From the IMG/VR virus record IMGVR_UViG_3300037418_002116: a stretch of DNA of 64,000 nucleotides, one strand, 5' to 3'. This DNA is from a virus. Lineage: Duplodnaviria > Caudoviricetes. Numbering within the stretch: the stretch's first letter is position 1; every line of letters begins with the position of its first letter. The notes beneath the pieces are model-generated. The model searched no databases. It was not told the DNA's origin and worked only from the letters and a program-made list of their open reading frames with translations. This document shows, piece by piece, positions 1 through 64,000 of this stretch. The translations under genes and the position numbers were made by a program.

Positions 1-789
1 GGTAATCTAATGTATGATCGTTGGATGAAGATGAACGATATTAAACACGGTTTCATCGCTCAGCCACAAGAACCCGTGATCTTGAATTCCAATGAATATG
101 ACATGCAACAGCAAGCGGAAAATGGCGCTGGCGCTCTTGCCGCTGGTGAACGCAAGGCACGTTCATTGGACGAAGCACCTTTGCCATATTTGAAGCCAGA
201 AATCGACAAAAATCCATTGTCGAAAGCCGATATGCTGACTGCGAAAATGGCACAGGAAGATGAAGCCAAAGCAAGAGCATCACGCATCTATGATGCGCAG
301 AATGCCAAGCTTGCCCGTGAAGACGCATTGCCACAATCTTTCAAGGATTCCGTGAACAATTTCTTTGGCACAGTCGCAAAGAAACTGGACGATGAACGCA
401 AAAAGGAAAAGGCCGATATTGCCGACAAGAAATCGCAACTCGGAAATGCCTTTGGTTCATGGGCCGATAGCCTCGAAAGTACGATGCACGACACGTTTAA
501 GAGCTTCTATGATGCCGTCTCGGGCGGTGCACAAAAGAATGCTTTCCAGTCGATGTTAGACTCGATGGACTCGTTGAAACACAATGATTTCAGCGACATG
601 GTTGATTCAATGGATAAATACAAAGCTACAACTAACAAGATGAAGGCGGCTTCACAAATGAAACAAGCGCCAACACCTATTATAGTTCAAGCACCAAGTA
701 CAGTCAATCAGTCAACAACCGTATCGAATGGAACGACAATCAATTCTTCTGTTTCTGTAGGAAACAATAGAAAGTTCCTTGGAAGATAA
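1..789 (+). CDS. C-terminal part of baseplate hub/tape-measure-like protein (T4 gp29-like); 5' end lies outside the window
   Basis: Frame is open from base 1. Helical, low-complexity A/K/D-rich sequence ending in PIIVQAPSTVNQSTTV-type tail seen in T4-like gp29/tape-measure proteins; lies upstream of gp2. Confidence 0.5.
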   Translation, partial: GNLMYDRWMKMNDIKHGFIAQPQEPVILNSNEYDMQQQAENGAGALAAGERKARSLDEAPLPYLKPEIDKNPLSKADMLTAKMAQEDEAKARASRIYDAQNAKLAREDALPQSFKDSVNNFFGTVAKKLDDERKKEKADIADKKSQLGNAFGSWADSLESTMHDTFKSFYDAVSGGAQKNAFQSMLDSMDSLKHNDFSDMVDSMDKYKATTNKMKAASQMKQAPTPIIVQAPSTVNQSTTVSNGTTINSSVSVGNNRKFLGR

Positions 790-1398
790 ATGCAATATTG
801 TACATATTTGACTCTGTATAGAGGAAATAAGTTACCTCCATTTTATATTGGATATACCTCAATCGCAAAGATAGAACGTGGCTATAGAGGAACAGTTACA
901 TCGAAGCAGTACAAATTAATATGGAAACAAGAGCTTAGAGATAATCCAAATCTATTTAAAACAGTGATTATCTCTAATCATGATTCAAAAGAACAAGCTA
1001 AGCAACGTGAAACAGAACTTCAAAGTTACTTTTCTGTTCACACTAACCCAATGTACATCAATAAAATAATAAGTGGAGCATTACTATTTGCTCCCGGTCA
1101 TTCAGAAGCTACTAAACAAAAAATCCGATTAACAAAATTGGGTTCTAAAAATCCATTCTATGGGAAGACACATTCAGAAAAAGTTAGAAGTAATATTTCC
1201 AATAGTGCCAAAAATAAATCAGATAAACATAGAACAAAATTATCGGCCAAAATCAAGCTTTTGAACGCAAATAAACGCAAATCCATAACGGATGGATACA
1301 CAACTTTTGACAGTGTAAATGAATGCGCTAAATATTACAACATACATAGAAGGTCTGTTCTTAGAAAAGTACACGCCGGGCAATTTAGGTATCTGTAA
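790..1398 (+). mobile_element. Free-standing GIY-YIG homing endonuclease (Seg-like) with NUMOD3-type repeats
   Basis: YTYLTLY...PPFYIGYTS GIY-YIG motifs, RQYRG/E motif, NPFYGKTHSEKVRSNIS NUMOD3-like segment; AT-richer than flanks; inserted between morphogenesis genes. Confidence 0.85.
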
Positions 1399-2117
1399 TG
1401 CCATCATATACAATTCAAAAAATTCTTGAAGATGCCGCCAAAAAGAACCAAATCTTTCAAAAAAATGAGGAATCCCATAAGTGGTTTTACGAAAGAAGTA
1501 GAAGAACACTAACCAGTTCTTCTAAGCTCATTCGTGAATACTCTCAATCAGATTTGAGAACCACAACACAACTTCAAATTGGTTGTCTTTATTTCTTCTT
1601 TTATGACCCTAAGTGGAAAGACGAGCTACCATATTATGATCGCTTTCCATGCGTGTTTCTGACTGATGTTTGGAAGGATGCAGGCGGGCGCACACAGGTT
1701 GCCGGATTGAACCTCCACTATCTTCCCTACAAACAGCGAGCATTGCTGATGGATGCATTGTTGGACCTAGAAAACAATGCCACGCTCACGAAAGATAAGA
1801 AGCTCAAAATTTCGTATGGCATTTTGAAGAAAGCGGCAGCTTCGAAGTGGTTTCGGCCAACATACAAGCGCTATCTCAAATCACATGTCCGCTCACGTCT
1901 TGTCAAAGTTCCTTATGAGGAATGGACAGTAGCGGCATTCCTACCAGTTCAAGAATTCGAAAAGGCCACGACACGTGATGTTTGGGCCGATTCCGTTCGC
2001 CGGATTCAAGGCAAACCAAGAAAGGCTAAACCACGTTCAGGCAATACCAGTTCCGTTAAGCCAGCTTCGGTGCCATCAGTGAAACCAAGACGAAATAGAA
2101 ATACACCAACGAAATGA
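1398..2117 (+). CDS. DNA end protector protein (T4 gp2-like)
   Basis: FYDPKWKDELPYYDRFPCVF and GLNLHYLP motifs characteristic of gp2. Confidence 0.9.
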   Translation: MPSYTIQKILEDAAKKNQIFQKNEESHKWFYERSRRTLTSSSKLIREYSQSDLRTTTQLQIGCLYFFFYDPKWKDELPYYDRFPCVFLTDVWKDAGGRTQVAGLNLHYLPYKQRALLMDALLDLENNATLTKDKKLKISYGILKKAAASKWFRPTYKRYLKSHVRSRLVKVPYEEWTVAAFLPVQEFEKATTRDVWADSVRRIQGKPRKAKPRSGNTSSVKPASVPSVKPRRNRNTPTK

Positions 2118-2791
2118 AAGGTTTCTTTATCACCAACATAGAGAATTCAGCTTCTTACCAGATTGGGAAAGCAAATGTTGCCAGAGCTAACGACTTTGGC
2201 AACTTGAAAGCTGAAATATTTGAAGGTGTTAAAGGGAGCGAAGCCTATCCTATTTTCGAAAAAGAGAAAATAAAATTTCTCGATATCAAGTACCAATCAG
2301 AGCTTTTCAAAGAACGCAACAAAGAGAAAAAATACGATGAACAACCCGGTCAGGCTGGTTGTTTCGCTTCTCACTATTTGTTGTGGAAAAAATGCATAGA
2401 CTTAAACGAGACTATTGGTATTTTCGAATATGACGCCAAACAAACAAGAACTTTGCCAAAGAATATAGATTTTGAATCGATATTACACCTTGGCGGTTGG
2501 CATCCCATCAAAGATCAAGATGATGCAACTCTTATAAATGGAACAAGAGGATTGCACGAATACTTGGGTTACAATCGTTGGGGTTTCAAAAATGTAATGA
2601 TTGGATTGTATGCTTATCTATTGAAGCCGAATGCAGCAAAGATATTGGTAAAAACAGCAAAAACAAAGGGTTGGTTTCCGGCTGATAGATTTATGTCAAC
2701 AGACATAATTCAAATGAAAAAGCAAACATATAGTCCATTTCTATTTACAGCCGTTCCAATAATGAGTTTAACAGGTAACTATAATGTATAA
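2114..2791 (+). CDS. Glycosyltransferase family 25-like protein
   Basis: GCFASHYLLWKKCI...IFEYDA (GT25 GCxxSH/EDD-like) and PADRFM motifs. Confidence 0.7.
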   Translation: MKGFFITNIENSASYQIGKANVARANDFGNLKAEIFEGVKGSEAYPIFEKEKIKFLDIKYQSELFKERNKEKKYDEQPGQAGCFASHYLLWKKCIDLNETIGIFEYDAKQTRTLPKNIDFESILHLGGWHPIKDQDDATLINGTRGLHEYLGYNRWGFKNVMIGLYAYLLKPNAAKILVKTAKTKGWFPADRFMSTDIIQMKKQTYSPFLFTAVPIMSLTGNYNV

Positions 2792-4367
2792 TGGCATCGA
2801 ATTTCTAAGGGGCACGGGCGAGCAAATCGACTATACCCCGGAGATGCAAGCAGAAATCGTAAGATGTTACAACAGTTATGAGTATTTCGTAGAGAATTAC
2901 ATTAAGATTGACGATAACTCTGGTAATCTCAATCTAATCAAGCTGTATGACTATCAAAAGCGACTACTTAAGCTTATTCACTCAAACAAATTCGTTATTT
3001 GTAAGTTCCCTCGCCAGTGCGGTAAGACTACTTCGATGGCGACCTATATTGTTTGGTGTATCATCTTCAAAAAGCGTTTCAAGGTTGGTGTTGCCGCCGA
3101 TAAGGACGAAACGGCGACCGAAATTATGGACCGTGTGAAGACTGCTTACGAAAATCTGCCATATTGGATGCAACAAGGCGTCAAGAAATGGGACGCTCAC
3201 AAGGTCGTGCTTGAAAACGGCTCCCGTGTGGACGCTTCCGCTACCACCAAGAAAACCATGCGTGGTAAGACCTACAATCTTGTTTTGCTTGACGAATTTG
3301 CGTTCGTGGACCAGAACATCGCTGACCCATTCTTTACCGCTATCTACCCCGTTATTTCGAAGAATGATCCGACCAAGCGTATCGAGGAACAGACCAAACT
3401 TATCATCATCTCGACACCTAACGGCATGAATCACTTCCACAAGCTCTATGTGGAAGCCGAAAAGAAACAGAACACGTTTAAGAACATTGAAATTCGCTGG
3501 TACGAAGTGCCGGGCCGTGATGAAAAGTTCAAACAAGAAACAATCCGGAACATTGGCGACGACCGTTGGGAACAAGAATATGACGGCTCATTCCTTGGTG
3601 CCTCCACCAGCTTGATTCCGCCTAAGAAGCTGAAAACGCTTACTTGGGAAACACCGTTCGAAACATTCGAGGATATGGAATTTTATCGCCAGCCCGAGCC
3701 CGGTCACACATACTTCATTTCCGTTGACGTGTGCCGTGGTCGTGGTCTGGACTATCACGCTATGTCGATCATCGATATCACGCAACTGCCATATGTTGTG
3801 TGCGCCACCTATCACAACAATATGCTGGATACGATGTTGTATCCGACTCTGATTGTGAACATGGCTAAGCGCTACAATGAAGCGTTTGTGCTAATCGAAT
3901 TGAACGACATTGGTAAGCAAGTCGCTGATATCTGTGTTGAATTGGAATATGAAAATATGCTTTCAACCGTGACCAAAGGACGCTCCGGACAGGTGTTGAC
4001 GGTTGAATCGGGTAACGCCATGGGTCTAACCATGTCGAAGCCGGTGAAATCCACAGGCTGTTCTAACCTTAAGTCATTGATTGTAAACGATCAATTGATC
4101 CTGAATGACTACAAATACATTCAGGAATTGACCACGTTTGAAATTGCTTCTGGCCAGTACAAAGCGGCCCCCGGTGCGCATGACGATATGGTCATGTCTC
4201 TTGTGACATTTGCGTGGGCAACGACCGAAGTTTACTTCCAAGATTTGTTGGATGCTAACATTCGTGAAATGCTCTTCACAAAGCGCATCCAACAAATGGA
4301 AGATGACTTGGTGCCTGTAGGATTTCTAGGCGATATGAGCGGTGATGATACGCCAGTTGATTTTTAA
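2784..4367 (+). CDS. Terminase large subunit (T4 gp17-like)
   Basis: Walker A PRQCGKTT, Walker B LVLLDEFAF, ISTPNG motif III, nuclease motifs ISVDVCRG, ELNDIG and HDDMVMSL. Confidence 0.97.
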   Translation: MYNGIEFLRGTGEQIDYTPEMQAEIVRCYNSYEYFVENYIKIDDNSGNLNLIKLYDYQKRLLKLIHSNKFVICKFPRQCGKTTSMATYIVWCIIFKKRFKVGVAADKDETATEIMDRVKTAYENLPYWMQQGVKKWDAHKVVLENGSRVDASATTKKTMRGKTYNLVLLDEFAFVDQNIADPFFTAIYPVISKNDPTKRIEEQTKLIIISTPNGMNHFHKLYVEAEKKQNTFKNIEIRWYEVPGRDEKFKQETIRNIGDDRWEQEYDGSFLGASTSLIPPKKLKTLTWETPFETFEDMEFYRQPEPGHTYFISVDVCRGRGLDYHAMSIIDITQLPYVVCATYHNNMLDTMLYPTLIVNMAKRYNEAFVLIELNDIGKQVADICVELEYENMLSTVTKGRSGQVLTVESGNAMGLTMSKPVKSTGCSNLKSLIVNDQLILNDYKYIQELTTFEIASGQYKAAPGAHDDMVMSLVTFAWATTEVYFQDLLDANIREMLFTKRIQQMEDDLVPVGFLGDMSGDDTPVDF

Positions 4368-4837
4368 TCAACAAACTTGATCAACTCACCCTCAACGGTA
4401 TCTATCCACAAGACGGCTTTTTGCGCTCCGATTTTCATGGTTGAAACAAACCATTTGTCTGGGTTTGAATGACCAAGGTTATCACAAATAATCCAGTCAA
4501 ATGGCTTCTCTCGATGAATAACCTTTTGTAGCCAAAACTGGTAACCGCCAGACTTTGGCATAACAGTTACCTTTTCAGATATGCCGTAACCTTCCATGAT
4601 ATATGGTCTGCACTCGATATAAAGGACATTTAGCCCTTCATCAGTCAGCTTGTTGGCATATTTTGCCATCCAAGTTGATGCTCCACACATGCGAGGCAAA
4701 GCAAACTTCCACAATCGCTTTGTATCACCATGAATTTCTTCTGTCAGGCGAATTCTCTTCTCAATTGCATCGAATACAGATGTATCAAAAGTGTCCATTG
4801 ATCGTAAAATGCCTTTTAACGTTATCGGGAATATCAT
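4364..4837 (-). CDS. Hypothetical protein with degenerate P-loop (terminase-ATPase-like)
   Basis: FALPRMCGAST resembles PRQxGK[ST]; FDWIICD resembles Walker B. Confidence 0.5.
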   Translation of the reverse strand: MIFPITLKGILRSMDTFDTSVFDAIEKRIRLTEEIHGDTKRLWKFALPRMCGASTWMAKYANKLTDEGLNVLYIECRPYIMEGYGISEKVTVMPKSGGYQFWLQKVIHREKPFDWIICDNLGHSNPDKWFVSTMKIGAQKAVLWIDTVEGELIKFVD

Positions 4838-5545
4838 TCCATTGCGAAGAACGCATGGAAATATGATTCAGATACCGACTGTTCATGAAACCATTATGAA
4901 AATAGCCAATGATCAGTGCCAATTCATATGTCGTTATGTCTTCTTTTGGTTTATATTTGACCGAAATTGATTTGTCGAACAATCCAGTCACTACAGATTT
5001 GTTCGAACCTTCGATATGATCACCCAAACCAACAAATCTCCATCAGAGGAAGTTTTGCGGCGTCGAATGATTTACCTTGATCGGTGAATTTCTTACGGCG
5101 AAGTTCGATTTGCTTTTCTGTCAAACCAATCCAGTGCGCCGTATATTCGATATTGTTCGAACCCAAATACTTGATTAATTTATCGAGTTTGTCGAAATTA
5201 GCTTCGTTGAAGAATCTTGTTTGCATCTTCTCTGTTGTCGTCCTTTCCAATGAAGAATAAACCAGACATGGTTGCGAGTTGTGTGATGAAGAATACTTTC
5301 ACCGTTTCTTCTTCAAATGGTGACGTATATTCATCATACATTAGTCCAAATATTTGTACACCGTTGTCGTCGAGGTGATACAATTCAAAAAACACATCAT
5401 GCTGAATAGAATTACAACAAAGAATAGTTCCCTCAAACCCTTTTCTGATTGTTGTTATCACATCTTCGTCTGTACCAGTGAATTTTGTTATTTCTATGAT
5501 GCGCTTGTTGTTATAGCGCCCGATTAGGTCGTGAATTTTTGCCAT
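4785..5545 (-). CDS. Three small hypothetical CDSs (4785-5027, 5020-5250, 5198-5545)
   Basis: Tightly overlapping co-oriented ORFs typical of a phage operon; no recognisable motifs. Confidence 0.6.
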
Positions 5546-5604
5546 TTGATAGCCTCTTTCTTATTGTTTGGAACATTGTAAATGTTCTTAGTGAGCTAAA
5601 CATA

Positions 5605-6246
5605 TCAAACACCAAACTCTTCTTTGAATTGCTGTCTAAGCTTGGCAAATTCTAATAATCGATCCTTCGTATGTCCTTGAAAAACTTGAAGTGTTCCGAA
5701 TTCATCAACCACAAGAATACGATACTTATTTATGGAAATACCGGTGCGTTCCCGAAACATTTCGGCATACACATTTACTTGCATTCGATAGCCTTCGACG
5801 TATTCGGCCTTCTTTTCTTTCGTGGTTCCCTTGAAATCCACAATTTCAGGCTCTTCGAACACGCCCATTAGATCGGTGCGCCCGGCTGTTTTCAGTCGTT
5901 TGGAGTACAATGGTGTTTCAATGCACCATGCCTCTTTCATGTTGTCGTCAAGATGCTTGCGAAGCGTATTGAACAACGACCGGTGAAACGGAGTCGGTGG
6001 CGATACCGGTTGGCCAGAGATATAATCCTCCATCATCTTGTGAATGATGTTGCCACGTTCCGCCGCTCGATTGCGGGTAAATTCCGCCTTCTCTTCGCCT
6101 AGACGCTTACGCCACTTTTCGAGCCCTTCCTTGGCCCGGAGCGCCAGCACGGTCGTGACACTTGGAAACTTACCATCTGGTGTGATGTAAAAGCGCTTTC
6201 CATCTTCCTGAACCGATTGGATATCGGGTAAATTGAAATCTCTCAA
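5605..6246 (-). CDS. PD-(D/E)XK (Cas4-like) exonuclease
   Basis: PSVTTVL, RGNIIH, IETPLYS, AGRTDL, IVDFKG motifs, as in the exonuclease usually found near PhoH in T4-like phages. Confidence 0.85.
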   Translation of the reverse strand: MRDFNLPDIQSVQEDGKRFYITPDGKFPSVTTVLALRAKEGLEKWRKRLGEEKAEFTRNRAAERGNIIHKMMEDYISGQPVSPPTPFHRSLFNTLRKHLDDNMKEAWCIETPLYSKRLKTAGRTDLMGVFEEPEIVDFKGTTKEKKAEYVEGYRMQVNVYAEMFRERTGISINKYRILVVDEFGTLQVFQGHTKDRLLEFAKLRQQFKEEFGV

Positions 6247-6901
6247 TTTTCTTCGGAATCCGGATGATCTTCCCGGTGAATTTCATAGGCATAAGAAATG
6301 CCTTCCCAATTATCGACGCCAGCGGCTTCTAGCGAGGATAGCCATGCGTCACGCTTAAGCAATTCAGTATACTCTTCAATAGGAATGGAAACTGTTGGAA
6401 TAGCGATAAGTTCTTTCGTCACTTCTCTATTTCTTTCTAGCTCTTTGCGAGCCTCTTGTTGTGCTTGTCTCAATGCGTCTGTGTAGCTGTAACTAGAAGT
6501 CATTTTGTTGGTTCGTATCCGTATGCTAAAATCTCTTGCTCGTTGGCATAACGGAGCGTTTCAAAATAGAATTCTTCGTCATCGTCTTGTGTCCACCCAT
6601 CACCACGGAAATAATGACCGGTGACGCCTTCCATAACATAGAAACCGGGCTGTAAACCTTCATCCAACATCCCTAGATCGTTGAACCAATAATCGATGCC
6701 AGCGCCTTCCGCCATCCAAAAGGCAGCACCATCATAATCATAGACTTCGATATTGTATTCGAGCCTGCCACGGTAATCCTCGACTAAGCCCATGATTTCA
6801 AAAACAATCATGCCTCTATCTTTGTATGAAGGAGGATCAAAATCGGTGTTGTCTTCTGTTCCTGTAATTTCTAGGAAAAATTCGTCTATTTCGTCGCTCA
6901 T
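6243..6901 (-). CDS. Two hypothetical CDSs (6243-6503; 6500-6901, very acidic)
   Basis: 4-nt overlaps with neighbours; RBS-like GAGG upstream. Confidence 0.65.
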
Positions 6902-6911
6902 TTCGTCTCTA

Positions 6912-7464
6912 CTAATCTCGCCTCATAATTTGGTTGCCGATAGCTAGGGCAAGACAGATAAAAACGGCAACGCCAACAAATCCCAAATATATCCATTGTG
7001 CAATTTGAGAAACAGCGATTATGTATATGAAACCGGCAGATAGAAATATGACAGCCGAGCCGATTAGAAAGGCTTTAAGGTCTTTGTTCATTGCAAACCA
7101 GTTTCTATACCTTGTTTAAAAGCATGGATGATTTCACCCATCTTCTGTGAGGCTCCAATTGGATTGAACAAAAAGGACAACACAATCAAGAACGCCGCAA
7201 GTGCTAAAATGTCTCTCATTTTTCTTTCTTTCCCCATGCAAACCATTCATGGTCATACTTATCAACGCATTGGTTTGGCCATTCGGCATCTTGTTTGTAG
7301 ATCAATTGTGGAATGAATTGTGGATATTCGTGATTAAGTTCTAGACATGCAATGCGCATGTGATCATTCCATTGATCATCTTTAAGCTTAGTAATTTCAT
7401 ATTTGTTGATGGTGCAGAAAACAAAAAGCAGGACGCACCAAAACCCAAGAACAAAGTGTTTCAC
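6912..7464 (-). CDS. Three small membrane-protein CDSs (about 6912-7091, 7088-7219, 7216-7464)
   Basis: Hand translation gives MNKDLKAFLIGSAVIFLSAG... and MRDILALAAFLIVLSFLF...; the third is in the ORF track. All have hydrophobic segments and ATGA-type overlaps. Confidence 0.6.
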
Positions 7465-8114
7465 ATCGTTTCCAATATTACTTTCACTCGGGAAGCATCG
7501 ATCTTTCCCTGATATTTCTTCATAATTTGACCGACAAACCAGTTTTTAAGGTTTGTCTGCTTTTGTGCCTTTTCCCATTGTTCTGGGTTGGCTTCGATCA
7601 CTGCTTTGAGCGCATCGAAAATCTCATAATCATGAACTTCTGCAAACACATGGCGAGTCCGAACAATGTCGTAATCTTCGGACAATTCAGGTAGCATGGC
7701 CTTTTTCTGATTGAATGTGAGTGTATCATTGACCAGTCGAATAAGCTTGCGCTTATCAGCGATCACATCCAAAGCCCTTGTGCCGGTTTCCTTGGCTATC
7801 TGTGCGATAGGTCCAATGAAGAGTTTGATTGCGTCTTCCTTGTTGTCGAAGGCGCTGAAAAGGTAACAGAAATTAATCCAGTCGGTTTCAAAGAGATTGC
7901 CGAGCGCTTCCGATGTTTTCCAGTCGATTGAGAGCCCGTATTGACTTTTCAGATAATGGATTGGTGGTTCAGCGAACCAAAATTTTCGGATATAGGCGGC
8001 ATCAGTTAGCTTCGACCAAGACGTAACGAAACCAGTCGTCACATTCTTGGTCTTGCCAGTAATCCAATCACCCGTGATTTCGATATCGAAATGCACGATT
8101 TCATCATCACTCAT
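7461..8114 (-). CDS. Protein with C-terminal GatB/YqeY-like tRNA-binding domain
   Basis: C-terminus VIEANPEQWEK...NWFVGQIMKKYQGKIDASRVKVIL matches the GatB tail pattern (V..NP.....K....FFVGQVMK...GKA....V). Confidence 0.7.
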   Translation of the reverse strand: MSDDEIVHFDIEITGDWITGKTKNVTTGFVTSWSKLTDAAYIRKFWFAEPPIHYLKSQYGLSIDWKTSEALGNLFETDWINFCYLFSAFDNKEDAIKLFIGPIAQIAKETGTRALDVIADKRKLIRLVNDTLTFNQKKAMLPELSEDYDIVRTRHVFAEVHDYEIFDALKAVIEANPEQWEKAQKQTNLKNWFVGQIMKKYQGKIDASRVKVILETM

Positions 8115-8126
8115 AGAGTGTCTTTC

Positions 8127-8912
8127 TTAAAGGTCTAGGTCTTCTCTCGACAGAATCCACTCACGGCAAATGCCCGAGCGCACAATGTCATCAACGCCGA
8201 ATTCAACTGATTTGAATGAAGGCATGTTTTCTAGAATTCTAATCGCCTCACGACCACCAGAAATCTCATATTTCTTTACCAAATCGACCTGTTTTGTGTC
8301 GCCGGAAACAATAACACGACAATTTTCACCGATACGGGTTATAACCGTATGAATTTCATGCATTGTGCCGTTCTGGAATTCGTCCAGTATAACAATTGCA
8401 TCCTTGAATGTCAAGCCTCTTAGGTATGATGTTGTCGTAAATTCGAGAACACCCATTTTCTTTAGATTTTCGTATGCATTTTCACGATTGAACAATTCGG
8501 CGCACACACCTGTGTAGGCCATTTCATAGATTTTAGATTTTTCGGCAAGCGAGCCGGGCAAGAAACCGGAATCTTTTGTAGGAGCCGCTGAACGAATGAC
8601 GATAACTTTTTTGAAGTCAGAACCGGGAGTGAGAACAGTTTTCAAAGCCAGATAGAGAGCGCAATAAGTTTTGCCTGTACCGGCTGTGCCATACATCAAA
8701 ATATTGTAGTCTTTGCGGAAGGCATCGAACGCCTTTTTCTGATTAGTTGTCTTTGGTTGCACATCCACCAAGGTCATTGGTGTTCTTGGTTCGTGATAAT
8801 GCTGAATGGTTTCTTTCTCTTTTGTTGCACCACGGCCACGTTTTACCGTTTTGTTGTACTTTCTTTTTGATGTTGGTGCGGCTTCAAAGAAATCGTCTAA
8901 AAAGTTGTCCAA
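8127..8912 (-). CDS. phoH: PhoH family ATPase
   Basis: GTAGTGKT, GFLPGSLAEK, YLRGLTF, ILDEFQN, TRIGENC, SGDTKQVDL and DDIVRSG motifs. Confidence 0.95.
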   Translation of the reverse strand: MDNFLDDFFEAAPTSKRKYNKTVKRGRGATKEKETIQHYHEPRTPMTLVDVQPKTTNQKKAFDAFRKDYNILMYGTAGTGKTYCALYLALKTVLTPGSDFKKVIVIRSAAPTKDSGFLPGSLAEKSKIYEMAYTGVCAELFNRENAYENLKKMGVLEFTTTSYLRGLTFKDAIVILDEFQNGTMHEIHTVITRIGENCRVIVSGDTKQVDLVKKYEISGGREAIRILENMPSFKSVEFGVDDIVRSGICREWILSREDLDL

Positions 8913-8983
8913 TTTGTTTTCCTGTTATTATTGTTATATTGGCCATGACGAAATATATTTCTATTATATGATGATTATATCCA

Positions 8984-9226
8984 TCAAATTTCCCCCAAAT
9001 TACCTGAATTGATTGTAGAACCGTGATTGTTCTTTTTGATGCGGTTGAGCAAGCTCTTCCAACCGTTATCGGTCTTGATCCCGCCAACATCATGCACCAT
9101 TGAAGCATTAGTGATGATTTGAAATTTGTCTGGATTTGCTTTAAGGTATTCTTCACGCTCTGCAATCGTCATTTCCAGCGTGATTTCTTCCTGTGTATTT
9201 CTGTCTTCGAACGTGTAGAAAGGCAT
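8984..9226 (-). CDS. Small FmdB-like protein conserved in T4-like phages
   Basis: MPFYTF...EREEYLKANP N-terminus and position upstream of phoH. Confidence 0.55.
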   Translation of the reverse strand: MPFYTFEDRNTQEEITLEMTIAEREEYLKANPDKFQIITNASMVHDVGGIKTDNGWKSLLNRIKKNNHGSTINSGNLGEI

Positions 9227-9354
9227 TATGTCCTTGTTTTTCCTTATAAAAATGAATATGCCCCTACATTACCTCTCGAAAGGCAATGGGAAGGGGCATT
9301 GGGTCAATATTCTGTTTTCATGTCTATATTTATAATCCTGCCGGGCACACCGAT

Positions 9355-10463
9355 TTATTCCATATCGATGGAACGCCATGAGGGACGCTTGAAATTCACA
9401 AATTGTTTTGTGGAGGCATTAAAAAAATAATTTTTAACGGCGTTGTTGAGGATATCCCACTCAAACACAACGCATTCGTTCACATGCATACGAGACGGTA
9501 TCGGATATTGAATCGCAATATTGTTGTTCAGTCGATCCGAAAACAATCCCTTGGCACCGGCATTTTGAAATCCTCGAAATTTCAGATTTACCATCAGCCT
9601 AAAATTGGGTCTGATCCAGTCATCCGAGCCAGAAAGATTTTTCTTCACAAATTTCTGACATTGCTCTTGGCAGCACTCCATATCGGGTATCATGTTGATA
9701 GGGAACATTTTAACGGAATGTGCGTGGATATAGAATTGTTCTTTTTCGTTGAAATTACAATAAACGGAATTCTCAAGTCCCACATTGTCAAGCATCGTTT
9801 TGGCGGAATTCGCAAACTTACATGCGTTTCCACCATCGGCATCCCAAGCGAGAATTTGGAATTTTTCATCTTCCGTTGGAAGCCAGCTTTTTATGGTTGT
9901 GATAACTTTTGAAGCCACGTCGGTTTACCAATTCGTGTTGATGCTGTTGTATCGACCAAAACTTTGGCCGTTTCGATTTTGCCATAGGCATATGTGATTT
10001 CTATCACATAACAATGATCTATTATCATCCTTCCAAGCCTGCTGAAAGTCCTACCAGAATCAGTCGGTATCAACAATCGTATTGGGCGATTATCAATGTC
10101 AACGAACTTGTATTGGCGCTCTTTCCCATTGGAAGCAGTTGTATATTTGTATTTAAAATGAACAAGCGTTGTAACCGAAAGTTCTTTTTCCCAACGTTTC
10201 ACCAGTTTTTGCAAAATACTTTTGTTTTGAATGACTTGTAGCAACACACACTCTCGTGTGTATCGGCGGTCGTCACCTAAATCAAAGCAGACCAATGTTT
10301 TGGCGGGCGGCAGGCGGTTTAAATCATGGTAATGGACGCCACCATTTTCTGTCACATGGACAAGAGAATTATACGTGTATGCCCAAAATTGTACAGAATG
10401 AGGCACCACGAAATCGCTTGGTGGTTGCATAGAATCTCGAAAATTTGAAAGTATAAATAACAT
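9355..10463 (-). CDS. Two hypothetical CDSs (9355-9918, 9891-10463)
   Basis: Long co-oriented overlapping ORFs; no recognisable motif. Confidence 0.5.
10452..10459 (+). promoter_or_regulatory. T4-type late promoter TATAAATA
   Basis: Exact consensus, 25 nt upstream of the cell-wall hydrolase start, with a TAGGAG RBS between. Confidence 0.85.
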
Positions 10464-10483
10464 ACTAACATAGGAGATTTAAT

Positions 10484-10963
10484 TTGTCAACACTCACACC
10501 AGAACAGCGGGACGCTATCATCAAAACAATCTATGGTGAAGCAAGAGGCGAACCGGAAAAAGGTATGCGAGCCGTGGCCCATGTCATCAAAAACAGAACA
10601 GCTGATTACCGTTGGCCCGATGATCCGGAAGCCGTGGTTAAGCAGCATCTACAATTTTCGTCATGGAACACAAATGACCCAAATTATGCCAAAATTCAGG
10701 CGCTTCCAAAAACAAACACATTCTATCAGTCAATCGGCCACATTGTGGACGAAGTATGGGCTGGCGAACCTGATTTCACCAATGGAGCGGTCTATTATTA
10801 TGCGCCAGCGGGTATGCCCGGCCATAAAGCACCAAGCTGGTGGTCTACAGCCGTAGCGGAATCTGGTGGCCAGATTCAGGTTGGTGGTCAGTATTTTGCC
10901 GGTAAGGTTCATACACAGAAGCCAGCGGCAAAAATTGTAAAGAGAACAGCTAAGAAAGCCTAA
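10484..10963 (+). CDS. Cell wall hydrolase, SleB/Hydrolase_2 family
   Basis: TIYGEARGE catalytic motif, VAHVIKNR, QFSSWN. Confidence 0.9.
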   Translation: MSTLTPEQRDAIIKTIYGEARGEPEKGMRAVAHVIKNRTADYRWPDDPEAVVKQHLQFSSWNTNDPNYAKIQALPKTNTFYQSIGHIVDEVWAGEPDFTNGAVYYYAPAGMPGHKAPSWWSTAVAESGGQIQVGGQYFAGKVHTQKPAAKIVKRTAKKA

Positions 10964-10965
10964 TT

Positions 10966-11718
10966 TTGATGAGCTTTAAAAATTTCTTGATTGAATCCGC
11001 AACGGCAGAGGCAGCAAGAAGTCTTGGATTGACGTATTTTGGTTTTGGAAAATACGGCAAGGATGGACGTGTGGAATATATCGTGCATGATGGAAAACTC
11101 ATTCCATTCAATGCTAAAGTGAAACAAGAAATTGGGGATACTGTTCCAACCAACAAGTCCCTTAAACCTATTCAGGATGGAACAAAGGTTTTCAATGGTG
11201 AACCAAGAGCGATTGAAACCCAGATTTCCAAGCAAACATCTGGCGCTATCGGTGAACATATTGCAGTTGCCTATCTCAAATCGATAGGCATTACCGATGC
11301 TGAACCTCTGAATATGCGTACTTCCAATTTTCCAGTTGATTTGATTGGCGATCATATGCTTTGTGAGGTTAAAACCGGACTGGTATCTAACCAGAAAGGT
11401 GCGCAACACTGGCGAGCAACCATCGGACAACCGGGCAAGGCCGAAACGGAGTGGCTTAAAAGCGCTTCTAAGGAAGAAAAAGCAGCTTGGAACAAGCGCA
11501 AAAATCAAGAAATTATGGACCGCAAGAATGCCGTCCTGAAAGATATGTCAAAAAAATACGGAACCCCTATGAAAGCCCGAACTTTGACAACAATCCTGAA
11601 TCCTGATACACATACGGTTGACGTATTTTTGTTCGAAGGCTTCCATTCGAGCATAAAATGGAATTCCGAGGAAGCGAAGCGCTCTTACGTGGGGACGTTC
11701 AAATACCATGCAGACTGA
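10966..11718 (+). CDS. Putative internal head protein with PD-(D/E)XK nuclease-like C-terminal domain
   Basis: N-terminus MMSFKNFLIE resembles the T4 IP capsid-targeting sequence; GAIGEHIA...PVDL...LCEVKTG gives an E-D-EVK catalytic pattern. Confidence 0.6.
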   Translation: MMSFKNFLIESATAEAARSLGLTYFGFGKYGKDGRVEYIVHDGKLIPFNAKVKQEIGDTVPTNKSLKPIQDGTKVFNGEPRAIETQISKQTSGAIGEHIAVAYLKSIGITDAEPLNMRTSNFPVDLIGDHMLCEVKTGLVSNQKGAQHWRATIGQPGKAETEWLKSASKEEKAAWNKRKNQEIMDRKNAVLKDMSKKYGTPMKARTLTTILNPDTHTVDVFLFEGFHSSIKWNSEEAKRSYVGTFKYHAD

Positions 11719-11917
11719 ACAAGATAATGTTCCAAAAAACGTTGTGGACGAATTCACCAACGCACTGAACGATCACGAAAAAGAATTGCGCAAACAAATG
11801 ACGCATCATCTGGACCATCTTGAAGGCCAGAACGGAACAAAAGAGCCGGAACACAACGTCCATCACATCGACGTTGCCGATTCCGGTGTGGACCCTTCCA
11901 AAATTTCCTCAAAGTAG
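11708..11917 (+). CDS. Hypothetical protein
   Basis: Overlaps the upstream stop; ends just before an early promoter. Confidence 0.55.
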   Translation: MQTEQDNVPKNVVDEFTNALNDHEKELRKQMTHHLDHLEGQNGTKEPEHNVHHIDVADSGVDPSKISSK

Positions 11918-11919
11918 CG

Positions 11920-11972
11920 GTTGACATCCTCAATATTTCGATTATATTAATCTCGACATAGAGAGGAATTCG
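11920..11972 (+). promoter_or_regulatory. Early (host RpoD-type) promoter and RBS
   Basis: GTTGAC-N16-TTATAT followed by GAGAGGAATTCG-ATG; the same architecture recurs many times in the window. Confidence 0.8.
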
Positions 11973-13441
11973 ATGATTTGGGATGACGCCCGGTATGATC
12001 GTTTTTTGGATGGACGTGAATCACGCCGTCTAAAGCAGGATGCCCACAATCTAGACAAGCTGGATCGCCAAATGGCGGCGGCAGAAGCGATGATTGGCGA
12101 GCTTTGCAAGGAAGGCAAGCAAGTTTTTTACATCTATCCAGTGGGCGGCAAGTACCGTGAAGGCCCTCGCCACGAGCTTATCGATTTCCTCATTCGCAAT
12201 AGGTATGTGTGATGACTGCCGCCCAATTCGAAGCTTTTGCCAATTCGTTGCCAAATGGTTTTTTGAAGACATGGAAGGCAAATTCTATGATCGGACAAAT
12301 CCAGATGTACGGCGGCGTGGAACAGCTTGGCTTGGAGTGGGTTGAAAATTGCCTTCTGATGGAAGGTTTCACCAATGCGAACTGCATTGAAATCTACAAA
12401 TTTTTGAGGGACACAAAATGACCAAGACACAGAAGCAGAAGCGTCGTTCCGAGATTATCAAGCAGCTTTCGGACCTTTCTCGCAATGGTTGGGCTGGCGC
12501 ACTCGAATGCGACTACAAGCCGCTGGAAAAAGAGCTTGCGGAACTGGACGCATGACACCGCTCACCAAGAAAATTCTGTTCACCATCGCACAGGCCGTCG
12601 TCATTGGCGCTCTCACTGGTGCGATCACATCTTATTTTGTTGCAAACGCTGTTATGAAGGCAAACGGGTATTGACATGCATATTATTGTTTCAGATCAAT
12701 GGCTTAACGATTGCGGGATGTCTCGCCTTTCCGGCGTTTCGCTGAAAGTTATCAAGCATACGCCCATGTGGTCGAAAGGCGAATCGATGTATGAAGTCGA
12801 ATTGCCGGAAGGTCGGTCGTGGGTTGTGTGGTCGATTCGTGGCGTGAAGGAAGTCGATGATCCTTCGCCCATCGTTCCGGCTTCCGAACCCAGACCAGAG
12901 ATTCGAACGGATTACCTTTCCGTTGTCGAAGCCAGAAAAAAGGTGAGGCGTCGTGGCAAAAAATCAGACCAAACAGCTTAAATCGAATCTTTTCGATAGG
13001 CCACGTTATGCCTTTGATGAAGAACATCTTTTTCACCATTGGCATGACGAGAAAGAGCGGGAAGAATTCGAAACCGAAACATTTCCGTGGTGGTCGCCGG
13101 TTTGGAACGAAGATCGAGGAACAAAAAATTGGCGACTCGTGAATCCACACGGGAATCTCTTCGACTTTGCTGAATTCTACAGACCATTCTTTGATACGGA
13201 TTATCCGGGTTACAGGCCGGAATACCGTGCGAATCTTTCTACCGGTTCTTGTTACGAATGGACGCCCGTCTTTTTCCTTCATTGGATGAAGGCCGTCGTC
13301 TATGATCGCTCCATCTATCTGTGGAATCAGAACGAAAAAAGATTCAAGGCCGAATTTCCGAACAAGAAACCAGACCAGATCGCCCGCATGTGCGACGAAG
13401 AAAACGCAAAATATTTTGAATCGTTGCGTGGTGAGTGTTGA
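11973..13441 (+). CDS. Early cluster of small hypothetical CDSs (11973-12212, 12209-12421, 12418-12555, 12552-12674, 12676-12981, 12953-13441)
   Basis: Chained ATGA/GTGA overlaps behind an early promoter. Confidence 0.65.
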
Positions 13442-13486
13442 CTCTCTCTATATTTCTATTATATTGGTGAATGTAGAGAGGAACGA
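13437..13486 (+). promoter_or_regulatory. Early promoter with inverted repeat flanking the -10 box
   Basis: GTTGAC-N16-TTATAT; CTCTCTATATTT (13444-55) / GAATGTAGAGAG (13469-80). Confidence 0.8.
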
Positions 13487-14834
13487 ATGACCTACGAAGT
13501 CCTTTATGAAAACCGTGGTGATCGCTGGCCATTGTGCAATGTCGCTCTGGTGACCAATGACAAGGACAAGGCGTTCGAATATTGCCGGAAGCTTTCCGGT
13601 CCTCTTGCCCAAGCCATTCACTATGCCATCACCAGCGAAGATGGTGTTACCCACTGGAACACCAAGGAAAAGGGTTTGTTGTAATGTCAATTGCTCTTTC
13701 GTTTGAAGCCAAGTTCGAAGACGGCGTTATGCGCTGGCAGTCCAGCGGTCGTGTTCCGCCCGAAGAGTGGGTTGAAAAGGCCATTCGGGAAGGCTATCCG
13801 GTCGATAAGGCCAAGTGTGACGCCGCCCGTTCCGCCGAGTTGAAGGAATTCTTCGCAGCCTATCGCAAGGCACAGGCTGAGAGAACGCCGGAACAGATTG
13901 CCGAAGAGCGTATGGAGGCACGTGCAGCCATGGGCGCTGGCGTGAAGATGGTCAACATCTTGACGGGCGAGGAATTCACCACGTGATAAAAGATGTGAAA
14001 TATCTTTATTTCGATATCGACTCGGAATGTGTCTATCGTAAACCAACAGACCATTACGAATCCTTCCTGCCAACCATCGATTTGACGGAAGGATGGTTGG
14101 TGTTCGTGGAATACACGGTCTATGATTCGAACGGACCTTCACCCGGAACCTATTATGAAGTCATTGACTTGTATCCGGATGCCGAGTCGGCCCGAGCGCA
14201 AGCCATTCGAATCAAGGAACGTCAATGGGGCGATATCGGTCCTGAACCTGTCAAGGCTGATGGCAGCAAGGTCTATGAATCATGGAAGAATTGGGGACAA
14301 AGTTTCTCAAAATGCGTCATGGTCAAGGTAACCGTCACTGACAAAAAGCCCATCTTGCGGGAAGAGTTTAGGTGATCGGCAAGCATTTCAAGATTGTTGT
14401 TCCCGAACATTACAAAGAATCAGGCTTGCTTGTTCGGGAACATGTTGTGCGTTTCAAGGTGATCGATGTTGAAGGCGACACCGCTCTTGTGATGTATCGC
14501 AATGGAAATGTCGGTTCCTTGAAGATAGAGAATTTTCAGGATGATCCTGATTATCTCATTTACGACAGACGAGGGAACAAAATCCCAATTCAGAAAAAGG
14601 CAGCACAAAAGTACAGCGCAAAGAAGCGAAAGAGGAAAAGCGATGTGGAATTGCAATGCCAAGGTAAATGAACGACAACTGTTCGGAACTGCCCGATATT
14701 CGTTCGTTGGAGGCTATTCAGACGGATATTTCGGCAAACCCAAAGCTCTTGCGTATTCATCCGACAAGAATATGAATGCCAAAGCCTATAACGAAGGCTT
14801 TGTCGAAGGCAAGAAAGACAAAGAAACCGTCTAA
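13487..14834 (+). CDS. Early cluster of small hypothetical CDSs (13487-13684, 13684-13986, 13983-14375, 14372-14671, 14643-14834)
   Basis: Chained overlaps and RBSs; the last ORF is Rmf/CrpP-fold-like. Confidence 0.65.
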
Positions 14835-15397
14835 TTCAGAACCGTTATGAAGGCGGTTTTTAAATTCTGTGCAGTCGCCGGGCGAAATTTTCTGTTTTGT
14901 TCGGCGTCTGGATACATGAAAATGAATTCCACATCCGGATATTGTTTGGCGAACCAATCCAGATACAGCATCCGATTGGCGCAATCTGCTAGTGATGCTC
15001 GTGTTTCCGGGCCATAACCATTGGTGGAATCATAGATATTCGCCATGTTCAGTTCAGCATCCTCGAATAGGAAATCGAAGCCGATGCAGTAGAGGGACGT
15101 ATGCCCGGCCTTGATCGCTTCACGCATAGCGACCATACCGGCGTTCTCTCGATTTCTGTAAGGCGAGTAGGCGAACGGTTCGTATTGTTCATCCTCTGGT
15201 GGCACAATGAACCGTTCCTTTGGGAAGGATGACTCCAGAATTTCCCCAATGATCTTGTCATCGATAGCGACCAGAAAATCAGGTTTGAAATCACGATAGG
15301 CCGCATTGCAGGCATACATAGGCCCGAGCAATTTGAAGTGCGTTAGATCGACTTCTTTGCGTGTCTTGCCATTACCAACGATTATCGCAGTGGTCAT
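14831..15397 (-). CDS. Rossmann-like protein (MAF_flag10/sialyltransferase-like pattern)
   Basis: AIIVGNGKTR, YACNAAYRDFKPDFLVAID and LYCIGFD motifs. Confidence 0.55.
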   Translation of the reverse strand: MTTAIIVGNGKTRKEVDLTHFKLLGPMYACNAAYRDFKPDFLVAIDDKIIGEILESSFPKERFIVPPEDEQYEPFAYSPYRNRENAGMVAMREAIKAGHTSLYCIGFDFLFEDAELNMANIYDSTNGYGPETRASLADCANRMLYLDWFAKQYPDVEFIFMYPDAEQNRKFRPATAQNLKTAFITVLN

Positions 15398-15566
15398 TCG
15401 TCGTCATCGCCTCTATAAGGGTAAATGCTACCCGGCAGTTGTTCATCATGTTCTTGTTGTTTTCGTTTACGCTGTTCTCTGATTTCATCTTTCGATGGTT
15501 TCTTATAATCAGAATAGCCGGAATCATCGTAATCCAGCTTATGGCGTTTATATGATTTACCCATCG

Positions 15567-16247
15567 TTAGACAGTCTTCTTTTGTCCTTTTGGACGACCG
15601 GCTTTCTTCACAGGCGCATTAAAAACAGTTTCCACAATCGCTTGATTGCTCTTCAATGTTGCGGCATCCAAGGCAAGATCGCCATCGCTCTTAAACGAGT
15701 CACCCAATACAGAATCGTCAAACCCCTCGAAATCTTCTCCCAACAAGTTCGAAGAGCTTTCCAAAGGGGCGGTAACGACCGCTTTCTCTTTTTTTGGCTT
15801 TTCAACTTCCGGCCCCCATTTGGCAACCAAGAGAGGGAAAGCTTCGCTGATGAGCGCACGTGTGATGGTTTTGTTTGGCAGCGCACGATGGTCCTTCACA
15901 TAGAGCAACAGCTTGGCGTCCTTTGGATGCAGTGTTTGCAGTAGTGAAATGAACATCGTTTCACGTTTAGCAGGCTTCATATGTGGATATGGGCCGGTCG
16001 AATTGAAGTGCTGTAGCAAGCGAAAATCTTGCCAGATACGACCGTCCAAAAGAACGGCATCATCCTTGCAAGGCTCATAGGGCGGCTCACCTTCCGGAAC
16101 AAGCCATTTGATATTGGAATCAAAGACATAGCCCAAGAACGCTTTCAGATTTTTGTTAGAGTATTTGTGGAGAACAGCGATCTTCTCTGATTTGGTTGGA
16201 GCCTTATCGGCTTCTTCAAAGATCGTGTATAGTGCTGGTAGTGACAT
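15567..16247 (-). CDS. Conserved T4-like hypothetical protein downstream of rnh
   Basis: KIAVLHKY...WLVPEGEPPYEP...RETMFISLLQTLHPKDAKLL pattern recurrent in T4-like phages. Confidence 0.7.
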   Translation of the reverse strand: MSLPALYTIFEEADKAPTKSEKIAVLHKYSNKNLKAFLGYVFDSNIKWLVPEGEPPYEPCKDDAVLLDGRIWQDFRLLQHFNSTGPYPHMKPAKRETMFISLLQTLHPKDAKLLLYVKDHRALPNKTITRALISEAFPLLVAKWGPEVEKPKKEKAVVTAPLESSSNLLGEDFEGFDDSVLGDSFKSDGDLALDAATLKSNQAIVETVFNAPVKKAGRPKGQKKTV

Positions 16248-16433
16248 TTATGGAAGCTTCTCTATTCTTGAATCGCCGTTAGTAACTGGAATGAAATACC
16301 ATTTGTCCAATTCGTTTTTGAAACCAGATGCTTCAAGATTAGCTTTGGTAAGTTCCATTATTTCGTTTTGTTTAGAAGTCGGCAATTGTCCTACATGAAC
16401 ATAATAAACATAACGTTGAATATCGTAATTCAA
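16248..16433 (-). CDS. Hypothetical protein
   Basis: Abuts neighbours on both sides. Confidence 0.6.
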   Translation of the reverse strand: MNYDIQRYVYYVHVGQLPTSKQNEIMELTKANLEASGFKNELDKWYFIPVTNGDSRIEKLP

Positions 16434-16435
16434 GT

Positions 16436-17287
16436 TTAAAATTCCTCTAAGTTTTCTACTAGATTCCGAAGTCCTTTATCCATGAAATACTTCATTAGCT
16501 TCATGCCACGACCACCGGTTATTGTACTATTATCTATATAGCATCGATGAACTTCTTCGATAATGTCTTCTGGAATCTTGAAAAGAGAAATCAAACTCTC
16601 ATTTCGATTGTAATTCTGCATCACTTCGGCGTTGAATACGTTCTCGGGCACTGATGCAATCCATTCATTCACCTTGGCATCGGTAAGGCGCTTTTGACGC
16701 TTATCCGGATTGACGAATGTATCGTCATCCGACAGCACGTTTGGAATGCCGTCGCCAAGATCGCCACGAATGATGTGTTCGATCAAGAATGAGCCGGGAT
16801 TGTCACACTTCATGAGCGACGACAAGCGAGGCGAATACATGGCGATACCGGGAATGCGCTGTAGCTGCAAAAAGTCCTTATCATTGGAAATGATGATATG
16901 CGGGCCGGGCTCACGTGTGCAGATGGCACCAATGATATCGTCGGCTTCCGCCCGGTCGACTCGGATCACCTTGTAAGGAAAGAATTCCTTGATTTCGTTG
17001 TGGATGGTATCGATGATTTCGAAGAGCCGATTCCAGTCAATGGTTGACTGCTTGCGAGCCGCTTTTCGAGATGCTTTGTAATGTGGGAAAATCTGCTTGC
17101 GCCAATAATTCTTGGCATCGATGCAGATTACCACTTCTCCATATTGTTTGTGGAACTTCCTCCGAACAGAACGAATGACGTTCAGGACAATGTGTCGTGT
17201 TGCATTCTCGTCTAGTTCAATGTGTTGTTGCATAGAAATCATGACGGAGCTTACAGCAACCGCCGAAAAATCAACTAAAATACTCAA
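16436..17287 (-). CDS. rnh: T4-type RNase H (5'-3' exonuclease)
   Basis: ILVDFS, YWRKQIFPHYKASRK, EADDIIG, SNDKDFLQL, IIRGDLGDGIPNVLS motifs. Confidence 0.95.
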   Translation of the reverse strand: MSILVDFSAVAVSSVMISMQQHIELDENATRHIVLNVIRSVRRKFHKQYGEVVICIDAKNYWRKQIFPHYKASRKAARKQSTIDWNRLFEIIDTIHNEIKEFFPYKVIRVDRAEADDIIGAICTREPGPHIIISNDKDFLQLQRIPGIAMYSPRLSSLMKCDNPGSFLIEHIIRGDLGDGIPNVLSDDDTFVNPDKRQKRLTDAKVNEWIASVPENVFNAEVMQNYNRNESLISLFKIPEDIIEEVHRCYIDNSTITGGRGMKLMKYFMDKGLRNLVENLEEF

Positions 17288-17598
17288 TCTATATCTTCTT
17301 TATTCTCTTCTTTCAAAAGCATCTCTACAAGCTCTTCATGACCATCAATGGTATCTTGGCAATGATAATACTTACCAACATTGCGCATAAGTGCAGAGTA
17401 CAAATAATCTGTCACGTAATCGAAATCTTTCAAGAAACGTTCGTTGAGTTCGAAACCGTGGCCTTCAATCTGATTTAGTAATTGTTCTGAATAGTGTTCT
17501 GAAATTTCTGAAATATCTTCTTCGGTAAAGTCTGTAATGTCATCCTTTTTGGTGAGTGATGACTTCTTTAGGACAGGGAAAACTCGAAGGTTCTTCAT
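17284..17598 (-). CDS. Acidic hypothetical protein
   Basis: Operon overlap with rnh. Confidence 0.65.
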   Translation of the reverse strand: MKNLRVFPVLKKSSLTKKDDITDFTEEDISEISEHYSEQLLNQIEGHGFELNERFLKDFDYVTDYLYSALMRNVGKYYHCQDTIDGHEELVEMLLKEENKEDID

Positions 17599-17626
17599 TT
17601 TTACTCTCTTTTCTGAATTATTTAGA

Positions 17627-18715
17627 TCAAAAAACAGAGAGTAGGATATCGTTCTTGTTTATTCTTCCATTTTGGGCCACGGCTTCGGTTGTGGTGAGGC
17701 TGTTCCAAAGCTTGTTCAGTTCCCGCTTTCCGGCCTTCGCCGCTACCGGTACGGTTTCGTGTGGCTTGCGAATGGTCTTCTGTTTGGATGTCTTCAAATC
17801 GACATTGACGAGTGTCGAACCCTTGATCGCCAACTTCTGTCCAGATGAAGCCTTGTAGATCGCCAGCTTGCGTGTCTTGGTGTTGAAGGTGACCAGTTCG
17901 GTTGCGCCGATAATCTTGGTAGGTGAGATGGAAGCGATGTTCAGTGTCTTTTCTTCGGCTTGATACTTCAAACCCTTGATTAAATTTTCGACTGAAACCT
18001 TGCGCTTCTTTCGGGGTGCACGGACACGCTTGCGGTTCTCGACAATGGACTCGGCCCCTTCTGTGAAGGATCGAACCAAGGCGATGTAGGCTTCCCGTTG
18101 CGCCTTGGTCATCTTGAAACCTTCTTTCAGTTCCTTGACCTTTGGAATGGCCTCTAATTCGGCCAAGAGAGGCTTATAGTAAGCTCCAATGTGTGTGATG
18201 GCAGAAAGGGGCAGGGACTCGGCCTTGACCCAATTTTGGAACACGAAATCGGTTTTATAATCATTCCAAATGAAATGATCGATTTCGTCTTCAAGCTCTG
18301 CGATGTACCAGAATTCGAAAACAGGCTTGGATGGTTCTTTTGGCTTTTCGACCGGAGCCGGGATGGTGGACAGAAGGAATTTGATGTTTCGATTATAGAA
18401 ATCGATGGTTTGGTCTGTGAGAATGCAGTTGCGGGAGCGCATACGGGCGACCCAACCAAGCGTAGTCGTGACCTTCATGTCATCGACTTTCTTGATCTTT
18501 TTCAGCGTATCCTTATCATTCTTTTCGAGATATTCATGAAGGAATTCAATAGCTTCCTTGCGCCCGAAAACATAGTTGTAGAAGTTTAGAGCATCACCTA
18601 ATGCACTGTTAGAAGTTAGATTGGAACCGGGGGACGGTTCTGTTCCAACATACTGCTTACTAAGTATTTGTGCCGCTGCACGACCGATATGTGGTGTATT
18701 TCCTTTACGAGACAT
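17627..18715 (-). CDS. Conserved T4-like hypothetical protein (362 aa)
   Basis: Long ORF with phage codon usage; LKYQ...SISPTKIIGATELVTFNTKTRKL...IKGSTL pattern recalled from T4-like phages; function unknown. Confidence 0.7.
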   Translation of the reverse strand: MSRKGNTPHIGRAAAQILSKQYVGTEPSPGSNLTSNSALGDALNFYNYVFGRKEAIEFLHEYLEKNDKDTLKKIKKVDDMKVTTTLGWVARMRSRNCILTDQTIDFYNRNIKFLLSTIPAPVEKPKEPSKPVFEFWYIAELEDEIDHFIWNDYKTDFVFQNWVKAESLPLSAITHIGAYYKPLLAELEAIPKVKELKEGFKMTKAQREAYIALVRSFTEGAESIVENRKRVRAPRKKRKVSVENLIKGLKYQAEEKTLNIASISPTKIIGATELVTFNTKTRKLAIYKASSGQKLAIKGSTLVNVDLKTSKQKTIRKPHETVPVAAKAGKRELNKLWNSLTTTEAVAQNGRINKNDILLSVF

Positions 18716-19139
18716 TCTTTACTAGTTCTGTTATTGTATTAAAAGCGGCCTTGACGCCACTATTCAACTTATCATAAGTTTCTCTATCTATAATTTTGAA
18801 ACCGTTGGGGTAATATGCACCATCTTGCTGTAAAAAGCACAGCGGATTGTCTCTATTCCAGACAATATGAATGTATTCGCCATAATTCTTTTCTGGAACC
18901 AATACGCCTGTTGCGCCGGGTTTGGCATTCATTCCTTCACCGATGTTAACAACATAGATTTTTTCTTCTGCGATGGTAAGTCCTTCAAGATGTTTCTTCA
19001 CGATGCGTTCGATTGCCCAATCTTGATCTTTGTAGAAATAACCGTGACCAGCTATCTTGTCGGTGAAGTGCTTAATTACTGCATCGGTAAGCTTGCGTGA
19101 AGCTTCATCGATATTTTCAATTACCAATTTCGAGGTCAT
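18705..19139 (-). CDS. Hypothetical protein
   Basis: Start adjusted to ATG at 19139 (MTSKLVIE), overlapping the macrodomain gene end. Confidence 0.55.
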   Translation of the reverse strand: MTSKLVIENIDEASRKLTDAVIKHFTDKIAGHGYFYKDQDWAIERIVKKHLEGLTIAEEKIYVVNIGEGMNAKPGATGVLVPEKNYGEYIHIVWNRDNPLCFLQQDGAYYPNGFKIIDRETYDKLNSGVKAAFNTITELVKNVS

Positions 19140-19590
19140 ATATAAAAATTTTACCCTTGTAGATATGTTCGTATTTCTGAAAAATTTTAAGAACGTCTGC
19201 CTTGTCCAGACCACCATTGCCGCAGCCGGGCCACGGGAATGCAACGGTCTTGATTTGGAGTTTGTTCATTTGCTCAAATGCGAGCGGTAGATTACGCTCG
19301 ATATATTCGAGCTTTGACGGATTGCGCCAATCGATCTTTGTAGCGAAAAACATGATGTATTTCGGACCCATCAGCTTCTTTTTGAGCGTGATGAATTTTG
19401 GCTTCAACAGCCTTGGTCCAGCATACAGGAGTCGTCTTGAAAAAATATTGTAGGCTTCGCATTCTTTCGGAAATTTTTCCTTGAAGCGAAGCGCTACACC
19501 TTTACCCATTACACCAACAGAGTTGGTTGTATTAACGATGCATTCGGCATCAGCACACAGAACGTCGCCAATCTTGATTTCTATTGTCAT
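19117..19590 (-). CDS. Macrodomain ADP-ribosyl-glycohydrolase, DarG-like
   Basis: GDVL...IVNTTNSVGVMGKGVALRFKEKFP, FATKIDWRNPSKLEYIE and AFPWPGCGNGGLD match the DarG macrodomain pattern. Confidence 0.85.
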   Translation of the reverse strand: MTIEIKIGDVLCADAECIVNTTNSVGVMGKGVALRFKEKFPKECEAYNIFSRRLLYAGPRLLKPKFITLKKKLMGPKYIMFFATKIDWRNPSKLEYIERNLPLAFEQMNKLQIKTVAFPWPGCGNGGLDKADVLKIFQKYEHIYKGKIFIYDLEIGN

Positions 19591-19598
19591 GCATTTAT

Positions 19599-19799
19599 TT
19601 ATTCACTCTTTTTGCGATGGACAAACAGATACCATGAAGTGTCGGAATGATGCGTCGTTCGCTCCATGAATTCGTCAATTTCTGCTTCATCATTATAGGT
19701 TCTGATGATAGTCTGATAGAATTCACCATCTTCATCATCAAAATATGATGTTATTGATCTACCCAGAAATGGAGTCCTGATTTTAGCAACGCCGCCCAA
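19599..19799 (-). CDS. Hypothetical protein
   Basis: ORF with GAGGAAG RBS. Confidence 0.5.
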   Translation of the reverse strand: MGGVAKIRTPFLGRSITSYFDDEDGEFYQTIIRTYNDEAEIDEFMERTTHHSDTSWYLFVHRKKSE

Positions 19800-19828
19800 C
19801 TATTCTTCCTCTTTGGAGGGATTTGCCT

Positions 19829-19918
19829 TTATTTATTCTTTAAGGCTCTGGCGGCTCTTTTCTTACTGCCGATTTTGCGACGACCTTTGCGTGGTCGATT
19901 CTTGTGAGCATGTGGCAT
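19829..19918 (-). CDS. 29-aa highly basic peptide MPHAHKNRPRKGRRKIGSKKRAARALKNK
   Basis: ATG coupled to the upstream stop (TAATG at 19916-19920); 13 of 29 residues K/R, no acidic residues; below the ORF-track cutoff. Confidence 0.65.
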   Translation of the reverse strand: MPHAHKNRPRKGRRKIGSKKRAARALKNK

Positions 19919-21182
19919 TAAACTTCCTTCTCGATTACAGTTGTGCTAATCACATGCCAACCTTGGATGCATTCAGCTTCATATTCTTCTTTCAACCATG
20001 GGTCTGCCATGATTTGTTCAATGATATCGGACTTTTCCGGCTCATAGGCAAATGCCATTGACCAGTCATCACCCGATTCTGTACTTCCATTAACCATCCA
20101 AATTTGCATATATTATTCCTGTGGTATGTTTATGCATTCTGTGCCGACTACCGGACCATTTTCCACATAATCCGAGGATGGAGCCTTGGCCATCTTGGCG
20201 AACGCTTGACAATCGTCAACGGTAGCAAACGGTTCAGAGACAACGTGAACGTCTATCTTGGCCGGTACATCGATCAAATTGGTGTTGTCGTTGTTCGTAT
20301 CCACATGCGCTGGCATGAGGATAGCGACTATGAGATAGAATTTTGCAACAGCGATCATCGATCTTCCTTCCAATAGCAGCCGCCATTTAGTTCACTTAGC
20401 TGATGGCCGTCGTGTAAGGCCAAATCCGCCATATGATGGAAGGCAGCTTCACAGGCTTCCATATCTTTGAATGGCTGGATTTCCGAATAGGACAGTTGCC
20501 CGCCCCAAAATGTAACGAAAATTAAAACGAGATGCATTTATATTCCAAATTTCTTTGCGAAGACTCGAAGGCGAACAATGATCGGTGGAGGCGGAACGCC
20601 CGGTGACCAAGCGTTATAGTATGAGCAAAAACAGCCATGCTCTCTCATGCCGATGCAATCTTCGCAGTCATATGATGGATAGAGAAAGTTCCGGACGCTA
20701 AACTTGACGGCTATTCCAAACCCTAAGTGCTTCGTCCTTTGAAAGGTATTCCAGATTTCCAATTTGGCAACTATCACATTCTATTCGCCAGCCGCAGGCT
20801 TGATTGTCTCGCATCCATGGCTTTGCACCACAAAACGGACACGGCTTTGGAGTTTCAGGTTCAAATTTTGTATATGAATTTCTAAAATCGTATTCGAGCA
20901 ATCTCGCAACAGCTAATGCTTGCGGCGTCATAGATCGCTCTAATTCTTCTAAGCGTTTACGAGCTTGTTCTTTATAGCCCTTGGAAAATTCGACCGTCAC
21001 GAACGTTTATTCCAACCCTGTGCCGCATACACATCAGCGGCATAATCAACGCATTTCTTTTCGGGATTGGTCTGGCGTACAGTTCCGATAAAACCCAAAT
21101 CTTTGCCGCAATTGACACAGATACAATGACAGGCCAGATTTTCTTTATATTCCAGATGCTTACAAAAAAATTTCTTGAACAA
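19918..21182 (-). CDS. Small hypothetical CDSs (19918-20109, 20113-20373, 20355-20537, 20538-20777, 20997-21182); two have signal-peptide-like N-termini
   Basis: Tandem ORFs with short gaps or overlaps. Confidence 0.6.
20698..21000 (-). CDS. Lar-family (restriction alleviation-like) zinc-ribbon protein
   Basis: PKPCPFCG...IECDSC...KDEALRVWNSR motif. Confidence 0.65.
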   Translation of the reverse strand: MTVEFSKGYKEQARKRLEELERSMTPQALAVARLLEYDFRNSYTKFEPETPKPCPFCGAKPWMRDNQACGWRIECDSCQIGNLEYLSKDEALRVWNSRQV

Positions 21183-21445
21183 CTATGATCCTGCTTTTCG
21201 GCACATGCGATAGACAGACCAGTATGGAGGCTTGCGCCCGAATATGCGCTTGTATTCAGAGTTTGGAAGGTATTCCCAAGACAAGTCTCGCTTGTTCTTG
21301 AAGCGCCATTTTGGATAACCGAAGAACACCACAAGCCACCACGGCGTGACATACAGAGGCAAGGGGCTTGGATATGATGATTTTTCAGTCTTGGAATGCC
21401 AGACTTCTACTTGGTCAAACACTTGGTGCGCCTTATTGGAGATTT

Positions 21446-21530
21446 TGGAGGCGTCAGTGGGATTTGAACCCACACTCCGTAGAGACTTCCGCTTTGCAGG
21501 CGGATACGTTAGCCATTCCGTCACAACGCC
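21446..21530 (-). tRNA. trnC: tRNA-Cys(GCA) with long variable arm
   Basis: Cloverleaf: GGCGTTG/TGACGCC acceptor, U73, encoded CCA, anticodon loop CTGCAAA, T arm GTGGG-TTCAAAT-CCCAC, 14-nt variable region. Confidence 0.9.
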
Positions 21531-21536
21531 ACTTGT

Positions 21537-21845
21537 CTATTTATCTTCCACAAATTTCAATTCGTCAAGAGTTTTGAACGAAATATAGCTGGCGTTATGG
21601 TCATTCACATAACCAGCGCCATCAACTCTGTAGATTTGAATGTGAATCGTAACTCTATCGTTATCATCCACATCGATATCATCCGTGATAATGGCACGGC
21701 GTTTGTGGTCACGATACCAGATTTCGATATGCTTACCAGCAAGGTAGGTTACTAACCATTCCTTGTAAGTTTTCCGAGCATACCAGAACGAATTTCGAAG
21801 TTCAAAGAATCTTTCGTTTACAGTCGGTCCAAAGTGTGTCGCCAT
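21537..21845 (-). CDS. Hypothetical protein
   Basis: Overlaps the glycosyltransferase end. Confidence 0.6.
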   Translation of the reverse strand: MATHFGPTVNERFFELRNSFWYARKTYKEWLVTYLAGKHIEIWYRDHKRRAIITDDIDVDDNDRVTIHIQIYRVDGAGYVNDHNASYISFKTLDELKFVEDK

Positions 21846-22786
21846 TGTTTTAGGCGTCCTTCAATGTTATATTCAGAATTAGCATACCTTTTTTGCAAAG
21901 TCAAGTTATTTTGCACCATAGGTTGATGATAGTTATCTATCACTTGCAAAAGGTAATTTGCGAATGTCGTCATATGTTGTGTTGGGTCTTCATTCCATCG
22001 ATAGGTGAAGCCGTATGACGACAGAGTTTCCGGCAGAGCGCCATAATCCGGAGCGATAACCGCACACCCCGCCGCCATAGCCTCTATAGCGGCAATACAG
22101 CTTGTTTCAGGCCATATGCACGGGTAGGCGAAGATATCTGCCATCGTCAACGCAACCCTCACAGCGTCGTTAGAAACGGCCCCATGACTGGTTATCTGTG
22201 GATGGTCGTTGGCGATGTCGAACAGCGCCTTGTATGGTTGGTCACGATGTCCCCAACCATAAATTTCAAATGATGAAAATATGTCCAGATGAACGTTCGG
22301 ACGGAGCTTGGCGATTTCGAGGAACACCGGAATCAGAAGCTCTAGGCCACGATGTGGAGTCGTGTGGTAGATCAGCCGGATTTTGTCGTCTTTGCGCTTT
22401 GGTGTGTCGTCAAACGGAACAATCGCATTGCGGATGACAGAGCTTCCTTTGAAGGGAACCCCGAGCGCCAGATTGTAAGTGTTGAACTGATAGTTCGACA
22501 CGAACACCAATTGATCGAAACGAGAGCGGCTTAGCTCATTCCGCAGATGAGCGGATTCCGGATCATCCCATGTGTCGTTCAGGATGAGAATTTTCTTTTT
22601 TCCCGGCACCAGTGTGCGAACCCGAGAGGAAATAAACTGAAATTTTTCAGTGTATTCCGGGCCGAGTCCTTCGGTGATTCGTTTGTACATAAGTTCAGAC
22701 CCACCACGGGAATTTTTTGACAATCCCGTGAGTGGGTCTATGTGATCGTCCGCAAGTGATTGCGGCTTACTGATTTGATATTCCAA
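21818..22786 (-). CDS. GT-B glycosyltransferase (GT4-like)
   Basis: RGGSE, LIYHTTPHRGL, ADIFAYPCIWPETSCIAAIEAMAAG, GALPET motifs. Confidence 0.85.
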   Translation of the reverse strand: MEYQISKPQSLADDHIDPLTGLSKNSRGGSELMYKRITEGLGPEYTEKFQFISSRVRTLVPGKKKILILNDTWDDPESAHLRNELSRSRFDQLVFVSNYQFNTYNLALGVPFKGSSVIRNAIVPFDDTPKRKDDKIRLIYHTTPHRGLELLIPVFLEIAKLRPNVHLDIFSSFEIYGWGHRDQPYKALFDIANDHPQITSHGAVSNDAVRVALTMADIFAYPCIWPETSCIAAIEAMAAGCAVIAPDYGALPETLSSYGFTYRWNEDPTQHMTTFANYLLQVIDNYHQPMVQNNLTLQKRYANSEYNIEGRLKQWRHTLDRL

Positions 22787-22800
22787 GCTCTAACTTTCTG

Positions 22801-24237
22801 TCAGAGTTTTGCATTTTCTCTGACTTGATCGAGATTCCATAATTGTAGAATCTTACCATTTTCAAAAACTTTTGTCAAGGAATTTCGCATACCTTTGATA
22901 CCAACATCCCGTTCATCAATTGTGATGTACTTTCCGTCGATTGTATCTTTTGTGACCGCCAAGCGACCGGCCTTGGATGCCTTGCCCATGTCGCTCTTGG
23001 GTTTCTTGTACACGTCAACCCAACCGCTGCCCATATCCATGGCATTGCACTTCATGGCGTATTTGAGCGAGTCACGATTGACTTGCTGTAGCAGAGCGCC
23101 GCCCATGCCGAACACGATGTTGTCAGCAGACCAGCCATGATCCCGGTAATTTTCCAAGATCGCATGGATTGTGGCCTTGCCGACGCCATCACCTTGAAGG
23201 ATGCGCACGGACGGATGCAGGACATGGAAGCCCTTCGAATTTTCGGTATAACCGAATTTCTGCCCGAGCAATTCGATCACGTTCAAGGTGACTTCGACTG
23301 GATCACCGGAGTCGGGCCGAACCACAAGCAATGCGCCCGAGTCAAGCACTTCCTGTTTGAGCTTGTCGCCCCAAATGTTCGACACAGCATTGTAGATGTC
23401 ATAGGAATCCGACACGACAGACACGATTGCGCCCGGTTTGCCGAACTGTTTCAGCATATTCCGGTAAGCGTCTTCCTCATGCTCTTCGCCCCATGACGTG
23501 ATGGTGGAGTGTTCAGCCGCCGACACGGAAAAGCCCGCCATGTCACAGTTGTACTCCCAATAGGCACCGACAATCGCCGGAACGGTATCTGTGCCCATGA
23601 AATTGACAAGATGCGCCATCCCGCCAATCTTGGCCGACTCGAAGGATGATGCGCCACGGCAACCGAAATCATGGAGCTTGAACGGAATTTGTTCGGCTGG
23701 ATTGTCAGAAGTTTCCAGCAAAAATTTCCAGATATCTTTTTTAATTTCCCGTGACAGGGTAGCGACGGTCGATGGATACCAGACGGCCCGCAACAGCGCC
23801 GTTTCGACATAGCTGGTAAGCCAGAAGAAATCCGGATGAGTGTTGCGGATTTGAACTTGCGGCGTATGCAGCGGAACTACTGTCCCTTCCGGCAAGGCTT
23901 CGATGGAGAGTGGCATATAGCCTAGCTTTGCCAGTGCAAGCCATCCTTCCTTGTTGAAGGGGACGCCATGCTTCGCAGCAAGCTTCGCCGCCCATTCGAT
24001 TTGGTATTCATTTGGCACATACAAAAGCTCTTGCAAGAACGGCTGTAGGCCAAAGTGAACCACTTCCGGTTCCTTGCCAATCAAGCCCTTTTGATCGCTG
24101 AATGGAAATGCCGTACCACGAGTTTCAATGTAGGACGATACATATTTCGTGCCCGGTGGATATTGCAGCCAATGGCTGAATTTGTATGAATCACCCGACA
24201 GGATGATATTTTCGAATATAGATTCTCTAGCTGACAT
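22801..24237 (-). CDS. nadV: Nicotinamide phosphoribosyltransferase (Nampt)
   Basis: DSYKFSH, KLHDFGCRG, AEHSTITSWG, VSDSYD, VVRPDSGDP, ILQGDG, FGMGGALLQ motifs. Confidence 0.97.
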   Translation of the reverse strand: MSARESIFENIILSGDSYKFSHWLQYPPGTKYVSSYIETRGTAFPFSDQKGLIGKEPEVVHFGLQPFLQELLYVPNEYQIEWAAKLAAKHGVPFNKEGWLALAKLGYMPLSIEALPEGTVVPLHTPQVQIRNTHPDFFWLTSYVETALLRAVWYPSTVATLSREIKKDIWKFLLETSDNPAEQIPFKLHDFGCRGASSFESAKIGGMAHLVNFMGTDTVPAIVGAYWEYNCDMAGFSVSAAEHSTITSWGEEHEEDAYRNMLKQFGKPGAIVSVVSDSYDIYNAVSNIWGDKLKQEVLDSGALLVVRPDSGDPVEVTLNVIELLGQKFGYTENSKGFHVLHPSVRILQGDGVGKATIHAILENYRDHGWSADNIVFGMGGALLQQVNRDSLKYAMKCNAMDMGSGWVDVYKKPKSDMGKASKAGRLAVTKDTIDGKYITIDERDVGIKGMRNSLTKVFENGKILQLWNLDQVRENAKL

Positions 24238-24281
24238 TTTGTTCTCCTAATTGGGAGGGATTTTTGGGTCTATCCCGGTTT
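24238..24281 (-). promoter_or_regulatory. Leader motif upstream of nadV: GGG-ATAGA-CCC hairpin plus CTCC-CAATTA-GGAG SD-sequestering hairpin
   Basis: Read directly; near-identical motif at 26385-26428. Confidence 0.65.
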
Positions 24282-25337
24282 CTATTCTGTTACTTCATAG
24301 TGTTTCATGACATAGCCCTTTGTAGCGTCACCTTTTTGATATGACTTTACTCGGGCTCTCTTGGCTTCGCACTTTGTGCATTGCCAACGTTCAGGCTTAT
24401 ATTCTTCAAACGTGTGATCGCATGTTTGGCTTCCGCCGATTGTTCGATAGAATGGCTTGCACCAGTGACGCCTTGGTGAAGCTCTTTCATGTGCCGTCTC
24501 GATATACTTCCGAATGGTTTTGACTTCATTCAGATGAATGGTAACGACGGTGTGTGCCATGTAAGCAACTTGCTTGCCTTTTATGAAACCACGCTTCGGT
24601 GCCACATCTCGCAATTCGATCACTTTTTGCGACTGATACAGGAAAAGGATCATGGTGATGAGATTGCGAAGATCACCAGCACCATCCGGCAAAATTTCCC
24701 TAAGCTTGTTTTCTGGCAATTCGGAAATGTTGAGAAAGTGATATTTCTCAACAATTTCATTCCGCATTTCCATGGGAATATCGTTGTCGGAAGAGCCGAG
24801 CATATGAGCGGCTTTCATGCGCCTTGACATGACCACTTCATCCGGGCGACCTTCCGAAGGACCAATCACAATGGCGTAAAGCAGCACCGCTGGCGCTCTG
24901 CCGTCCATACCTTTCGATATGGCGAAAATCATGTTGCCAACGACAAGATATCCGACTCGCCAGTCACGCTTTTCATCGTTGCCGGTCTTTGGACGCCCAA
25001 AAGCTTGCAAGAACAAATCAACATCGAATTCGTAATACGACACGTCGAAGTGTGGTATCGCAAATTGTTCGTTCTTGAACAGAAGTTCCGGAGCCTCTTT
25101 GATGAAATCGGCCATGATTTCAGAAGACTTTTCATCAAAAATAAACTGCTTTGCCTTTGGAAGAGCATACTTGATCGCATTGACCCATTTGTTTTGAACG
25201 CCTCTCATGGTATCTTTTGGTGAAAAGCGTCTCATTTCATCAAGCAAAGAACCTTCGTTCTTGGAACGACCAAGTTCACGCAAAACGTCGTCAATATTCC
25301 GAGGCGGTTTATTGAGAATGGATGCCGGATTTGCCAT
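24282..25337 (-). CDS. Hypothetical protein (351 aa) between the NAD salvage genes
   Basis: Long ORF; C-terminal ERASPRRHW motif and CxHx...CxxC; function unknown. Confidence 0.75.
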   Translation of the reverse strand: MANPASILNKPPRNIDDVLRELGRSKNEGSLLDEMRRFSPKDTMRGVQNKWVNAIKYALPKAKQFIFDEKSSEIMADFIKEAPELLFKNEQFAIPHFDVSYYEFDVDLFLQAFGRPKTGNDEKRDWRVGYLVVGNMIFAISKGMDGRAPAVLLYAIVIGPSEGRPDEVVMSRRMKAAHMLGSSDNDIPMEMRNEIVEKYHFLNISELPENKLREILPDGAGDLRNLITMILFLYQSQKVIELRDVAPKRGFIKGKQVAYMAHTVVTIHLNEVKTIRKYIETAHERASPRRHWCKPFYRTIGGSQTCDHTFEEYKPERWQCTKCEAKRARVKSYQKGDATKGYVMKHYEVTE

Positions 25338-25340
25338 AGC

Positions 25341-26384
25341 TTAGAGCCCCAAAAATTGATCAATAATATCCCAATGATCTTCGAACATTTTTGTTGGGTC
25401 TAGATCGTCCAGCAAGACCCACTTGGCGTCAACGGCGTCGTCGGAACCCTTGATTGTCGGCAATTCCCCATCGGGCAAGCGAATGAGCGCTGCATGAGAG
25501 ACTGTGCGGCCTCTCTGACTCCGGTGTGGATGATCGGCCAAGAACCACTTTTCGATGGAGCCTTCAAGCTTTGGCAAGCGAACGCCAATCTTGGTTTCCT
25601 CGATTAGCTCACGCAACACGCCTTCCTTGACGGTTTCGCCTTGGTTCAGAAAGCCGCCCGGCAGAGCCCAAAGACCTTCACCCGGCATTCCGCCACGCTT
25701 GACCAAAAGCACATGACCAGACTGAACAACCACGGCATCGGTCGTGACGAAGATTGGCGGAAACTGGTTATATTTCTGCCCGTCAACTTCTACCGGCTCG
25801 AATTGCTTTTTGTATTTTTTGATGTGTTCATATTCTCGTTCAATCACATCCAATTCTGATTTGAAAAACAAATTGGTAACGATGCTCTTGTGATTGTCGT
25901 CCACAAACCATTCCGCATTACGTGGTCTGTTTTCATAGAATGCGCACCGAATATCGGTTGCGTTCACCGGATATGGAGTCGGTAAATCCAGCAAATCCCA
26001 TTGTGGGAATTTTTTCAGATAATAGGAAGAATGATCTTTCGAATGACCGATGACGCCAATTTTGGTTGGTCCAGCCCGCCACGGATGATTCGTGGCTGTT
26101 CTGATGATGGCTTGGATTTCAGTTTCCCATTTCGTGTCATTGTACATGAAATCATCACAGGGGACGACAGAGACACGCTTGCGTTCATCGGGTGTGAGCA
26201 ATGACTCGATCAAGCGTTTGCGTTCATCGAACGTGAACGGATTCTTTGCGGTGCGTGGCCTATTGGCCGAACCGACAATCAGGATAACGTTTTGGGATTT
26301 TGCGAGAGCGGTCTGTAAGACCTTGAAATGGCCAGCGTGAAATGGCTGGAAACGGCCTATGAAGGCCAGAAAATCGTACTGCAT
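25341..26384 (-). CDS. nadM: Bifunctional NMN adenylyltransferase/Nudix ADP-ribose pyrophosphatase (NadM-Nudix, NatV-like)
   Basis: FIGRFQPFHAGH, KNPFTFDER, VNATDIR, Nudix box GGFLNQGETVKEGVLRELIEETK, FEDHWDII. Confidence 0.95.
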   Translation of the reverse strand: MQYDFLAFIGRFQPFHAGHFKVLQTALAKSQNVILIVGSANRPRTAKNPFTFDERKRLIESLLTPDERKRVSVVPCDDFMYNDTKWETEIQAIIRTATNHPWRAGPTKIGVIGHSKDHSSYYLKKFPQWDLLDLPTPYPVNATDIRCAFYENRPRNAEWFVDDNHKSIVTNLFFKSELDVIEREYEHIKKYKKQFEPVEVDGQKYNQFPPIFVTTDAVVVQSGHVLLVKRGGMPGEGLWALPGGFLNQGETVKEGVLRELIEETKIGVRLPKLEGSIEKWFLADHPHRSQRGRTVSHAALIRLPDGELPTIKGSDDAVDAKWVLLDDLDPTKMFEDHWDIIDQFLGL

Positions 26385-26476
26385 TTATCACTCCAATTTG
26401 GGAGAGGTTCTTGTGGTCTATCCACAAGCTTATTTATTCGAATATATGCTATATGTTGACGTTTGTCAAGAGAAAA
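26385..26476 (-). promoter_or_regulatory. sigma70-type promoter and two-hairpin leader of nadM
   Basis: TTGACA-N17-TATATT, then CTTGTGG-ATAGA-CCACAAG and CTCC-CAAATT-GGAG before the ATG. Confidence 0.75.
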
Positions 26477-26614
26477 TTTATGTCAAGGGAAAGTTGAATA
26501 TTTTAATCGATTGAAAGCCCATATTGTCATTTTACATTTCACTAATTTAGGAACATCATTTTCGTGGGTAGGGGCAATAGGGAGAAACGTGGGCAGGGGC
26601 AGAGGGAGAATGTC

Positions 26615-26752
26615 ATGCAACTGTTGAGAGCATGTTTAGCCATTGTCATTCTGGCAATGGCCGGTTTGCCTAGCGGGGCAAACGCATGTACACATGATAC
26701 GTGCGAAGGATTTTTGGGCGGCGGAAATAACAACGGCCAAAATCAGAGGTAG
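26615..26752 (+). CDS. 45-aa secreted-peptide candidate
   Basis: GGGAG RBS; MQLLRACLAIVILAMAGLPSGANA signal-like segment; mature CTHDTCEGFLGGGNNNGQNQR. Confidence 0.55.
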   Translation: MQLLRACLAIVILAMAGLPSGANACTHDTCEGFLGGGNNNGQNQR

Positions 26753-26786
26753 AATTACACTCGTCTAGGTTTGAGTGTCGAGTGTG

Positions 26787-26814
26787 AAAAGGGCTGTAGG
26801 TGCACCTACAGCCC
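26787..26814 (-). terminator. Intrinsic terminator downstream of tRNA-His
   Basis: Long GC-rich hairpin GGGCTGTAGG-TGCA-CCTACAGCCC with an A-run on its left (U-tract on the minus strand). Confidence 0.8.
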
Positions 26815-26823
26815 GGTAAATTT

Positions 26824-26899
26824 TGGGGTGATCGACGGTATTCGAAACCGTACTTACTGATTCACAGTCAATCGTGCTAACCACTACACCACGACCACC
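26824..26899 (-). tRNA. trnH: tRNA-His(GTG) with G-1:C73
   Basis: G-GTGGTCG/CGATCAC-C-CCA acceptor, anticodon loop CTGTGAA, T arm ACGGT-TTCGAAT-ACCGT. Confidence 0.92.
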
Positions 26900-26920
26900 A
26901 TAGATTTTTATTTAGCACGA

Positions 26921-27256
26921 TTATGGAGCAATTCCAACATCGTAATCGTATTCAAATTCTTCGTTTTCTTCGTCCCACTCGCCCTTCATTTCAAGAACCC
27001 ATGCATTATAGGCTTCGGACGGTTCGCCGGTACTCACTCGATATTCCGGATCATGGTCTTTCCAACGGGCTTCCACAACAATAACTGGCGTCCCTTTGAG
27101 GATGCGAGCAACTTGATCCATGCACCATTGCTTATGCCAACCATCGTACTGGCCATATCGTTCAATGTAATACATTGCCCAATCAGTTGGGGTGAAATTT
27201 TTGAAGGGAGAAAAATCGATATCGACCGGGAATTCTCCCAAATAATTTTCAGCCAT
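26921..27256 (-). CDS. Acidic hypothetical protein
   Basis: Overlaps the HisRS-like gene end. Confidence 0.7.
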   Translation of the reverse strand: MAENYLGEFPVDIDFSPFKNFTPTDWAMYYIERYGQYDGWHKQWCMDQVARILKGTPVIVVEARWKDHDPEYRVSTGEPSEAYNAWVLEMKGEWDEENEEFEYDYDVGIAP

Positions 27257-27896
27257 CTTTTTTGTCCAGTGCCAGCATGAGACGATCTACACCGATAGCC
27301 CAACCGATTCCTTGTGCGTATCGACCACCACCGGCAACCTGTTTCTGTGCGCCAAGCGACTCGCACTCAACTTCGAAACCATCCTCGATATAGTAACCCA
27401 AACCACGGGTAACCGTCTCTTTGAAGTCGAAGTCCAAAACAGGGTCCATCCCGAGTGCATAGAGGCAATCCTTTAACAGGAATTTTGCCTCATAGGCATC
27501 CTCTTCAGGATTTTTGTTGCCAAGGATTTCCACACCAAACTGTGTGAATTCCCGATAGCGACCAGCTTGCGGGCGCTCATAGCGATAGCAGCGATTCACA
27601 TAGAAAAGCTTGATTGGCTTGGGCATCGCTTTGCTCCAATCCGAATCATACATTTCCTGAATGATTCCGGTGACTTCCGGAATCAATGTCACGCCACGAC
27701 CGCCCTTGTCTGCGAAGGACCACATTTGATCCTTCGTTTCATTTGAAATTTTCTTACAAAAGGTTTCGGCATCCCAAATGGAAGGGATCACAACTTCCTT
27801 GAAGCCACGGGCTTTACAAGTTACACGCAACGTATCGATAACATTCGTGTAAAGAGCCGCTTCCTCTCCCATTAATATGCGGGTGCCTTTCAGCAT
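27249..27896 (-). CDS. Minimal histidyl-tRNA synthetase-like protein (catalytic core only, 215 aa)
   Basis: Start at ATG 27896 with AAGGAAG RBS; motif 1 GFKEVVIP, TLIPEVT, motif 2 YRYERPQAGRYREFTQFGVE, HisA RGLGYY, HisB GGGRY, motif 3 GWAIGVDRL. Confidence 0.9.
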   Translation of the reverse strand: MLKGTRILMGEEAALYTNVIDTLRVTCKARGFKEVVIPSIWDAETFCKKISNETKDQMWSFADKGGRGVTLIPEVTGIIQEMYDSDWSKAMPKPIKLFYVNRCYRYERPQAGRYREFTQFGVEILGNKNPEEDAYEAKFLLKDCLYALGMDPVLDFDFKETVTRGLGYYIEDGFEVECESLGAQKQVAGGGRYAQGIGWAIGVDRLMLALDKKDG

Positions 27897-27897
27897 T

Positions 27898-28209
27898 TTA
27901 CTTCCTTTGGACAAGTGCAACGTAAACTTTGTCCACAATAGACTCAAAATATACGTTTGTCCAGCCGTGTGATTTGAAATGTTTGCGAATTGCGGCATAA
28001 ACTTTATGCCTGTTTTCCCGAGAAATCTTGGGAGCATCGAAGTTCATCACATAGGCAGTAAGGCCAGTTTTCACCGCTTCTTCTGCCAAAGGCCAATCGA
28101 ATGGCATGGGTGTTTTTGAGAAATACGAAACCGTCTCATACTCTTCCGCCTGCAAATTCTTGTCTATGACATTTTGGAGCCGGGCGGTTGCGGTCGAAAG
28201 TTTCATCAT
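27898..28209 (-). CDS. Hypothetical protein
   Basis: Behind a TTTGAC-N16-CTATAT promoter; abuts the HisRS-like gene. Confidence 0.65.
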   Translation of the reverse strand: MMKLSTATARLQNVIDKNLQAEEYETVSYFSKTPMPFDWPLAEEAVKTGLTAYVMNFDAPKISRENRHKVYAAIRKHFKSHGWTNVYFESIVDKVYVALVQRK

Positions 28210-28277
28210 CGAATCTCCTAGGTTGCCGATTTTATGGCGAATATAGGGATTATATGATTGATGTCAAACAGAAATTT

Positions 28278-28352
28278 TGGTTCCCCGTCATGGATTCGAA
28301 CCACGACTTTTGCGTCCAGAGCGCAACGTTCTGCCAGTTAAACTAACAGGGA
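28278..28352 (-). tRNA. trnQ: tRNA-Gln(CTG)
   Basis: TCCCTGT/ACGGGGA acceptor (U1:A72), loop CTCTGGA, TTCGAAT, encoded CCA. Confidence 0.92.
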
Positions 28353-28364
28353 ACAGAGATGAAT

Positions 28365-28438
28365 TGGTTCCCGCTCATGGACTCGAACCACAATTCGCTC
28401 CTTCAAAGGGAGTTGTCCTACCATTAGACGAAGCGGGA
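28365..28438 (-). tRNA. trnQ: tRNA-Gln(TTG)
   Basis: TCCCGCT/AGCGGGA acceptor (U1:A72), loop CTTTGAA, TTCGAGT, encoded CCA. Confidence 0.92.
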
Positions 28439-28460
28439 ATAGTATTGAAACGTACTCTAT

Positions 28461-28703
28461 TTAGTAGTCGATGTCAAACAATCTTTTCAAAGCTTTGGGT
28501 AAAAGTCGCTTTTTCTCTGTATATGGCTTAGTTTTGAAGCGTTTCATCTGGTCATAACGTTTGGCCAAGGCGATATCTTCATCCGAACCCTTTTTCAGAG
28601 CCATTTGTTTGGCGCATGAACGATAGAATTCATCCGTTTCGTCCCACGAATCCATGAGATAACGAGAACGAAAAATTTTAATATATTCACTTTCTGTGGC
28701 CAT
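28461..28703 (-). CDS. Hypothetical protein
   Basis: Operon overlap. Confidence 0.6.
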   Translation of the reverse strand: MATESEYIKIFRSRYLMDSWDETDEFYRSCAKQMALKKGSDEDIALAKRYDQMKRFKTKPYTEKKRLLPKALKRLFDIDY

Positions 28704-29073
28704 TCCTGAATGCTCTTTGCGTAGCCCTTGTCATAGCCATTAAGTCTTCCAAGGTGAGTTTGTATTTCCGTTTAGTATACGCTTCAATTGCCCCTAAAAG
28801 GTCGGAAAGCTCCACCAGTTCCATGACAGGATTGTCTTGCAACTTGGCATCCATAAACTCTTCATATTCTTCGGTAATTTTTGATGCCTTACCAAGCTCA
28901 CCCTTTTTGATTTCCGTGGTGTGATAGCCGCAATCGTATTCTTGCTTTACCATTCTCTCACCGGAGAAATCACTAATGACACGGAAACCCGGTTCAGGAG
29001 TGCCACAACCGGAGCATTTGCCGTCTATAAAGTGCTTACACTTTCCGTCGTCCAATTTATTTCGCTTTCTCAA
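28687..29073 (-). CDS. MazG/HisE-like all-alpha NTP pyrophosphohydrolase
   Basis: SKITEEYEEFMDA...ELVELSDLLGAIE (EExxE...ExxD) metal-binding pattern. Confidence 0.7.
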   Translation of the reverse strand: MRKRNKLDDGKCKHFIDGKCSGCGTPEPGFRVISDFSGERMVKQEYDCGYHTTEIKKGELGKASKITEEYEEFMDAKLQDNPVMELVELSDLLGAIEAYTKRKYKLTLEDLMAMTRATQRAFRNGHRK

Positions 29074-29683
29074 TATTTTTTAAAATTCTTGTCAACCTCG
29101 GAAGCGCAACACCGGTTCCATATATCCATGTCGCAAACGAACAAGAGCGCAACCCATAAGAGCCGATTTCGACTCCGCACAACTCGATATCCCATGAGTC
29201 ATCCGTGGTCCGGACGATCTTCAACATTTCTTCCGCTTCACGTCGATTATGGTAATTCAGGCTACCGGGAGATTTGGCCGGGCGAACCAATGCATTGTTC
29301 GTGTATTCCAGAAAGAAATTATAGGCGATTTTCATGAGTGGTTGAACGGCATCGACCGTCACGTCACCAAAATATATCAATTCATTTTTCATGAAATATT
29401 TTGTGTGATAGAGCCCGAAATTATCATCCCTCATGCATGGTGTGACTGCCTGATAGCGGCCCGGCAACAGAAAGCCTTTGTTGATAAGGTACAGGAACGA
29501 TTGTTCCGCCGAACCAACGAAATTCTTTTTCTTCCCGTTCTTGATCACTTCATGGGGATGGACACCATCTGGCTTGGTGATGTTCAAAATTTCATCCGGC
29601 ACCAGCCATGGAGCTTCGATTCGTGAAAATCCATGGTGTTCATAATAGGAAATCGAACCCGCCAGAATCGAGTAGTCTATCAT
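29057..29683 (-). CDS. Stand-alone class II aminoacyl-tRNA-synthetase-like catalytic domain
   Basis: Motif 1 GFSRIEAPW, GSAEQSF, motif 2 TPCMRDD...HTKYFMKNEL, VEIGSYG, motif 3 GTGVALPRL. Confidence 0.7.
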   Translation of the reverse strand: MIDYSILAGSISYYEHHGFSRIEAPWLVPDEILNITKPDGVHPHEVIKNGKKKNFVGSAEQSFLYLINKGFLLPGRYQAVTPCMRDDNFGLYHTKYFMKNELIYFGDVTVDAVQPLMKIAYNFFLEYTNNALVRPAKSPGSLNYHNRREAEEMLKIVRTTDDSWDIELCGVEIGSYGLRSCSFATWIYGTGVALPRLTRILKNIEKAK

Positions 29684-29738
29684 ATAGAATCCTTAGTGTT
29701 TTCTGAAACTTATCACAACTGACCAAAACAGTCAACCT

Positions 29739-29746
29739 TATAAATA
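29739..29746 (+). promoter_or_regulatory. T4-type late promoter TATAAATA
   Basis: Exact consensus upstream of the head-spike genes. Confidence 0.85.
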
Positions 29747-29775
29747 TGGGAAGCTCCATTTTATAAGGAAAACCC

Positions 29776-30051
29776 ATGGCTGATAATTTTACAAAACAGA
29801 AAGCGACTCTAGATTCGGTCGCATTCGACGGTTTCGCCGTTACATCGAACAACACGACAGTTTTCACACAGGCCACACGTGCGCTCTATGTCGGTTCGGC
29901 TGGCAACATCGCCGTCACCATGCTTGGCTACAACAACTCAAACACCGCTTTGACGTTTGTTGGTGTGCAAGCCGGGACATTCCTTCCAATTCGTGTGATT
30001 CAGGTAAAGAGAACGGGCACAACGGCCAATTCAATTCTCGGATTGTTCTAA
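29776..30051 (+). CDS. Head spike base protein (RcGTA Rcc01079-like)
   Basis: TRALYVGSAGNIAV...GTFLPIRVIQV..TGTTA..ILGL pattern of this family; late promoter. Confidence 0.8.
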   Translation: MADNFTKQKATLDSVAFDGFAVTSNNTTVFTQATRALYVGSAGNIAVTMLGYNNSNTALTFVGVQAGTFLPIRVIQVKRTGTTANSILGLF

Positions 30052-30070
30052 AGCCGGTCAGGAAAAATAA

Positions 30071-31264
30071 ATGCCCGGCATAAATTTTAAACTCTCCCAT
30101 TTGAATGCATTTTCTAAACGAGGCGCTAGAAATCCGTTCGCTCTATTCACCTATGATATTGATTTTGCCGCTGGCACTGTCAAAGGCGGAACACAACCTT
30201 ATGGAAACAACACCAATGATGGTCGTTTGTTTCGTGATCCGAGCAACATTACCGCAACTTTCTGCCCAAATGCAGCCGGTACACTATCATCCGTTGGTGC
30301 AGCCGGTCTAAGACGCACAACCAAAGGTGTATGGTCTTACATGTCTGGCACAAACTCTGTTCTTTGGAACAGAGACTTGACCAACGCTGTTTGGACAAAA
30401 ACCAACATGACGGCATCGAAAACCACAACGGGCGCTGATGGCGCTGCTAATGCCGCAACTCGACTAACAGCAACAGCGGATGGAGCAACTGTCACACAGG
30501 CTTTTACTTCTACCGTAGCCCAAAAGGTCTTGTCGCTTGATATCAAGCGTGTCACCGGCACAGGCGATATTACCCTATCTCTTGACGGCGGCGCAACAAG
30601 AACATCGATCCTATCGGGTTTAACGACTTCTTATACCCAAAAATTTATTACACAATCCGTCACCAACCCAACCATTGAAATTCGTTTCGCCACGAACGGA
30701 GATGTATGTGATGTCGATTTAGTACAAATGTGCGTTCCGTCGATTGCCGGTTTGAATATACCGACACAACAACGCTATGCAACTACGACAGCAACCGTAA
30801 TCAACTCACAGTCACGACCAAACGTCGCTTCTGCCGATGCTGGACCACTGTTTCCCGTTACCAATGCTCCATTTGGTTTCTATTGGCAGGGTAGATCGGA
30901 AAGACCAACTGGTGGTTATGTCATCACATCGGACGGAACTTTATTTTGTAACGTTACGGGCACTGGTGCAATAACATTTACAGAAAATCCGGCAGCTTCA
31001 ACAACGGCGGCGGGTGTTTGGCGCACTGGACTCGGAAATATAAACAAAGTAGCTGGTTGGGTATCTTCAACCCAAATCAAAGTTGCATGTAACGGGCAGC
31101 TTGGAAATCTTGGGTCCGGCGTTGTCTTCTCGGGATCACAAACCCACTGGGATTTGGGAACAAACGGTTCGGGTGCCAACACCTTAATGGGACTCAATGA
31201 AAGGTTCGCAGTCGGTGCGAACCTTGTATTCACTGATGCCGAATTGATTTCAATGACGACTTAA
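30071..31264 (+). CDS. Head spike/fiber protein
   Basis: T/G/A/S-rich beta protein; TNSVLWNRDLTNAVWTKTN repeat seen in head-fiber proteins; follows the spike-base gene. Confidence 0.7.
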   Translation: MPGINFKLSHLNAFSKRGARNPFALFTYDIDFAAGTVKGGTQPYGNNTNDGRLFRDPSNITATFCPNAAGTLSSVGAAGLRRTTKGVWSYMSGTNSVLWNRDLTNAVWTKTNMTASKTTTGADGAANAATRLTATADGATVTQAFTSTVAQKVLSLDIKRVTGTGDITLSLDGGATRTSILSGLTTSYTQKFITQSVTNPTIEIRFATNGDVCDVDLVQMCVPSIAGLNIPTQQRYATTTATVINSQSRPNVASADAGPLFPVTNAPFGFYWQGRSERPTGGYVITSDGTLFCNVTGTGAITFTENPAASTTAAGVWRTGLGNINKVAGWVSSTQIKVACNGQLGNLGSGVVFSGSQTHWDLGTNGSGANTLMGLNERFAVGANLVFTDAELISMTT

Positions 31265-31944
31265 GCCGTCACGAACACGAAAACAGCCGAGTCCTGCCAC
31301 TTGATTCCCACGATATCCCAACCCATCTTTTTGAGAGTCTTGGGTTGAACTTCAATGAATTCGATGGCCGATTCATCTTCACCGGAAACGGCGACCACTG
31401 CCTTTTTCATGTCGTCAACGCAGCCGGGATAATTGTCGAAATCGGAAGTCCAAGAAAACATGTAGGGCTTGGACGAATTTCCACCTAGCGCCTCGACCGA
31501 CTGTTTGAGATTCTTCGAACGAGGATGCGAATTGGCAGTGATCAGGCGCATGATGTTCTCCGTTCAATCGAGGGGATCGGTCTTTAGATCGTCGTACTTG
31601 TCTTCCGCCGACTGCCGAATTTCCTCGATTTCCTTTTCGAGAATGATTGCGGCGAGCGAACCGGGATTCACGCCCGCAAGCTGTTCCTTCAATCGGGCAA
31701 TTGGAGCGCTGAAACGAGTGTTGCCGTGATCAGCAAACCACTGGACATAATCAAACATTGGCCTTCTCCACAAGCTGTTCAATCGTCTTCTGCGAAACGT
31801 GACCACGATCCGAAACGACCGTCATCACATGCTCTTCCTGCTTGGTCTGGACAGCGAAGCCGGGAAACTCGGGATCGATTTCGGCTACCTTGTAACCAAC
31901 CTTTTCAAGGGCATGGACGGCATCAACGACAAGCATTTCGTCAT
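31261..31944 (-). CDS. Early hypothetical CDSs (31261-31551, 31564-31758, 31751-31944)
   Basis: Behind the early promoter at 31945-31996. Confidence 0.6.
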
Positions 31945-31996
31945 TCCTCTTTCTCTCTACATTCATCAATATAATCAGAATGTAGAGAGTGTCAAG
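31945..31996 (-). promoter_or_regulatory. Early promoter with perfect 12-bp inverted repeat around the -10 box
   Basis: CTTGAC-N16-TTATAT; CTCTCTACATTC (31953-64) / GAATGTAGAGAG (31978-89). Confidence 0.85.
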
Positions 31997-32005
31997 ATGA
32001 AAAGT

Positions 32006-32626
32006 TTAGTGTTCCGACAGATATTCCGTGACCTTGGAACCGACGCTCCAATACATGTTCCAGCCCGGTTCACCGGTCACATCCTTGTCACGCCACGGGG
32101 CGGCGATCCACGCCGAGTCGCTCCACTTCGACACTTCGACGGCTTCCGAAAGGTCTTCCGGCAAGCCAACCTGATTGCCAAACTTCTCCACGACGGCTTC
32201 AAGAGCGGCCTTCACCGCCGCCGCCGAATTGGCACGGCTGGTGGAAACGTAGTTGGAACCGAAATGGACCTTGCGAGCGCCTTCCGGCAGCGGATTCTTA
32301 ACCGGCGTGACATAACCCATGGAACCGGACGTGCCTTCCGTCTCACCGTAAGTCACAGTACCATCCGGCAGCATGTAGGAAGTCTTCGAATAGGCCATGT
32401 CGATGGAACCATCGAAGCCACGGGAAGAAAACGGCTGGACAACGGCGTCAACTGCCTTGGTTGTCGGACCATCGGTCCAAGCGATGGACACAGATGCGCC
32501 GCCCGCATAGGACGAAGAACGGACGGAAAACTTCTGCTTGCCGAACGCCTTCTTAAGAGCGGCACGGATCAGCTTGGCCGACTCAGCGACCGACAGATAG
32601 AGCGTTTCACCAGATTCATACGACAT
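32006..32626 (-). CDS. LPD29 domain protein
   Basis: AKLIRAALKKAFGKQKFSVRSSSYAGGASVSIAWTDGPT...FDGSIDM is the LPD29 pattern. Confidence 0.75.
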   Translation of the reverse strand: MSYESGETLYLSVAESAKLIRAALKKAFGKQKFSVRSSSYAGGASVSIAWTDGPTTKAVDAVVQPFSSRGFDGSIDMAYSKTSYMLPDGTVTYGETEGTSGSMGYVTPVKNPLPEGARKVHFGSNYVSTSRANSAAAVKAALEAVVEKFGNQVGLPEDLSEAVEVSKWSDSAWIAAPWRDKDVTGEPGWNMYWSVGSKVTEYLSEH

Positions 32627-32685
32627 TCGAATTCCTCTCTTGTCTCTACATTCATTAATATAATCGAAATCTAGAGAATGTCAAG
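32627..32685 (-). promoter_or_regulatory. Early promoter (same family) and RBS
   Basis: CTTGAC-N16-TTATAT...GAATGTAGAGA...GAGAGGAATTCGA-ATG. Confidence 0.85.
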
Positions 32686-34156
32686 CGGCCTTTTGCTTTC
32701 TTTCCTTGATTTCTTTCCGAGTCATCTTCCGATAGAAAACGCACCATAGCGGGAAGCCGGATGACTGATTGCAGGATTCCACCAAGCCGGTGGCCACGTT
32801 GTTGATGCCGTAATAGCCCTTCACAAAGGCATCCAATTCGGCACTTGTCATTTGGTCCCATCGGCACTTGCGACCGATTGCGGCCAAACCCTTTTCGAGC
32901 TTGCGCTTGTACTTCGGATTAGAATGAGCCCATTGATGCATTCTGTCTGTGTAATCGCCATGGGAATTCTTTGTCGTTTCCGGCGTTCCGATGACATAGA
33001 ACGAATCATAGGAATATGGATGCGAATATTTGTCTCGGTAATGCTTCGGTTCGCCATTCCATGAGTAGGATGGTTGTGCATCATGCCAGATACCAACCCC
33101 ATGCGGACAGGAATATTGGGATGAACGATGAAGCTCCTGATAGTTACGAAACATTTCGTTGTATGAAATTCGTGTCACTTTCGCTTCCTTTCCAGCCACG
33201 TTTTCATTTCTCTAATCGTGGAAAATTCGTCACCACAACGGTCCTCATTTGTCGGACGAAAATAATATTTCTTTTCCTGTGTTTGCCGAATGTTACCTAC
33301 ATGCCCGCCATTTTTGTAGACTCGAATGCAGAAACTAACGCCGCCGCAGCGAGGAAGGTATCTAATCACTTTTTCTCCGTCGTCTCTTCATATCGGGGAG
33401 TCTTGTTCTGGTATGCGTCACAACGCCCGCTGACATAGGACAGCTTGAAATTGTAGGGAACTCGATTGCGCTGGCTTTTCTTGCCAGCCTTGGCGTCAGC
33501 ATAGCCTTTCAGATAGAAATTCTTGACGGGATCATTTGCCATCACTTGTCCCCTTCAAATAAGCGAAAAGCTTGTCAAGGTCTGTGCCGGTCCAGTAGGT
33601 GGAAAGACAATCATAGGACAGAAGCGCATAGCTCTTGTCCTTGCGATATGCGATTCGCTTACCCTGATGTAGGGCCAGCGTCTCGCACTTATCCAGCATC
33701 GACCTTTTCACGTTCAAATCTCACTCACCAGCTTGTCGATCATGGTCATCTTCATTGCCTGTTGAGCGATGGTTGCGGCCAGAATCATACCCATGTTTCC
33801 GGCGCAAAGCGTGGCGAGAACGGTTTCGCCCTTGGCCAAGCCAGTGACCTTATACTGAACCACCTGATACTTAGGCGCATCGATCTTCGAATGCCGAACG
33901 ATGATGCAATCTTCGGTGTAAGTAGTCATCACTTTGCCTTCTCGTAAGAATAGACAACGTTCACATAGGACTTTTGCTTGGTCTGGAAATTCTTCCCGTT
34001 GTACCGCTTGGTGATCTTCACCCGATAACCGGCGTCCTTCTGTGCCTGAACATAGGCAACAAGGTCTGCATAATTACCATTACCAAGCCGGAAAGTCATG
34101 GCGGCGACCGGAACAAGCTTCCGGACGTATCTGGCGGCAGTGTTGGGATTGGCCAT
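32681..34156 (-). CDS. Early hypothetical CDSs (32681-33199, 33175-33369, 33366-33542, 33532-33717, 33714-33932, 33929-34156)
   Basis: Chained overlaps behind the promoter at about 34183-34215. Confidence 0.65.
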
Positions 34157-34217
34157 TTCGTCTCTCTCAATCACTCTTCGATCTTCAATATAATGAAAAT
34201 ATTGAAGGAGTCAACAG

Positions 34218-34739
34218 TTACTTTCCAGAAATGTAACCCTTACCGTCAACAATCTGGAAAACTGGAATGTAGTTTGAACGATAGTCGGGGAGAACACGGT
34301 TGGTAGCCGAGTCAAGCACCACATATCCGCCATCGGTCTTGACGGCGACAACAGCATGATAATCCTTATGGCCGGGAAGCGTCACGATCATCAGCGAAAC
34401 GTCGGCAGGCTTGAAACCGTTCTGGAAAAGATAAGCGATCTTCAAGAGCGCAAAATCTTCGCAATCGCCCTTACCGCTGGCGAGCGTGTCGGCGGGATTG
34501 GTCCAAACGTCGTCGGACTCGGTCGTGTAGGCGACTGACTTGTTCACAAAAGCGTTGATGGCAAGGATACGATCATTGGTCGTACCGTTGAAATCATGCT
34601 TCGAAATCTGGAAATTGATGGAAGCGAACTTCTTTGTGAAGTCTGAATTGAAAGGAATAGACTTCGAAGCGAAGGGAGCGGCGAAAGCGCTCGAAATCGC
34701 AAGGGCAGAAAGCAAAATGGCACAAAGAATTCTCTTCAT
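34218..34739 (-). CDS. Transglutaminase-like cysteine peptidase (BTLCP/LapG family) with signal peptide
   Basis: MKRILCAILLSALAISSAFA signal; INAFVN, VWTNP, GDCEDFALLK, HAVVAV, VLD (Cys-His-Asp triad). Confidence 0.9.
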   Translation of the reverse strand: MKRILCAILLSALAISSAFAAPFASKSIPFNSDFTKKFASINFQISKHDFNGTTNDRILAINAFVNKSVAYTTESDDVWTNPADTLASGKGDCEDFALLKIAYLFQNGFKPADVSLMIVTLPGHKDYHAVVAVKTDGGYVVLDSATNRVLPDYRSNYIPVFQIVDGKGYISGK

Positions 34740-34770
34740 GCCATTTATATAATCAAAATATTTGGGGATG

Positions 34771-35661
34771 TCAAGTGCCTGAATGAAAAGTTCCGCAAGA
34801 GGCATGAACGTCCAGACCAACCCGGTCGATCACTTGGACACGACCATCCATCGTTTCCGACAGAATTCTGGCAATTTCTGGTATTCTTTCCGACTCTGTT
34901 CCGTATCGTATCGAGTACGGATTATAGGCAACGATGTTATAATCCAAATCGTCTAGGTCATTTTCCTGAATGAATTTAACAAGTTGCTCGATTTGTTCCT
35001 CTGTATCATTCTCGCCTTTGATGAAAGCGTTGTGCAGAACGACATTTCCGCCACGTTCACGGAATAGATTGATCGCCCAAGCCGCTTTCTTCGGTTCCAT
35101 GGCCTTTGGAAGCCAACGTTTCCGAAATTTTTCGAGCGGCGAGTAGAGCGACCAATAAATTTTTGTGTCGGGCTGAACGTACCAGCGCAATTCCGGGGCA
35201 TCTACCGGCAGGATTGTGGAAATGTTATAGGATGGCTTCAAACGGTAGATATGAGCCCATGACCAAAGCATCTGGCGAATCTGCATCCAATGCCCATAGT
35301 TCATGATAAACCGATTTGCGAATGGTTCACCACGGGCCATGAAATTAAAATTCACATCCGTTTCGTTGCCGGTCTTTTTGTTTTCAGACCAGTACTTTAG
35401 AACCGTGTAGGCTTGATCATCAAACGCAAACGGTCCAACGTCGTCCATCGACGTTTGTTTGGTTGAAGTCAGATGGCAGAAACGGCAAGCCATTTTACAA
35501 CCATTATGCGAGGAAAGATAGACCACGACTTGGTGATCCTCTCGCCTCACATAACGACATTCGAGAAATGATTTACCGGCGTTCGATATGAAATTTACAG
35601 AGTCGTCAATTTCTGAAAATTCTTTTTGCCATTGAACCGGATTTGCCCAATTGACTTTCAA
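34771..35661 (-). CDS. Radical SAM protein, RlmN/Cfr-like
   Basis: SSHNGCKMACRFC (CxxxCxxC), ARGEP, WSLYSP, GEND, YNP and C-terminal ASCG. Confidence 0.85.
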   Translation of the reverse strand: MKVNWANPVQWQKEFSEIDDSVNFISNAGKSFLECRYVRREDHQVVVYLSSHNGCKMACRFCHLTSTKQTSMDDVGPFAFDDQAYTVLKYWSENKKTGNETDVNFNFMARGEPFANRFIMNYGHWMQIRQMLWSWAHIYRLKPSYNISTILPVDAPELRWYVQPDTKIYWSLYSPLEKFRKRWLPKAMEPKKAAWAINLFRERGGNVVLHNAFIKGENDTEEQIEQLVKFIQENDLDDLDYNIVAYNPYSIRYGTESERIPEIARILSETMDGRVQVIDRVGLDVHASCGTFHSGT

Positions 35662-36191
35662 CGATACGGAACCATGCGCACGGTTGCAGGCTTCATGGCA
35701 ATAAACTGAACGTTGTCGATTTCAACGGTATCAGGATATTTACCATTGATGAATCGGGCTTGCGTCTTGCGCTTGCCGTCCCGAGTGGAAATGTAAATCT
35801 CAATTTTCTTCGATCTGGAAAGCGCAATCCAAATCGAACGTCCACCACGAGATTGCGAAGAACCGGACAGAATCACCATGTCATGTTCTGTGACAAGGTA
35901 GGTATACAGCTTTGCCGCCATATCCTTGCCACGATGCTTCTGATGAACATAGACGAAACTGACTTCGTACCGATTACCCGAAATCTTGTCCAATTCCAGC
36001 TTGACGACAGGAGTCACATTGTCTTTGTCAAGCGCATATGCGGTATAGTGATCTTCTCCACAATATTTTTTGTGGAAAACAAAGAGCTTTTCAAACAATC
36101 CGATGAATCTCTGTTCAGCCAGAATTTCAGAAAGCTTTTTGGTTGTTTCACGAAATGTTGTGATTTCCGTTACAGACGTATCGGTTGGCAT
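35658..36191 (-). CDS. GNAT-like acetyltransferase
   Basis: VYVHQKHRGKDMAAKLY acetyl-CoA-binding motif A; QSRGGRSIW. Confidence 0.7.
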   Translation of the reverse strand: MPTDTSVTEITTFRETTKKLSEILAEQRFIGLFEKLFVFHKKYCGEDHYTAYALDKDNVTPVVKLELDKISGNRYEVSFVYVHQKHRGKDMAAKLYTYLVTEHDMVILSGSSQSRGGRSIWIALSRSKKIEIYISTRDGKRKTQARFINGKYPDTVEIDNVQFIAMKPATVRMVPYR

Positions 36192-36215
36192 AATATAGTC
36201 CTGATGTTAAAGTAA

Positions 36216-36842
36216 TTAGTCGATAACAGGCAATTCGAAATATTGATTCAAATCTGCCAAAGGAAGGGCGGGAACCATGGAAACAGTATCCAAATCACCC
36301 AGAAATGGAGTGACTTCCGGCCATTTTATTTTCAGACCTTGCACGGTCGTTGACAAGCGGAAAGCTTGCTGAATTTTGTTATAGCCTTCCTTCAAGGAAG
36401 ACTCGAAATCCTTCGAAAGATTCCTCAATTCACGATATTCATCTGTGAATTTGTCGTTCGCATCAAAATATTTAACTGCGCCTTTTCGATCCTTATCAAG
36501 CATAACGTATTTGGTTTCGGCCTCGTCACGCTCGTTAAAATGTGTCCCATAGTTATAGGTATTTCCAAATCTTGGGCCATCGAAATACAACGTGGCGTAG
36601 TCACCAGCAAAAGACATGGAAAAATGTGTGACTTGTGGAAGCCAACCGGCTGGCAATTCAGCCATCTTCTTTCGAAGGCTTTCAGAATAGATATCGTTAT
36701 AGATATCGAGCGCCAGCTTGCGGTAACGTCGCACAAGCGTATCGGCGTCTTTCTTGAAACGGTATGTTAGAATGCGTCCTGTGATGATTCGTTTGTTATG
36801 AATCGTCAACCTTGTTGTTTTTTCGCTCAAAAATTTCCTCAA
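36216..36842 (-). CDS. Nmad5-like (nucleotide-modification-associated domain 5) protein
   Basis: LPAGWLP and TTVQGLKIKWPE...VPALP..LN patterns; start uncertain. Confidence 0.6.
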   Translation of the reverse strand: MRKFLSEKTTRLTIHNKRIITGRILTYRFKKDADTLVRRYRKLALDIYNDIYSESLRKKMAELPAGWLPQVTHFSMSFAGDYATLYFDGPRFGNTYNYGTHFNERDEAETKYVMLDKDRKGAVKYFDANDKFTDEYRELRNLSKDFESSLKEGYNKIQQAFRLSTTVQGLKIKWPEVTPFLGDLDTVSMVPALPLADLNQYFELPVID

Positions 36843-38050
36843 AATGTTCAGTTATTAAAACTCGTTTGATACCCAATTTACCGTTCTTAAAACGATGTTC
36901 ACCAAGGGTAATTGGCTTGTTATGACCAGCTTTCCGAGCCTCTGACAGAGAGGGAAAAAGGTCTAGACGAACGACTAGATCGGCAGTTTGTCGCATTCTT
37001 TCGAAACTGAAATGCGTCTAGTGGTCCGATGAAATCTTCATTAGTGCAGATTTCAAACACGGTCGGAAACGGGATAGGAGAGCCATTCTTCACTTTATCC
37101 CAAAGAATGCCAACCATGGACTCAATCCAGTCATCGGCACTGGAATTGTTCGGCCCGTTTGTCTCTTACGACTTGATCGGCTTTCTTTCTAAGCGATTCC
37201 GCCTGATTCAGAAGTCGAGCAAGCTCATTCTGTTTAGAGAGTAGTGCTTGATCCGGTTGTTTCGGCATGACGGGCAATCTCCAATTCGTTCTCTGCCCGC
37301 ATCTGTTCTTTGTGTTCTCGGATCAATCGTTCTTCACGAATTCCCCAATTGTAAATGATGTAGGCAATGTATCCAACGATCATTGCCAAAACTATAAGAT
37401 TTGTCAAGATATTTCCTTAAATGTCCTGTCCAGCGTCAACCCAAGCCTGCATATCATACTTGGTCAGAAGCGAACACGGCACGAAAAATGTCGAATCGGT
37501 CGAAATGTTCTTCATGCACTGACTGTTAGCGGCGATCTTCGGCGCATTTGCCGTGTGACCCACGTTAACATATGTGGCGGCGACGATTTCAGCAACAAGC
37601 AGGGCGGCGACACAGGCAATTGCGGTCTTCACGAGCTTGTACATTTGATTTCTTTCTCAAAACAATCAGTGTACGGGCAAACTATCGCACCATAGATTGA
37701 ATGTCAAGAGGGAGAATTCGATTCCTCAATGTAGTCTTCACAGAAAACAGCGGTTTCCATGAGATGTGGCCACAATACTTCGACTAACTCTTTGATTTCC
37801 ATGTAATTATAATCGTATGGAAGAAATGCCACCGCCCAAAAATTATCATCCATATAGATGCCGATTCCACCTTCCGGTAAAGAGTCGAGCGTTCCCGGCA
37901 CACCGATGACCTTGGTAAAATCCCTCGGAGGAATTCCATCCAAAGGATTAAACCAAAAGTCACCATGATGCATAGAGGTTACAACGAACGTTTCGCCGGT
38001 ATCCAACGGATATTCGTGTCGCTCTTCCTTGAAATTTTTCAGGTATTCAG
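36796..38050 (-). CDS. Small hypothetical CDSs (36796-36996, short ORFs in 36980-37400, 37417-37644, 37704-38050)
   Basis: Co-oriented ORFs with RBSs; some are membrane- or signal-peptide-like. Confidence 0.5.
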
Positions 38051-38676
38051 AGAGCGGCGGCACGTTGTTCATTGGCACCCTTCGAATCGTTGTGATGTGT
38101 CACAACCACCGGGATTTGTGAAAGTTTTTGATGAACTTCCTCCCATGAGATTGGCACCGGGCCGATGGCATCAACGCCAACATCCATTGCCCGCACTGGC
38201 GTATCGCCATACACGGGTTCACCGTGCACGTGTCCGAACAGATGGTAAGTTCCATGGTGTGCGGCGTCCCACCGGCCAGCAACGAACGGATGATGGTTGA
38301 TGTGGACCTTCTGCTTTGCGCCAACCCCTACATCCATCGTGAAGACATCACCAAAGGCGATCTTCTTCCATGGCAGCTTGCGCACGGGAGTGTGGTCGTG
38401 ATTGCCTCGATACAGGATTTTGTTCTTGCAATTGATGGAGTTGAAGAAATAGGCCAACTCTGCATCAGTCGATTTGAAAGCAAAATCGCCAAGGAAATGC
38501 AGTTCATCATTCTCACGGACCACCGAATTGATGGACTCGATCAGATGTTCATTCATTTCCTTGCGTGTAGCGTAGGGGCGAGTTGCCGGACAGAATTTCA
38601 TAATGCCCGACTTGGGTTCAGATGCCAGTTCATTTCCGTGATTGAAATGCCAATCCGAATGAAAAAACTTAGTCAA
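38047..38676 (-). CDS. Calcineurin-like metallophosphoesterase
   Basis: SDWHFNH, LGDFAF, GNHD, NHHP, FGHVHG, DVGVD motifs. Confidence 0.9.
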   Translation of the reverse strand: MTKFFHSDWHFNHGNELASEPKSGIMKFCPATRPYATRKEMNEHLIESINSVVRENDELHFLGDFAFKSTDAELAYFFNSINCKNKILYRGNHDHTPVRKLPWKKIAFGDVFTMDVGVGAKQKVHINHHPFVAGRWDAAHHGTYHLFGHVHGEPVYGDTPVRAMDVGVDAIGPVPISWEEVHQKLSQIPVVVTHHNDSKGANEQRAAAL

Positions 38677-39232
38677 CGTCTTTAGTCTCTTTCTTTTCGT
38701 TTCTTTCCTTGATTTGATGCATCACATATACGAAATCATCGTAAGTGTCAAGGTAAGTGTCAAGGTAAAAATCGAAGTTTTCTTCTGAACTTAGAAGGTC
38801 TGGTTCCTCCATAGATTCGGCCATAGATTCAAGTACAGACCTTGGAATGGTTTTACCCGGTCTGGAATCGAGTCGCTGCTTCCATAGATTCCAATTTGTC
38901 GGCGTCGGAAGCGTCCAAACCATTTTTGTGTAGTCATCCGGTATCTTGGAAAGCTTCCTCTGGCGTGACTTGACCGTGAGATTGGTTTGATCCCAAATGA
39001 TATTTCGGCCTTCCTTGATCGCTTCGGCTAGGCGCTCTTGAAGGTTCTGTTCAGCCGCCTTGATCGTGCCTTTGAATACGGCATCATAGGTTGACTCCCA
39101 CATCTTTGCGACCGCTTCAATGTAATTGTCGGTCGAGAGAACAACAAACTCATTGTTCTGATTGATTTTTTTGATAATTGTTGACTTTCCCGATGCAGGA
39201 ACACCAACCATCATTATGAAAATTTTACTCAT
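38669..39232 (-). CDS. P-loop polynucleotide-kinase-like protein (AAA_33)
   Basis: GVPASGKST, LSTDNY, IIWDQTNLTVKSR, GKTIP motifs. Confidence 0.85.
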   Translation of the reverse strand: MSKIFIMMVGVPASGKSTIIKKINQNNEFVVLSTDNYIEAVAKMWESTYDAVFKGTIKAAEQNLQERLAEAIKEGRNIIWDQTNLTVKSRQRKLSKIPDDYTKMVWTLPTPTNWNLWKQRLDSRPGKTIPRSVLESMAESMEEPDLLSSEENFDFYLDTYLDTYDDFVYVMHQIKERNEKKETKDVD

Positions 39233-39388
39233 GTGGTTTCTTTACTAAGTCGCACTCATGGTTTCTGGACAAATGTCGAAGAACCAAATCGAAAGTACTG
39301 TGTTTTAGCAGTCCACTTTGTGTAGACGTACTTAGTTCCTATTGATGTAGTGACCACGATCTTCCTATTCAAGAACGGCATCTCTATT

Positions 39389-39962
39389 TCAGCCATCGGT
39401 TAGCTTCTTTCGTGGTTTTCTAGACTTTTTACCTTCCACAACGCCAACCTTGCCCAAAAGAGATTGATCCTTTTCAAGGAATGCAGTCATAGCAATGTTG
39501 CCATCCGCCTGCCGATGAAACATCATCTGGACTAACTTATTATCCAACTCTGCCGGAATATGTTCTGACTCAATTTTGAACAAAGAAATTTCCGAAAAAT
39601 TATCAAACTGTACAAGACGCCAGATAAATTTTATGTCTGGAATTTCGTCATGAATCTGCTTGGCAGCTTCGACAGTCGCTCGGACATACACACTTGTCAT
39701 ATCAGCAACGCTCCACTGTTCCGCCAATGTACTCAATCAGAAGCATAAGGAATTGGTCAGGATTCATATCTATCGATTGCCCACATTCGGACCATGCGTC
39801 TATTGAATAGTCGTCAAATTCTTCCATATGAGCATTTCTCGGATAGATCACGAAACAATCGTTATCCAAAACCACATGGAAGTCTGGATTTTCTTCAATA
39901 TATTCAAGCAGTTCGTTCGGATCGTTGTTTATTTGTCGATAATCGAGATAATTAAGCGTCAT
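39389..39962 (-). CDS. Two hypothetical CDSs (39389-39736, 39702-39962)
   Basis: Operon overlaps. Confidence 0.6.
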
Positions 39963-40849
39963 TTTTTGTACTTTCTCAAAACAGCTTCCATATCGGCAAG
40001 CACGTTGTCAATGGACACATCCACTTTCACGGCATCGGTCAAAGAGCCGTAGTGCGATTCAAGGCACTGCAACAGAAGTTCTTTGATCTTGTCTTCATCC
40101 GGCCCGTGTGGAAGAGAGGAATTGGCATAGAGCGTTTCAAGACTCTTCTCTTTCTCTTCGAACCACGTCTCGATTTGCTCTAGCGTCCAGTCGCCACGGC
40201 GAATCGACTTATAGATTTCCCGATCACGCTCTAGGTTTAGATCGCCAGTCGCCAAAATTTGTTCGCATTGCAGGCACAGGCGCACGACGTGATAGGCGAA
40301 CTTGGTATCCATCCCAAATTTCTCGATATCAGCGGCCCGTCGATCATTGCTCGAATTCTGCTTGTTCTTGATCTTGGCCATCTGTGCAAAGGCATAGCCA
40401 CGCAACTTGAACATGGCACCCTTATGCAGGAACAGCCTGCGATTCGAACGCACAAGCTCACCAACCGCCGTCGTGTGGATAACACAACGTCTAGGTGTGA
40501 AGATGGAATCGATCATATTCGGGTTGTTTTCCATCAGAAGTTGAAAGTACTTCACAATGGAATAAACCGAAATATCGTATTCCTTGTTCGAACCGTCTTC
40601 CGGTCGAATATGGTGTTGCTGGTATTGTTCAAATCGCTGGATTTGCTTGCCGAACCCAAAAATTTCCCCAGAAAGGTGCGGGAACACGATGTTTTTGGGC
40701 GGAATTGCAAAACCATAAAGGTCCACATCGGATGCCCCCGAGGAACAACCGTATGCTTCTGAACCCATGATTGTGAGGAAATGAATGTTGTCCGCAAGCC
40801 AGTGCGGCGGCGAGATTACTCCCGCCTTCTGTAATTTTTGAATTATCAA
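39959..40849 (-). CDS. Pol-beta superfamily nucleotidyltransferase (RlaP/PF10127-like)
   Basis: GSEAYGCSSGASDVDLYG, NNPNMID, GYAFAQ, KFAYHVVRL, IRRG motifs. Confidence 0.85.
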   Translation of the reverse strand: MIIQKLQKAGVISPPHWLADNIHFLTIMGSEAYGCSSGASDVDLYGFAIPPKNIVFPHLSGEIFGFGKQIQRFEQYQQHHIRPEDGSNKEYDISVYSIVKYFQLLMENNPNMIDSIFTPRRCVIHTTAVGELVRSNRRLFLHKGAMFKLRGYAFAQMAKIKNKQNSSNDRRAADIEKFGMDTKFAYHVVRLCLQCEQILATGDLNLERDREIYKSIRRGDWTLEQIETWFEEKEKSLETLYANSSLPHGPDEDKIKELLLQCLESHYGSLTDAVKVDVSIDNVLADMEAVLRKYKK

Positions 40850-41256
40850 AGGGAATGTATGCTCTTACTAAAAAAATTATTTCAGAGCATTATATACAAT
40901 TCAATGGAAATGTCAAGGGGCAGGAAGGCAGAATCGTACTTGCAATCCATTCGCCATTTGTTTCCATTCGCCACATTCAAGCCGTGGCGACGATGTGAAA
41001 TAAACAAAGCCGAATGTTGCCACGATGACCGTGACAGTCAATAAGAAAACTTTCAGATTGTCGCTCATTCTTCCCACTTAATTGAATTCCATTCTTCAAC
41101 ACGTGCCTTGATCCGGACAGTCATCTTGTACCATCCATGGATAGTGTTCCTATCCAATGCCCTTATTTCGGCCATAGAGCCGATTCTGGGGTACTTTCCC
41201 CAATAGGCGTGGATATGAACCGCACCTTGTGTTCAAAAAGGCGCTTAGAATGCTTT

Positions 41257-44200
41257 TTAGCACGATTCATGGTCGAATCTCCAAAACTCACGACCATTCT
41301 TCATTTCGGCAAGCAATTTTCGAACTTGGGCGGCATGAGCCTCAAACTCTTCATCCGAAAGCGGGCGAAAATATTGTTCCAACCGAACAATTTTGTAATC
41401 ATGCGGATATTTCTTAGCCCATTCCCATTCGGTCGATGCCTCCAATTCCTCTTTGGTGGCAAAGCGCTTGAATTCGATCGGATAGGTAGCCGAATATGAC
41501 CCATGAGGGTATTTGGAATCAGCGGAAAGCCAGCGAGGATAACCGCCTAACATTCCACCTTCGTCTTTTTGTTCGATAGTCCAGAATTCTTTCAAATTTT
41601 CTTTCCTGTCCCATTGCAGGAAGAGCATTTCGGGCTTCCTGTGGTGTCGTAACGTCCGGAACCGTTGCAAGCCGTGCAGACCTTCGGCTTTTCCTTCTGA
41701 ACGATTGTGAAGCGCTTAGTCATCTTCGCAAAGCTCCGGAAATTGTGAAGGGATTTCTTCGCATATTGCGGTCTTGGCGGCTTCAAGATAATCGTCCCGT
41801 TCGTCGGGTTCAAAGGCACCGTCACCATTCGGATATGCGAAATAAATCTCATTGCCGAACGGACAATCGGCGGCGAAGCGGCCATGACGAAGGCGCAAAT
41901 AGCCAACCAACGTCTCTTTCCAGTACACATCGTACTGTTCCGGGCACATTTCGCATGTCAATTCGAGTTTCAGTTCTTCGGCAAGGGGTTTCATTGGAAA
42001 TCCTTATAGTTCACGATAATTCTTTCACTCCACTTTCCGGACTCCGGAACTATTGTGACATAACCACCGGTTCGATACGTTGTAGCAGTGCGACCATCAG
42101 CATTCTTGTAGGTGATATAGTGACTCGCTTTGCGCTTTTCAACGTCTGGATAGAAACCATCCTTGATCAGCCAATTATGGGCGATAACAAATGGATGATC
42201 CTGAACTGCCTCAACAAATTCCGGATTAAGCTTGCGAAAATAGCTGTACTTGCCGAAAAATTCAGAGTTGTCATAAACCTTCAAATAGGTTTCCAGACGA
42301 ACACCCTTCGGAACCATTCCTGTGACATGGCAGTAAGCCATGGCGAGTTTTTCGGCAGGCGTTAGCTTGATCATTTCCCCGAACACCTTGGGCAAAATGC
42401 CTTGGTCTTTTCCCGATTGAATTTCCAACCGTCTGCACGGGCCTGTCTGATGCATCCGCTTTCCGTTTGGCTGGCATACTGTGCCCAAGGCCCGCCTGTG
42501 TAATAGCGGGGTTTATTCGGGCAATTGGACCCATAATCACCGTCGCCAGTGTCACAGTACAGGTCCATTGTATAACAGCCAATGACTGGCATCAGTTGTG
42601 TCCCGTTTTTCCTGTTATTTCCAATGTATGCCACCCTGCCGTACCCGGCTTTCCCGCAATTTGCGTAGTGTATCCAAGCTCTGCCAACCGGGCGGCGAGT
42701 CTATCACGACGCTTTTCGCTGGAATAGATCGCTCCACACGAAATGGAGTGATCAGACCATTTACGAACCCAGAAATCGAAATCCAGTTCACCAATTTCCT
42801 TACGAAGGGCCTTGGCACTGGATTTGAACTTCATGGGAGAGGCAAAAGGGAACATTAATTGTGACCCGGCGTCGGTGCATACCACTGCATCATGACCAGC
42901 ACAATCCACAGGGCAGCGGCAAGAGCATACATCATATCAGTACTCCAAAAATCCAGCGTTGTTGGCCATCACTTCGAAGTACGTCGGGATCATCGCCATG
43001 GTGGCAACACCATACTTCTTCAAAGCAGCGTGATAATCGTCCACATGAGCTTCCGGCTCACAATCGTTCATTCCGTGACGATCACACCAATCCATCCACT
43101 CGTAATAGTTCCGGTCGGCAAGGGTGTATTCTTCGTCATAGTATGCCGCCTTCTGCATTTCCCGCTCATAGCAGGCGTCAAGATAGGCGTCGAAATCTTC
43201 GGCAGTGTGGATGCCGGTCTTATTCCAAGCCTCGATATCAGTGTGGAAAATGCCAGCCCAACGATTGGAAGGGTCTTCATCGACCCAAGCCTGCGTTTCG
43301 GCGTTCAGGGCTTCGATGCGGGCAAGAAGATCAGACATTCGAATTCCTCGGTTGTCTCTACATTCGTGAATATAGACAGAATGTAGAGAATGTCAACCGG
43401 GAAAATTTTACATTTCGATTTTTATGCCAATTTTCTTTGCCGCCGTGATTATATCATGCGACTTGGCGATTACCATTTTGAAAAAATTATTAAAAGATTC
43501 CGTGTCGGGCGGATCAAATCTTAAAGGATCATCCCCAAATTCTCCGCACCAGACTGCCACGGAAAATTTTTTTGCCAGTTCGTAGTCTTCTTTGGACAAA
43601 TCTTTTAGGTGTTCGACTCGTGTGATCAACCGAAACTCTCCCCGGCCTTCTGTGCCTCTTGCTGATAGTAGGAATGCCACTGCTTGTGACAGTCATCCTC
43701 GGGATGGAATGGATTGGCCGACTCCGGAATGCCCATGCGAGCGGCCTTTTGGGCGTTCTCTCGAATTTGATGTTCCGGCGTCGGCTTCGAACCCGATTTC
43801 AAAATTTTCATTTTCATGCTTCCCTCACGAATTGTATGTGCCGACTTGATAGCTCTCGCCATCCTTTGACAAGTTGATGACGATTCCCGAATAGAACGAG
43901 TCGGAATGGTAGCCATCCCATGGAATTTCTTTTGGCGCAAGCATGAAATCGGACACATGATACCAGCGTCCTAGATAGCGAAAAAAACCATCGGACGAGT
44001 CGGCATCGTCCAGATGGTCAAAGTCTTTTCGAACCCTTTTCGGCACATCAGCGCCATAGACAAAATGTTTCCATTTGTTGTCGGTGCGGACGTGTACTTC
44101 GCTCATTTTTCGTCAAGTTCCTTCTTTATTTTCGTATGATACCTATCGATGCAGCCACGAATTTCTTCAACGGTTGTTCCGTGACTGTACGGGTAGGATG

Positions 44201-47200
44201 GATACGGAAAAAGGTCGGGTAAAATGTCGCCCAATTTGCCGAGCGCCATGCGAAAAGCATATATTGTCTGGCCTTTTTCGTCAAGTTCCTCGGAAAGCCG
44301 GTCCAATTCCTTGGCGGCTCTCCATTGCGTGTCGTTCTTGGACTCATAGAGGCGCTTGGTGAAGTCGGTATCATAATAGCCGGTCATTGTTTCTCTCACG
44401 GTTTCAGAAGTTCGGCAAAGCGCTCATAGTAAATAGCGACTTCGGCATAGCCGGAAGAATGTCCTTCATCCCAAGCCAGTCGCCAGAGAACATCACGCTT
44501 CGGATGATCGGAAAGGCCGTTGTCTTCTTCCAGAACCTTCCTGAACTTATCCGTCATTTCCTGTTCCGCCGAACGACGGATTCGGCGCTCTTCTGCCGTG
44601 GCACCGGACTTGAACGGAACCGGATTTTCGAATTCCCCGGCCTGTATTCTTTCATACGTTGTTTTGTCGCTCATTCCGTTCAATTCCTTTTGCTGATTTT
44701 CACTGACAACAATTCCGCCGACAGTTCGCCACAATCCATCAGAACCACGTCTCATTTTTCACTGTCCCTCATATTTCGAGTTGCAACCACCACGCAACAA
44801 ACCGTCCTGCCATGAACGAACGGTATGTGGTGCTTTGTACGCATCATAGACGGCCATTACCGAATTCTGGTTGAAATATTCAGGAAACGGTTCGTCATAT
44901 TGACCATCCACCATGCGATCATGGTCAAAGAAAGTGACCACACCATCATCGTGAAGCGTTGCCGTAATGCGCTGGCCATTGGCCGTGTACTTGCGACCGG
45001 TATTGAAATGAATTGTTTTCATTAGTTTTCCATATCCTTGGCGTACCGGACCTTGCCGTCATTATCGATGTAGAGCGGCGTATTGTGCGGATTGCCTTCC
45101 TTGACCCACTTGCGGGCGGCGGCAGAACCAAGCTTGACGACGTAAGGATAGACGATTTCGCCTTCCTCGTCGGTCGTTTCCTTGGCTTTCATTTCGTTGT
45201 ATTCCTTCACCGACATTTCGGTAACTGAATACCTGTAATCGCCCTTGTAATAGATCACGTACATTTCACGACTCCCTCTTCCAAATCTTGCAGACAATAT
45301 CGCCCGGCACTGCTTCACTCACATCCACGCCAGAGTCGAACAAAGCCTGTACATCAACCTTGGTCATCTTTGTGGACGAAAATTCCCGGCCAAGCTGCAT
45401 ATTCCGCCAGTCATAGACTTCGTACAGATTGTCGCTAATCGGACGAATTTTCATCCACTTCCTAGGTGGATATGCCGGAAGCGGCGCAACCTTAAGGAAA
45501 TCATACTTTCCCATTTCACACCTCTCTTAATCCTGCCGCATACCGGGAAAGTTCGGGTGGGCAGCAACCCAAGCCTGTGCTTCCTCTTTGGTGGCGAAGG
45601 GCTTGCGGCCAAGACCGACAGTGCCATCCGGATGTTCGATAGTGTAGCCTTCCGAAACCAGCGTCCAGCCGGCCTTTTCGGCTTCGTTACGCCACGGCAG
45701 CGAACCATAAATCGAAGCAGTTCGGCCAGTCGTGTGGCGATAAAAACGATTTTCGATAACAATTCCCATTAGCGAAAGCTCCTGTAATAGGCATCCTCTT
45801 CGGCATGAAGCTCCATGGCTTCCATGTCGGACCAGTAAGCGTCTTCCTCGGAAGTGATCACCTTTTCATCCTGATACGCCTGATAGGCGGCATCGAAGGC
45901 GAGGAAATCACGGTATTCCTGAGTCAGAGGGAACATGACACGCTCCTAAACCAATCTTCATCATTCATATAATGAAAATATTGGAGCGTGTCAAGGGAGA
46001 ATTTTGATTATTGCAATTTTTTAAACGGCATATGCCGTCGCTTTGATCGCTTTTTCGATTTCCGACAGCGTAAAGTACATGGCATAGATTTGAGAACCAA
46101 CATCATCACGTTCATTCCCGAATTCCATGAGCGTATACTTTTGCCCAAGCTTCTTAAGTTCCAATTCCGTTTGTCGTTTTTCCGCCTGTAGCTCCGTCAA
46201 AGACATGCCAATGTAGACGTTTTTAACACCCACTAAATTCCTCCACCATCCTCGTTTGTTTCGTGTCTCATTTTTTCGAGCAAATCGAGACACCATTTCG
46301 GTGTTCGTTCGTTCGTGAAAGAACCAGCCGGACCAAAGGACATAACGATTGGCGGTTTGCCAATCGATTCCCTGATAAGGTAGGCCAATTCTCCCTCTTT
46401 CAGTAAAATTACTCTGCCCATGGGTCTGGCGGTCCTTCGCCGGGATTGTCCCGTGCCTGTAGATGCTGGTAAGCATCCTCTAGATAGCGCTGGAAAGAAT
46501 AGCGCTCCGTTGGGTCCGTGCGCTCATACTTTGCCTGTGCCAGCCGGAAAGCTTCGACATCAGTTGGTGTATACGGTTTCGGGTTCATCTGAATGCCCTT
46601 CGAATAAGTTCGTATTGATCCTCTTGGCGTGTCGCCAAGGTTTTTCGCCACAGAACATGGCCACGCCAGCGCCAGACACGATAGATGATCGTGAATGGAG
46701 CCCAATCGTAGCCATCGACTGATTCCGGAATTTTTCGGATTCCGAACCAGCGTTCACGTTTTGATGTGATCAATGGACGACCTTTCCTGTTTCCTTTTCA
46801 CGAATGAATGCGGCACGACCATGGGTCTGCCAATCCCGGCAAGCCTCACGGGCCTCTCCAATTGTGGTACAATCCTCACGGAATGTCGCATTTTCGTGTT
46901 CGAATCCGTTCCATTCGGCACCCCAAATTTCATACTTCGGATTCTGGTAGTCAGCCGTCATTCTCCAAACTCCAAAAATGCAGCAACGACGCCGCAACCA
47001 CGATCTTCCTTCACCGGCCTGTAACCGGCTCGTTCGCCGTCCCAAAAATCGGGATCAAGCAATTCATCACCATACACCATCTGTTCGAAGGTGACGACAC
47101 GACCGGTCTTGCTCGATTTCACACCAAATTTGGAGGGAAAGCTACCGCCGAACTGCTTCGCAAGCCCATACAGGCAATGAGTTTTCTTCACCCATCGCAA

Positions 47201-47929
47201 AGCTTCGAAATCGACAACAATCATATGATCAGACCGCATCTCAATCTCCATTACATTCGTTTATATAATGAAAATGTTGAATGAGTCAATGCTTAAATTC
47301 AATTTTATAAGAAAGTGCCCGGCCTGCCAATGACATCCGGGCACTATTCGGCAATGCTGAATTGCGGTTCAGATGATTTCGTCAATTTCGACAATCTCTT
47401 CATCGCTGATAGGCTTGTACTGCGAAGCCTTATAGAACGCATAGGACCATCCGAGCGACATGGTAATGAGACTCGAAATAAGAACAATCGTTTCAAGCGT
47501 GGTCATTTCACATTCCCCAAACCCAATAGGTGTTGACGACAAGGCCAAGCAGTGTGGCCACCGGATTGTGGGGAAACATCTTTTCGACAAGAGTCGCCCC
47601 AACGAGCCCGAGAGTCACGGTGGTCCGGACTCTCTTGCTCTTTTCGAGATGCAAAATGCGCCTTTCGAGCGCATGAAGCTGGTCAAGATGATGTTGAGTC
47701 ATCTTGATTACTCCTCTTCTTCGTGACCGAAGCCAGCGAGAACGAAATTGACGACAACGACCACAAACCCAACGGTTGCGATGTTGGCGACGATGTGGTG
47801 ATCCAGAAAGGCGGTAGCGCCCATGTAGGCCATGTGGGAGATATGCTCCCCGTGGGACAGGCGAACCGTCAGCTTCCTAGCAAGCGCCTTACGGACTTCA
47901 AGAGCCTTATGAAGAGTGGGAGCGGCCAT
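41257..47929 (-). CDS. Large array of about 25 small early hypothetical CDSs with internal early promoters (near 43397, 45995, 47290)
   Basis: Dense head-to-tail ORFs with ATGA overlaps; includes a CxxCxGxG mini zinc finger (41592-41723) and acidic ORFs (42937-43338, 45769-45936). Confidence 0.6.
43339..43397 (-). promoter_or_regulatory. Early promoter with 11-bp inverted repeat
   Basis: GTTGAC-N16-CTATAT; TCTCTACATTC (43355-65) / GAATGTAGAGA (43379-89). Confidence 0.85.
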
Positions 47930-48025
47930 TCACATTCCTTTCTTTGTAGGTCGTTGCACTCATTTCTCTTACAATTTGGATAATATTCCGAATCTATATA
48001 ATGTCAACTCGGATTCTATAAATTT

Positions 48026-48781
48026 TTACAAAAAAGTTTTATCAAACAAATCAATGGCTTGCTCTGTAGAATCGATGGAATATGGAGAAATGGCATCATT
48101 TTTTAATCGGCCAACCACGATCAAGGTAGCGGACGCCACTTTCTGGTTTATAGATTTGTTCAGGACAGAGCCCGAGCGCTTCAAACGCACTTCCACATTG
48201 ATATTCCCTTCCAACGGCGGAATAGGCAGATTCAGCGGGTTCTTGCCCATATAGAACAAGCCTCGTTTTTCAATCTGGATATAGAATACGCCACCACATT
48301 TGTTATTGTAGTGGTTGACAATCAGCTTTTCAGAGAAAGGGAAAATTTTGGATATGGGAATTAGGAGCCCTTGATTCCGGGCCGCAATCCAAGCCTTCCG
48401 TGTCACACGGAAGGGCACTTCTATGACCGACTCATGAAAAGGTTCTGGGTCATAGGAACGGAAAAATTTCAGAAGTTTATCGATGTGAGGCGAAAGCGGA
48501 ATTAAGGCATCGCTCTTCACCATCTCGATAAAGGAAGAATCCAGATGATTTTTGGCAGGATTGAAACCTGTATCCGGATGATATTGGAAACTGGTTTCGC
48601 CCATTTGGGCATTGAACTTTTTGATTTCAATGTCGATGACATGGCCAGAAACCGACAACTTCAAATCCGTATCATGGGAATTAAAGTTGCCGGTTCCGCC
48701 ATCGAGCAATTGAACCGAAGGAATTTTTTTGATTACGTCTCTAACACGATTTTCATAAACGATACCGGCATTTAATGCCAT
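48026..48781 (-). CDS. Restriction-endonuclease-like PD-(D/E)XK protein
   Basis: GIVYENRV...HDTDL...IDIEIKK (E-D-ExK) pattern. Confidence 0.55.
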   Translation of the reverse strand: MALNAGIVYENRVRDVIKKIPSVQLLDGGTGNFNSHDTDLKLSVSGHVIDIEIKKFNAQMGETSFQYHPDTGFNPAKNHLDSSFIEMVKSDALIPLSPHIDKLLKFFRSYDPEPFHESVIEVPFRVTRKAWIAARNQGLLIPISKIFPFSEKLIVNHYNNKCGGVFYIQIEKRGLFYMGKNPLNLPIPPLEGNINVEVRLKRSGSVLNKSINQKVASATLIVVGRLKNDAISPYSIDSTEQAIDLFDKTFL

Positions 48782-48782
48782 C

Positions 48783-48905
48783 CGACTCCATTTCTAGGAG
48801 TCGCCCGGTTTGGGACTATTCAGTCCCTCATACGGAAGTCGTCTAGACGATTGGTTTGTACGCTAGATTAACCCGTTGAAGGCCGATTTCGCATACAAAC
48901 CAATC
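48783..48905 (-). promoter_or_regulatory. Multi-hairpin structured leader; last hairpin sequesters the SD
   Basis: 12-bp stem 48849-60/48894-905, GGGACT/AGTCCC, CGACTCC/GGAGTCG. Confidence 0.6.
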
Positions 48906-50043
48906 AAATCATGTGTTTAGCTTTGAAGGTTTCCCATTTCAGCTTTTGTGTAGAGTTTTTCTCGATACGCTTCAAGATTGCCGTTCTAGCAGGCTGTTCA
49001 GCGAATTGAGCGAATAGAATCGGAACATCGTCCGGCTCAAATTCCTTCGCAAATTCTAGTGCAAACTTCTTACGATCACCCGAAGATTTTTGGTACACAT
49101 CGTTATAGATTGCATGATATTTCGATTCTTGGCGATTTACAGACGCCCAGAATTCTTGTTCAAATTCAATTACCCTATTAAGGTCTTCTTCTATCAGTAA
49201 TGATTTCAAGTCATCGATCTTTTCTTGAAGGATGGCTTGAACAATGTTGTATTCAGCGGAATTAACAAGTTCTTTCGAATTATGCATTAGGCAATATTCG
49301 GAAGTTTTGAATTTCAGCATGTGCCCGTTGTCGAAACGAAGCACATAACCTTCAATACCTTGTTGGTCCTGAACACTCGCAATAAATTGGGCGAGTTCCT
49401 TTTGACTATTATATGTTGCTACAGTGGGAATATCCCAATGACCGGCTAACTCTTTCATCTCTTCCGGATGAAAATATTCACCAGTATCATTATATCTTAT
49501 AGCAGTTAATATCAAATTGTCAATAGGATAATCTATAACTATCCTATTTTTACGGGAAGTCCACTCAAATATTGGTGTAATTTCTTCCTCATCACAGTAT
49601 TCTGCAAACTTGTTGTACTTCTTATTGGCATATGCAAAATACTCTGCATTATTTCCAACATCCGTGATACCCATCTTTGTTCCCCAACGGAAGCCGTTGT
49701 GCAGACGGAGTGGCGTGATCATGGAACCGTCAAGCTTTTCGAACACCGTGTGGGGTTGCGATAGGTCGATAAGGTTCGCTTGCGTCTCTGGACGTTCGTT
49801 GATGTTGAAAAATTTATGGAAACGACGGGACAATAATTTTCCGTCCGGAGCAAAGACAATGCCTCGGCACTCACGACGGAGAGCATCATTCAGAGTCGTG
49901 ACGGGCGGAAACGAATCCGGCATGTGGACCACATAGTTGATAACAATGTAATCCTCTTTGTCACAAACAATGAATTCGTCCCGGCCTTTGATAGCCGGGA
50001 GAACATCATCAATCGTGCTTATTTTTGGAAATTCGTAAAACAT
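48904..50043 (-). CDS. RNA ligase 1 (T4 Rnl1/gp63-like)
   Basis: RECRG, FHKFFN, EKLDGS adenylation motif, FEW, EGYV, LKFK. Confidence 0.92.
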   Translation of the reverse strand: MFYEFPKISTIDDVLPAIKGRDEFIVCDKEDYIVINYVVHMPDSFPPVTTLNDALRRECRGIVFAPDGKLLSRRFHKFFNINERPETQANLIDLSQPHTVFEKLDGSMITPLRLHNGFRWGTKMGITDVGNNAEYFAYANKKYNKFAEYCDEEEITPIFEWTSRKNRIVIDYPIDNLILTAIRYNDTGEYFHPEEMKELAGHWDIPTVATYNSQKELAQFIASVQDQQGIEGYVLRFDNGHMLKFKTSEYCLMHNSKELVNSAEYNIVQAILQEKIDDLKSLLIEEDLNRVIEFEQEFWASVNRQESKYHAIYNDVYQKSSGDRKKFALEFAKEFEPDDVPILFAQFAEQPARTAILKRIEKNSTQKLKWETFKAKHMI

Positions 50044-50829
50044 TTTTCTGTTTCAATTCATTCAATGATTTGGCTTTAGACCACTCAAAATTGTATGGAT
50101 TCTGATAATAAAGAACATCGTCAATGTATTGATATTGATGAAAAGGGCCAGTATTTGCTTGTGGAATATCAGGATTCCCAAACAAATAATCTTCTGCCGT
50201 AAAAGAGTTGGCTACTGTTACATTGCCATCCCCAATATATTCATGTGTCGGCGGTTTTAGATTAACCTCTGGTTTCAATGCCGCCTGTTTGACTGCATCA
50301 GAAAGTAATTTATTCTTCATCAGTTAGATTTATAAAAGAATTTACAAACTTTTGTTCTTTTTCGAAATTAGCATTGGCGTATGGTTCGGTCGGTTCGTGA
50401 GCGACCTTTGCCAACTCATCTAGTTTTTCATCGACAATCTTTGTCGCTACCGGATGATTATTCGCAACTTTACGAATAGATTCGTAAATTCTTATTTCTT
50501 TTTCAGTGAACCACGGCTTATGGGTATTCAATCAATAGTCCTGCGGTCTTGGTAACCATCAACTTCATCAAACCTGTAAATGAAGGTGCATACAGAGAAT
50601 GGACAGATTGCTCTATCTGAACGGGTGATGTTTCCAGAGTATTTTCGACAAGCCAATGCATTGACCACATTTCGTTCGTGGCCTTGGCTTTCTGGAATGC
50701 CAATTCAGAGTCCCATTCGTCGGGATTGAATGGAATATTCTCGAAAAGCTCTTCAACAGTGCATTCTTGCTGCTTTTGGAAATTGTGAAAAATCGACAAA
50801 TCCCGATGTTGGGGAAGTATTACAGACAT
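50009..50829 (-). CDS. Three hypothetical CDSs (50009-50320, 50310-50531, 50518-50829)
   Basis: Operon overlaps. Confidence 0.6.
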
Positions 50830-50857
50830 GTTATCCTATGTTAGAAAAGGGGTTTTG

Positions 50858-50865
50858 CATAAATA
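50858..50865 (+). promoter_or_regulatory. Late promoter variant CATAAATA
   Basis: One mismatch to TATAAATA, 26 nt upstream of the 50891 ATG. Confidence 0.7.
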
Positions 50866-50890
50866 TGAAAAGAAACCAAAGGGAATATAG

Positions 50891-51577
50891 ATGAAATCCT
50901 TTAAACAGTTCCTTGTTGAACAAGAGGTAGATCAGCAAAAAATTGTTGAATTCTACAATCAACTGCTACCTAAATTGCAGCATGTCGAAAGATCATTCGA
51001 TCAAGTTTTGCGGGCATCCTTGCCGAAGCGCATTTCCAAGTGGAAAGGCCCCGGCGAATACCATAAGGCTCACAATGTGAATCCGGTTGTCTTGACCGAT
51101 ATCAAATCTATTGGTTCGGTTATCTCAAAGGTCAAGCGTGGCAAAAAGGTCGAACAGATTGGCGACTTGGTTCGTGGCGCTGTTCTGATGCCGGATCACG
51201 CTGGCGTTGAAGAATTTGTCAAAAGTTTCATTCGCAAAAATCAGGGAATCATCGCCAAGCACGAAATCAAAGCCCATGGCGGCGATCTTGAATATGGCTA
51301 TTACGGTTCGCAACACCTTGATTTGATCATCGACGGTTTGCGTGTCGAGCTACAGGTTATGACTCAAAAGCTCTGGAAAATGAAACATGCCGCTCACGTG
51401 ATTTATACGAAAACCCGTGAAACAGGCGCTACAGAATCCGATAAAATTCAGTCACGAAACATTTTCAAACAAGGCAACAAGCCTAAGTACGTGCGTGAAG
51501 AAGATGTGCCGGATGATTTCGAAGCGCTCTTGGAATTCATGCAAGAGGAAGACCGCTGGACGCTCTTCCTCGATTAA
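50891..51577 (+). CDS. RelA/SpoT-type small alarmone synthetase-like protein with capsid-targeting-like N-terminus
   Basis: MKSFKQFLVE; IKSIGSVISK (Syn1), GDLVRG (Syn2), YGYYGSQH (Syn3), ELQVMT (Syn4), HVIY. Confidence 0.8.
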   Translation: MKSFKQFLVEQEVDQQKIVEFYNQLLPKLQHVERSFDQVLRASLPKRISKWKGPGEYHKAHNVNPVVLTDIKSIGSVISKVKRGKKVEQIGDLVRGAVLMPDHAGVEEFVKSFIRKNQGIIAKHEIKAHGGDLEYGYYGSQHLDLIIDGLRVELQVMTQKLWKMKHAAHVIYTKTRETGATESDKIQSRNIFKQGNKPKYVREEDVPDDFEALLEFMQEEDRWTLFLD

Positions 51578-51969
51578 TAGGGCTCTTGGACAGCGAAGTA
51601 ATAGAACACACCATCGCTCTCTGCCATCGTGTAGGCACCCACAAGCTTCTTTGCGAGCTTCTTTGCGAGATAGGTGTAAACCTTCTGCTTCTTATCCGTG
51701 TTCGACGTGAAGAAGAACATGTGGGGCTTCTTCGAACCAAGCCACTCCATCATAATGGACTCAAGCTTGGTGAACACCTTCTTTGAATTCTTGAAGTAGT
51801 TCCTATCCCGCATACCGAAGTCAACGGCATCATCGTTCCATCTGGGAACGAAAGCGTTCATCTTGGTAGCACCACCGATCACATAAAAGCTTACAGAACC
51901 GGCATCGGAAACCTCAAACCGGTAGGCAAGACCGTCGATAGTGAACTTCTTTCTGTACTGCATTCTCAC
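51574..51969 (-). CDS. Hypothetical protein
   Basis: High-expression-like codon usage; own promoter near 52010. Confidence 0.7.
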   Translation of the reverse strand: MRMQYRKKFTIDGLAYRFEVSDAGSVSFYVIGGATKMNAFVPRWNDDAVDFGMRDRNYFKNSKKVFTKLESIMMEWLGSKKPHMFFFTSNTDKKQKVYTYLAKKLAKKLVGAYTMAESDGVFYYFAVQEPY

Positions 51970-52019
51970 TCACTTTCGGCCTTTATGTAGTCCATTCTTG
52001 AACGATTGTCAATAGAAAA

Positions 52020-53051
52020 TTATTTTGACCGTTTTTGATATGGAACCATCACGAATGCATCAGATGGAAATGCTTGTTTTAATTGATCTATTTTACTCTT
52101 TGCCTTATCGACCGAAAATGCAATTTTTCCATCATCTCGTTTGAAAGCGAAACCGATTTTTCCACCGTGGCGGCGATGCACAGTCACCATTCCATCCTGC
52201 GGTTCTTCCTTAGAAGATTCGGCTTTCTTAGCCTTTGGTTTGGCTTTTGTCGTTGTCGATCCCTTAGAATCGGTATCCTTCTGCCATGTTTTCATATCCG
52301 GCTGTAGGAGAGATGATGGCTTAGGCTTCTTCGGATATGGATTTTTATCGAGCTTGGAAATTTTCGTTCTGAAAAATTTCTTCATGTCGTGTTCATCCGG
52401 AGCGTTCTTTGCCAGCCAATCATGCAGCTTGGCTTGGATGGCTTGGGCTTCCGCCATCGGCTGGCCAGACTTTTTCACCGACAGAAAGCAGAGTCCTTTC
52501 AGGTGAAATTCGGTATTGTCGGAATCGGAAAATTTCACGGCATGATTGTCGTTCTTCAAAAGGATTTTCACATCACCGTCGATCTTCCCCGGCAATTTGC
52601 CGTTCAAAACTCCCTTCATGAATTTGCTGTTGTCCAGCGTCTTCAAAGTCACGTCGTGAGGATAGATATCCCGGCGTGTCGAATTGCGCTTGACTTCGAT
52701 GTGGTAATTCGACATGGCCCAACCGATATGGATATTTTGCGGCTCATAGCCGAACTCCAAAAGGTGAGGGATGATTTCCTGAATGCTTTCGGCATTCGCA
52801 GCCAAAACATCAAACATGATATTTGGTAGAGATTCCGAAAAAACAGTTCTGACCTTTTCCAGATAGGTCATTGCCGGTTTCCAGTTCTTTCCCGAATACT
52901 GTTTGAACTTGGTATGCTCCATGAACATTTTGTGGCTGTAGCCCATGTCTGTCTCTTTATCAGCGACAACAAAGACTACTTGTCCATCGGTTTGACCATC
53001 ATTGAAAACAATAAGGTTTTCAGCAAGATAGCGTTGTTTGAAGTTTTTCAA
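52020..53051 (-). CDS. Putative internal head protein, degenerate P-loop kinase-like
   Basis: MKNFKQRYLAE N-terminus; LIVFNDG..DGQVVFV, NIMFD, GY..IHIGW, RN..R features of a zeta-toxin-like T4 family, but no GxxxxGK. Confidence 0.5.
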   Translation of the reverse strand: MKNFKQRYLAENLIVFNDGQTDGQVVFVVADKETDMGYSHKMFMEHTKFKQYSGKNWKPAMTYLEKVRTVFSESLPNIMFDVLAANAESIQEIIPHLLEFGYEPQNIHIGWAMSNYHIEVKRNSTRRDIYPHDVTLKTLDNSKFMKGVLNGKLPGKIDGDVKILLKNDNHAVKFSDSDNTEFHLKGLCFLSVKKSGQPMAEAQAIQAKLHDWLAKNAPDEHDMKKFFRTKISKLDKNPYPKKPKPSSLLQPDMKTWQKDTDSKGSTTTKAKPKAKKAESSKEEPQDGMVTVHRRHGGKIGFAFKRDDGKIAFSVDKAKSKIDQLKQAFPSDAFVMVPYQKRSK

Positions 53052-53057
53052 TGAAAT

Positions 53058-53094
53058 CCTCGGATAGCTTGTTTTCTTTATTTAGCTATCCGAG
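53058..53094 (-). promoter_or_regulatory. Late promoter (GCTAAATA) embedded in an 11-bp hairpin that overlaps the RBS
   Basis: Minus strand CTCGGATAGCT-AAATAAAGAAAACA-AGCTATCCGAG-GATTTCA-TTG. Confidence 0.7.
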
Positions 53095-53099
53095 TTTAG

Positions 53100-53786
53100 T
53101 TATCGCATGAACTTCCGTTTGTGGATGTCGATGCCGTCATAGGTCTTTTCGACTTGGAAGTACCATGTTCGATCCGGCCTTTCCGTGTTGAAACGGACGG
53201 CTGACAACGGTCCACCGAACACGCAACCGGTATCGATGTTCAATTGGTTTTTCCGCTCATAGATCGCCTGTACCGGCGTATGACCATGCGTGACATAGTA
53301 GCCATATTCGTAATCGTCATTGTAGAAACGAAAATCCCGGTCCCATATGATGGTCTGTTCGTTCTGGTCTTCCATGCATTTCGAAGGATCGATTCCGGCA
53401 TGAACGAATACGTAATGGTCATATTGGTAATAGAGACGGAGCGACTTCAAAAAATTCATGGTCACTTCGTCCTTATACCAAAGCTGGCCATGATAGGATT
53501 CGACAGTTGCCGCTCCACCATTCTGCATCCAATGCCAACCTTTGCCGTCACGCATCATGTCTTCATGATTACCTTTGATGTAGATATGCTCTACATTTTC
53601 CGGCTGTTCACGACGGCGCTGGTCCAGAAAATGAATCACACCACGGGAATCAGGACCACGGTCCACATAGTCACCAATGGTGATGATTTTGGCTTCGTTG
53701 TCGCCTCGATCTTCGTCAATCAAGGCAATCATAGCCTGTAGTTCGGCAAGGCATCCATGGATGTCACCGATAGCGTATAGTAGCAT
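53100..53786 (-). CDS. Ser/Thr protein phosphatase (PPP/ApaH-like metallophosphoesterase)
   Basis: IGDIHG, GDYVDRG, GNHE, FVHAG, HGHTP, IDTGC motifs. Confidence 0.92.
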   Translation of the reverse strand: MLLYAIGDIHGCLAELQAMIALIDEDRGDNEAKIITIGDYVDRGPDSRGVIHFLDQRRREQPENVEHIYIKGNHEDMMRDGKGWHWMQNGGAATVESYHGQLWYKDEVTMNFLKSLRLYYQYDHYVFVHAGIDPSKCMEDQNEQTIIWDRDFRFYNDDYEYGYYVTHGHTPVQAIYERKNQLNIDTGCVFGGPLSAVRFNTERPDRTWYFQVEKTYDGIDIHKRKFMR

Positions 53787-53800
53787 TTTAAATGGACCTA

Positions 53801-54262
53801 TTAAGAAGCGGTTCCGTTGCCCACGTCGAGAACGAAAATTTTCCGCTTGTTATACACGTTTTGGATGACACCGGGACGATCTTCGAACGCCATGAACACC
53901 GGGCCGTATGTCGCCTCGATATGGTCAAGTAGGTCGTGCTTGGCCTCCCAATCCGGACGATTGTCACCCTTAGCCCGCATGATCAGTACATGACGAGAAA
54001 AGTTGTTCTTGTCCAGCCATTGTTCCGTGATTTCTCGTTCTTCCTCGGAACGGGCAGTCATGATGATGCAAAGATTGTCGGGAAGTGTCGCCAGCGCATT
54101 GAAAATATATTGCGTCTGGGGAATTGGGTCGTCATTGACCGACAATTCCATGAAGGCTTTCCAGTTCTTTGGTTTCGACTTGATTAGAGGCAGTCGATGT
54201 GCCGAGTCTGAAATTGTTCCGTCAATATCCCAAACTATGATTTTCTTAATTATTTCCTGCAA
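53801..54262 (-). CDS. HAD-family polynucleotide 3'-phosphatase (PseT phosphatase-domain-like)
   Basis: WDIDGTI, MTAR, LIMRAKGDNRPD..AK, FEDR motifs. Confidence 0.88.
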   Translation of the reverse strand: MQEIIKKIIVWDIDGTISDSAHRLPLIKSKPKNWKAFMELSVNDDPIPQTQYIFNALATLPDNLCIIMTARSEEEREITEQWLDKNNFSRHVLIMRAKGDNRPDWEAKHDLLDHIEATYGPVFMAFEDRPGVIQNVYNKRKIFVLDVGNGTAS

Positions 54263-56159
54263 TACCTTTTTCTCTCTTCGATTCGCTTACAATTCGTTCT
54301 AAAATATTCAGCTTCCAAGTTAGGCGCTGTTGTTCCAATTCGGCATGACGATTAACGAGCGCCAAAGCCATTATCGGACTATCATCCTTGATTTTGTCAG
54401 CACGGTCCAACAGTTCATCATTTCGATTCCGCCAATCGGAATCGAATTTGATTTCATGTGGTTCGGCGTGTTCTGAAAATTTCAGTTCAGACATTATTTG
54501 AACAATCTGGCCGGTTTTCGTTGTAGTCCATGGCGTCTGCGATACCGTTCAGCGATTCTAAATGCGATTGAATTTAGTCTGCAATAACAGTAGGAATGAT
54601 CCTTTTCAGGACCAAGACAGCCACACGCACTTCCATACCACACGTTATCTGGGTGTTCCAACCACCAAATAATGCTGGAACGAAGCTGCTGTTTAATTGG
54701 CAACTTGTATTCCACAGGTTGGATCGGCTGTGGACGATGTTTTGCTCGCAGTTCTTCCAATCTACTTAGTTCAGACATTCGTACTCATTCGCCTCTAGCG
54801 TAATGTACTGAATTGTCTTCGAATAATCCCGAACGACATAAAATCCGTTCGGAAGAATGGCGTTAACCAACACCAGCCGCAATTTTTTGAACATTCTCAC
54901 CCTCTCATGGTATTATGAACAATATATCCGAATTTCAATAGGGAGTCAACCCGGATATTTCTTTAATTCATAATATGTGTAATCCGAATTTTTCCCCTGC
55001 ATATAATCCATTTCCAGCTTATGATAGTTCAGCATTCGACCAAATCGAGCCGAATCGATGATACCACATGCTTTGCAGCCATTGGCGATGGTTTCTGCCC
55101 GCTTGGCAACCCGCTCTTCCGTGGTTTCATCCTCGGACATTTCCCACAAATCGAAATATGGATTGTCGTTGGCGTTGGCGTCCAGCCAAGCATCATATTG
55201 CGGAACATTGTCTCGCAACCACTGGCGAACTTTTTCACCAGATTTGAGGGTGTTCTGGCTTCGCAGAATATTGCAAAGCTCTATCGCCTCTTTCTCGGTT
55301 TCCACATACAGGAAAGGATCACACACATGGTGATCATAATCAGATTCTTCATAACAAATTGCGTACATGTTTCAATCCTTCCCCAAAAACCAATTCCAAA
55401 AGTTTTTGCCAAAAATTTTCCATAACGACTTGAAATTTGGAAGAGTGAAAGTGTCGATCCTTACTTCACTTGTTTTAACAAAAACCACTGGCAACGGGTT
55501 GTCACCACGCTTCCATTCGTTCGGGCGATAGCAACAAATATAACCATCGTCGCCCGGAACTTTCAATCCAGTACCAAAAACTTCTAATTTGATGCCGGAA
55601 TCATGGATCACATCGACATATTTGATTTCTTTGCCGTTCTTGTCTCTATGATATTCGAGTGACATGGTTCAACCCTTCAACTGAATGGTCGTCGTGCCAT
55701 CGTTCTTTTTTGACACGATGATTTCCCGATCAGCAAGGCGAAGTGTGTTCACCGTCTGATGTGAAGCCAGAAGGAATTCCAGAAGGGAATCCACCTGTCC
55801 GGCTTTGTGCTTGTATTCCTGATACTTTGAAGTCATCAATCATCATCCATCTGGTATAGATCATACTTTTCGCAGATCACAGCCCAATTCTTCTTAATAA
55901 ATTCTCGGCATTCTTCTTCGGTCGAGCGCTTTGCCTTCAAGGTAATCCATGCGAAGTCACAAGGATCAGCTTCGGAAGGAACTTTCTTGACCATCAGGCG
56001 AATAAACCAGTCATCACCTTGACTGGAAAATCGATTCGGAGGCGTGATCGCACCGCACTTCTTCTTATCAGCCTTGATTTGTGTGGTCGGGTTCGGTTCG
56101 GCAATCGCTCGCAAACCGGTTTCCTTCTTTTCCTTCTTAAAACTTAGCTTCATGTTCAT
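54246..56159 (-). CDS. Small hypothetical CDSs (54246-54494, 54494-54778, 54946-55368, 55372-55665, 55836-56159 and short ORFs between)
   Basis: Co-oriented ORFs behind early promoters near 54950 and 56203. Confidence 0.6.
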
Positions 56160-56204
56160 TCCTCTTTGTCCAATTTATATAATAGAAATATATAGATGTC
56201 AAGA

Positions 56205-56570
56205 GGCGAATCTACAAACGAAAGTGGGCTTGTTTCGCACTCCACCGCATAGAAGACGGTTGGAACGAAACAAGCCCTTTCTGGCTTGGCCACGAAGCCG
56301 CTTTCAAAGGAACATGGTGCGAACAGAAATTCTACTCCGATGGTGAATCTCTGCTTTATGTTCCGTCTCGGCGCTCGGATTGTTGTAACGGGCCGTAATC
56401 CGGTAGCCCAAATATACACTCACACTTTGTTTCACACGCAAGCCCGGCAAGGTGACCAATTATTCGGTCGAAGCCTTTGTGATTTTTGCCAATCACATTT
56501 CTGTTGTGGCGGTGCCGGTCCCGCTTAGCGGGGGCTTTTGCCCATGCCGCATTGATAGCGGCTTCAATCA
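56205..56570 (-). ncRNA. Candidate large structured ncRNA
   Basis: No credible RBS-led ORF; multiple long helices; G-U pairs favour the minus strand. Confidence 0.5.
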
Positions 56571-56609
56571 ACAATCAATCTAGGTTTCGGCGCTTTGTCA
56601 AGCATGAAA

Positions 56610-56828
56610 ACAACTTAGAAGAAAACACACCTACCTTTTCTTAATGGGGCCTGTTCAGTTCCCCGGTTTCTATAAAAAAGGGTTGGTGAACGTCCTGCAC
56701 CGTTCTTTAATCCCCATGTGTTCGGGGAACCCACAAGAAACCAGTCCGCTGACATCAATTTCTGACCGCCTAGGCTGGCTTCCTACTTCCTTTCCGAGAA
56801 AGCGCTACTTCCGTCTCGCTCCCTACAG
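56610..56828 (-). ncRNA. Candidate structured ncRNA behind its own early promoter
   Basis: GTTGAC-N16-TTATAT at 56862-56835; downstream hairpins, no SD-led ORF. Confidence 0.35.
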
Positions 56829-56898
56829 TCATCAATATAATCACCATTTTTCTGGTGTCAACAGGAAAAATTCAAAAAATGAAAATTTCTGGAACAAT

Positions 56899-57504
56899 TT
56901 ATGATTCTATAATCTTTTCAATGACTTCCCAAATCTCGTCTTCATCCATCACTTTGGAGAACGGACATACCGATGGAGCATCTATCGCTTTGATAATCCT
57001 AGCGTTTTCTTTGAAAATGTGTTCACGACGGAGGAATGTGATGGTCGGGACAGGGTATTCGATTCTATGGAAAACATCCCGAGTGAGATTGTAGGTCTGT
57101 CCGGTTTCCACCGTGAAGTCGGCTAGACGATGAATCATGCACTCACCAAGGAATGCCGGTTCTTTGCCAACGTCATCCTTTTTGCATGACACTTCATAGA
57201 GTCCATATTCGGCAAAACACACACTCTCATATGTGTAAAGCGTATTCATCAGAGCGCCTTTGATGACGGTCGATGAAAAATCGTAGCGGTGATCGTGAAT
57301 TTCCTCTTGATCGAGGATTGGCATAACGTCCGGATGATAGAAGTGGAGGCGTTCGACGGCATTCAGTTTGAGTTGGATGAAGCCAAGTCCAAAATAATTC
57401 GGTTTACCCAGAGTTTTCAGCCGGGCAATGTCAAGATATTCGTGTTTAGGCATTTTTTCCTTCATTAGAAATGAAAATGGCAACGAAGAAAACTCCGCTG
57501 CCAT
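56899..57504 (-). CDS. Cupin-like protein
   Basis: RLHFYHP...IHDHRYDFSSTVIKG...VFHRI metal-binding double-stranded beta-helix pattern. Confidence 0.55.
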   Translation of the reverse strand: MAAEFSSLPFSFLMKEKMPKHEYLDIARLKTLGKPNYFGLGFIQLKLNAVERLHFYHPDVMPILDQEEIHDHRYDFSSTVIKGALMNTLYTYESVCFAEYGLYEVSCKKDDVGKEPAFLGECMIHRLADFTVETGQTYNLTRDVFHRIEYPVPTITFLRREHIFKENARIIKAIDAPSVCPFSKVMDEDEIWEVIEKIIES

Positions 57505-57509
57505 TTTAT

Positions 57510-58118
57510 TTAGTTGTTCACCACAAGTTTCAGCTTAGGTTGCTGAACATTCAATGTGCCGGGTGCAAATCCCGGTAGGAACTGTTCCCAAAATGCGTCG
57601 TCAATCGTCATCGGATACCGCTTACGAATTTCGAGCATCTGATAGAATGATGGTTCAAAGATTTTTTTCTTTGGAGCCCATCTACCAACTGGCAAAGATG
57701 CACCTTTCATGAGATTGCATGAAGGACATGAAGCCACAACATTTTCCCATTCGGTCTTACCACCTTTAGCTCTTGGAATCACATGGTCATCCGTGATGGA
57801 ATTCGATTGATTCCTTTGAGTAGTCAAAGGCATATCGCACCAGAAGCACTTACCAGAATCACGATAGTACAAGGTTTCCTTGTTCAACTGAATCTTGTTC
57901 GTGAATTTTCTGGCTGAATTGGTAACGATCACTGATGGCCAACGCAAATCCGTTCTTGACGGAGTCAAGATTGGCCGATCATACCAATGCACAACATTGT
58001 TCTTACCAAGCAGATATCCCACAATGGCGTCACGTGCCGGAATAAGCGACAACGGAAACACCGAATGCGGCATAAAATTCTTGTTCAGGACCAATGTTCT
58101 CAAATTTACTTCTGACAC
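57510..58118 (-). CDS. HNH endonuclease (McrA-like)
   Basis: RDSGKCFWC...TDDHVIPRAKGGKTEWENVVASCPSCNLMKG. Confidence 0.9.
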   Translation of the reverse strand: MSEVNLRTLVLNKNFMPHSVFPLSLIPARDAIVGYLLGKNNVVHWYDRPILTPSRTDLRWPSVIVTNSARKFTNKIQLNKETLYYRDSGKCFWCDMPLTTQRNQSNSITDDHVIPRAKGGKTEWENVVASCPSCNLMKGASLPVGRWAPKKKIFEPSFYQMLEIRKRYPMTIDDAFWEQFLPGFAPGTLNVQQPKLKLVVNN

Positions 58119-58145
58119 GTTTCTAACCTTTCTCCTATGTCAATA

Positions 58146-58500
58146 GCTATGTTCAATAAAGAATCTAATGAAATCAAGCAAGTAACGAAATGTTACAAAA
58201 TGTTACTTGACTATTTCTCCATACTCTTCTAAGGTGACTCTTTATGAGCCTTTATGAATCTTAGTGATTCAATGGTTCTTCGGTAACTTCGTTACCTTCG
58301 AATGTTCTTCGAACATATCTAGTGTTTATATCAATAGATTCTGAAACAAATTACAGGATTTTGGTGAGAAATCCGATAGAATGGGGTTCCAGACCATTTT
58401 ATTTAGAGCGTTCGCCATACCATAGAAAACCAGAGGAATCAATAGACAGCCAAAAAATTCAAATTATTGAAAAATAGCCTCTTGACACTCCATTCTTGTT
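58146..58500. other. AT-rich non-coding divergent region with short direct and inverted repeats
   Basis: AAATGTTAC twice, CTTTATGA twice, GGTAAC/GTTACC, ATGTTC/GAACAT; promoters at both ends. Confidence 0.45.
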
Positions 58501-58550
58501 CATATAATTATTCCCTGTAAGTTGAAATGCGAACCCAAGGGAAGGGTTGA

Positions 58551-59855
58551 TTGCGAATGAAGCAAGTTAAGAATCCCCACGATTTCTACCGCATGGCAAA
58601 TGCCATGTTCGGTGAGACTCGTGACGTTAGCCGCCTAGGTTGGGCGGAAATCGAAGCCATTTCGGTTACGAACGATGTTCGTGTTCCGGGTTGGGTTCGT
58701 GCTTCCGCTACCGGCAAGGGTAAGAATAAGGTCTACTCGACCGTTCCTCCCAAGGCCACGTCCGATGTCAACACGCTGAACGGTGCGGTTCCGGCTAATA
58801 AGCCGAAGGTCCAGTATTACGTCAAGGTTTCGCCTCGTAATCTGGAAACCAACAAGTTCATGTCGGTGAAGGATGATCCGATTGCACAGGCTATGACCGC
58901 CGATTTGGAGTCCGCTCTGAATGCGTCGGCTTCGCCGGTTGCCATCGATGCCGCCACGGTCGATCCGGAAAAGCTCTTTTCGGATATGGCTGACCTTGTG
59001 TCGCTAGTCGTTGATAACGTCGCCAAGGCGCTGCTTATCTATGGCGGCGGCGGCACGGGCAAGAGCTTTGGTGTCTATGAAGCTCTTAGACAGGCTGGCT
59101 ACGTTCGGGATGAAGATTTCTTCGTCTACAAGGGCAAGGTCACTCCTGCTTCGCTCTACCAGATCATGTTCATCCACAGGGATGACAACAAGCTTCTGGT
59201 GTTCGATGATGCCGATAGCGCTTGGGAATCCGAAGACTCGGCTATGATCCTTAAGGGCGCTCTCGATACCACGGATATGGAAAACCGTGAAATTTCGTGG
59301 TCCACCAATCGTACCGTCAACGTCGATAAGTGGGACTCGGAAAAGCGGGCCAAGTATGCCGCCGAAATGGACGAACTGCTTGAAAAGCAGGGCGACGATG
59401 AAGAGGAAGACGCCAAGCCGGAATCGGTGACTCCGGAACAGGCGGCGTTGGAGCCGGAAAAGTACTTCAAGGATGGCCGTCCGAAGATGAAGGCTTTCCA
59501 GAAGAAGGAAAAGGTTTTCCGGATGCCTGCGAAGTTTGTCTTCCATGGTCGTGTCATCTTCATTTCGAACAAGCCTCGTTCGGACTTCGATAAGGACGTT
59601 CTGACTCGGTGCTACAAGATCGACATGAGCTTGACGCCGGAACAGATGTTCATGCGGATGGAAAAGCTTCTGCCCTACATGGTGCCGGAAGTTCCGGAAG
59701 CCACGATGGATTTGAAGCATCGGGTTCTGGTGACCTTGAAGGCTCTGTACAAGTCGGGCAATCTCGAAAACCCGAGTCTTCGGACCTTCGATGCGGCTAT
59801 CAGGATTGCCGCAAGGGGCAAGCCGAATTGGGCAGACCTTCTCCGTTACACCTGA
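58551..59855 (+). CDS. AAA+/SF3-like P-loop ATPase
   Basis: LLIYGGGGTGKS Walker A, LLVFDDAD Walker B, VIFISN sensor, TRC arginine finger; strongly biased codon usage. Confidence 0.8.
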   Translation: MRMKQVKNPHDFYRMANAMFGETRDVSRLGWAEIEAISVTNDVRVPGWVRASATGKGKNKVYSTVPPKATSDVNTLNGAVPANKPKVQYYVKVSPRNLETNKFMSVKDDPIAQAMTADLESALNASASPVAIDAATVDPEKLFSDMADLVSLVVDNVAKALLIYGGGGTGKSFGVYEALRQAGYVRDEDFFVYKGKVTPASLYQIMFIHRDDNKLLVFDDADSAWESEDSAMILKGALDTTDMENREISWSTNRTVNVDKWDSEKRAKYAAEMDELLEKQGDDEEEDAKPESVTPEQAALEPEKYFKDGRPKMKAFQKKEKVFRMPAKFVFHGRVIFISNKPRSDFDKDVLTRCYKIDMSLTPEQMFMRMEKLLPYMVPEVPEATMDLKHRVLVTLKALYKSGNLENPSLRTFDAAIRIAARGKPNWADLLRYT

Positions 59856-59870
59856 TCGGTGTCGCAACAA

Positions 59871-59898
59871 GAAAGGCCCGGATCACTCCGGGCCTTTC
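59871..59898. terminator. Bidirectional terminator hairpin
   Basis: GAAAGGCCCG-N8-CGGGCCTTTC between convergent transcripts. Confidence 0.8.
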
Positions 59899-59899
59899 G

Positions 59900-60139
59900 C
59901 TTTATCGGTCTTTCCCGATTGTCCGATAGAACGATCTTCCGGTTTAGAAACGATTCTCCGTTACCACAGATTCAAACCCGCTCATTCGGGATGTTTCCAT
60001 ATTGGTAAGGACCACGAATGCTTCCGGTGGATTGGAGAGTCCAGTCAGGACGAAAGGATAAACAACCGACTGGAAATCCACGAGCTTCTATCTGCCATCC
60101 GTTACTTCTACCCGTGCCACAGATGGCTAGGCACGATGC
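59900..60139 (-). ncRNA. Candidate pseudoknotted structured RNA
   Basis: H-type pseudoknot and multibranch helices; see findings. Confidence 0.45.
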
Positions 60140-60298
60140 TCACACACGAAACCATAGCGCATAGGCGCACAAAACTCCATACAGGACATACCACGTCCAA
60201 GCTGGCGGGCGGAAGTCAATACCGCCATCCATCCACTCGACCGTGAAGCCGGTCGGTTCATTCAACTTCTTTTTCAGTTTCTTGATATCGTATTTCAT
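60140..60298 (-). CDS. 52-aa membrane-anchored peptide
   Basis: MKYDIKKLKKKLNE...WTWYVLYGVLCAYALWFRV. Confidence 0.55.
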   Translation of the reverse strand: MKYDIKKLKKKLNEPTGFTVEWMDGGIDFRPPAWTWYVLYGVLCAYALWFRV

Positions 60299-60304
60299 GG
60301 CCAT

Positions 60305-60898
60305 TCAATTCGCTATGGCCTTACCAAGGCCCGGAATAATCTCTAGAAGGCGCTCCGTCTCGACAAAGAACCACACCTTCGCTCTACCGTTTGGCGTGGC
60401 CATTTCGGTATATGCTTGCTCGTCATACGCCACAGCAGCGGTGGAATGGGTCACACAATCCACCAGACACACGGCGATCTTGGAATCTTTGGTTCGCATC
60501 CCCGGCGATGCACCAACGGGCAAAACCACGTCGGCGTTTTGCCGTAGCCATTCCTCTTTGGTCATATCAGGCGGATTGATGTAATAGCTCATGCGATTCT
60601 CTTCCTTTTCTTCAAAACCGATGATGTGCTTTTTCTCGAATTCAATCAGCATGTTAGGGAACAAAATCCCGGCGAAGATGAATGGTTGATTCATCAACAC
60701 CCCTGCGAATTTGTTGCCGTTGATTTTGGTAACCTCAACCCACATGCGTTCGTCGCCGTCTTCACCCACAGAAAGAAAACAGAGCTTCACATAGTCGCCT
60801 ATGCGAATTGCAGCCTTTTCAGCGTTTGATGGTATCTCAAAGGTGTGTGGCGACCGATTGTGAGCCCGAACGCCATCCAAGAGCCTGTAGAACTGCAT
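60305..60898 (-). CDS. Two-domain hypothetical protein (N-terminus DUF2314-like) with internal start at 60592
   Basis: GDYVKLCF...ERMWVEVT...GVLMNQP; internal AAGGAAGAG-N6-ATG. Confidence 0.6.
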   Translation of the reverse strand: MQFYRLLDGVRAHNRSPHTFEIPSNAEKAAIRIGDYVKLCFLSVGEDGDERMWVEVTKINGNKFAGVLMNQPFIFAGILFPNMLIEFEKKHIIGFEEKEENRMSYYINPPDMTKEEWLRQNADVVLPVGASPGMRTKDSKIAVCLVDCVTHSTAAVAYDEQAYTEMATPNGRAKVWFFVETERLLEIIPGLGKAIAN

Positions 60899-60905
60899 TG
60901 GAGCC

Positions 60906-62253
60906 TCACAGAAGCGTTGCGGCGGGTTGATTGGCCTTTGCAGCCTCTTGTCTTGCCTTGCGATCTAGAAGCTGTTCTTGAACCGCTATAGCGACGGATG
61001 TAATCCGTGACTCGATGTCGGAAAGCTCATTCAGCATTTCCGTGTGCTGGTCACGTGCCAATTCATAGGTTCCGGCTTTTGCCGTCTGATAGTCACGCCC
61101 ATGTGGCGTTCCTTCCCGCAAGAGCCCCTGTAGCGTGTGAACAGCGTCCAGAGTCTTGATATAGTGCGCCATCAACGAGTCACCGTCTGTGCCGTTCAAA
61201 TTAAGAACGGGAAACGCTATCTTGTTCGGTTGGTTCATTTGCTTTCCTCCTTTTCAATCCCTTTTCGGCTAAGGCGAAACCGCCCCTAATTTCCTTTAAG
61301 CGTCGTATCGACATGCCGTCATAGGTTTCATAGAGCTTGAACCACTTCCATGCTGGCGGGTTCGACAATTCCATCAGTTGCAGGACAAGCTTTTTCTTTT
61401 CCTGCATCAGCTATCAGCCTTCCTCGATACCACGTTCCGAAAAGTCGTTTTCGGCATCGAAAACTTTAATGATCCGGCCTTCCTTGGCGGCGACAACATG
61501 AGCATCAGCGACCTTCGCCATATGGTACAGTTGTGCCTTGGCAATTTCCTTGGCCTTGTCCGTACCAGTTTCGAACGCCAGAACGATGATATCAGCGATT
61601 TTGTTCCACGACGGAGTCATGTCAACCGTGCCGACTTCGATTTCGGCATTTTCCTTCAATCGAGGATCGTCGGGCTCAACATAAGTTTTTATGCCATACT
61701 TATCCGGTTCGCCAAGCTGGACTTGTTCCGGATGAAGTTTGCTGCCGTAATAAGTTGCATTCATTGATCGACTCCTATTTTCCCTAATATAATGTTTCTA
61801 TTGAAGAAAATCAAGTCAATAATAACGCCATTTTTCGTAGGGAAACTTGTCGTCATTGGCTTTCAGGAAGGCGATACCGTCTGCCGTAACCGGGCGATAG
61901 CTGCGAAGCGCATGACCATGAATGTGACCGCCATTCTTGGAAATCGAGCCATCCCAATTTTTCCATTCGAAAAAGCGCAAAAATTTGTCACTGAATTTTT
62001 TCGGTGGCGAGCCTCGGCGTAGTGGCCCAAGGTGCCCATCGTCAATCAAGCGCTGAACGTCCGGATTATCCATCCCCACGCCACCTTCACAATGGAAGTA
62101 CAGGCCACCCGACAATGGTCCCTCTTTACGCTCCAAATCGGCAATAGAAATGTAACCGAGTCGCCAGCCAATTCGATACCACGAATAGCATCCAACGGCA
62201 CGGCGTAAGAGCTTGATCCGCCTCCCAAGTGATTTGTGTTTATCAGCACTCAT
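60906..62253 (-). CDS. Hypothetical CDSs (60906-61238, 61201-61407, 61414-61764, 61816-62253)
   Basis: RBS-led ORFs behind promoters near 61815 and 62303. Confidence 0.65.
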
Positions 62254-62355
62254 TTCCAATTCTCCTATTATATTGAATATATTGATTATTTTTCGATTTG
62301 TCAAGAAAAAAGGGAGCCCGAAAGCTCCCTTGAAATTCACGATTCGTTAACCGCT

Positions 62356-63357
62356 CTAAGCTGCCTGTGCGTATTCCATGGCCTTGTTGAGTGCCGTGAT
62401 CTTCTTATCCTTCATGGAACCGAACCAGATGTTGTTCAGGCGTCCCTCTGCCGAACGACCAAGCTTGTGGTCCATCAGATAGGTGACGGCGTTGAAAGGC
62501 TGCCACCACGTGCCTTCCCCGAGCTTCGCACCGGGTTGCGTATCCATGGCTTCCAAGGCAAGGCGAGCGTTGCGGTTGCCGGAAGCGTTGTCGTTGTCGG
62601 CGGTGACCTTCTTCGAAAAGGACGGGAAGATTTCGTTGAAATATTCCTGAACGGCTTCCTTCCGGAAACTCTTCGAAGCGAGGAACTTAGCCCGTTCCTG
62701 ATATTCGATGAAGTTCTCATGCGCCGTGAACAGCGTCTTTTTGGCGGCTTCCGGATCGAATTGGTTCTTGTGGTTGACACGCACGACCGATGCCGACGAT
62801 TTCGACAGCGCCAGCGACAGTGTATTCCAGCACACGACACGGGTAGGCGTCATGTCGATGGTGATTGTCTGACCATAGATGTGAGGATTCGAGAACAGAA
62901 GATAATTCTCGATTTCGTCTTCCTTCACCAGACCCTTTTTGCCGACGAAACGAAGCGCAAAGGTTTCCTTGGTCTTGGCCAGAGCCCAAACACGCTTGCC
63001 GTTCATCAGAGAACCGGCAGTGTTCATTTCCAGTTCGCCAAGGTCCACAAATTCCTTGAAAAACTTGAAGGCTTCGGCATTCTGCAAAGGATGCCAGTCA
63101 TCGGGAACGAATGACAGAATGGATTGATCGGTATCCCGAATCAGCGCCGTCATATCGGTTTTGCGAAAGTCGAAATTGGAAAGCTTGTTCCCGGCATTGC
63201 GGTTGATGTTCATATAGAGTGGCTGTTTTGAAACAGTCCAATCCACACCAGCTTCCTTCATGATTTCTTCCGGCGACAGGTTCGGCATGACACGATTTCC
63301 GAAACCATGCCACGGTGTTTCGCCAGCGTAAGCCATTGTTTCTACAAGAGCGGACAT
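62356..63357 (-). CDS. DUF932 (TIGR03299 phage/plasmid-like) protein
   Basis: VETMAYAGETPWHGFG, LQNAEAF, ETAG-like NTAGSL.GKRVW, RVVCWNTL, GTWWQPFNAVT motifs; start at ATG 63357. Confidence 0.9.
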   Translation of the reverse strand: MSALVETMAYAGETPWHGFGNRVMPNLSPEEIMKEAGVDWTVSKQPLYMNINRNAGNKLSNFDFRKTDMTALIRDTDQSILSFVPDDWHPLQNAEAFKFFKEFVDLGELEMNTAGSLMNGKRVWALAKTKETFALRFVGKKGLVKEDEIENYLLFSNPHIYGQTITIDMTPTRVVCWNTLSLALSKSSASVVRVNHKNQFDPEAAKKTLFTAHENFIEYQERAKFLASKSFRKEAVQEYFNEIFPSFSKKVTADNDNASGNRNARLALEAMDTQPGAKLGEGTWWQPFNAVTYLMDHKLGRSAEGRLNNIWFGSMKDKKITALNKAMEYAQAA

Positions 63358-63552
63358 TCGAATTTCCTTTCGAAGAACTAGGTTGCAATATCCAGAATTT
63401 AGGTAATGAAAATCCAATTGTCAAGGCGTTTTCGTAACGAAAATAAAAAAAGTTGTGTGTGCCGGGTTGTTTACACCTGTGACATGGTGTAGACACACCT
63501 TCACCAAACGGCGTTCGCCGGGCGGTTTTCAAACAAAAAATGGAGATTGTGA

Positions 63553-63861
63553 ATGGCTAAGAATGATTCGGCATTGGCCGTGGCTGTTGCCAGCTTTACC
63601 GTGGCTTTGATGACCATGGAGGAAGCAAAGAAGAAGGCTGATGCAGCGTTGTCGATTATCAATCAGTCGATCATGTCGTCCCTGAACTTGAAGGACGAAA
63701 AGGGATGGTTGACGGAAGCCGGAAAAGCTACGCTTCGCCATTATTGGGAAGCGGAAATGCCGGTCAAGAAGGCATCAGAACTGATGGATATTTCCTACAG
63801 CGCCGCCCGCACTTATTTCATGCGCTGGAATGAGGAATGGGACGAAGCAAACGCTGCTTGA
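63553..63861 (+). CDS. Small protein with C-terminal helix-turn-helix
   Basis: GGAG RBS; LRHYWEAEMPVKKASELMDISYSAARTYF is HTH-like. Confidence 0.6.
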   Translation: MAKNDSALAVAVASFTVALMTMEEAKKKADAALSIINQSIMSSLNLKDEKGWLTEAGKATLRHYWEAEMPVKKASELMDISYSAARTYFMRWNEEWDEANAA

Positions 63862-63869
63862 CAACTAGA

Positions 63870-63900
63870 GGGCTTCGGAGTCTTGGCAACTCCGAAGCCC
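63870..63900 (+). terminator. Hairpin after the HTH gene
   Basis: 12-bp GGGCTTCGGAGT/ACTCCGAAGCCC stem; no strong U-tract. Confidence 0.55.
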
Positions 63901-64000
63901 CCATCCTTCCCCGATGTACTTGCGATGACTCAAGTCATACCCCAACACTGAACATTTTAGAACACACTAATAAGCAGTCAATGGGGCACAAAGCCCCATA

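Follow-up and report, generated by a model that had tools for sequence, protein, structure and literature searches.

A class I tRNA-Cys gene with a predicted hairpin in its variable region in a T4-like soil phage

Textbooks keep extra arms for the tRNAs of serine, leucine, tyrosine and selenocysteine. A tRNA-Cys gene with a paired variable region of 14 nt raises the question of whether its product is still a cysteine tRNA in translation, a substrate for another aminoacyl-tRNA synthetase, or an RNA with some other task. The gene considered here lies in a 64,000-nt stretch of viral DNA (IMG/VR record IMGVR_UViG_3300037418_002116), referred to below as the window. The window belongs to a T4-like soil phage and encodes a T4-type large terminase, T4 RNase H, PhoH, Nampt and an NMNAT-Nudix enzyme. 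ARAGORN called four tRNA genes in it, one of which was an 85-nt tRNA-Cys(gca) on the minus strand, with the following features.

21446..21530, minus strand: tRNA-Cys(GCA) gene, 85 nt with the encoded CCA counted in (ARAGORN; RF00005, 58.4 bits; pairing and covariation in relatives)
21446..21448, minus strand: genome-encoded CCA 3' end (sequence)
21449, minus strand: discriminator U73 (sequence)
21474..21487, minus strand: variable region, 14 nt, AGU-CUC-UACG-GAG-U (sequence; fold)
Parts of the variable region, minus strand: A44 G45 U46, then stem CUC (21482-21484), loop UACG (21478-21481), stem GAG (21475-21477) and U48 (21474)
21495..21497, minus strand: anticodon GCA, in the loop CUGCAAA (21493-21499)
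21506..21521, minus strand: D arm ACGG-AAUGGCUA-ACGU, class I, with a 4-position stem, a G.A mismatch at 13:22, and G18 and G19 present

Against the Rfam tRNA model RF00005 the gene scored 58.4 bits (gathering score 29) in an end-to-end match covering model positions 1-71, with 11 nt of the variable region treated as an insertion. The acceptor stem GGCGUUG/UGACGCC has 7 bp and is followed by U8 and G9; the D arm combines a 4-position stem with an 8-nt loop that includes G18 and G19; A26 precedes an anticodon arm (UCCGC-CUGCAAA-GCGGA) with a 5-bp stem, and the T arm (GUGGG-UUCAAAU-CCCAC) likewise has a 5-bp stem. The general features of a tRNA are complete: U8, A14, G18 and G19, a UUC T loop, the G53-C61 pair, a 7/5 branch and CCA. 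The gene has the 7/5 cloverleaf body of a normal class I tRNA, and the arm is class II-like in length alone. An earlier note on this DNA, which gave no strand for the gene, had read a GCA anticodon, U73 and a 14-nt variable region with a 3-bp hairpin capped by UACG, all of which is borne out by the sequence, ARAGORN and RF00005. Its description of the arm as 'class II-type' holds for the length, and fails for the body, which is class I, and for the geometry of the arm (see below). The CUC/GAG hairpin is predicted by a single-sequence fold of the tRNA. The energy of the whole fold is ordinary for its composition (z = -1.29), and support for the arm therefore comes from relatives.

Related IMG/VR contigs were retrieved by way of the glycosyltransferase upstream of the tRNA-Cys. 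In the closest, L001 (87% protein identity), the syntenic tRNA-Cys is 84 nt long and bears exactly the same CUC-UACG-GAG hairpin on a body that differs at about one quarter of its positions, including several compensatory changes in the stems. The two contigs next in similarity, L002 and L003 (62%), have a 76-nt tRNA-Cys in the same place with a variable loop of 5 nt, so that a phage tRNA-Cys at this locus does not depend on the arm. The arm is thus retained in one sub-lineage and absent from a sister lineage.

Three cultured roseophages also came up in a BLAST search with the tRNA, each with an annotated tRNA-Cys gene of 86 nt: Phaeobacter phage MD18, DSS3_MAL1 and Ruegeria phage RpAliso. The laboratory host of MD18 is Phaeobacter inhibens, and that of RpAliso is Ruegeria pomeroyi. 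In MD18 the long-arm gene is the sole annotated tRNA-Cys and lies within a large tRNA cluster; the paper on this phage describes 32 tRNA genes matching the phage codon usage and passes over the arm without comment. The GenBank records, too, annotate the long-arm tRNA-Cys genes without comment.

Metagenomic members were added by pattern scans, giving a long-arm tRNA-Cys family that we call type A. Its common traits are a class I body, a D arm of the form UGACRG...AAYGU and a variable region of the form N-R-Y-[stem-tetraloop-stem]-N; position 13:22 is non-Watson-Crick in every aligned type A relative. In the alignment of 12 distinct type A sequences, 91% of cells were paired and 18 of 25 pairs had changes on both sides, values reached by none of 500 shuffles; the stems expected from RF00005 are therefore present, with compensatory changes in relatives. 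The three pairs of the arm itself were 100% paired in all 12 distinct members, with compensatory changes in two of the three: the first pair is invariant (C-G, 12/12), the second is U-A in nine and G-C in three, and the third is C-G in 11 and G-C in one. The arm stems are CUC/GAG, CGC/GCG and CUGC/GCAG, and the tetraloops UACG, UUCG, UUAG, GAAA and GCAA. Such covarying pairs under differing tetraloops indicate that what is selected is a stable hairpin, not a particular sequence. As a separate candidate, CUC/GAG as a sequence-specific motif was ruled out by the CGC/GCG and CUGC/GCAG arms, both of which came from unconstrained scans.

The same alignment bears on the possibility that the molecule is a cysteine tRNA whose hairpin resists a host factor (a nuclease, a toxin or a modifying enzyme) or marks it for a phage factor. 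Covarying stems and varied loops argue against this, as they favour shape over a sequence motif. However, the hairpin, loop included, is identical in the window, L001 and L083, the bodies of which differ by roughly one quarter of positions, and the first arm pair never varies. The identity of the loop across three diverged lineages and the invariant first pair may leave room for a role beyond passive tolerance, and we regard a protective or marking hairpin as possible, albeit unlikely.

The frequency of the arm was estimated by scanning IMG/VR with a pattern that fixed the D arm, anticodon and T loop alone and left the length of the variable region free. Of the 101 IMG/VR stretches with a tRNA-Cys of the same D-arm lineage, 98 had loops of 4-6 nt and three had the long arm. 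Phage tRNA-Cys genes with a D arm of the window type and a short loop are thus abundant, and the long form is a minority of about 3% of its tRNA-Cys lineage in IMG/VR; the lack of the arm in the other 97% counts against protection or marking as its purpose. An exact 34-nt search of IMG/VR found nothing. Looser scans with long spacing, in which many rows were false matches to TGCAA in the D stem, yielded at least about 38 further IMG/VR loci and at least about 30 tRNA-Cys genes in bacterial genomes with variable regions of 10-21 nt, in both cases with several arm designs. The bacterial genes are, for the most part, located in dense tRNA arrays and probably represent mobile elements. The earlier note had named as evidence against its proposals that long-arm tRNA-Cys might prove common in this phage group and be charged normally; as to the first part, recurrence in phages was indeed found. 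In the literature searched there was no 7/5 class I tRNA-Cys with a hairpin in the variable loop, from a phage or otherwise; the supplement of Mukai 2017, on alphaproteobacterial phage tRNA clusters, lay outside this search and could show one.

Several other tRNA genes came to light in these scans. A second design of long-arm tRNA-Cys was seen in the bacterial loci L231, L235, L270, L307, L309 and L320, where it lies in tightly packed tRNA arrays on contigs of the Burkholderiales type and others. This design combines a class II-like D arm (UAGCCAAGUGGUCGAAGGCG) with a GGC-GCAA-GCC arm and an acceptor stem starting with C1-G72. Its Tyr- or Leu-like body may, speculatively, reflect origin from a class II tRNA by a change of anticodon. 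In a large, highly uniform family of 78-nt phage tRNA-Cys genes (46 IMG/VR loci, L092-L209), the variable loop is AAAACC or AAAGYC (6 nt) and the D loop, of the AGAGUGGCCCAA type, has 10 nt. ARAGORN also called an amber-reading tRNA with a CUA anticodon (L087:14150-14222) on a 178-kb viral contig that bears a long-arm tRNA-Cys as well, and a permuted tmRNA (L437:11225-11734) beside an array of 25 tRNAs on a metagenomic contig.

How the arm is built into the body was judged from its geometry. Position 47 of a tRNA is solvent-exposed and missing from four-base variable loops, and positions 44, 45, 46 and 48 make core contacts. Read from the sequence, the hairpin takes the place of nucleotide 47 in a five-base class I loop (44-45-46-47-48), a placement at which these core contacts would be undisturbed. 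In keeping with this, position 15 and the last base of the variable region make a Levitt pair, A-U or G-C, in five of the seven members read by eye.

Arms were then compared with those of all ARAGORN tRNAs in the fetched phage loci, which included 90 tRNA-Ser in a first set and 138 in an enlarged set. Variable regions of the 90 first-set phage tRNA-Ser were 15-22 nt long, with a stem of 4-7 bp in 88 of them, and the arm of the window's tRNA-Cys (14 nt, 3 bp) is shorter than every one of these 90; in the enlarged set, one tRNA-Ser in 138 ties with it, having a 3-bp stem and similar spacing. Phage Tyr arms in the fetched loci mostly have 3 bp, and Leu arms 3-4 bp. Expressed as unpaired bases, stem and unpaired bases, the enlarged set gave 1/5-7 bp/1 for Ser, 1/3-4 bp/2 for Leu and 1/3 bp/3 for Tyr, whereas type A tRNA-Cys is 3/3-4 bp/1 and the window's gene 3/3/1, unlike every Ser, Leu or Tyr arm sampled. 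Given the 3/3/1 geometry and the class I body, 'class II-type' describes the length of the arm only, and the gene has neither the size nor the orientation of a class II tRNA-Ser arm (14 nt, 3 bp, 3/3/1).

These measurements weigh on the proposal, made in the earlier note, that the arm turns this tRNA-Cys into a substrate of SerRS, which would insert serine at some Cys codons. SerRS does read the extra arm and not the anticodon (PMC9976931), G1-C72 and G2-C71, both present here, are conserved in bacterial tRNA-Ser (PMC9976931), and U73 has been taken as compatible with serylation in allo-tRNAs and is tolerated in some SerRS substrates (Mukai 2017, PMC5389517). However, the size of the arm is the main determinant of Ser identity (PMC9976931), and here it is 14 nt and 3 bp, against 15-22 nt in 90/90 and 4-7 bp in 88/90 of the first-set tRNA-Ser, in a 3/3/1 arrangement against 1/5-7/1. 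A yeast tRNA-Leu with a short, UUCG-capped arm accepted serine only once the tetraloop had been destroyed and a pair added (PMC9976931), a result that places a 3-bp arm with a UNCG cap among arms of the non-Ser kind. MD18 has no annotated phage tRNA-Cys other than the long-arm gene, so that mischarging there would harm proteins of the phage itself. Mis-serylation is therefore very improbable in our judgement, and this part of the earlier note is not supported by the comparison.

The marks of cysteine identity are largely in place. The anticodon GCA and U73, the major identity elements for CysRS (PMC9976931), are both present, as are G1-C72, G2-C71, C3-G70 and the 13:22 mismatch (rules from PMC9976931). 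U73 occurs in 13/13 rows of alignment A5, and 28 of 29 folded long-arm phage tRNA-Cys have U at this position. The E. coli-type G15:G48 Levitt pair is replaced by A15:U48; the G15:G48 element is confined to a few bacterial species (PMC9976931) and so does not define tRNA-Cys in general. LeuRS and TyrRS require A73, and TyrRS also U35 (PMC9976931). The window's tRNA has U73 and C35, which excludes both enzymes. A long variable arm need not prevent cysteinylation, since selC* tRNA-Cys with such an arm was charged with cysteine by engineered CysRS variants and then used in translation (PMC5389517).

The gene was also compared with known systems. The canonical bacterial or phage tRNA-Cys(GCA) (E. 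coli cysT; 1U0B as cited in PMC5389517) shares with the window's gene GCA, U73, G1-C72, G2-C71, C3-G70, the 13:22 mismatch, the 7/5 branch, the 5-bp anticodon stem and the CUGCAAA loop. The window's gene departs from it by the inserted 10-nt hairpin, giving 14 nt in place of 4-5, and by A15:U48 in place of the E. coli-type G15:G48; the statement of the earlier note that canonical tRNA-Cys has a short loop was correct. The selC* tRNA-Cys (PMC5389517) shares with it a long variable arm and also Cys marks (U73, and GCA in some members). Those molecules, however, have an 8/4 branch, a D arm like that of tRNA-Sec and a longer anticodon stem, and they occur in anaerobic bacteria beside selB-like genes, whereas the present gene is phage-borne and combines a 7/5 branch and a class I D arm with an anticodon stem of 5 bp. 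An 8/4 or selC*-like fold was considered and rejected for the window's tRNA: the stems read as a 7-bp acceptor, a 5-bp T and a 5-bp anticodon stem, A26/A44 cannot extend the latter, and neither the 8/4 branch nor the lengthened anticodon stem of selC* is present.

Class II tRNAs (Ser, Leu and bacterial Tyr) are alike in having a paired extra arm, and the 14 nt and 3 bp found here are close to the size of phage Tyr and Leu arms; the window's tRNA-Cys differs from them in its class I D arm, U73 in place of A73 or G73, Cys anticodon and 3/3/1 geometry. Nematode nev-tRNAs and bacterial allo-tRNAs (PMC3333845, PMC5389517) also carry an extra arm together with an anticodon for an amino acid other than Ser, Leu or Tyr, but their bodies are of the Leu or Ser type and determine the charging, so that they can miscode. 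The body and discriminator of the window's tRNA are of the Cys type, and no recoding is therefore expected. Nor does it have the allo-tRNA structure of an 8/4 or 9/3 branch and a tRNA-Sec-like D arm with a long stem and a tetraloop: its branch is 7/5, and its D arm has a 4-position stem and an 8-nt loop.

Extra arms were also recorded on other phage tRNAs. L001, L002 and L003 each carry an 89-nt tRNA-Gln(UUG) with a 16-nt variable region forming a CCG-UUAACU-CGG hairpin (L001:1166-1254, L002:543-631, L003:734-822), and the tRNA-Gln(UUG) of the window (28365-28438, minus strand) is a normal 74-nt molecule with a body unlike these three. Extra arms on class I tRNAs would thus have been both gained and lost between these phages. 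In the phage loci L083-L209, 18 of 67 tRNA-Ile calls had variable regions of 21-27 nt (e.g. L086:900-990 and, beyond that set, L432:3075-3166). Long-variable-region tRNA-Ile with a UAU anticodon adjoin type A tRNA-Cys. In L083-L209 some Asn, Gln, Lys, Trp and Thr tRNAs were long-armed too, and the opposite case was met there in 42 of 127 tRNA-Leu calls with a variable loop of only 5 nt.

Part of this pattern bears on a hairpin that protects or marks its tRNA. Phage tRNA arrays repeatedly contain class I anticodons on long-armed tRNAs, and the arm turns over quickly among close relatives, as is typical of conflict-driven traits: tRNA-Cys is long in the window and L001 and short in L002 and L003, and tRNA-Gln(UUG) is short in the window and long in L001-L003. 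The phage is, moreover, heavily invested in tRNA handling and repair, with a stand-alone GatB/YqeY-domain protein (7461-8114, minus strand), an RlaP nucleotidyltransferase (39959-40849, minus strand), a T4 Rnl1-type RNA ligase with a C-terminal domain (48904-50043, minus strand) and a mini-HisRS. The GatB/YqeY domain is tRNA-binding and RlaP is an RNA repair enzyme; with such a content of tRNA-related genes the phage may face tRNA-targeting defences, and the ligase, RlaP and the YqeY-domain protein count in favour of a protective arm. However, the anticodon loop CUGCAAA, the usual target of anticodon nucleases, is the unchanged, ordinary loop of tRNA-Cys, and no partner gene was identified; the escape from host anticodon nucleases suggested in the earlier note is thus not supported. 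The wider proposition, in which the hairpin is a functional tag against or for a host or phage factor and long-armed class I tRNAs of phages (Cys, Gln, Lys, Asn and others) follow a general counter-defence design, is in our view doubtful.

The earlier note had considered that the tRNA might need a phage factor such as an aminoacyl-tRNA synthetase-like protein. The only such gene near tRNA-Cys is a truncated HisRS-like one that adjoins tRNA-His, and no CysRS or SerRS domain was found among the 30 larger ORFs of the window that were scanned; these results do not support the idea. No DNA match to the 1-kb neighbourhood of tRNA-Cys was found among 50,697 sequenced phages, and a scan for sigma-70 promoters and terminators gave nothing relevant. 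Between the glycosyltransferase and tRNA-Cys lies an ORF of 102 aa (21537-21845, minus strand) that has no Pfam match. It lacks a counterpart in L001 (192-nt gap) and L002 (12-nt gap), and is therefore either an insertion or not a gene. The 8-mer TAAATAGA has four copies in the window, two of which precede tRNAs (21536-21543 and 28456-28463, both on the minus strand): one is 5 nt upstream of tRNA-Cys and the other 17 nt upstream of tRNA-Gln(UUG), and each overlaps the stop codon of the preceding ORF. L001 also has it at the same place before tRNA-Cys. The 8-mer could be a late-promoter-like signal, a processing signal or a chance occurrence.

Taken together, the gene probably encodes a working elongator tRNA-Cys that is charged by the host CysRS and bears a structurally selected, identity-neutral and dispensable hairpin. 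The analysis itself shows the gene, its cloverleaf and an arm that is conserved, covaries and differs from Ser, Leu and Tyr arms in both size and geometry. The remaining steps are inferred from sequence: the tRNA would probably be transcribed with the upstream genes and cut out by host tRNA-processing enzymes, charged by the host CysRS via GCA and U73, and used in translation to read UGU and UGC codons. The 10-nt hairpin CUC-UACG-GAG would replace nucleotide 47 and project from the back of the elbow, where selection would hold it as a stable structure with amino-acid identity unaltered. Relatives with the same tRNA body lack the arm, which is thus a tolerated and probably stabilising variant of a lineage and not a requirement.

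Two further fates of the transcript were weighed against a working tRNA-Cys. A non-translational role, as a decoy, a regulator or another tRNA-like RNA, or a gene in decay, sits badly with the intact anticodon loop, the full set of tertiary-contact nucleotides, the CCA and U73; compensatory changes in every stem also indicate purifying selection on the whole cloverleaf. We consider it improbable. Removal of the hairpin after transcription, leaving a mature tRNA with a short loop, had been raised in the earlier note as something to rule out; nothing was found in its favour, and it appears extremely improbable, as the shape and the stable tetraloops fit a structural element that is retained. The introns known from bacterial tRNAs are group I introns that interrupt the anticodon loop, and we know of no bacterial or phage mechanism for excising a 10-nt hairpin from a variable loop.

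Should the arm prove passive, the value of the finding would lie mainly in annotation: such genes are real tRNA-Cys genes and not signs of recoding. A hairpin maintained by selection at position 47 of a class I tRNA-Cys would nonetheless depart from the textbook rule for extra arms and would provide a natural test of the extra structure tolerated by CysRS, EF-Tu and the ribosome. Since three carriers are cultured phages with laboratory hosts, stabilisation of the tRNA and protection from host attack could easily be tested against each other.

Follow-up and report, generated by a model that had tools for sequence, protein, structure and literature searches.

Conserved two-hairpin leaders of the phage NAD+ salvage genes nadM-Nudix and nadV, a possible translational operator

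The known cis-regulatory RNAs of NAD genes include the NAD+-I (nadA motif) and NAD+-II (pnuC motif) riboswitches, the second of which acts on the Shine–Dalgarno sequence (SD). The guanidine-II riboswitch (mini-ykkC) is smaller in design: a variable linker joins two short hairpins, each with a covarying stem and a conserved loop, and the second hairpin is at the ribosome-binding site. Ligand binding is thus possible for an RNA of only two such hairpins. Short hairpins with a sequence-specific loop near the SD or the start codon are also found in the E. coli thrS operator (read by ThrRS), the gene 43 operator of phages T4 and RB69 (DNA polymerase) and the PyrR loops of Bacillus. PyrR has a phosphoribosyltransferase fold, and nucleotides modulate its binding to RNA. 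The operators of CsrA/RsmA present GGA in a short hairpin loop over the SD, with two sites at a set distance, and ANTAR substrates have two hexaloops with A at position 1 and G at position 4, the second hairpin competing with a terminator.

In other bacteria, nadM–nadV and prs–nadV are coordinated at the DNA level by NrtR, a Nudix–wHTH protein whose sites are 21-bp palindromes with a GT-N7-AC core (PMC2330246). The combination of nadV and nadM-Nudix constitutes NAD+ reconstitution pathway 2 (NARP2), with which phages rebuild NAD+ and defeat NAD-depleting immunity. NARP2 consumes PRPP and is therefore costly; it also overproduces NAD+, and cloning of the KVP40 operon in E. coli proved toxic (bioRxiv 10.1101/2024.02.11.579819). 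Cost and toxicity together offer a reason for control, and the literature searched describes no regulation of NARP2. A dedicated RNA element shared by cyanophages and the chromosomes of gammaproteobacteria would give NARP2 its first known point of control, whether it proves to be a riboswitch of a new class or a further example of translational feedback by an enzyme.

The NAD leaders of the phage window

The window, a 64,000-nucleotide stretch of Caudoviricetes DNA, encodes both NARP2 enzymes on its minus strand. The nadM-Nudix gene (25341..26384, AUG at 26384) specifies a 347-aa fusion of NMN adenylyltransferase and ADP-ribose pyrophosphatase with the Pfam domains CTP_transf_like and NUDIX. 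The nadV gene (22801..24237, AUG at 24237) specifies a 478-aa nicotinamide phosphoribosyltransferase with NAMPT_N and NAPRTase domains. Between them, also on the minus strand, is ORF351 (24282..25337), which has a Cys-rich C-terminus and no match in Pfam or PHROG. Among all fetched loci it has homologues only in the two closest relatives of the window, L064 and L065, and it lies outside the conserved cassette.

A preliminary description had quoted a leader sequence before each NAD gene, and both are present as written on the minus strand. Hairpin 1 of the nadM leader (26428..26410) is CUUGUGG-AUAGA-CCACAAG, with a 7-bp stem, a pentaloop at 26421..26417, a closing pair G26422–C26416 and a folding energy of −9.4 kcal/mol. 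It is followed by hairpin 2 (26404..26391), CUCC-CAAAUU-GGAG, in which the SD (GGAG, 26394..26391) forms the 3′ arm. The nadV leader has a shorter hairpin 1 (24276..24266), GGG-AUAGA-CCC, with a 3-bp stem and the same AUAGA pentaloop at 24273..24269, so that the reported identity of the two loops is borne out, and a hairpin 2 of the same local type (24257..24244), CUCC-CAAUUA-GGAG. Measured from the closing C of hairpin 1 to the start of the SD, the distance is 21 nt for nadM and 20 nt for nadV. The nadV hairpin 1 is contained in the 44-nt gap 3′ of the ORF351 stop codon, and its position is the same in L064 and L065.

No other gene of the window has such a leader, in agreement with the preliminary description. 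The exact 9-mer GGATAGACC occurs at two sites in the 64 kb, both on the minus strand in the nadM and nadV leaders, and the pattern CTCCCAAWTWGGAG finds the same two minus-strand sites only. A covariance model of hairpin 1 likewise gives only these two matches, for nadM (32.3 bits, E 3e-5) and nadV (23.9 bits, E 7e-3).

Upstream of nadM there is a candidate sigma-70-type promoter, TTGACA-17-TATATT (26441..26469, minus strand), that matches the consensus at 11/12 positions. It is followed by ATAAATA (26437..26431, minus strand), which resembles a T4-type late −10 box, and similar boxes are located immediately 5′ of hairpin 1 in relatives. The predicted nadM transcript would start a few bases 5′ of hairpin 1. 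The complement of hairpin 1 was flagged by a terminator scanner on the plus strand; this reading was rejected because there is no plus-strand gene at that place and hairpin 1 always points the same way with respect to nadM and nadV.

Covariation, gene specificity and spacing

Across the family, the stem of hairpin 1 is free in sequence, while the pentaloop A-N-A-G-A and its closing pair (G-C, rarely C-G or A-U) are fixed; both window leaders have G-AUAGA-C. Candidate variant classes of the apex are C-AGWGA-G and GUUGA. The stem covariation claimed from the window itself comes down to one pair (U-A versus G-C) and is weak alone, but becomes overwhelming once relatives are added, with compensatory changes such as CGUGAGG/CCUCACG in L065. 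In an ungapped alignment of 25 sequences, 93% of cells are paired, compared with 52% after shuffling and at most 47% with the partners slid, and both sides change in 12 of 13 pairs. The pair below the closing pair is never disrupted in 79 distinct matches (GC 40, AU 21, CG 13, UA 3; unpaired 0), and in hairpin 1 G·U pairs outnumber A·C (66 versus 15). Conserved unpaired positions number only about eight, and comparison of the leaders reveals neither a junction nor a pseudoknot, nor any linker base that is conserved. The AUAGA loop does not pair in any conserved way with the linker, with the loop of hairpin 2 or with the start of the coding region. Occasional complements of the loop occur, for instance UCUAU at codons 8–10 of the window nadV, but these are not conserved. 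In one phage group only, the stems of hairpins 1 and 2 have a mutually exclusive pairing with each other, which was judged coincidental for that reason.

The covariance-model search proposed in the preliminary description was run and found the element enriched upstream of nadM and nadV elsewhere. The hairpin 1 model identifies about 150 copies in metagenomic phages, three cultured phages (Rhodobacter phage RcXuper and Synechococcus phages B3 and BUCT-ZZ01) and bacterial chromosomes. Nearly all are on the gene strand, 26–39 nt 5′ of nadM or nadV. Of the 83 matches in phage loci, all but one are on the gene strand: 34 before nadM, 41 before nadV and seven before small ORFs or mis-called starts. 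A pattern scan of bacterial loci gave 30 copies before nadM, 40 before nadV and two before an SPFH gene. Whole genomes are equally selective: GGATAGACC occurs twice in a 247-kb phage genome (97% complete), both times at the nadM and nadV leaders; the two model matches in RcXuper (147 kb) are both NAD leaders; and in three bacterial genomes of 5–7 Mb every match with E < 0.3 is a nadM or nadV leader. In control searches, a single match, itself a true copy, came from 785 kb of further nadV loci, and 150 random Gammaproteobacteria gave one new true match, before nadM, plus false matches in one genome that derive from repeats.

The hosts of the cassette are cyanobacterial and alphaproteobacterial phages and bacteria of several classes. 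Among 71 motif-bearing loci, NadM-Nudix and NadV are the only common gene families, with no third conserved neighbor, and these proteins are only 40–50% identical among motif-bearing phages and bacteria. An exact-pattern scan of IMG/VR returned 63 matches, and the only contig with two was L039, which is the same contig as L064. The cultured-phage collection contained no DNA-level relative of the window, and a metagenome scan with NadV added distant relatives only. The element is widespread, uncatalogued and almost exclusive to nadM and nadV. We define it by a covarying stem, a closing G-C pair, the A-N-A-G-A loop, an apex-to-SD spacing of 19–25 nt with the start codon 26–39 nt past the apex, and a location on the sense strand before nadM-Nudix or nadV.

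Hairpin 2 of the family has an AU-rich stem and a strict 5-nt loop, GGANN (GGAGU), that carries the SD, and its 3′ arm abuts the AUG. A MAFFT alignment of full leaders misaligned this hairpin, and the two-hairpin model was therefore built from an ungapped subset of equal spacing. A hairpin with the SD in its loop and abutting the AUG is present at 93% of genes downstream of hairpin 1, compared with 13.5% of other ORFs. The window departs from this arrangement, with CUCC-N6-GGAG and the SD in the 3′ arm rather than in the loop, and is a divergent member for that reason. The two-hairpin model aligns GGAG of the nadM leader to the family SD loop, but not the stem (20.2 bits). The CUCC variant is also found in L064 and before nadM in L065, while the nadV leader of L065 has its SD in the loop. 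The SD-pairing hairpin 2 of the window is a derived form, and the proposal that a second hairpin buries the SD holds for the window and its two closest relatives but not for the family at large, where the SD occupies the 5-nt loop.

The family as a whole conserves the spacing between the apex of hairpin 1 and the SD, not burial of the SD. This distance is 22.3 ± 1.65 nt (n = 89), and its variance is 2.7 where 10.1 would be expected if the parts varied independently. Between the window and L064, identity is 95.8% in the nadM leader, 78% in the coding sequence and 56% in upstream DNA, a pattern that suggests selection on the leader in this lineage.

Relation to described regulators

Rfam 15 contains nothing relevant to the window region 24100–26600 at E up to 10, or to 12 related loci (six phage and six bacterial) at E up to 5, and the literature searched on NAD riboswitches, NARP, NrtR and NAD-salvage regulation yielded no description of the leader. 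The suggestion that the element is undescribed, and that it resembles neither NAD+-I nor NAD+-II, therefore stands: it has no bulged tandem domains and no pseudoknot, and its genes are nadM and nadV, not nadA or pnuC. Guanidine-II differs in its identical, kissing ACGR tetraloops, whereas the NAD leaders have unlike pentaloops with no evident complementarity (ANAGA and GGANN in relatives; AUAGA with CAAAUU or CAAUUA loops in the window), and in its genes, which serve guanidine export and degradation rather than NAD salvage.

The thrS, gene 43 and PyrR operators share with the role proposed here a free stem, an enzyme as reader and control of initiation, although PyrR works by transcription attenuation. 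They have no similarity to the NAD leader in sequence or in model scans with Rfam, and none has one element for two genes or an SD in the 5-nt loop of a second hairpin. Hairpin 2 is like the CsrA/RsmA operators, but the hairpin 1 loop lacks GGA, and in most members the preceding bases are not G either. In the window, GGA is found at the stem–loop border of hairpin 1 (GGAUAGA) and in the SD; the former is not a conserved feature because relatives lack it (AGAUAGACU, CGAUAGACG). No link of the leader to csrA was seen, and the element is confined to NAD genes. With ANTAR substrates the loop of hairpin 1 shares A1 and G4, but both family loops have 5 nt instead of six, that of hairpin 2 starts with G and no terminator lies downstream.

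Possible readers of the leader

From its structure and placement we infer that the leader acts on translation, most likely as an operator. Our preferred reading, which we hold tentatively, is that the window leaders are divergent members of an uncatalogued two-hairpin element that controls initiation of nadM-Nudix and nadV and is read by a protein. Hairpin 1, with its free stem and fixed apex about 22 nt 5′ of the SD, would be the recognition element, and hairpin 2 would carry the SD and finish at the start codon. A protein could recognize the apex and, at a fixed distance, the SD hairpin, and once bound would keep the initiation region closed or block the 30S subunit. NadM-Nudix or NadV is the most likely reader, in which case feedback would be autogenous and repression would be relieved when the enzyme is scarce or occupied by substrate. 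The remodeling of the window SD hairpin to anti-SD (CUCC) pairing would be expected to have the same effect. Which way control runs is a guess; hairpin 2, being AU-rich, is weak and might expose the SD instead of hiding it.

The scarcity of conserved unpaired bases and the lack of a junction, pseudoknot or conserved linker base favor a protein over a ligand. So does the joint change of the two leaders: apex class is concordant within each genome (16 loci 1/1, 10 loci 2/2, none mixed), and within one lineage of NadM both leaders changed first their closing pair and then their loop, although this concordance comes from that one lineage and could reflect gene conversion, as suggested by the similar hairpin 2 of the two leaders within one genome. 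That NadM-Nudix and NadV are the sole proteins always linked to the element argues for a reader encoded in the cassette. ORF351 was rejected as the reader, since it has no homologue outside the window, L064 and L065 among the loci fetched, and no third conserved neighbor was found that could take this part. Pfam detects no RNA-binding domain in NadM-Nudix or NadV, and horizontal transfer and spread across phyla are equally typical of riboswitches.

It is possible, if rather unlikely, that the leader is a small-molecule riboswitch in which, by analogy with guanidine-II, a pathway metabolite (NAD+, NMN, nicotinamide, ADP-ribose or PRPP) would bind at or between the pentaloops and dock hairpin 1 on the SD hairpin, switching translation. 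Across phages and bacteria of several phyla, the element stands before a pair of non-homologous genes from a single pathway and travels with the cassette, both family loops are strictly 5 nt at a fixed distance, no third conserved protein is linked, and there is a biological rationale for sensing the products of NAD+ breakdown. NrtR, which senses ADP-ribose, coexists with the element in Hahella, so that the element may sense something else. These points have to be set against the few conserved unpaired bases and featureless linker, the lack by inspection of consistent loop–loop or loop–linker complementarity, the lack of alternative pairing between the stems and the joint shift of apex classes. 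A loop–loop pocket is also hard to fit to the window lineage, which exchanged the hairpin 2 loop for anti-SD pairing but kept hairpin 1 and the spacing. The specific form of a minimal new class, with two pentaloop hairpins at a fixed distance sensing nicotinamide, ADP-ribose, NMN or NAD+, we regard as unlikely; it would mean that NARP2 is on only during NAD+ destruction, as by Thoeris, DSR or other NADase defenses. Less probable still is a constitutive element with a host or universal factor, or no reader at all, that sets a fixed level of translation as a 5′ stabilizer, processing site or ribosome standby or enhancer. The nadM hairpin 1 would lie at the mRNA 5′ end after a promoter-like −10 box, where hairpins protect transcripts, the fixed SD distance could mean contact with the 30S platform, and hosts across phyla fit a universal partner. 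Yet a general stabilizer or enhancer needs neither an invariant loop nor restriction to two genes per genome, nadV copies sit inside operons, and the apex has no obvious complementarity to rRNA in a comparison with the E. coli 16S sequence.

Two further readings have very little left to recommend them. Chance resemblance, or neutral local duplication of a ribosome-binding region, draws on the likeness of the paired leaders of one genome in hairpin 2 as well, which makes copying between leaders probable, but it is refuted by some 150 covarying copies in phages and bacteria with such divergent NadM and NadV. A DNA operator for NrtR, NadR or NiaR is very improbable. Such repressors are common for NAD genes and inverted repeats do exist here; however, the arms vary freely around an invariant, non-palindromic center, the reverse of a dimeric operator, and the leader does not fit the NrtR palindrome with its GT-N7-AC core (PMC2330246), as the preliminary description had anticipated. 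The excess of G·U over A·C pairs and the strict orientation and position relative to the SD and AUG, even within operons, also argue against DNA recognition, and together with the covarying stem mark an element that functions as RNA.

The leader is a compact and portable regulatory part, and its cultured carriers (RcXuper, Synechococcus phages B3 and BUCT-ZZ01, Pseudoalteromonas luteoviolacea and Hahella) allow direct testing. The element and NrtR are not clear-cut alternatives: NrtR is absent from three motif-bearing genomes; in Hahella its gene lies about 2.4 kb from the leader in the same locus, and regulation there may therefore be layered.

Leaders and gene order in the window

On the minus strand, a consensus-matching sigma-70-type promoter (TTGACA-17-TATATT, 26469..26441) is followed by a leader, nadM-Nudix (26384..25341), ORF351 (25337..24282; no Pfam or PHROG family), a 44-nt gap and nadV (24237..22801); the identities of nadM-Nudix and nadV were confirmed. 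Reading this strand bears out both leaders as the preliminary description wrote them: hairpin 1 comprises 7 bp before nadM (26428..26410) and 3 bp before nadV (24276..24266), and hairpin 2, CUCC-N6-GGAG, lies at 26404..26391 and 24257..24244, respectively. Its remark that no copy was noticed before other genes in the window also holds: GGATAGACC and CTCCCAAWTWGGAG each have just two exact occurrences in the 64 kb, both of them in these leaders and in the orientation of the genes.

A T4-late-promoter-like box, ATAAATA (26431-26437, minus strand), comes immediately after the promoter's -10 box, and ATAAATA or TATAAATA stands 3-8 nt upstream of hairpin 1 in many first-gene leaders (loci L235, L256, L269, L290 and L293). 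With such a box and a sigma-70-type -10 just before it, hairpin 1 would be at the extreme 5' end of the mRNA. A GT1 glycosyltransferase gene (21818-22786, minus strand) directly follows nadV, and the NAD cluster is flanked by a truncated HisRS-like gene (27249-28037, minus strand) and four tRNA genes (Cys, His and two Gln; at 21446, 26824, 28278 and 28365).

Among relatives gathered by a NadV-based scan of IMG/VR, L064 and L065 are the closest (86% and 79% amino acid identity in NadV); the others are more distant, including L067 (50%), a 247-kb contig rated 97% complete. GGATAGACC lies upstream of both nadM and nadV in all three, and in the L067 genome the 9-mer occurs only in those two leaders. 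The lower stem of hairpin 1 shows compensatory changes in relatives, for example CUUGUGG/CCACAAG to CGUGAGG/CCUCACG. Between the window and L064 the nadM leader is 95.8% identical, whereas identity falls to 78% in the coding sequence and to 56% in the upstream 80 nt; the nadM leader is therefore under purifying selection in this lineage.

A family of two-hairpin leaders

A covariance model of hairpin 1 (R2) was searched against viral loci fetched with a NadM alignment. With E<=1 as cut-off it gave 83 matches, of which 82 have the orientation of the gene; 34 precede nadM, 41 precede nadV, 7 precede small operon-heading ORFs or mis-called starts, and 1 has no ORF. The apex G-AUAGA-C is near-invariant among these matches, and the pair below the closing pair is variously GC (40), AU (21), CG (13) or UA (3) and never unpaired. 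In 785 kb of other nadV-bearing loci, used as a control, the one match proved on inspection to be a genuine copy in a 373-kb phage contig. Rhodobacter phage RcXuper has just two matches in 147 kb, one in the leader of nadM and one in that of nadV. The element is likewise present in Synechococcus phages B3 and BUCT-ZZ01, with AAAGA loops in the latter; Xanthomonas phage X1 and a Vibrio jumbo phage lack it.

In most members hairpin 2 has an AU-rich stem, 4-8 bp long, capped by a 5-nt loop (69/71 cases; most often GGAGU, 38, GGAUU, 11, or GGAGA, 9) that contains the Shine-Dalgarno sequence (SD), and the 3' arm of the stem stops at or within the AUG. Such an SD-in-loop hairpin is found at the AUG of 93% of genes after hairpin 1 versus 13.5% of the remaining ORFs at these loci, the latter including several nadM and nadV genes whose hairpin 1 scores below threshold. 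In an ungapped alignment of sequences picked by spacing alone, both helices covary (93% paired versus 52% in shuffles); for hairpin 2 the paired fraction is 97.6%, and 5/5 of its pairs vary on both sides. The SD-burying second hairpin of the preliminary description stands for the window, for L064 and for the nadM leader of L065, where the SD forms the 3' arm of a 4-bp hairpin by pairing with CUCC upstream of it, but not for most of the family, where the SD is loop-borne. This hairpin is thus a lineage-specific remodelling. Because of the CUCC pairing, a model of the whole two-hairpin leader gives the window nadM leader only 20 bits and finds hairpin 1 alone before nadV.

What the window retains is the spacing from hairpin 1 to the SD. 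The SD begins (first G) 21 nt after the closing C of hairpin 1 in the nadM leader and 20 nt after it in the nadV leader, and across the family the apex-to-SD distance is 22.3 +/- 1.65 nt (n=89), with a variance of 2.7 versus 10.1 expected if stem and linker lengths were independent. The linker is A/C/U-rich (7% G), and no conserved position was found in it among the family leaders.

Loci that at first appeared negative contain a second apex class, C-AG(A/U)GA-G, ~60 nt before nadM and also before nadV (L240, L243, L244, L246-L249, L253, L263, L264 and L274). It occurs in one phage clade, always in both leaders, and forms a single clade in the NadM tree (SH-aLRT 99). Both leaders are class 1 in 16 loci and class 2 in 10, with no mixed locus. 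In its two nearest outgroups the apex is C-AUAGA-G upstream of nadM and C-AAAGA-G upstream of nadV, so in both leaders the closing pair changed first and the loop afterwards. Such parallel change, seen in one lineage only, would fit a shared reader with drifting specificity; gene conversion between the two leaders is an alternative source of matching classes. L254 and L271 appear intermediate (C-AUAGA-G, C-AAAGA-G), and an A-GUUGA-U apex occurs three times before nadV.

Copies on bacterial chromosomes

The element also adjoins nadM-Nudix and nadV in bacteria, for example in Pseudoalteromonas luteoviolacea, Hahella, Leucothrix, Marinicella, Methylococcales, Psychrobacter, Moraxella and Methylocystis. 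A pattern scan of bacterial loci placed 30 copies ahead of nadM and 40 ahead of nadV, plus 2 ahead of an SPFH/Band-7 gene downstream of nadV. The last, a third full two-hairpin leader, is seen in Microbulbifer and Dasania (L346:5568-5650, L353:5647-5721); the gene may be a further member of the regulon, one without an obvious link to NAD. Whole-genome scans, which score a subset of first-look candidates and so are not exhaustive, returned nothing but nadM and nadV leaders at E<0.3 in three genomes of 5-7 Mb. Among 150 random Gammaproteobacteria there was one new true match, before nadM, and one genome (G155) of false matches: on its contig 1 (~306.5 kb and 360.9-361.8 kb; L412-L416), repeated palindromic AAAAUGGGGACAGACCCCUUUU units, read on both strands, mimic hairpin 1. 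At Psychrobacter and Moraxella loci (L336, L398 and others; ~4040-4170), some 58-61 nt separate hairpin 1 from the SD-like hairpin that comes next, and an additional hairpin lies in this interval; the two-hairpin model had no match at E<=1 in either of two Psychrobacter genomes scanned.

Level of action and candidate readers

Four points assign the structure to the sense-strand RNA. In hairpin 1 the arms are free and the non-palindromic centre is fixed, whereas in a dimeric operator it would be the other way round. The leader does not fit the NrtR site, a 21-bp palindrome built on a GT-N7-AC core (PMC2330246), in agreement with the earlier view that it does not resemble it. G.U exceeds A.C in hairpin 1 (66 versus 15, somewhat inflated by a stem-extension step that accepted G.U). 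Finally, orientation and distance are bound to the SD and AUG, also within operons. In Hahella sp. NBU794 (6901684-6901860) the motif-bearing nadM has an NrtR gene ~2.4 kb away, so the RNA is no simple substitute for NrtR, and DNA-level and RNA-level controls coexist at this locus.

We regard it as highly probable that the leader is a functional RNA that acts in cis and is specific to nadM and nadV. Cassette and leaders are shared by cyanobacterial and alphaproteobacterial phages and by bacteria from several classes, so the reader should be cassette-encoded, universal or a metabolite. Only NadM-Nudix and NadV recur as gene families in 71 motif-bearing loci, and ORF351 is limited to the window's clade, with homologues only in L064 and L065. 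Our tentative preference is for a protein as reader, with one of the two enzymes the best candidate. A small-molecule riboswitch of a minimal two-hairpin type seems somewhat less likely, and a constitutive or universal-factor role unlikely; this order reflects these points and the apex concordance, together with how few unpaired bases are conserved and with the window having replaced its hairpin 2 loop. The preliminary description saw no likeness to the NAD+-I/II riboswitches, and indeed no Rfam 15 family matched in the window or in six phage and six bacterial loci; the papers searched, including those on NARP, NrtR and viral NAD metabolism, make no mention of such an element.

Elsewhere, genes at times stand between nadM and nadV, none constantly: NADAR (L277, L294), Macro-like below the Pfam cut-off (L281, L285, L288, L308, L273), NadA (L301) and nucleoside deoxyribosyltransferase-like (L310). 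These ADP-ribose-processing and de novo NAD genes have no leader copy of their own in related phages; they confirm the NAD/ADP-ribose theme. ORF351, inserted 3 nt after the nadM stop codon, has a Cys-rich C-terminus (CxxxxC...CxxC-like). The nadV homologue at L107:1-2112 spans 2112 nt for 387 aligned residues, implying a ~950-nt insertion within the gene that may be an intein or mobile intron.

Follow-up and report, generated by a model that had tools for sequence, protein, structure and literature searches.

Genes and features at the locus

The window analysed here is a 64,000-nt stretch of DNA from a virus of the Caudoviricetes (IMG/VR record IMGVR_UViG_3300037418_002116). Its minus strand carries an open reading frame at 27249..27896 that is translated without stops into a protein of 215 aa, hereafter mini-HisRS, and an AGGAAG ribosome-binding site lies upstream of the ATG at 27896. 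Gene callers predicted the identical 215-aa protein on 11 independent metagenome contigs.

Further features lie on the same strand. An ORF of 103 aa (27898..28209) lies directly upstream and stops 1 nt before the mini-HisRS start, and a consensus scan found a candidate sigma-70-like promoter (TTGACA-16-TATATT, 11/12 matches) at 28240..28267. On the downstream side, the start of a putative 111-aa ORF (26921..27256; PHROG 23179) overlaps the mini-HisRS stop (ATGGCTGA), and this ORF fills the gap to a tRNA-His(GUG) gene at 26824..26899. ARAGORN placed this tRNA at 26824-26898, the Rfam tRNA model scored it at 62.2 bits, and direct reading added G-1 at 26899. Its acceptor stem (GTGGTCG/CGATCAC) has G1:C72 with an encoded G-1, C73 and an encoded CCA, and its D-loop has 8 nt. 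The sequence-only reading had placed a tRNA-His with encoded G-1 and C73 about 350 nt downstream of the synthetase gene, and the gap measures 351 nt. A G+C-rich palindromic hairpin of 10 bp (26791..26814), predicted 10 nt past the 3' end of the tRNA, is likely the end of the unit. The 103-aa ORF, mini-HisRS, the 111-aa ORF and tRNA-His are probably co-transcribed as one unit. An Rfam scan of the window detected three tRNAs only, and no leader, T-box or riboswitch. No conserved partner gene was found, as the 111-aa, 103-aa and second class II-like genes had no homolog near mini-HisRS at 46 other loci.

Mini-HisRS is a catalytic core that forms its own family

Profile searches showed that mini-HisRS matches the hisS profile TIGR00442 (5.9e-48) in two separate stretches, and also the Pfam families tRNA-synt_His (PF13393, 1.5e-20) and PF00587 (1.6e-09). 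Profile positions ~154-253 and >325 have no counterpart in the protein. In the alignment to the T. thermophilus enzyme (1adj/4rdx, E 5e-35), residues 2-150 correspond to 6-156 and residues 155-212 to 250-318; nothing in the protein corresponds to the insertion region or to the part that follows motif 3. The class II motifs and histidine loops described before are all present (PEVT, RYERPQAGRYR, RGLGYY, GGGRY and, for motif 3, GIGWAIGVDR), and the ORF, the profiles and the alignment together bear out the description of a 215-aa HisRS core that lacks both the insertion and the C-terminal domain. Mini-HisRS is thus a complete class II catalytic core minus its insertion and anticodon-binding domains. 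Neither missing domain was detected in trans when six-frame ORFs of the 64-kb window were searched with an HMM of 73 full-length HisRS. PHROGs holds no family matching mini-HisRS, and phage records yielded no megablast match to the 5 kb surrounding the locus. The protein is not a HisZ: the hisZ profile scored 93.9 bits (cut-off 271.65) against 163.8 bits for hisS, and the catalytic residues are kept.

Half the normal length and a score of 163.8 bits, below the NCBIfam hisS equivalog cut-off of 286.75 bits, are what a decaying, functionless fragment of a captured hisS might show. We give this explanation practically no credence, and conservation and phylogeny effectively refute the pseudogene reading. 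A search at E<1e-5 returned 2,321 homologs, the best 120 of which are all ~200-220 aa long; homologs of this length run to thousands, with invariant catalytic residues. In the tree, the short forms, including the window protein, make up a clade (SH-aLRT 96%) apart from 45 full-length HisRS. A confidently predicted fold and the identical protein on 11 contigs also speak against decay. Judged from this conservation, the short form has been stably maintained by selection. The carriers are mostly huge phages, together with bacterial assemblies of Pseudomonas, Azospirillum and Pararhizobium. Our literature search, whose coverage was incomplete, turned up no description of a mini-HisRS from a phage, and novelty is not proven.

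The family is almost free of histidine. Histidine makes up 0.28% of residues in the family, while HisRS cores have 1.2% and the window ORFs 2.8%; 70 of 112 family members have none at all, and the window protein likewise has 0. Moreover, in 37 close relatives the reading frame must shift by +1 at a (C/G)TT-CAY histidine codon that is conserved, whereas the window gene, unlike most relatives, needs no frameshift. Histidine avoidance and the frameshift at a histidine codon fit an enzyme that is made when charged tRNA-His is scarce.

Active site, tRNA-end contacts and predicted dimer

We compared mini-HisRS with the T. thermophilus enzyme residue by residue. In the alignment, equivalents of Thermus E81, T83, R112, E114, R115, Q117, R120, R122 and Q126 are all present, as are those of R259, G260, Y264 and the motif-3 arginine, and these catalytic and tRNA-contact residues are invariant or nearly so across 30 mini-HisRS homologs. 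The HisA loop (R164-G-L-G-Y-Y169) aligns with Thermus R259..Y264 and the HisB loop (G189-G-G-R-Y193) with GGGRY; R164, G165, Y168, Y169, G189-191 and Y193 are invariant in the same 30 homologs. The glycines of the G-1 pocket, Thermus G72/G73, correspond to G65/G66, and every residue contacting the acceptor end (C74, A76 and the backbone at 70-72) is kept. Thus, residue conservation supports the earlier proposal of an E. coli-like motif-2 loop in a competent-looking active site. In this loop (ERPQAGR), Q110 is invariant in the family. A glutamine here (E. coli Q118, Thermus Q117) marks HisRS that read G-1:C73, and a glycine marks the divergent alphaproteobacterial subtype (PMC3937112). The HisS proteins of Pseudomonas and Thalassospira have ERPQKGR at this position, compared with EKPGPGR in the HisS of the Pararhizobium host. 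By these residues, mini-HisRS looks like the standard bacterial E. coli/Thermus subtype, with a glutamine loop that would read G-1:C73.

The AF2 model of mini-HisRS has a pLDDT of 91.1, and Foldseek superposed it on the E. coli and Thermus HisRS catalytic domains with TM scores of 0.85-0.89. As a homodimer, mini-HisRS scored 0.85, and the highest score among 3 controls was 0.00. That mark was attained by 21 of 30 known homodimers but by none of 23 monomers, although the prediction may mirror likeness to HisRS dimers that are already solved. Contacts agreed between runs to at least 98%, with a partner pLDDT of at least 87, and the predicted interface (residues 1-17, 33-42, 59-71 and 102-116) is the canonical class II interface.

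The same canonical interface, and a G-1 pocket that in HisRS is formed across subunits (PMC4357726), could allow mini-HisRS to pair with the host HisRS through the motif-1 interface, either borrowing its anticodon-binding domain or inactivating it. We consider such a heterodimer very improbable: the homodimer is confidently predicted, and HisRS of the Rhizobiales type, with 517 aa and another motif-2 region, has diverged too far for a shared interface to be likely.

By analogy with mutational work on HisRS, the parts absent from mini-HisRS are known to be dispensable. Mutants of insertion-domain contacts retained at least half of the activity, and the catalytic domain of the E. coli enzyme, when isolated, charged tRNA at ~0.6% efficiency, ~170-fold below the full enzyme (PMC4357726). 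Charging by mini-HisRS could nevertheless be too slow to matter, because the E. coli domain is weakened this much and mini-HisRS has also lost the insertion domain.

Linkage to tRNA-His genes

A tRNA lies no more than 1 kb from mini-HisRS at 24 loci after dereplication, and at 12 of them the nearest one is tRNA-His, compared with a share of 5.5% among 546 tRNAs (binomial p ~1e-9, for loci that are not independent). The adjoining tRNA-His in relatives is almost always of the G-1:C73 type and often lies only 12-120 nt away. On the other hand, a tRNA-His within 10 kb is missing from 20 of 41 related loci, two of which belong to genomes with a G-1:C73 tRNA-His elsewhere. The expected co-occurrence with a G-1 tRNA-His therefore holds as an enrichment and fails as a rule; the linkage is non-random yet not universal.

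The loci without linkage bear on a role outside tRNA charging, in which activated histidine would pass to a carrier protein or small molecule, serve a nucleotide signal, or be sensed in a HisZ-like manner. Stand-alone class II cores that lack an anticodon-binding domain usually do not act on tRNA (HisZ, AsnA, EpmA and aa:CP ligases; PMC9437257), and half of the phage loci have no nearby tRNA-His. Chromosomal copies in Pseudomonas likewise lie in tRNA-free surroundings beside unrelated genes (GNAT acetyltransferases and a phosphoesterase), and bacterial contexts share no common neighbour except among close Pseudomonas relatives. Nevertheless, we judge this role improbable. All acceptor-end contact residues are conserved, and G-1:C73 tRNA-His genes are strongly enriched nearby; HisZ lacks the adenylation residues and scores far lower (9e-27 vs 5.9e-48). 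No conserved partner gene lies beside the enzyme, and the histidine-codon frameshift makes most sense if its product restores charged tRNA-His.

Two tRNA-His systems in Phosso and Pararhizobium

Sinorhizobium phage Phosso, cultured on S. meliloti, has exactly two tRNA-His genes. One lies beside its mini-HisRS and is of the G-1:C73 type; the other lies elsewhere and has U72/A73 and no G-1. No full-length HisRS was found in the Phosso genome. A Pararhizobium element similarly carries mini-HisRS and two tRNA-His, one of the G-1:C73 type and one of the host type, the latter with U72 and no G-1. The host's own tRNA-His has U72 and A73 and lacks G-1, and its HisS (517 aa) has a glycine at the position of the C73-reading glutamine of mini-HisRS, so that both HisRS/tRNA-His systems occur together in this genome. 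A tRNA-His covariance model matched all tRNAs and served only to pick the best matches, and BLAST with the phage tRNA-His as query did not recover the host tRNA-His genes. Because a host-type tRNA-His is also found in phages of Rhizobiales-type hosts, a second histidine channel is not strictly required there.

[quoted passage not shown] G-1, C72, C73 and the 8-nt D-loop of the window tRNA-His are the very features that cost Caulobacter HisRS >250-fold (PMC3064791). The proposed setting for an orthogonal pair exists in Phosso and Pararhizobium; for the window phage it would depend on the host.

Only indirect hints point to a Rhizobiales-type host for the window phage. Its samples come from rhizosphere and soil, its NAMPT is closest to those of phages of Ruegeria, Mesorhizobium and Rhizobium, and the acceptor stem of its tRNA-His is identical to that of Phosso. 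The phage has a T4-like terminase whose nearest counterparts (45%) are those of cyanophages and which is not related to that of Phosso; the second large window ORF had no phage match.

If the host instead had a standard tRNA-His, the enzymology would be the same without orthogonality, and the module would boost or back up the supply of His-tRNA, for example where the host enzyme limits charging or has been shut off or inhibited. The Pseudomonas, Thalassospira and Azospirillum carriers already own a tRNA-His with G-1:C73; since hosts with G-1 tRNA-His also carry mini-HisRS, orthogonality cannot be the general purpose of the family. Huge phages without assigned hosts carry it as well, the window terminase gives no tie to Phosso, and histidine avoidance with a histidine-codon frameshift would suit a starvation backup in any host. 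For the window phage we still regard this explanation as rather unlikely: the nearest characterised carrier infects S. meliloti and shares the tRNA-His acceptor stem, the samples are from rhizosphere or soil, and NAMPT is closest to phages of Rhizobiales and Rhodobacterales hosts.

Proposed mechanism

The reading that we favour, with a probability of roughly 0.55, is that mini-HisRS is an active homodimeric enzyme which charges its co-transcribed G-1:C73 tRNA-His by the acceptor end, forming a portable module that is orthogonal in Rhizobiales-type hosts. Mini-HisRS would activate histidine in a standard HisRS active site. Its motif-2 loop would read only the acceptor end (G-1:C73, C74 and A76) without gripping the anticodon, and histidine would then be passed to tRNA-His, the intended substrate being the G-1:C73 tRNA-His of its own transcription unit. 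Enzyme and tRNA would together make up a portable histidine-charging module independent of the host HisRS, which in hosts with a standard tRNA-His would add to or back up charging capacity. In Rhizobiales, Rhodobacterales and Caulobacterales, tRNA-His lacks G-1 and HisRS reads U72, A73 and the anticodon; because these rules differ, the module would there by necessity be an orthogonal second histidine channel.

A bolder version, which we hold tentatively and at somewhat less than even odds, is that phages of Rhizobiales- or Rhodobacterales-type hosts import an insulated second histidine-decoding channel that would run parallel to the G-1-less system of the host. It would be made up of the smallest natural synthetase known to charge a full tRNA, restricted to G-1:C73, and its matching tRNA, and would amount to an orthogonal aaRS/tRNA pair of natural origin, turned on in most relatives by +1 frameshifting at a hungry histidine codon. 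The suggestion that the pair tolerates anticodon-loop cleavage is pure speculation.

Comparison with known systems

Mini-HisRS has in common with bacterial HisRS (E. coli 1KMM/2EL9 and T. thermophilus 1ADJ/4RDX; class IIa) the fold, motifs 1-3, the HisA and HisB loops, the glutamine motif-2 loop and the dimer interface, and some full-length HisRS are ~40-45% identical to it over the core. Bacterial HisRS have ~420 aa with insertion and anticodon-binding domains, whereas mini-HisRS has 215 aa, lacks both domains and is almost free of histidine. HisRS urzymes are engineered proteins of 120-140 aa that activate histidine and charge tRNA-His via the acceptor end. They do not keep the beta-sheet core entire, while mini-HisRS is larger and does, so that "urzyme-like", as the protein had been called, overstates its reduction. 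The isolated E. coli HisRS catalytic domain, also engineered, performs activation and acceptor-end charging without the anticodon-binding domain (as cited in PMC4357726). These are laboratory constructs, whereas mini-HisRS is natural and conserved and, compared with the E. coli domain, also lacks the insertion domain. If mini-HisRS is active, a class II synthetase can in nature charge tRNA with as few as ~200 aa and with no anticodon reading, a lower limit that is relevant to the workings of early synthetases.

HisZ, the regulatory subunit of ATP phosphoribosyltransferase, is a HisRS paralog that likewise lacks the anticodon-binding domain. However, HisZ keeps the insertion region, has no adenylation activity and works with HisG (PMC9437257), whereas the catalytic residues of mini-HisRS are intact. 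CysRS* (PMC5389517) is a natural extra synthetase without an anticodon-binding domain, encoded next to a dedicated selC* tRNA-Cys that is recognised by its acceptor end; it differs from mini-HisRS in being class I, bacterial and chromosomal, with another amino acid and purpose.

An active mini-HisRS would also mean that a phage can bring along both enzyme and tRNA of an entire decoding channel, with identity rules unlike those of the host, which would explain how a tRNA gene whose identity elements are "wrong" for such a host can still be of use there. With such an enzyme, genetic-code engineering in alphaproteobacteria would have a compact, ready-made pair of orthogonal HisRS and tRNA at hand. 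Direct tests are possible, since cultured Phosso and S. meliloti have the same arrangement. The engineered orthogonal G-1:C73 pair, which works next to an anticodon-reading host system without G-1, resembles what we found in Phosso and Pararhizobium; that pair uses a full-length enzyme and a suppressor anticodon, whereas the mini-HisRS pair is natural, phage-borne and minimal, with a GUG anticodon.

The mini-HisRS gene and its locus

The mini-HisRS gene is located at 27896-27249 on the minus strand. Its reading as a 215-aa protein, made earlier from the sequence alone, was borne out: an AGGAAG site precedes the ATG, the ATG lies 1 base past the upstream stop, and gene callers predicted the identical protein on 11 independent contigs. 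Along the minus strand, a sigma-70-like promoter match from a consensus scan (28267-28240) is followed by a 103-aa ORF (28209-27898), the mini-HisRS gene, a 111-aa ORF (27256-26921) with its start overlapping the end of mini-HisRS at the stop, tRNA-His(GUG) (26899/26898-26824), and a 10-bp G+C-rich hairpin (26814-26791). We infer from the consensus scans that the unit from promoter to hairpin would be co-transcribed. The tRNA-His, which scored 62 bits against Rfam's tRNA model, has the G at -1 and C73 read earlier, together with G1:C72 and an encoded CCA. Directly downstream of this unit lies an NAD salvage pair (22801-24237 and 25341-26384, both on the minus strand), consisting of nicotinamide phosphoribosyltransferase (NAMPT) and an NadM-type NMN adenylyltransferase fused to Nudix.

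The window also encodes, at 29057-29683 on the minus strand and 620 nt upstream of two tRNA-Gln genes, another minimal protein like a class II synthetase, 208 aa long, which has 488 homologs of ~180-200 aa on large phage contigs. No Pfam match and no PDB sequence match were found for it; some of its homologs gave weak matches to Pfam PF00152 (class IIb). Its confident AF2 model (pLDDT 91.6) is like generic class II cores (PylRS, SerRS; TM ~0.65), and it matched PHROG 4806 at 1e-34, whose label 'histidyl tRNA synthetase' is probably unreliable.

Conserved residues and predicted fold

For the mini-HisRS protein, the hisS equivalog profile gave a match at 5.9e-48, and the hisZ profiles matched far more weakly. 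Alignment to T. thermophilus HisRS paired residues 2-150 with 6-156 and residues 155-212 with 250-318, leaving no counterpart for the insertion domain and its flanks or for any sequence past motif 3. No anticodon-binding or insertion domain encoded elsewhere was found in the 64 kb window. Counted along this alignment, the Thermus His/ATP-site residues E81, T83, R112, Q126, R259, and Y264 correspond to E74, T76, R105, Q119, R164, and Y169 of the window protein. The acceptor-end contacts E114 (A76), R115, Q117 (71/72 backbone), R120 (C74), R122, and G260 correspond to E107, R108, Q110, R113, R115, and G165, and G72/G73 of the cross-subunit G-1 pocket to G65/G66; these contacts and the pocket were described for Thermus HisRS in the 4RDX paper (PMC4357726). 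Across 30 aligned homologs, nearly all of the listed residues are invariant.

The AlphaFold model is confident (pLDDT 91.1, pTM 0.89) and matched HisRS catalytic domains with TM 0.85-0.89. The predicted homodimer scored 0.85, with the best of 3 controls at 0.00. Among known proteins, 21 of 30 homodimers and none of 23 monomers attained the homodimer mark, and the runs showed at least 98% contact agreement and partner pLDDT of at least 87. Because HisRS dimers have already been solved, this predicted score indicates likeness to them, short of proof. Mutagenesis showed that the insertion-domain contacts of HisRS are dispensable, and the E. coli catalytic domain alone keeps ~0.6% of charging efficiency (PMC4357726); thus an acceptor-end-only HisRS is plausible biochemically, though possibly slow. 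Mini-HisRS probably activates histidine, and we put the probability that it charges G-1:C73 tRNA-His at about 0.6.

A family of short HisRS proteins

A word-indexed search retrieved 2,321 proteins related to mini-HisRS at E<1e-5; the best 120 of these are all ~200-220 aa long with 54-79% identity, many on 100-670 kb contigs. An exhaustive representative search returned ~40 short-form clusters, and full-length HisRS matched in two stretches with 40-45% identity. A quick maximum-likelihood tree with 45 sampled full-length HisRS placed the window's protein in a clade of 44 short forms (SH-aLRT 96), apart from the clade of all 45 full-length proteins (support 99), and a second, more divergent short-form group had no firm placement. 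Thus the short architecture is no recent truncation but old and maintained.

Among phage records, homologs were found in the Sinorhizobium phage Phosso (469 kb; 62% identity, annotated as histidyl-tRNA synthetase) and two uncultured 630-640-kb phages, and IMG/VR yielded 43 mini-HisRS loci, mostly in 150-600-kb phages. Bacterial assemblies of Thalassospira, Pararhizobium, Azospirillum, eight Pseudomonas species, Chromobacterium, and several MAGs also carry a homolog, and their copies are interspersed among the phage copies in the tree. In all four bacterial genomes checked among the carriers, a normal hisS and a hisZ are present as well. The chromosomal gene of the Pseudomonas syringae group is flanked by a GNAT acetyltransferase and a calcineurin-like phosphoesterase (L066 5046-7722 of Pseudomonas cerasi, and loci L065 and L074), with a type VI secretion IcmF gene close by and no tRNAs nearby.

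Linkage to two types of tRNA-His

In phage loci, the mini-HisRS gene usually lies within large tRNA arrays. In 24 of 41 dereplicated loci a tRNA is present within 1 kb, and the nearest is tRNA-His in 12 of these 24, compared to a His share of 5.5% among 546 tRNAs (binomial p ~1e-9, an upper bound on significance because the loci are phylogenetically related). For 21 of the 41 loci there is a tRNA-His within 10 kb, and two genomes without a nearby one have a G-1:C73 tRNA-His elsewhere.

Type A tRNA-His has G-1, G1:C72, C73, and mostly A37; the tRNA-His genes sited 12-120 nt from mini-HisRS are of this type. In type B, position -1 is T, G1 forms a wobble pair with U72, position 73 is A (in rare cases U or G), and position 37 is G, the signature of the alphaproteobacterial clade that lost G-1 (PMC3064791; PMC3937112). 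Several phages have both types within ~1 kb of mini-HisRS. The second, type B tRNA-His of huge phages was located at L006 9275-9348, L013 10692-10764, L018 9343-9418, L023 9466-9541, L049 9193-9266 (Phosso), and L059 3708-3782 (Pararhizobium), often less than 1 kb from the G-1:C73 tRNA-His and mini-HisRS, with A or sometimes U or G at position 73.

Many huge phages with mini-HisRS also carry one or two amber suppressor-like CUA-anticodon tRNAs each, labeled tRNA-Pyl by ARAGORN (Phosso tRNA regions L049-L051; L006 15783-15870; L015 14458-14614; L026 2286-2440; L034 17139-17291), and some profile matches contain in-frame TAG or TGA codons. This may reflect stop-codon recoding.

Rhizobial carriers

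Phosso was isolated on S. meliloti. Its recovered tRNA regions contain 61 tRNAs and exactly two tRNA-His: a type A gene 276 nt from mini-HisRS, whose acceptor stem is identical to that of the tRNA-His in the window, and a type B gene ~45 kb off, across the origin. No full-length HisRS was found in Phosso or in three CheckV-complete huge phages. The element with mini-HisRS in Pararhizobium sp. BT-229 has one type A and one type-B-like tRNA-His. The host tRNA-His has T at -1, G1:U72, A73, G37, and a 9-nt D-loop, and the 517-aa host HisS has EKPGPGR at the site of ERPQAGR in mini-HisRS, which is the Gly-for-Gln change reported for the G-1-less alphaproteobacterial clade (PMC3937112). Pseudomonas, Thalassospira, and Azospirillum have G-1:C73 tRNA-His. 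Caulobacter HisRS loses more than 250-fold efficiency on E. coli tRNA-His (PMC3064791). Thus a G-1:C73 pair in a G-1-less host, the situation postulated in the sequence-only reading, does occur naturally, at least in the cases of Phosso and Pararhizobium.

On a 1.6-Mb contig of the cultured Pararhizobium sp. BT-229 (L059 / G005 contig 3), phage-like tRNA arrays including mini-HisRS span ~198-224 kb and 1553-1595 kb. They may represent an integrated or co-assembled huge phage, and would offer a possible experimental system.

Proposed charging module

GenBank and JGI already label family members histidyl-tRNA synthetase, so recognition of the homology is not new, and alphaproteobacterial phages have been noted before to carry G-1-less tRNA-His (PMC5389517). 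In the literature, we found no paper on the short HisRS architecture as a family, on its pairing with G-1:C73 tRNA-His, or on both tRNA-His types together with mini-HisRS in rhizobial phages. We propose that mini-HisRS and G-1:C73 tRNA-His would form a self-sufficient charging module workable in any host, which would explain both its spread over phages with varied hosts and the retention of the enzyme alone by bacterial chromosomes that have G-1 tRNA-His. In a host without G-1 the module would necessarily be orthogonal, and phages of such hosts also bring a host-type tRNA-His for use by the host enzyme. Judged by its terminase, the window phage is T4-like (best match 45%, Synechococcus phages). 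Its DNA is present in rhizosphere and soil metagenomes, and the NAMPTs nearest to its own come from phages of Ruegeria, Phaeobacter, Mesorhizobium, and Rhizobium. Orthogonality of the pair in its actual host is a tentative reading, slightly below even odds.

Histidine avoidance and split genes

The His content over 112 mini-HisRS family proteins is 0.28%, compared to 1.2% in full-length HisRS cores and 2.8% in the window's long ORFs, and 70 of the 112, including the window's protein, are His-free. Of 41 close relatives whose N-terminus is recognisable, 37 have a split gene: ~28-32 codons (MLRGTR...LR..L/V-H) run up to a stop, and the body follows in the +1 frame. The two parts meet at a conserved (C/G)TT CA(T/C), with TGA directly after it in most. 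Split genes occur in phages and bacterial chromosomes alike, including Phosso, Thalassospira, Pseudomonas, and Chromobacterium (at the start of the homolog in L001 of Phosso, 4040-4130, and in loci L005-L008, L012-L016, L018-L024, L057, L060, L062-L070, and L072-L074). The window and a minority of the family (L004, L017, L045, L059) have a fused gene that needs no shift. Because the N-terminal segment belongs to the predicted dimer interface, a functional product would require the shift. The avoidance of histidine and the split genes point to charged tRNA-His as the relevant quantity, and the split gene looks like a programmed +1 frameshift sensing His-tRNA-His. A +1 shift at the hungry His codon would raise mini-HisRS expression as His-tRNA-His drops, the same logic as in the frameshift of RF2 (prfB).

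Follow-up and report, generated by a model that had tools for sequence, protein, structure and literature searches.

What does a soil phage keep in a 741-nt gap between two of its genes? The window, i.e., the whole 64,000-nt stretch of phage DNA analysed here, carries every gene on the minus strand from about 52 kb to 58.1 kb. Within this run, the gap (56160-56898) is flanked by a 201-aa gene (56899-57504) and a 107-aa gene (55836-56159), both on the minus strand. A first-pass annotation had flagged 56205-56570, inside the gap, as a hairpin-rich, ORF-poor stretch of about 370 nt and had proposed that it encodes a new large structured phage ncRNA. This proposal gains support from a promoter and a terminator, syntenic homologues, compensatory base changes, the lack of a conserved frame, the lack of an Rfam match and presence in RNA libraries. 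We are confident that the locus is a real, stand-alone structured RNA gene. The best explanation overall, which we put forward tentatively, is a ~610-nt stand-alone minus-strand ncRNA gene of an uncultured soil phage with a trans-acting, multi-module role.

The flagged stretch is indeed rich in hairpins and poor in ORFs. Its fold on the minus strand has a z of -4.97, with none of 100 shuffles as good, and that on the plus strand a z of -3.23; for the entire gap, the values are -4.09 (minus strand) and -3.32 (plus strand). In two related loci, L007 and L012, G-U replaces A-U or G-C pairs at positions where the opposite strand would have A-C mismatches. Thus, it is the minus strand that folds, and this agrees with the direction of the promoter and the terminator. 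Coding potential was checked by comparing the stop-free stretches of all versions of the locus in six frames. Similarity between homologues is present in all six frames and switches frame between blocks, and one segment of the window matches L001 in three frames. Indels are not multiples of three (50 nt between the window and L001, 81 nt between L008 and L007), and no conserved reading frame was found across the versions in this six-frame comparison. The overlapping ORFs 56156-56419 and 56356-56574 (87 aa and 72 aa) are not conserved and are therefore rejected as coding. The first-pass annotation had noted that they lack an RBS and phage-like composition.

The signals that delimit the transcript are as follows.

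56834-56861, minus strand: early sigma-70-type promoter of the RNA gene (-35 TTGACA at 56861-56856, 16-nt spacer, -10 TATATT at 56839-56834)
~56828 to 56215, minus strand: predicted whole transcript, ~610 nt (start from the promoter, end from the terminator, both sequence signals only)
56215-56277, minus strand: intrinsic terminator (12-bp stem 56277-66/56237-26 with an inner hairpin, tail ACUUUCGUUUG)
56174-56202, minus strand: promoter of the 107-aa gene, outside the RNA (-35 at 56202-56197, -10 at 56179-56174; RBS and ATG at 56159 come next)

The promoter of the RNA gene scores 11 out of 12 in a promoter scan and matches a phage-wide consensus, TTGAC-N17-TATATT, of which the window has 9 copies against 0.08 expected. 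This consensus is the phage's general early promoter type, of the kind used by the host polymerase. Instances of the pattern TTGAC-N17-TATA(T/A)T start at 11921, 13438, 28240, 31968, 32657, 34187, 40889, 43369 and 56834. The motif (G/C)AATGTAG(A/G) comes after several of the copies, so the TGTAGG with which the RNA region opens is part of the promoter surroundings rather than a mark of the RNA itself. All homologues have this promoter at the equivalent position. Elsewhere in the window, the copy at 31968-31995 (minus strand) points into ~400 nt without an ORF of more than 80 aa before the gene 31261-31551; these ~400 nt may be another non-coding unit.

At the other end, a G+C-rich hairpin followed by a U-rich tail closes every homologue. 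The helix 56226-37/56266-77 with its inner hairpin, noted at first as one of several stems, is the stem of this terminator. It is conserved and is rebuilt with other letters in relatives, for example GGGCUUGUUUCG, GGGAGUUUCG and GGGGAGAUAC. Thus, the flagged stretch is real but its boundaries were wrong, as it covers the 3' two-thirds of a ~610-nt RNA that reaches to ~56828. The two CTTGAC elements that had been read as flanking promoters fare differently. That at 56197-56202 is the -35 box of the next gene, whereas that at 56597-56602 lies inside a conserved module; it is rejected as an internal promoter, since it lacks a usable -10 box and neither L009 nor L039 has it.

Relatives of the 201-aa protein led to homologues in contigs of related uncultured phages. 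Nine syntenic versions can be told apart, namely those of the window, L001, L002, L007, L008, L009, L010, L012 and L039 (L007 is identical to L034 and L035, L010 is identical to L011, and L036 also carries the gap). In the homologous loci the gap comes right after the 201-aa gene and is 384-843 nt long; in the more distant loci L013 and L014 there is none. Blocks with 80-100% nucleotide identity are shared between phages whose flanking protein is only 51-60% identical. The RNAs are mosaics, in which shared modules are separated by variable hairpins, and the modules are inserted, deleted, duplicated and exchanged between related phages as units.

Three modules and variable inserts can be distinguished from the comparison. 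The core pseudoknot domain is carried by the window, L001, L007/L008 and L039, and module C, the 3' module, by the same versions and also by L009 and L012. Module A is found in the window, L001, L007/L008 and L039, and loosely in L009. Module B (AUGUUCGUAAAUGGUUUCACUUAGCU...) occurs in L001, L007/L008, L009 and L039 and in two copies in L002 and L010; the window is without it. A reduced core domain can be seen by eye in L012, where the covariance model of the core (R2) does not detect it. Searches with the models found neither module C nor the core domain in L002 or L010, and module C is absent from the whole of the complete 242-kb contig that bears L002. There is no universal core across the versions, and the locus may hold functionally different RNAs. 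In the sister RNAs of L010 (3594-4147) and L002 (4579-4995), the two module B copies form a tandem pair.

The L008 version equals that of L007 plus an 81-nt insert. This insert, near the 5' end of the RNA, is the sole difference between L008:2339-3069 and L007:3645-4294. The two assemblies, ERZ27258652 and ERZ27258666, have adjacent accessions and are probably from one study, and the difference looks like a live indel polymorphism in the phage population.

The RNA family is small and rare, with no further members in IMG/VR, JGI metagenomes or GTDB species genomes. By blastn, the gap is matched by none of 50,697 phage records. Pattern scans of IMG/VR with core, module A, B and C motifs returned only the contigs of L001, L002 and L010 again, together with two chance matches in coding DNA (L015 and L016), and a protein-guided scan of IMG/VR with the 107-aa downstream protein found no relative. 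Scans of JGI metagenome contigs gave no member (14 matches, L019-L032, are due to chance), and the GTDB species genomes gave one chance match, L040, within an actinobacterial gene. Protein searches with the two downstream genes contributed nothing beyond near-identical contigs.

The core domain has the following predicted parts.

56441-56529, minus strand: core pseudoknot domain (model R2 and compensatory changes)
56524-21/56512-09, minus strand: core hairpin GCGG/CCGC, invariant
56518-13/56449-44, minus strand: core pseudoknot arm of H-type, hairpin-loop CCGGCA with UGCCGG
56496-91/56484-79, 56477-74/56452-49 and 56469-66/56457-54, minus strand: a hairpin, a helix and a second hairpin enclosed in the core

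The long-range arm has the sequence CCGGCA/UGCCGG in both the window and L001; in L039 it is CUGACA/UGUCAG, and in L007 CCGAC/GUCGG. Because its 5' strand lies within the loop of the GCGG/CCGC hairpin, the predicted fold is an H-type pseudoknot. Model R2, which was trained on the window, L001 and L007, recovers the left-out L039 over the exact expected span (23.3 bits, E 8e-4). Across an alignment fitted to R2, 95.4% of the cells are paired, compared with 85.0% in shuffles and 31-48% in slid-partner controls. Seven of the 17 pairs are changed on both sides, and none of 500 shuffles matches the observed values. Infernal re-alignment was used for these alignments because MAFFT alone misaligned hairpins. 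Together with two double-changed pairs in module C, the seven of the core make up the homologue covariation, judged by shuffle test in a small sample of 4 to 6 distinct sequences. We conclude that the core domain is, as predicted from sequence comparison, a conserved pseudoknot supported by compensatory changes. The multibranch domain described originally is thus partly correct: the pairing 56444-49/56513-18 is real and covaries, but it is a pseudoknot arm and not a plain stem. Relatives do not preserve the additional pairing between 56438-43 and 56532-41.

Module C lies next to the terminator.

56275-56412, minus strand: module C (model R1 and pair counts)
56409-06/56393-90, minus strand: module C hairpin
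56402-397/56381-76, minus strand: module C pseudoknot arm, hairpin-loop CGGAUU with AAUCCG
56372-69/56300-297, minus strand: helix GCCG/CGGC around the variable hairpin 56364-56309
56296-56279, minus strand: invariant small hairpin of module C

Five versions went into model R1, which finds both the left-out L007 and L036 with a score of 51.6 bits. In this module 98.9% of the cells are paired, compared with 31-46% in slid controls, and the two compensatory pairs are reached by 11 of 500 shuffles. The double changes are G-C to A-U in the pseudoknot arm of L007 and C-G to U-A in L012. Otherwise the module is mostly invariant in sequence, and a 28-nt stretch, AGCGGCUUCGUGGC-NAN-GCCAGAAAGGG, is nearly unchanged at 51-60% identity of the flanking protein. 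Module C is thereby predicted to be a second H-type pseudoknot, with support from compensation. An R1 match elsewhere in the window (41827-41893, 14.7 bits) lies in coding DNA and was taken as noise. The helices first reported in this part are all present in the window, though not all in the form described. The helix at 56283-99 is the invariant small hairpin UUC-G-UGGC-NNN-GCCA-GAA. The pairing 56376-81/56397-402 is real but is not a plain stem, as it is the arm of the predicted H-type pseudoknot and crosses 56406-09/56390-93. The stem 56309-15/56358-64 with its inner stem also holds in the window; it is, however, a variable insert private to the window: L007, L012 and L039 are without it, and what L001 and L009 carry is different.

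These data bear on the possibility that the gap is a functionless intergenic recombination hotspot filled with hairpins and gene remnants. Such a hotspot would account for the mosaic, fast-changing content and for the homologous loci L013 and L014 that have no gap. It would not account for compensatory changes, for a near-invariant 28-nt stretch among diverged phages, for a dedicated promoter and terminator in all versions or for presence in RNA libraries. We regard this explanation as highly improbable.

Is the RNA a gene of its own or the leader of the next gene? A separate promoter of the downstream gene follows the terminator in the same arrangement in the window, L001 and L007, and a TTGAC(A/T) -35-like box is found beyond the terminator in L009, L012 and L002. 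Because the next gene has its own promoter there, the RNA is its own transcription unit. The locus has what is expected of a stand-alone ncRNA gene, i.e., its own promoter, an intrinsic terminator and no conserved frame. As a cis-acting leader, the RNA would be a sensor (riboswitch or attenuator) that controls read-through of the terminator into the downstream gene. The predicted pseudoknot and junction of module C, with their invariant unpaired bases, abut the terminator as an aptamer would abut an expression platform, and the T run at 56674-79 would be a possible first attenuation point. However, in addition to the further promoter or -35-like box in the versions examined, the downstream gene is not constant (about 105-107 aa, 254-273 aa or 94 aa, depending on the version), and L002 and L010 are without detectable module C. 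Leaders of the riboswitch or attenuator kind are also, to our knowledge, all far shorter than 600 bases. Thus, we consider a cis-acting leader very unlikely.

The remaining parts of the RNA, from 5' to 3', are less uniform between versions.

56778-56827, minus strand: purine-rich 5' leader (70% purine in the first 50 nt vs 52% elsewhere)
56671-56792, minus strand: variable 5' insert, common only to the window and L039; it ends in a three-way junction and then the T run 56674-56679
56588-56670, minus strand: module A (GGGG/CCCC hairpin, conserved AUUAAGAAA-GGUAGGUGUG, pyrimidine-rich tract, CUUGACAAAGCGCC)
56530-56587, minus strand: window-specific hairpins GCCGC/GCGGC and GGGC/GCCC; relatives have module B or other inserts there
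56413-56440, minus strand: linker with conserved UGUGAAACAA(A/G)GU, common to the window, L007 and L039

The purine content of the 5' leader is 68-80% across all eight versions counted. The block with the 5' insert is 86% identical between the window and L039 over 182 nt, extending into module A, whereas the remainder of the RNA is far more diverged; L007 is without the insert, and it differs in L001 and L008. The sequence of module A is conserved in the window, L039, L001 and L007, and more loosely in L009. A 4-bp hairpin without covariation is the sole prediction for this module, and for much of the 5' half there is no supported pairing beyond it. The T run 56674-56679 amounts to just TTT in L039, and RNA-library contigs have it with one base fewer. 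A separate 150-nt sRNA ending at this run was considered and rejected, on account of the TTT in L039 and of an RNA-library contig that bridges the run. In our reading, the 5' piece belongs to the long RNA, and the T run would terminate no more than a fraction of transcripts.

Supporting evidence for transcription comes from RNA libraries. In four rhizosphere metatranscriptome runs, contigs between them cover 56386-56813; these contigs carry no strand, ends or level, and carry-over of DNA is possible. None of the contigs in the four runs crosses either predicted end of the transcript. The four runs were compared over 50000-62000, and lack of cover elsewhere (most of the other 11 kb) was not counted. 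The stretch is present in 7 soil or rhizosphere DNA runs, and parts of it in 8 metatranscriptome runs. Three RNA-library pieces at 56386-56527 have loose ends that match sequence of the L001 type, so relatives' versions also occur in RNA libraries. Outside the RNA gene these 12 kb have only two covered patches, one of which is a contig at 59978-60116 in one metatranscriptome run.

One of these contigs, 56554-56705, bridges both the T run 56674-79 and module borders, and this is relevant to whether the RNA acts whole. It could be a precursor that nucleases cut into several small RNAs, at least one per module, which then act separately, like processed phage tRNA or small-RNA clusters. Each module is self-contained and can appear, disappear or double without the others, as a precursor would allow, and the long near-perfect hairpin of L010 (~24 bp by manual count, GGAAGGGUGACUAAAAGGUUUCAA...), of a type that RNase III cuts, would suit such processing. 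In contrast, the gap has no tRNA-like or RNase P-type processing signal, the contig spans module borders, and the core pseudoknot joins segments 35 to 133 nt apart, which points to a large folded unit. A precursor is rather unlikely on this evidence.

The RNA matches no catalogued family. With Rfam 15 at gathering thresholds, the whole window gives only four tRNAs, all elsewhere, and relaxing the cut-off to E 10 over 56000-57000 brings up six matches at chance level (12-17 bits against thresholds of 43-195 bits). The families covered include GOLLD, ROOL, OLE, HEARO, raiA, 6S, tmRNA and RNase P as well as group I and II introns, known ribozymes and riboswitches. Rfam also finds nothing within the gaps of seven homologous loci, and ARAGORN finds no tRNA or tmRNA in the gap of the window. 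The absence of tRNA, tmRNA, RNase P and group I signatures, already noticed by eye, is thereby borne out, and the Infernal/Rfam search adds no family match in the gap or its homologues. Downstream of the RNA locus in L001, the closest relative, 5957-6031 has a weak Rfam tmRNA match (20 bits vs a threshold of 47, E 2.5e-4) and is possibly a tRNA-like element; it has no counterpart in the gathering-threshold scan of the window. We found no description of the RNA in the searchable literature, which does not extend to the list of a survey of 10,006 candidate viral RNAs. In kind, the RNA belongs with the large ornate RNAs, and its mosaic build is unusual.

Could the RNA be catalytic? Several ribozyme classes are common in phage DNA, and the predicted pseudoknots have short, nearly invariant junctions, as small ribozymes do. 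However, a search at E up to 10 brings up no family of known ribozymes, a conserved cleavage-site context was not identified, and RNA-library contigs traverse both pseudoknot domains. Thus, a new class of self-cleaving or otherwise catalytic RNA is highly improbable.

The closest comparison is with GOLLD and ROOL. Like these, the present RNA has several hundred nucleotides, multiple domains and pseudoknots, is carried by phages, has no associated protein gene and is of unknown function. Unlike these, its module set differs between close relatives with no single core in all versions, and it is found only in a small group of soil phages. GOLLD and ROOL form RNA-only assemblies (10.1101/2024.12.08.627333). 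A self-assembling RNA-only particle of this type, serving as a cage or scaffold, would be in keeping with an RNA that is large, ornate, phage-borne and, by its context, independent of protein. The palindromic loops of module B (UUAGCUAA or UUAGCUGA), through which loop-loop dimers are possible, and of module C in L039 and L009 (UUCCGGAA) could kiss. However, the module C loop is engaged in the predicted intramolecular pseudoknot, which covaries in L007, the RNA of the window is without module B, and Rfam shows no similarity to GOLLD or ROOL. These two families also have conserved cores, unlike the mosaic, variable architecture seen here. For these reasons, we find an RNA-only particle improbable.

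We favor a different role, although as a possible rather than a probable mechanism: the RNA may be a trans-acting decoy or scaffold. We rank the small-RNA precursor, the GOLLD/ROOL-like particle, the origin primer considered below, the cis-acting leader, the ribozyme and junk DNA all lower. Since the promoter type can be read by the host RNA polymerase, transcription would begin immediately after infection. The host polymerase would transcribe the RNA gene at this point, and the hairpin terminator would end the transcript. The product would be a chain of independently folding modules, two of which (the core and module C) are predicted H-type pseudoknots. It would accumulate early and act in trans, and the sequence-invariant loops and junctions could be binding sites for host or phage factors, so that the RNA as a whole would form a multi-site decoy or scaffold. 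It would be neither an antisense regulator nor the leader of the next gene.

The first-pass annotation had suggested a protein sponge, an antitoxin or a 6S-like decoy, and known decoy RNAs offer partial parallels. The CsrB/RsmZ sponges share with the present RNA a stand-alone gene with promoter and terminator, a repeated-module design with a variable number of modules, and a proposed titration of protein. Unlike in those RNAs, the repeated GGA loop motif is not enriched here, and the modules are mutually dissimilar and include pseudoknots. Counts of GGA and ANGGA are within one s.d. of the shuffled expectation in six of eight versions, and only L010 is far off, being depleted. In the version of the window, GGA occurs 14 times against 12.3 expected, and a CsrB-like sponge is rejected. 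A 6S-like RNA polymerase decoy does not fit in shape, because the RNA is multi-branched with pseudoknots and forms no rod; it also has no 6S match. A type III antitoxin-like repeat RNA does not fit either, because no tandem repeats were found in the RNA of the window by reading and alignment, and no toxin gene adjoins it, the neighbours being a cupin-fold protein and a 107-aa protein of no recognised family. For an omega-RNA partner of IscB or TnpB, the only nearby nuclease is an HNH-only protein of 202 aa whose gene does not adjoin the RNA, and there is no HEARO match. Pseudo-ToxI mimics and RNA anti-CRISPRs are phage decoy RNAs with their own promoter, and their repeat number changes fast under selection. 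They are, however, short tandem repeats that copy a host RNA, whereas tandem units are present here only in L002 and L010, and a scan of the GTDB species genomes found no host look-alike of the RNA.

A more specific version of the decoy role is unlikely, although it would be of interest. In it, the immediate-early RNA would be an RNA-only counter-defence hub with swappable, aptamer-like decoy modules, each directed against its own target in host immunity, which would be a sensor or effector to be inactivated or a signalling nucleotide to be sequestered. If true, this would account for modules that are swapped, doubled or dropped between close phages and yet keep invariant loops.

The position of the locus raises one further explanation, a primer or R-loop transcript of an early replication origin. 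An early transcript is implied at T4 oriE (PMC3016281). Like the T4 oriE transcript and ColE1 RNA II, the present RNA is non-coding, has an early host-type promoter and lies near a strand switch. ColE1 RNA II is similar in size to the present RNA and also needs a defined fold. The locus is 1.3 to 1.7 kb from the strand switch, A+T-rich dip and cumulative GC skew minimum at 58.1-58.5 kb, its early promoter drives non-coding DNA, and the version of L002 has tandem repeats, all of which an origin would accommodate. Unlike origin primers, the present RNA ends at an intrinsic terminator that would release a discrete RNA; the version of the window has no iterons; transcription heads away from the A+T-rich switch region; and conserved pseudoknots with invariant loops would be unexpected in a mere primer. 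A primer is thus quite unlikely. The switch region itself (58119-58550), which is divergent, intergenic and A+T-rich (34-37% G+C) and coincides with the cumulative GC skew minimum, is a candidate replication-origin or control region.

Few large structured RNAs of unknown function are on record, and new classes have tended to bring new biochemistry to light. The value of the present RNA lies in its early phage promoter, its presence in soil metatranscriptomes and a modular, fast-shuffling build that is unlike known large RNAs. Should each module bind on its own, phages would have in this family a natural collection of RNA decoys or aptamers for use early in infection. The core pseudoknot and the 28-nt junction of module C, in particular, are of a size that lends itself to direct testing.

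Among the cupin, HNH and downstream neighbours, we found no evident RNA-binding partner. A gene for the 202-aa HNH endonuclease lies upstream, with the 201-aa gene between it and the RNA. It is present in all RNA-carrying versions with a typed upstream flank, and L013 and L014 are without it; this co-occurrence may reflect mere relatedness. The 201-aa neighbour (56899-57504, minus strand) is modelled as a cupin-type beta-barrel (pLDDT 88) with an invariant HxH...H motif, formed by H70, H72 and H146. Its homologues are in Pseudomonas PB1-like phages and in Caulobacter and Brevundimonas jumbo phages, where they are annotated as hypothetical throughout. Proteins of the window also have weak matches to Caulobacter phages, including Cr30.

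Follow-up and report, generated by a model that had tools for sequence, protein, structure and literature searches.

A probable structured RNA domain, with a pseudoknot at its 5′ end, in the tail of an early phage operon

Introduction

Several bacterial sRNAs, such as CpxQ, SroC and DapZ, are derived from 3′-UTRs and share the terminator of the mRNA. Phages are in turn turning out to carry many structured RNAs of unknown function. The element described here lies on the minus strand of a 64,000-nt stretch of DNA (the window) from an uncultured soil T4-like jumbo phage. Like the 3′-UTR-derived sRNAs, it lies beyond the final stop codon of its operon, shares the operon terminator, lacks a private promoter and shows stronger conservation than the adjacent coding sequence. 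Unlike them, it is phage-encoded, is about 275 nt long, and combines a pseudoknot with a three-way junction where theirs consist of a short seed and a terminator. With GOLLD and ROOL (both in Rfam) and with RNA C and RNA D of T4 it shares a phage origin, an unknown function and a complex conserved fold with a pseudoknot. However, it is much smaller than GOLLD or ROOL and has no Rfam match; it is also not tRNA-shaped, does not lie beside tRNA genes and lacks its own promoter.

The reading that we favour, with modest confidence, is that window positions 60139 to ~59862 (−) encode a structured non-coding RNA domain of ~275 nt with which an early operon transcript ends, and that this domain outlives the mRNA body and binds a protein or RNA partner as a scaffold.

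Results

The element and its one relative

One relative was reached, the IMG/VR contig IMGVR_UViG_3300044658_000070 (L001/L114), through a convergent gene whose 434-aa protein is 89–90% identical. The RNA lies at L001 4616–4381, equal to L114 9107–9342, and is found by a single-sequence covariance model built from the window only (R1) with 173.6 bits and an E-value of ~1e-53.

In the window, no credible ORF is present on the minus strand from 60139 down to ~59862. Folding of the 281-nt region gave a minimum free energy (MFE) of −105.3 kcal/mol (z = −3.6 against dinucleotide shuffles), with z-scores that are alike on the two strands (−3.6 and −3.7). The RNA strand is the minus strand, since the G-U pairs (four in the window, two in the relative) would become A·C mismatches on the plus strand, and plus-strand transcripts of the 434-aa gene meet the common terminator ahead of the element. 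From its 5′ end the RNA is proposed to comprise an H-type pseudoknot, one base, helix P1, a three-way junction with arms P2–P3 and P4–P5, then P7, and finally the intrinsic terminator.

A pseudoknot next to the stop codon

The sequence-only reading placed an H-type pseudoknot directly after a UGA on the minus strand, and the knot was found there, with both stems kept in the relative through compensatory changes. Its parts are as follows.

60130–60135 (−): S1 5′ arm, CGUGCC; in alignment A6, pairs 5–27 and 7–25 have both bases replaced in the relative (C-G to A-U and U-A to C-G)
60113–60118 (−): S1 3′ arm, GGCACG; helix 1, six pairs, 100% paired, two double changes
60119–60127 (−): S2 5′ arm, GCCAUCUGU, inside the S1 loop; helix 2, nine pairs, 100% paired, one double change (C-G to U-A) and one U-G to C-G
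60094–60102 (−): S2 3′ arm, ACGGAUGGC; from folding, consensus fold and covariation count

S2 is formed by 9 bp between the S1 loop, GCCAUCUG(U), and (A)CGGAUGGC (60127–60119/60102–60094, −). The isolated hairpin energies are −10.4 kcal/mol for S1 and −14.0 kcal/mol for S2. The two stems have no nucleotides in common and can therefore coexist only as an H-type knot, whose loops measure 2 nt, 0–1 nt and 10–11 nt. A knot of 6 Watson–Crick pairs plus 9 bp arose in 14 of 3000 dinucleotide shuffles of the element (~0.5% per 237 nt), and about four such sites occur on the 64-kb minus strand, so that the sequence of a single genome is only suggestive. What raises the knot above chance is the set of changes in the relative: two double changes in S1, one in S2 together with one G-U to G-C, two plus one in P2, and six in P3.

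The UGA of a 54-aa ORF occupies 60142–60140 (−), and S1 starts 4 nt later. The stop codon stands exactly 4 nt ahead of S1 in both phages, as UGA in the window and as UAG in the relative. A ribosome terminating at this stop would need to open S1 or the knot. With two sequences compared, the identical spacing may reflect function or merely compact gene packing.

The fold 3′ of the knot

The remainder of the element resolves into the following predicted features, listed 5′ to 3′ along the RNA except that the two strands of P1 are given together.

60086–60092 (−): P1 5′ strand, GAUAGAA, of a candidate long-range helix closing the three-way junction; RNAalifold consensus, invariant in both sequences
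59925–59931 (−): P1 3′ strand, UUCUAUC; RNAalifold consensus, invariant in both sequences
60027–60081 (−): P2–P3 arm; helices 4 and 5, with two and six double compensatory changes
60012–60026 (−): joiner J2/4, CGGAAGCAUUCGUGG, containing copy 1 of ACCGGAAG; identical at 13 of 15 window bases, one extra G in the relative
59957–60011 (−): P4–P5 arm, UCC/GGA, UUACC/GGUAA, AUGGA/UCUGU, CA/UG and CCCG/CGGG with the invariant loop AAUGAG; helices 6–8
59932–59956 (−): joiner J4/1, GAAUCGUUUCUAAACCGGAAGAUCG, containing copy 2 of ACCGGAAG; 22 of 25 identical
59905–59918 (−): P7 hairpin, UCGG-GAAAGA-CCGA; helix 9, invariant

Two helices of the earlier reading are present in this fold. P2, GUGGAUU/AAUCCAC (60081–60075/60033–60027), shows in the relative two double changes and one G-C to G-U, and P3, UCCAGUC(GG)/(CU)GACUGGA (60074–60066/60048–60040), extends over 9 bp with six double changes. 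The P3 loop has 17 nt, is pyrimidine-rich and keeps CCUUUC, and the one-sided internal loop of the arm, (C)UCUCC, is invariant. In the P4–P5 arm only AUGGA/UCUGU changes (one double and one single-sided change, giving GCGGA/UCUGC in the relative); the remainder is invariant. There is also an invariant candidate pairing between UCUCC (60038–60034) and GGAGA (59959–59955), which would make a second pseudoknot. For P1 (60092–60086/59931–59925), single-sequence MFE folding prefers a competing local hairpin at 59943–59922. P1, UCUCC/GGAGA and the joiners are invariant and so show no covariation; P1 and UCUCC/GGAGA are candidate helices.

Other helices of the earlier reading fared less well. Its GAAA-capped AUG/CAU stem is lost in the relative (G·G, C·A and G-C), and the AUGGA/UCUGU helix covaries instead. 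Five of the six pairs of its CAUUCG/CGAAUG helix are retained in the relative, where a bulge and one disruptive change also occur, and this helix is incompatible with the invariant hairpin CCCG-AAUGAG-CGGG. Five of six pairs are likewise retained in UAUCGG/CCGAUA, for which the local UCGG-GAAAGA-CCGA hairpin is a competitor. Extension of P4 by AUUC/GAAU or by GGAAGC/GUUUCU was rejected, both being broken in the relative, as was an 11-nt tetraloop receptor at UAUGG, which is not conserved there.

CCUUUC is the sole conserved block of the diverged P3 loop (window 60049–60065), and is complementary to GAAAG of the P7 loop (59909–59914) and to GAAAGG of the 5′ arm of the terminator (59893–59898). 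This complementarity could correspond to a loop–loop contact or to an anti-Shine–Dalgarno-like seed.

At L001 4325–4380 (−) (L114 ~9343–9400), the relative carries an extra 8-bp hairpin, UUGAACCA...UGGUUCAA, as a 28-nt insertion between P7 and the terminator, which the window does not have.

Covariation and selection

Across the 61 modelled pairs of alignment A6, 99.2% of cells pair, leaving one unpaired cell, and 12 pairs change on both sides; control counts were 0–2 when the 3′ partners were slid by 1–3 columns, with a mean of 6.0 in shuffles. These counts are a dozen concordant events from two sequences, in an alignment that is model-guided and fitted to the structure, rather than a statistical test of the R-scape kind. 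The compensatory changes in S1, S2, P2, P3 and P5a indicate that the fold is under selection.

Conservation is divided unevenly along the RNA. The 5′ half is just 61% identical between the phages, with its pairs retained. The 3′ half (columns 115–243) is 90% identical, and its unpaired columns 87%. Four-fold degenerate sites of three neighbouring genes are 44%, 56% and 70% identical, so that structure and sequence are both under selection, the 5′ half for shape and the 3′ half for sequence. Junction strands and joiners are nearly invariant, far above the neutral rate. Immediately 5′ of the knot the sequences of the two phages are unrelated: the window has the 54-aa ORF there, whereas in the relative a 205-aa ORF ends at this point.

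These data bear on whether the region might be a functionless spacer that folds by chance between convergent genes. Such a spacer would accord with there being two members only, with z-scores that are alike on both strands and with a chance rate of knots of ~0.5% per 237 nt; but 12 double compensatory changes with a single unpaired cell, and conservation far above that of synonymous sites, make this scarcely credible.

Coding potential and read-through

The earlier reading offered, as one of two options, a stop-readthrough signal that extends a membrane peptide. The ORF concerned is as follows.

60140–60304 (−): 54-aa ORF with a hydrophobic C-terminus; absent from the relative, and hence an indel that separates the 197-aa gene from the RNA; outside the RNA element

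The frame past the UGA is indeed open for 55 codons in the window, a run that we estimate to occur by chance in ~7% of frames. In the relative, the 54-aa ORF is missing, the RNA follows the UAG of the 205-aa ORF (the homologue of the 197-aa gene of the window), and read-through there would add only 12 codons before the frame stops. Indels between the phages through the RNA measure 1, 1, 1, 1, 3 and 6 nt and leave no common frame, and no shared ORF was found over the element in the window and the relative; the element is therefore non-coding. The substitutions track base pairing, not codons.

The H-type knot a few nucleotides after a stop resembles the read-through signal of MuLV gag-pol and the −1 frameshift pseudoknots. 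The differences are that the spacer is 4 nt rather than ~8, that there is no conserved extended ORF, that the upstream ORF is itself not conserved, and that ~190 nt of further conserved structure follows. Of the two features of a read-through signal, a structure close to the stop with constant spacing is present (4 nt, in two sequences) and a conserved coding extension is absent. A recoding stimulator that extends the 54-aa membrane peptide would explain the position of the knot 4 nt after a UGA with 55 open codons beyond it, and the equal spacing after the UAG of the relative, but given a relative with no such ORF and a 12-codon frame, indels that are not multiples of three and changes that follow pairing, it is extremely improbable, and this option of the earlier reading is not supported.

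No homologue of the 54-aa ORF was found in a search of 5.8 billion proteins, which makes it an orphan, and no longer form of the peptide was found among proteins of 29–95 aa. Its start overlaps the preceding stop as TGAATG, and it is cleanly missing from the relative at L001 4613–4620. By this comparison, the ORF appears to be an orphan small membrane-peptide gene whose gain or loss falls precisely at the junction of the 197-aa gene with the RNA.

Operon, promoter and terminator

No sigma-70-like promoter was found in 59700–61000 by a consensus scan, T4-type middle and late promoters being judged by eye only. The signals that frame the transcript are as follows.

62276–62304 (−): early-type promoter TTGACA-17-TATATT; the nearest strong promoter able to transcribe the element, directly after a terminator at 62331–62310
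59862–59898 (−): intrinsic terminator with a 12-bp G+C-rich stem (59898–59887/59882–59871), loop GUGA and tail UUUCUUGUUG; the convergent 434-aa gene, which ends at 59855, uses it as well

Weaker promoter look-alikes occur at 61814–61786 and 61625–61598 (−). Early promoters of the phage are of the sigma-70-like kind: the window holds 15 copies of TTGAC-N16–18-TATANT where 0.31 would be expected. Many of these 15 copies share the spacer motif CTCTNNATATTTC. The relative has the same layout in L114, namely a promoter at 7090–7118, five ORFs, the RNA at 9107–9342, a terminator, and a convergent gene that has a promoter to itself. An early TTGAC-N17-TATAnT promoter thus precedes the RNA by 2.0–2.1 kb in both phages, and the terminator at which the RNA ends is common to the convergent gene. 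Any private promoter would not be conserved, as the two phages have unrelated sequence 5′ of S1. The RNA is the tail of an early operon of ~2.4 kb.

The terminator is conserved in the relative with one C-G to G-C double change (pair 294–305). It was not listed in a simple scan because part of the U run sits within the stem. Its position invites a comparison with terminator-type riboswitches, in which an aptamer lies 5′ of the regulated gene and a conserved alternative pairing is present; the element does not show this combination. A riboswitch-like sensor could nevertheless be imagined to control the terminator and hence antisense transcription into the convergent ATPase-like gene, since a large conserved aptamer-like fold lies directly 5′ of an intrinsic terminator and transcription past it would be antisense to 58551–59855; riboswitch-controlled antisense RNAs exist in Listeria and Clostridium. 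Only a slim chance can be given to this idea, however, as no conserved anti-terminator pairing was found, the relative has its 28-nt hairpin inserted between P7 and the terminator, no minus-strand gene lies downstream (the next gene being convergent), and no riboswitch family matches.

Several neighbouring genes were also noted. The convergent ATPase-like gene of 434 aa occupies 58551–59855, and just past it at 57510–58118 (−) is a free-standing HNH endonuclease gene (Pfam HNH, HNH_5). The 197-aa gene at 60305–60898 (−) encodes a DUF2314-like N-terminal domain, which is widespread in phages. In bacteria, the DUF2314-like domain is linked with Imm33 immunity proteins. Over its full length, including the C-terminal half, the 197-aa protein has matches in only three 90%-identity clusters of a large protein collection, the third homologue (P0002, ENA) being 65% identical. 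Its AlphaFold model is poor (pLDDT 39), and an Atlas search returned the DUF2314-like N-terminus only.

Recurrent A-N-CGGA motifs

The motif A-N-CGGA, which was defined after looking at the sequence, occurs five times in the element against an expectation of 0.25 per 237 nt in the window; none of 2000 shuffles reaches five, and this is the top density on that strand of the window. Two of the five are the ACCGGAAG copies, and all five are kept in the relative. Plain GGA is not significantly enriched (9 seen, 6.1 expected, and at least 9 in 88 of 1000 shuffles). CGGA is seen 5–6 times against 1.5 expected, and most motifs lie at helix ends or in joiners, not in hairpin loops. The second-highest density of A-N-CGGA, 4 in 237 nt, is found at window 44400–44640 (+).

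The repeated GGA-containing motifs, partly single-stranded, together with the 3′ terminator recall the CsrB, RsmY and RsmZ sponges. Unlike these, the element has no Rfam match to CsrB, CsrC, RsmX, RsmY or RsmZ, bears most of its motifs outside hairpin loops, shows no significant enrichment of total GGA and has no promoter of its own. The conservation of the joiners, of the motifs and of CCUUUC suggests either a partner-binding scaffold or internal tertiary contacts.

Searches for further members and for known families

A scan of the window against Rfam 15 (4227 models) at gathering thresholds gave no family for the element, and four tRNAs elsewhere were the only matches. Permissive Rfam scans (E up to 10) of the element in both phages returned unrelated, terminator-driven matches of ≤25 bits and no family common to both. 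Among GenBank phages, blastn with a 1.5-kb query found nothing similar. In IMG/VR, three DNA patterns, either exact or degenerate, retrieved only the relative's contig, and a literature search yielded nothing specific to the element. The 64-kb window holds no paralogue and no significant complementary target.

Model R1, run with scans anchored on proteins (the ATPase, the 197-aa protein, its three-sequence alignment, the terminase and a DUF932 protein), gave no further copy; it had no match in a 97%-complete 247-kb relative (ATPase 39% identical), 41 terminase-related records and 14 loci. Model R2, built from both sequences, found nothing over G002–G006.

A number of candidates were rejected. 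All ten matches of a gapped pattern in metagenome contigs were rejected by the covariance model, and none of three matches of a 20-base pattern in GTDB genomes was upheld by it. The 21-nt ACCGGAAGANCGTTCTATCGG occurs exactly in two Planctomycetaceae MAG contigs (L111 6001–6021 and L113 5685–5705), which are near-identical and read as coding there, and was taken as a chance match. From these comparisons, the element appears to be a new and well-supported RNA motif with two members, confined to a rare lineage.

The other option of the earlier reading was a stand-alone structured ncRNA or ribozyme-like element. A folded non-coding RNA under selection is borne out; it does not stand alone, having no promoter of its own and forming the tail of an operon, and there is no sign of catalysis and no match to a ribozyme family. 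A self-processing ribozyme of an undescribed class, which would free the RNA domain from the mRNA near the stop codon, would suit the ornate fold, the pseudoknot at the extreme 5′ end and the invariant junction nucleotides, and a promoterless RNA needs some release route. Against it, none of the Rfam self-cleaving families matches even at E up to 10, no catalytic core was recognized, and host RNases could do the same job, so we regard it as very unlikely. An HDV-like or hammerhead core was considered and rejected, as in our reading the topology and core sequences do not fit and no permissive Rfam match was obtained.

Discussion

The element is probably a lineage-restricted structured RNA domain or a 3′-UTR-borne ncRNA, for which we infer a role as a partner-binding scaffold. 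The main competing explanation is that it acts purely in cis as a 3′-UTR element, stabilizing the early operon mRNA, shaping termination, or coupling translation termination to folding, with no function in trans. The absence of an own promoter, the direct junction to the last ORF in both phages and the end of the RNA at the terminator are all consistent with this, and the identical 4-nt spacing from stop to S1, kept though the upstream ORFs differ, suits a cis role linked to translation. However, protection of a 3′ end normally takes no more than a terminator hairpin, and ~240 nt of conserved junction sequence, 87–90% identical, exceeds what stabilization needs; moreover, the extra 28-nt hairpin of the relative between P7 and the terminator indicates that core and terminator are not tightly coupled. 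We therefore consider a purely cis role rather unlikely, and prefer the stable, partner-binding RNA domain to it with modest confidence.

For the partner-binding domain, we hypothesize that the 5′ knot and the 3′ terminator would act as protective caps, so that the domain survives longer than the body of the mRNA. It might be clipped off as a 3′-UTR-derived RNA or be kept as a stable tail, and would bind a protein or RNA partner through the invariant single-stranded joiners, with their five A-N-CGGA motifs, and the CU-rich loops CCUUUC and UCUCC.

A more speculative proposal, which we consider unlikely, is that the element represents a phage RNA of a new class, one that arises as a messenger tail and matures under translation control. 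Ribosomes terminating at the stop codon would gate folding or release, the latter by a host RNase or by self-cleavage, and the freed, knot-capped RNA would use its A-N-CGGA sites to decoy or scaffold a protein of the host or of the phage.

The element is distinctive in being embedded in the 3′ end of an operon and in having a covarying pseudoknot that abuts the stop codon. Should its action be confined to cis, the mRNA tail that it forms would be unusually elaborate. If it is released and stable, it would extend the idea of 3′-UTR-derived RNAs to large folded phage RNAs, and would offer a compact target (~240 nt) for structure work and for the search for its partners.
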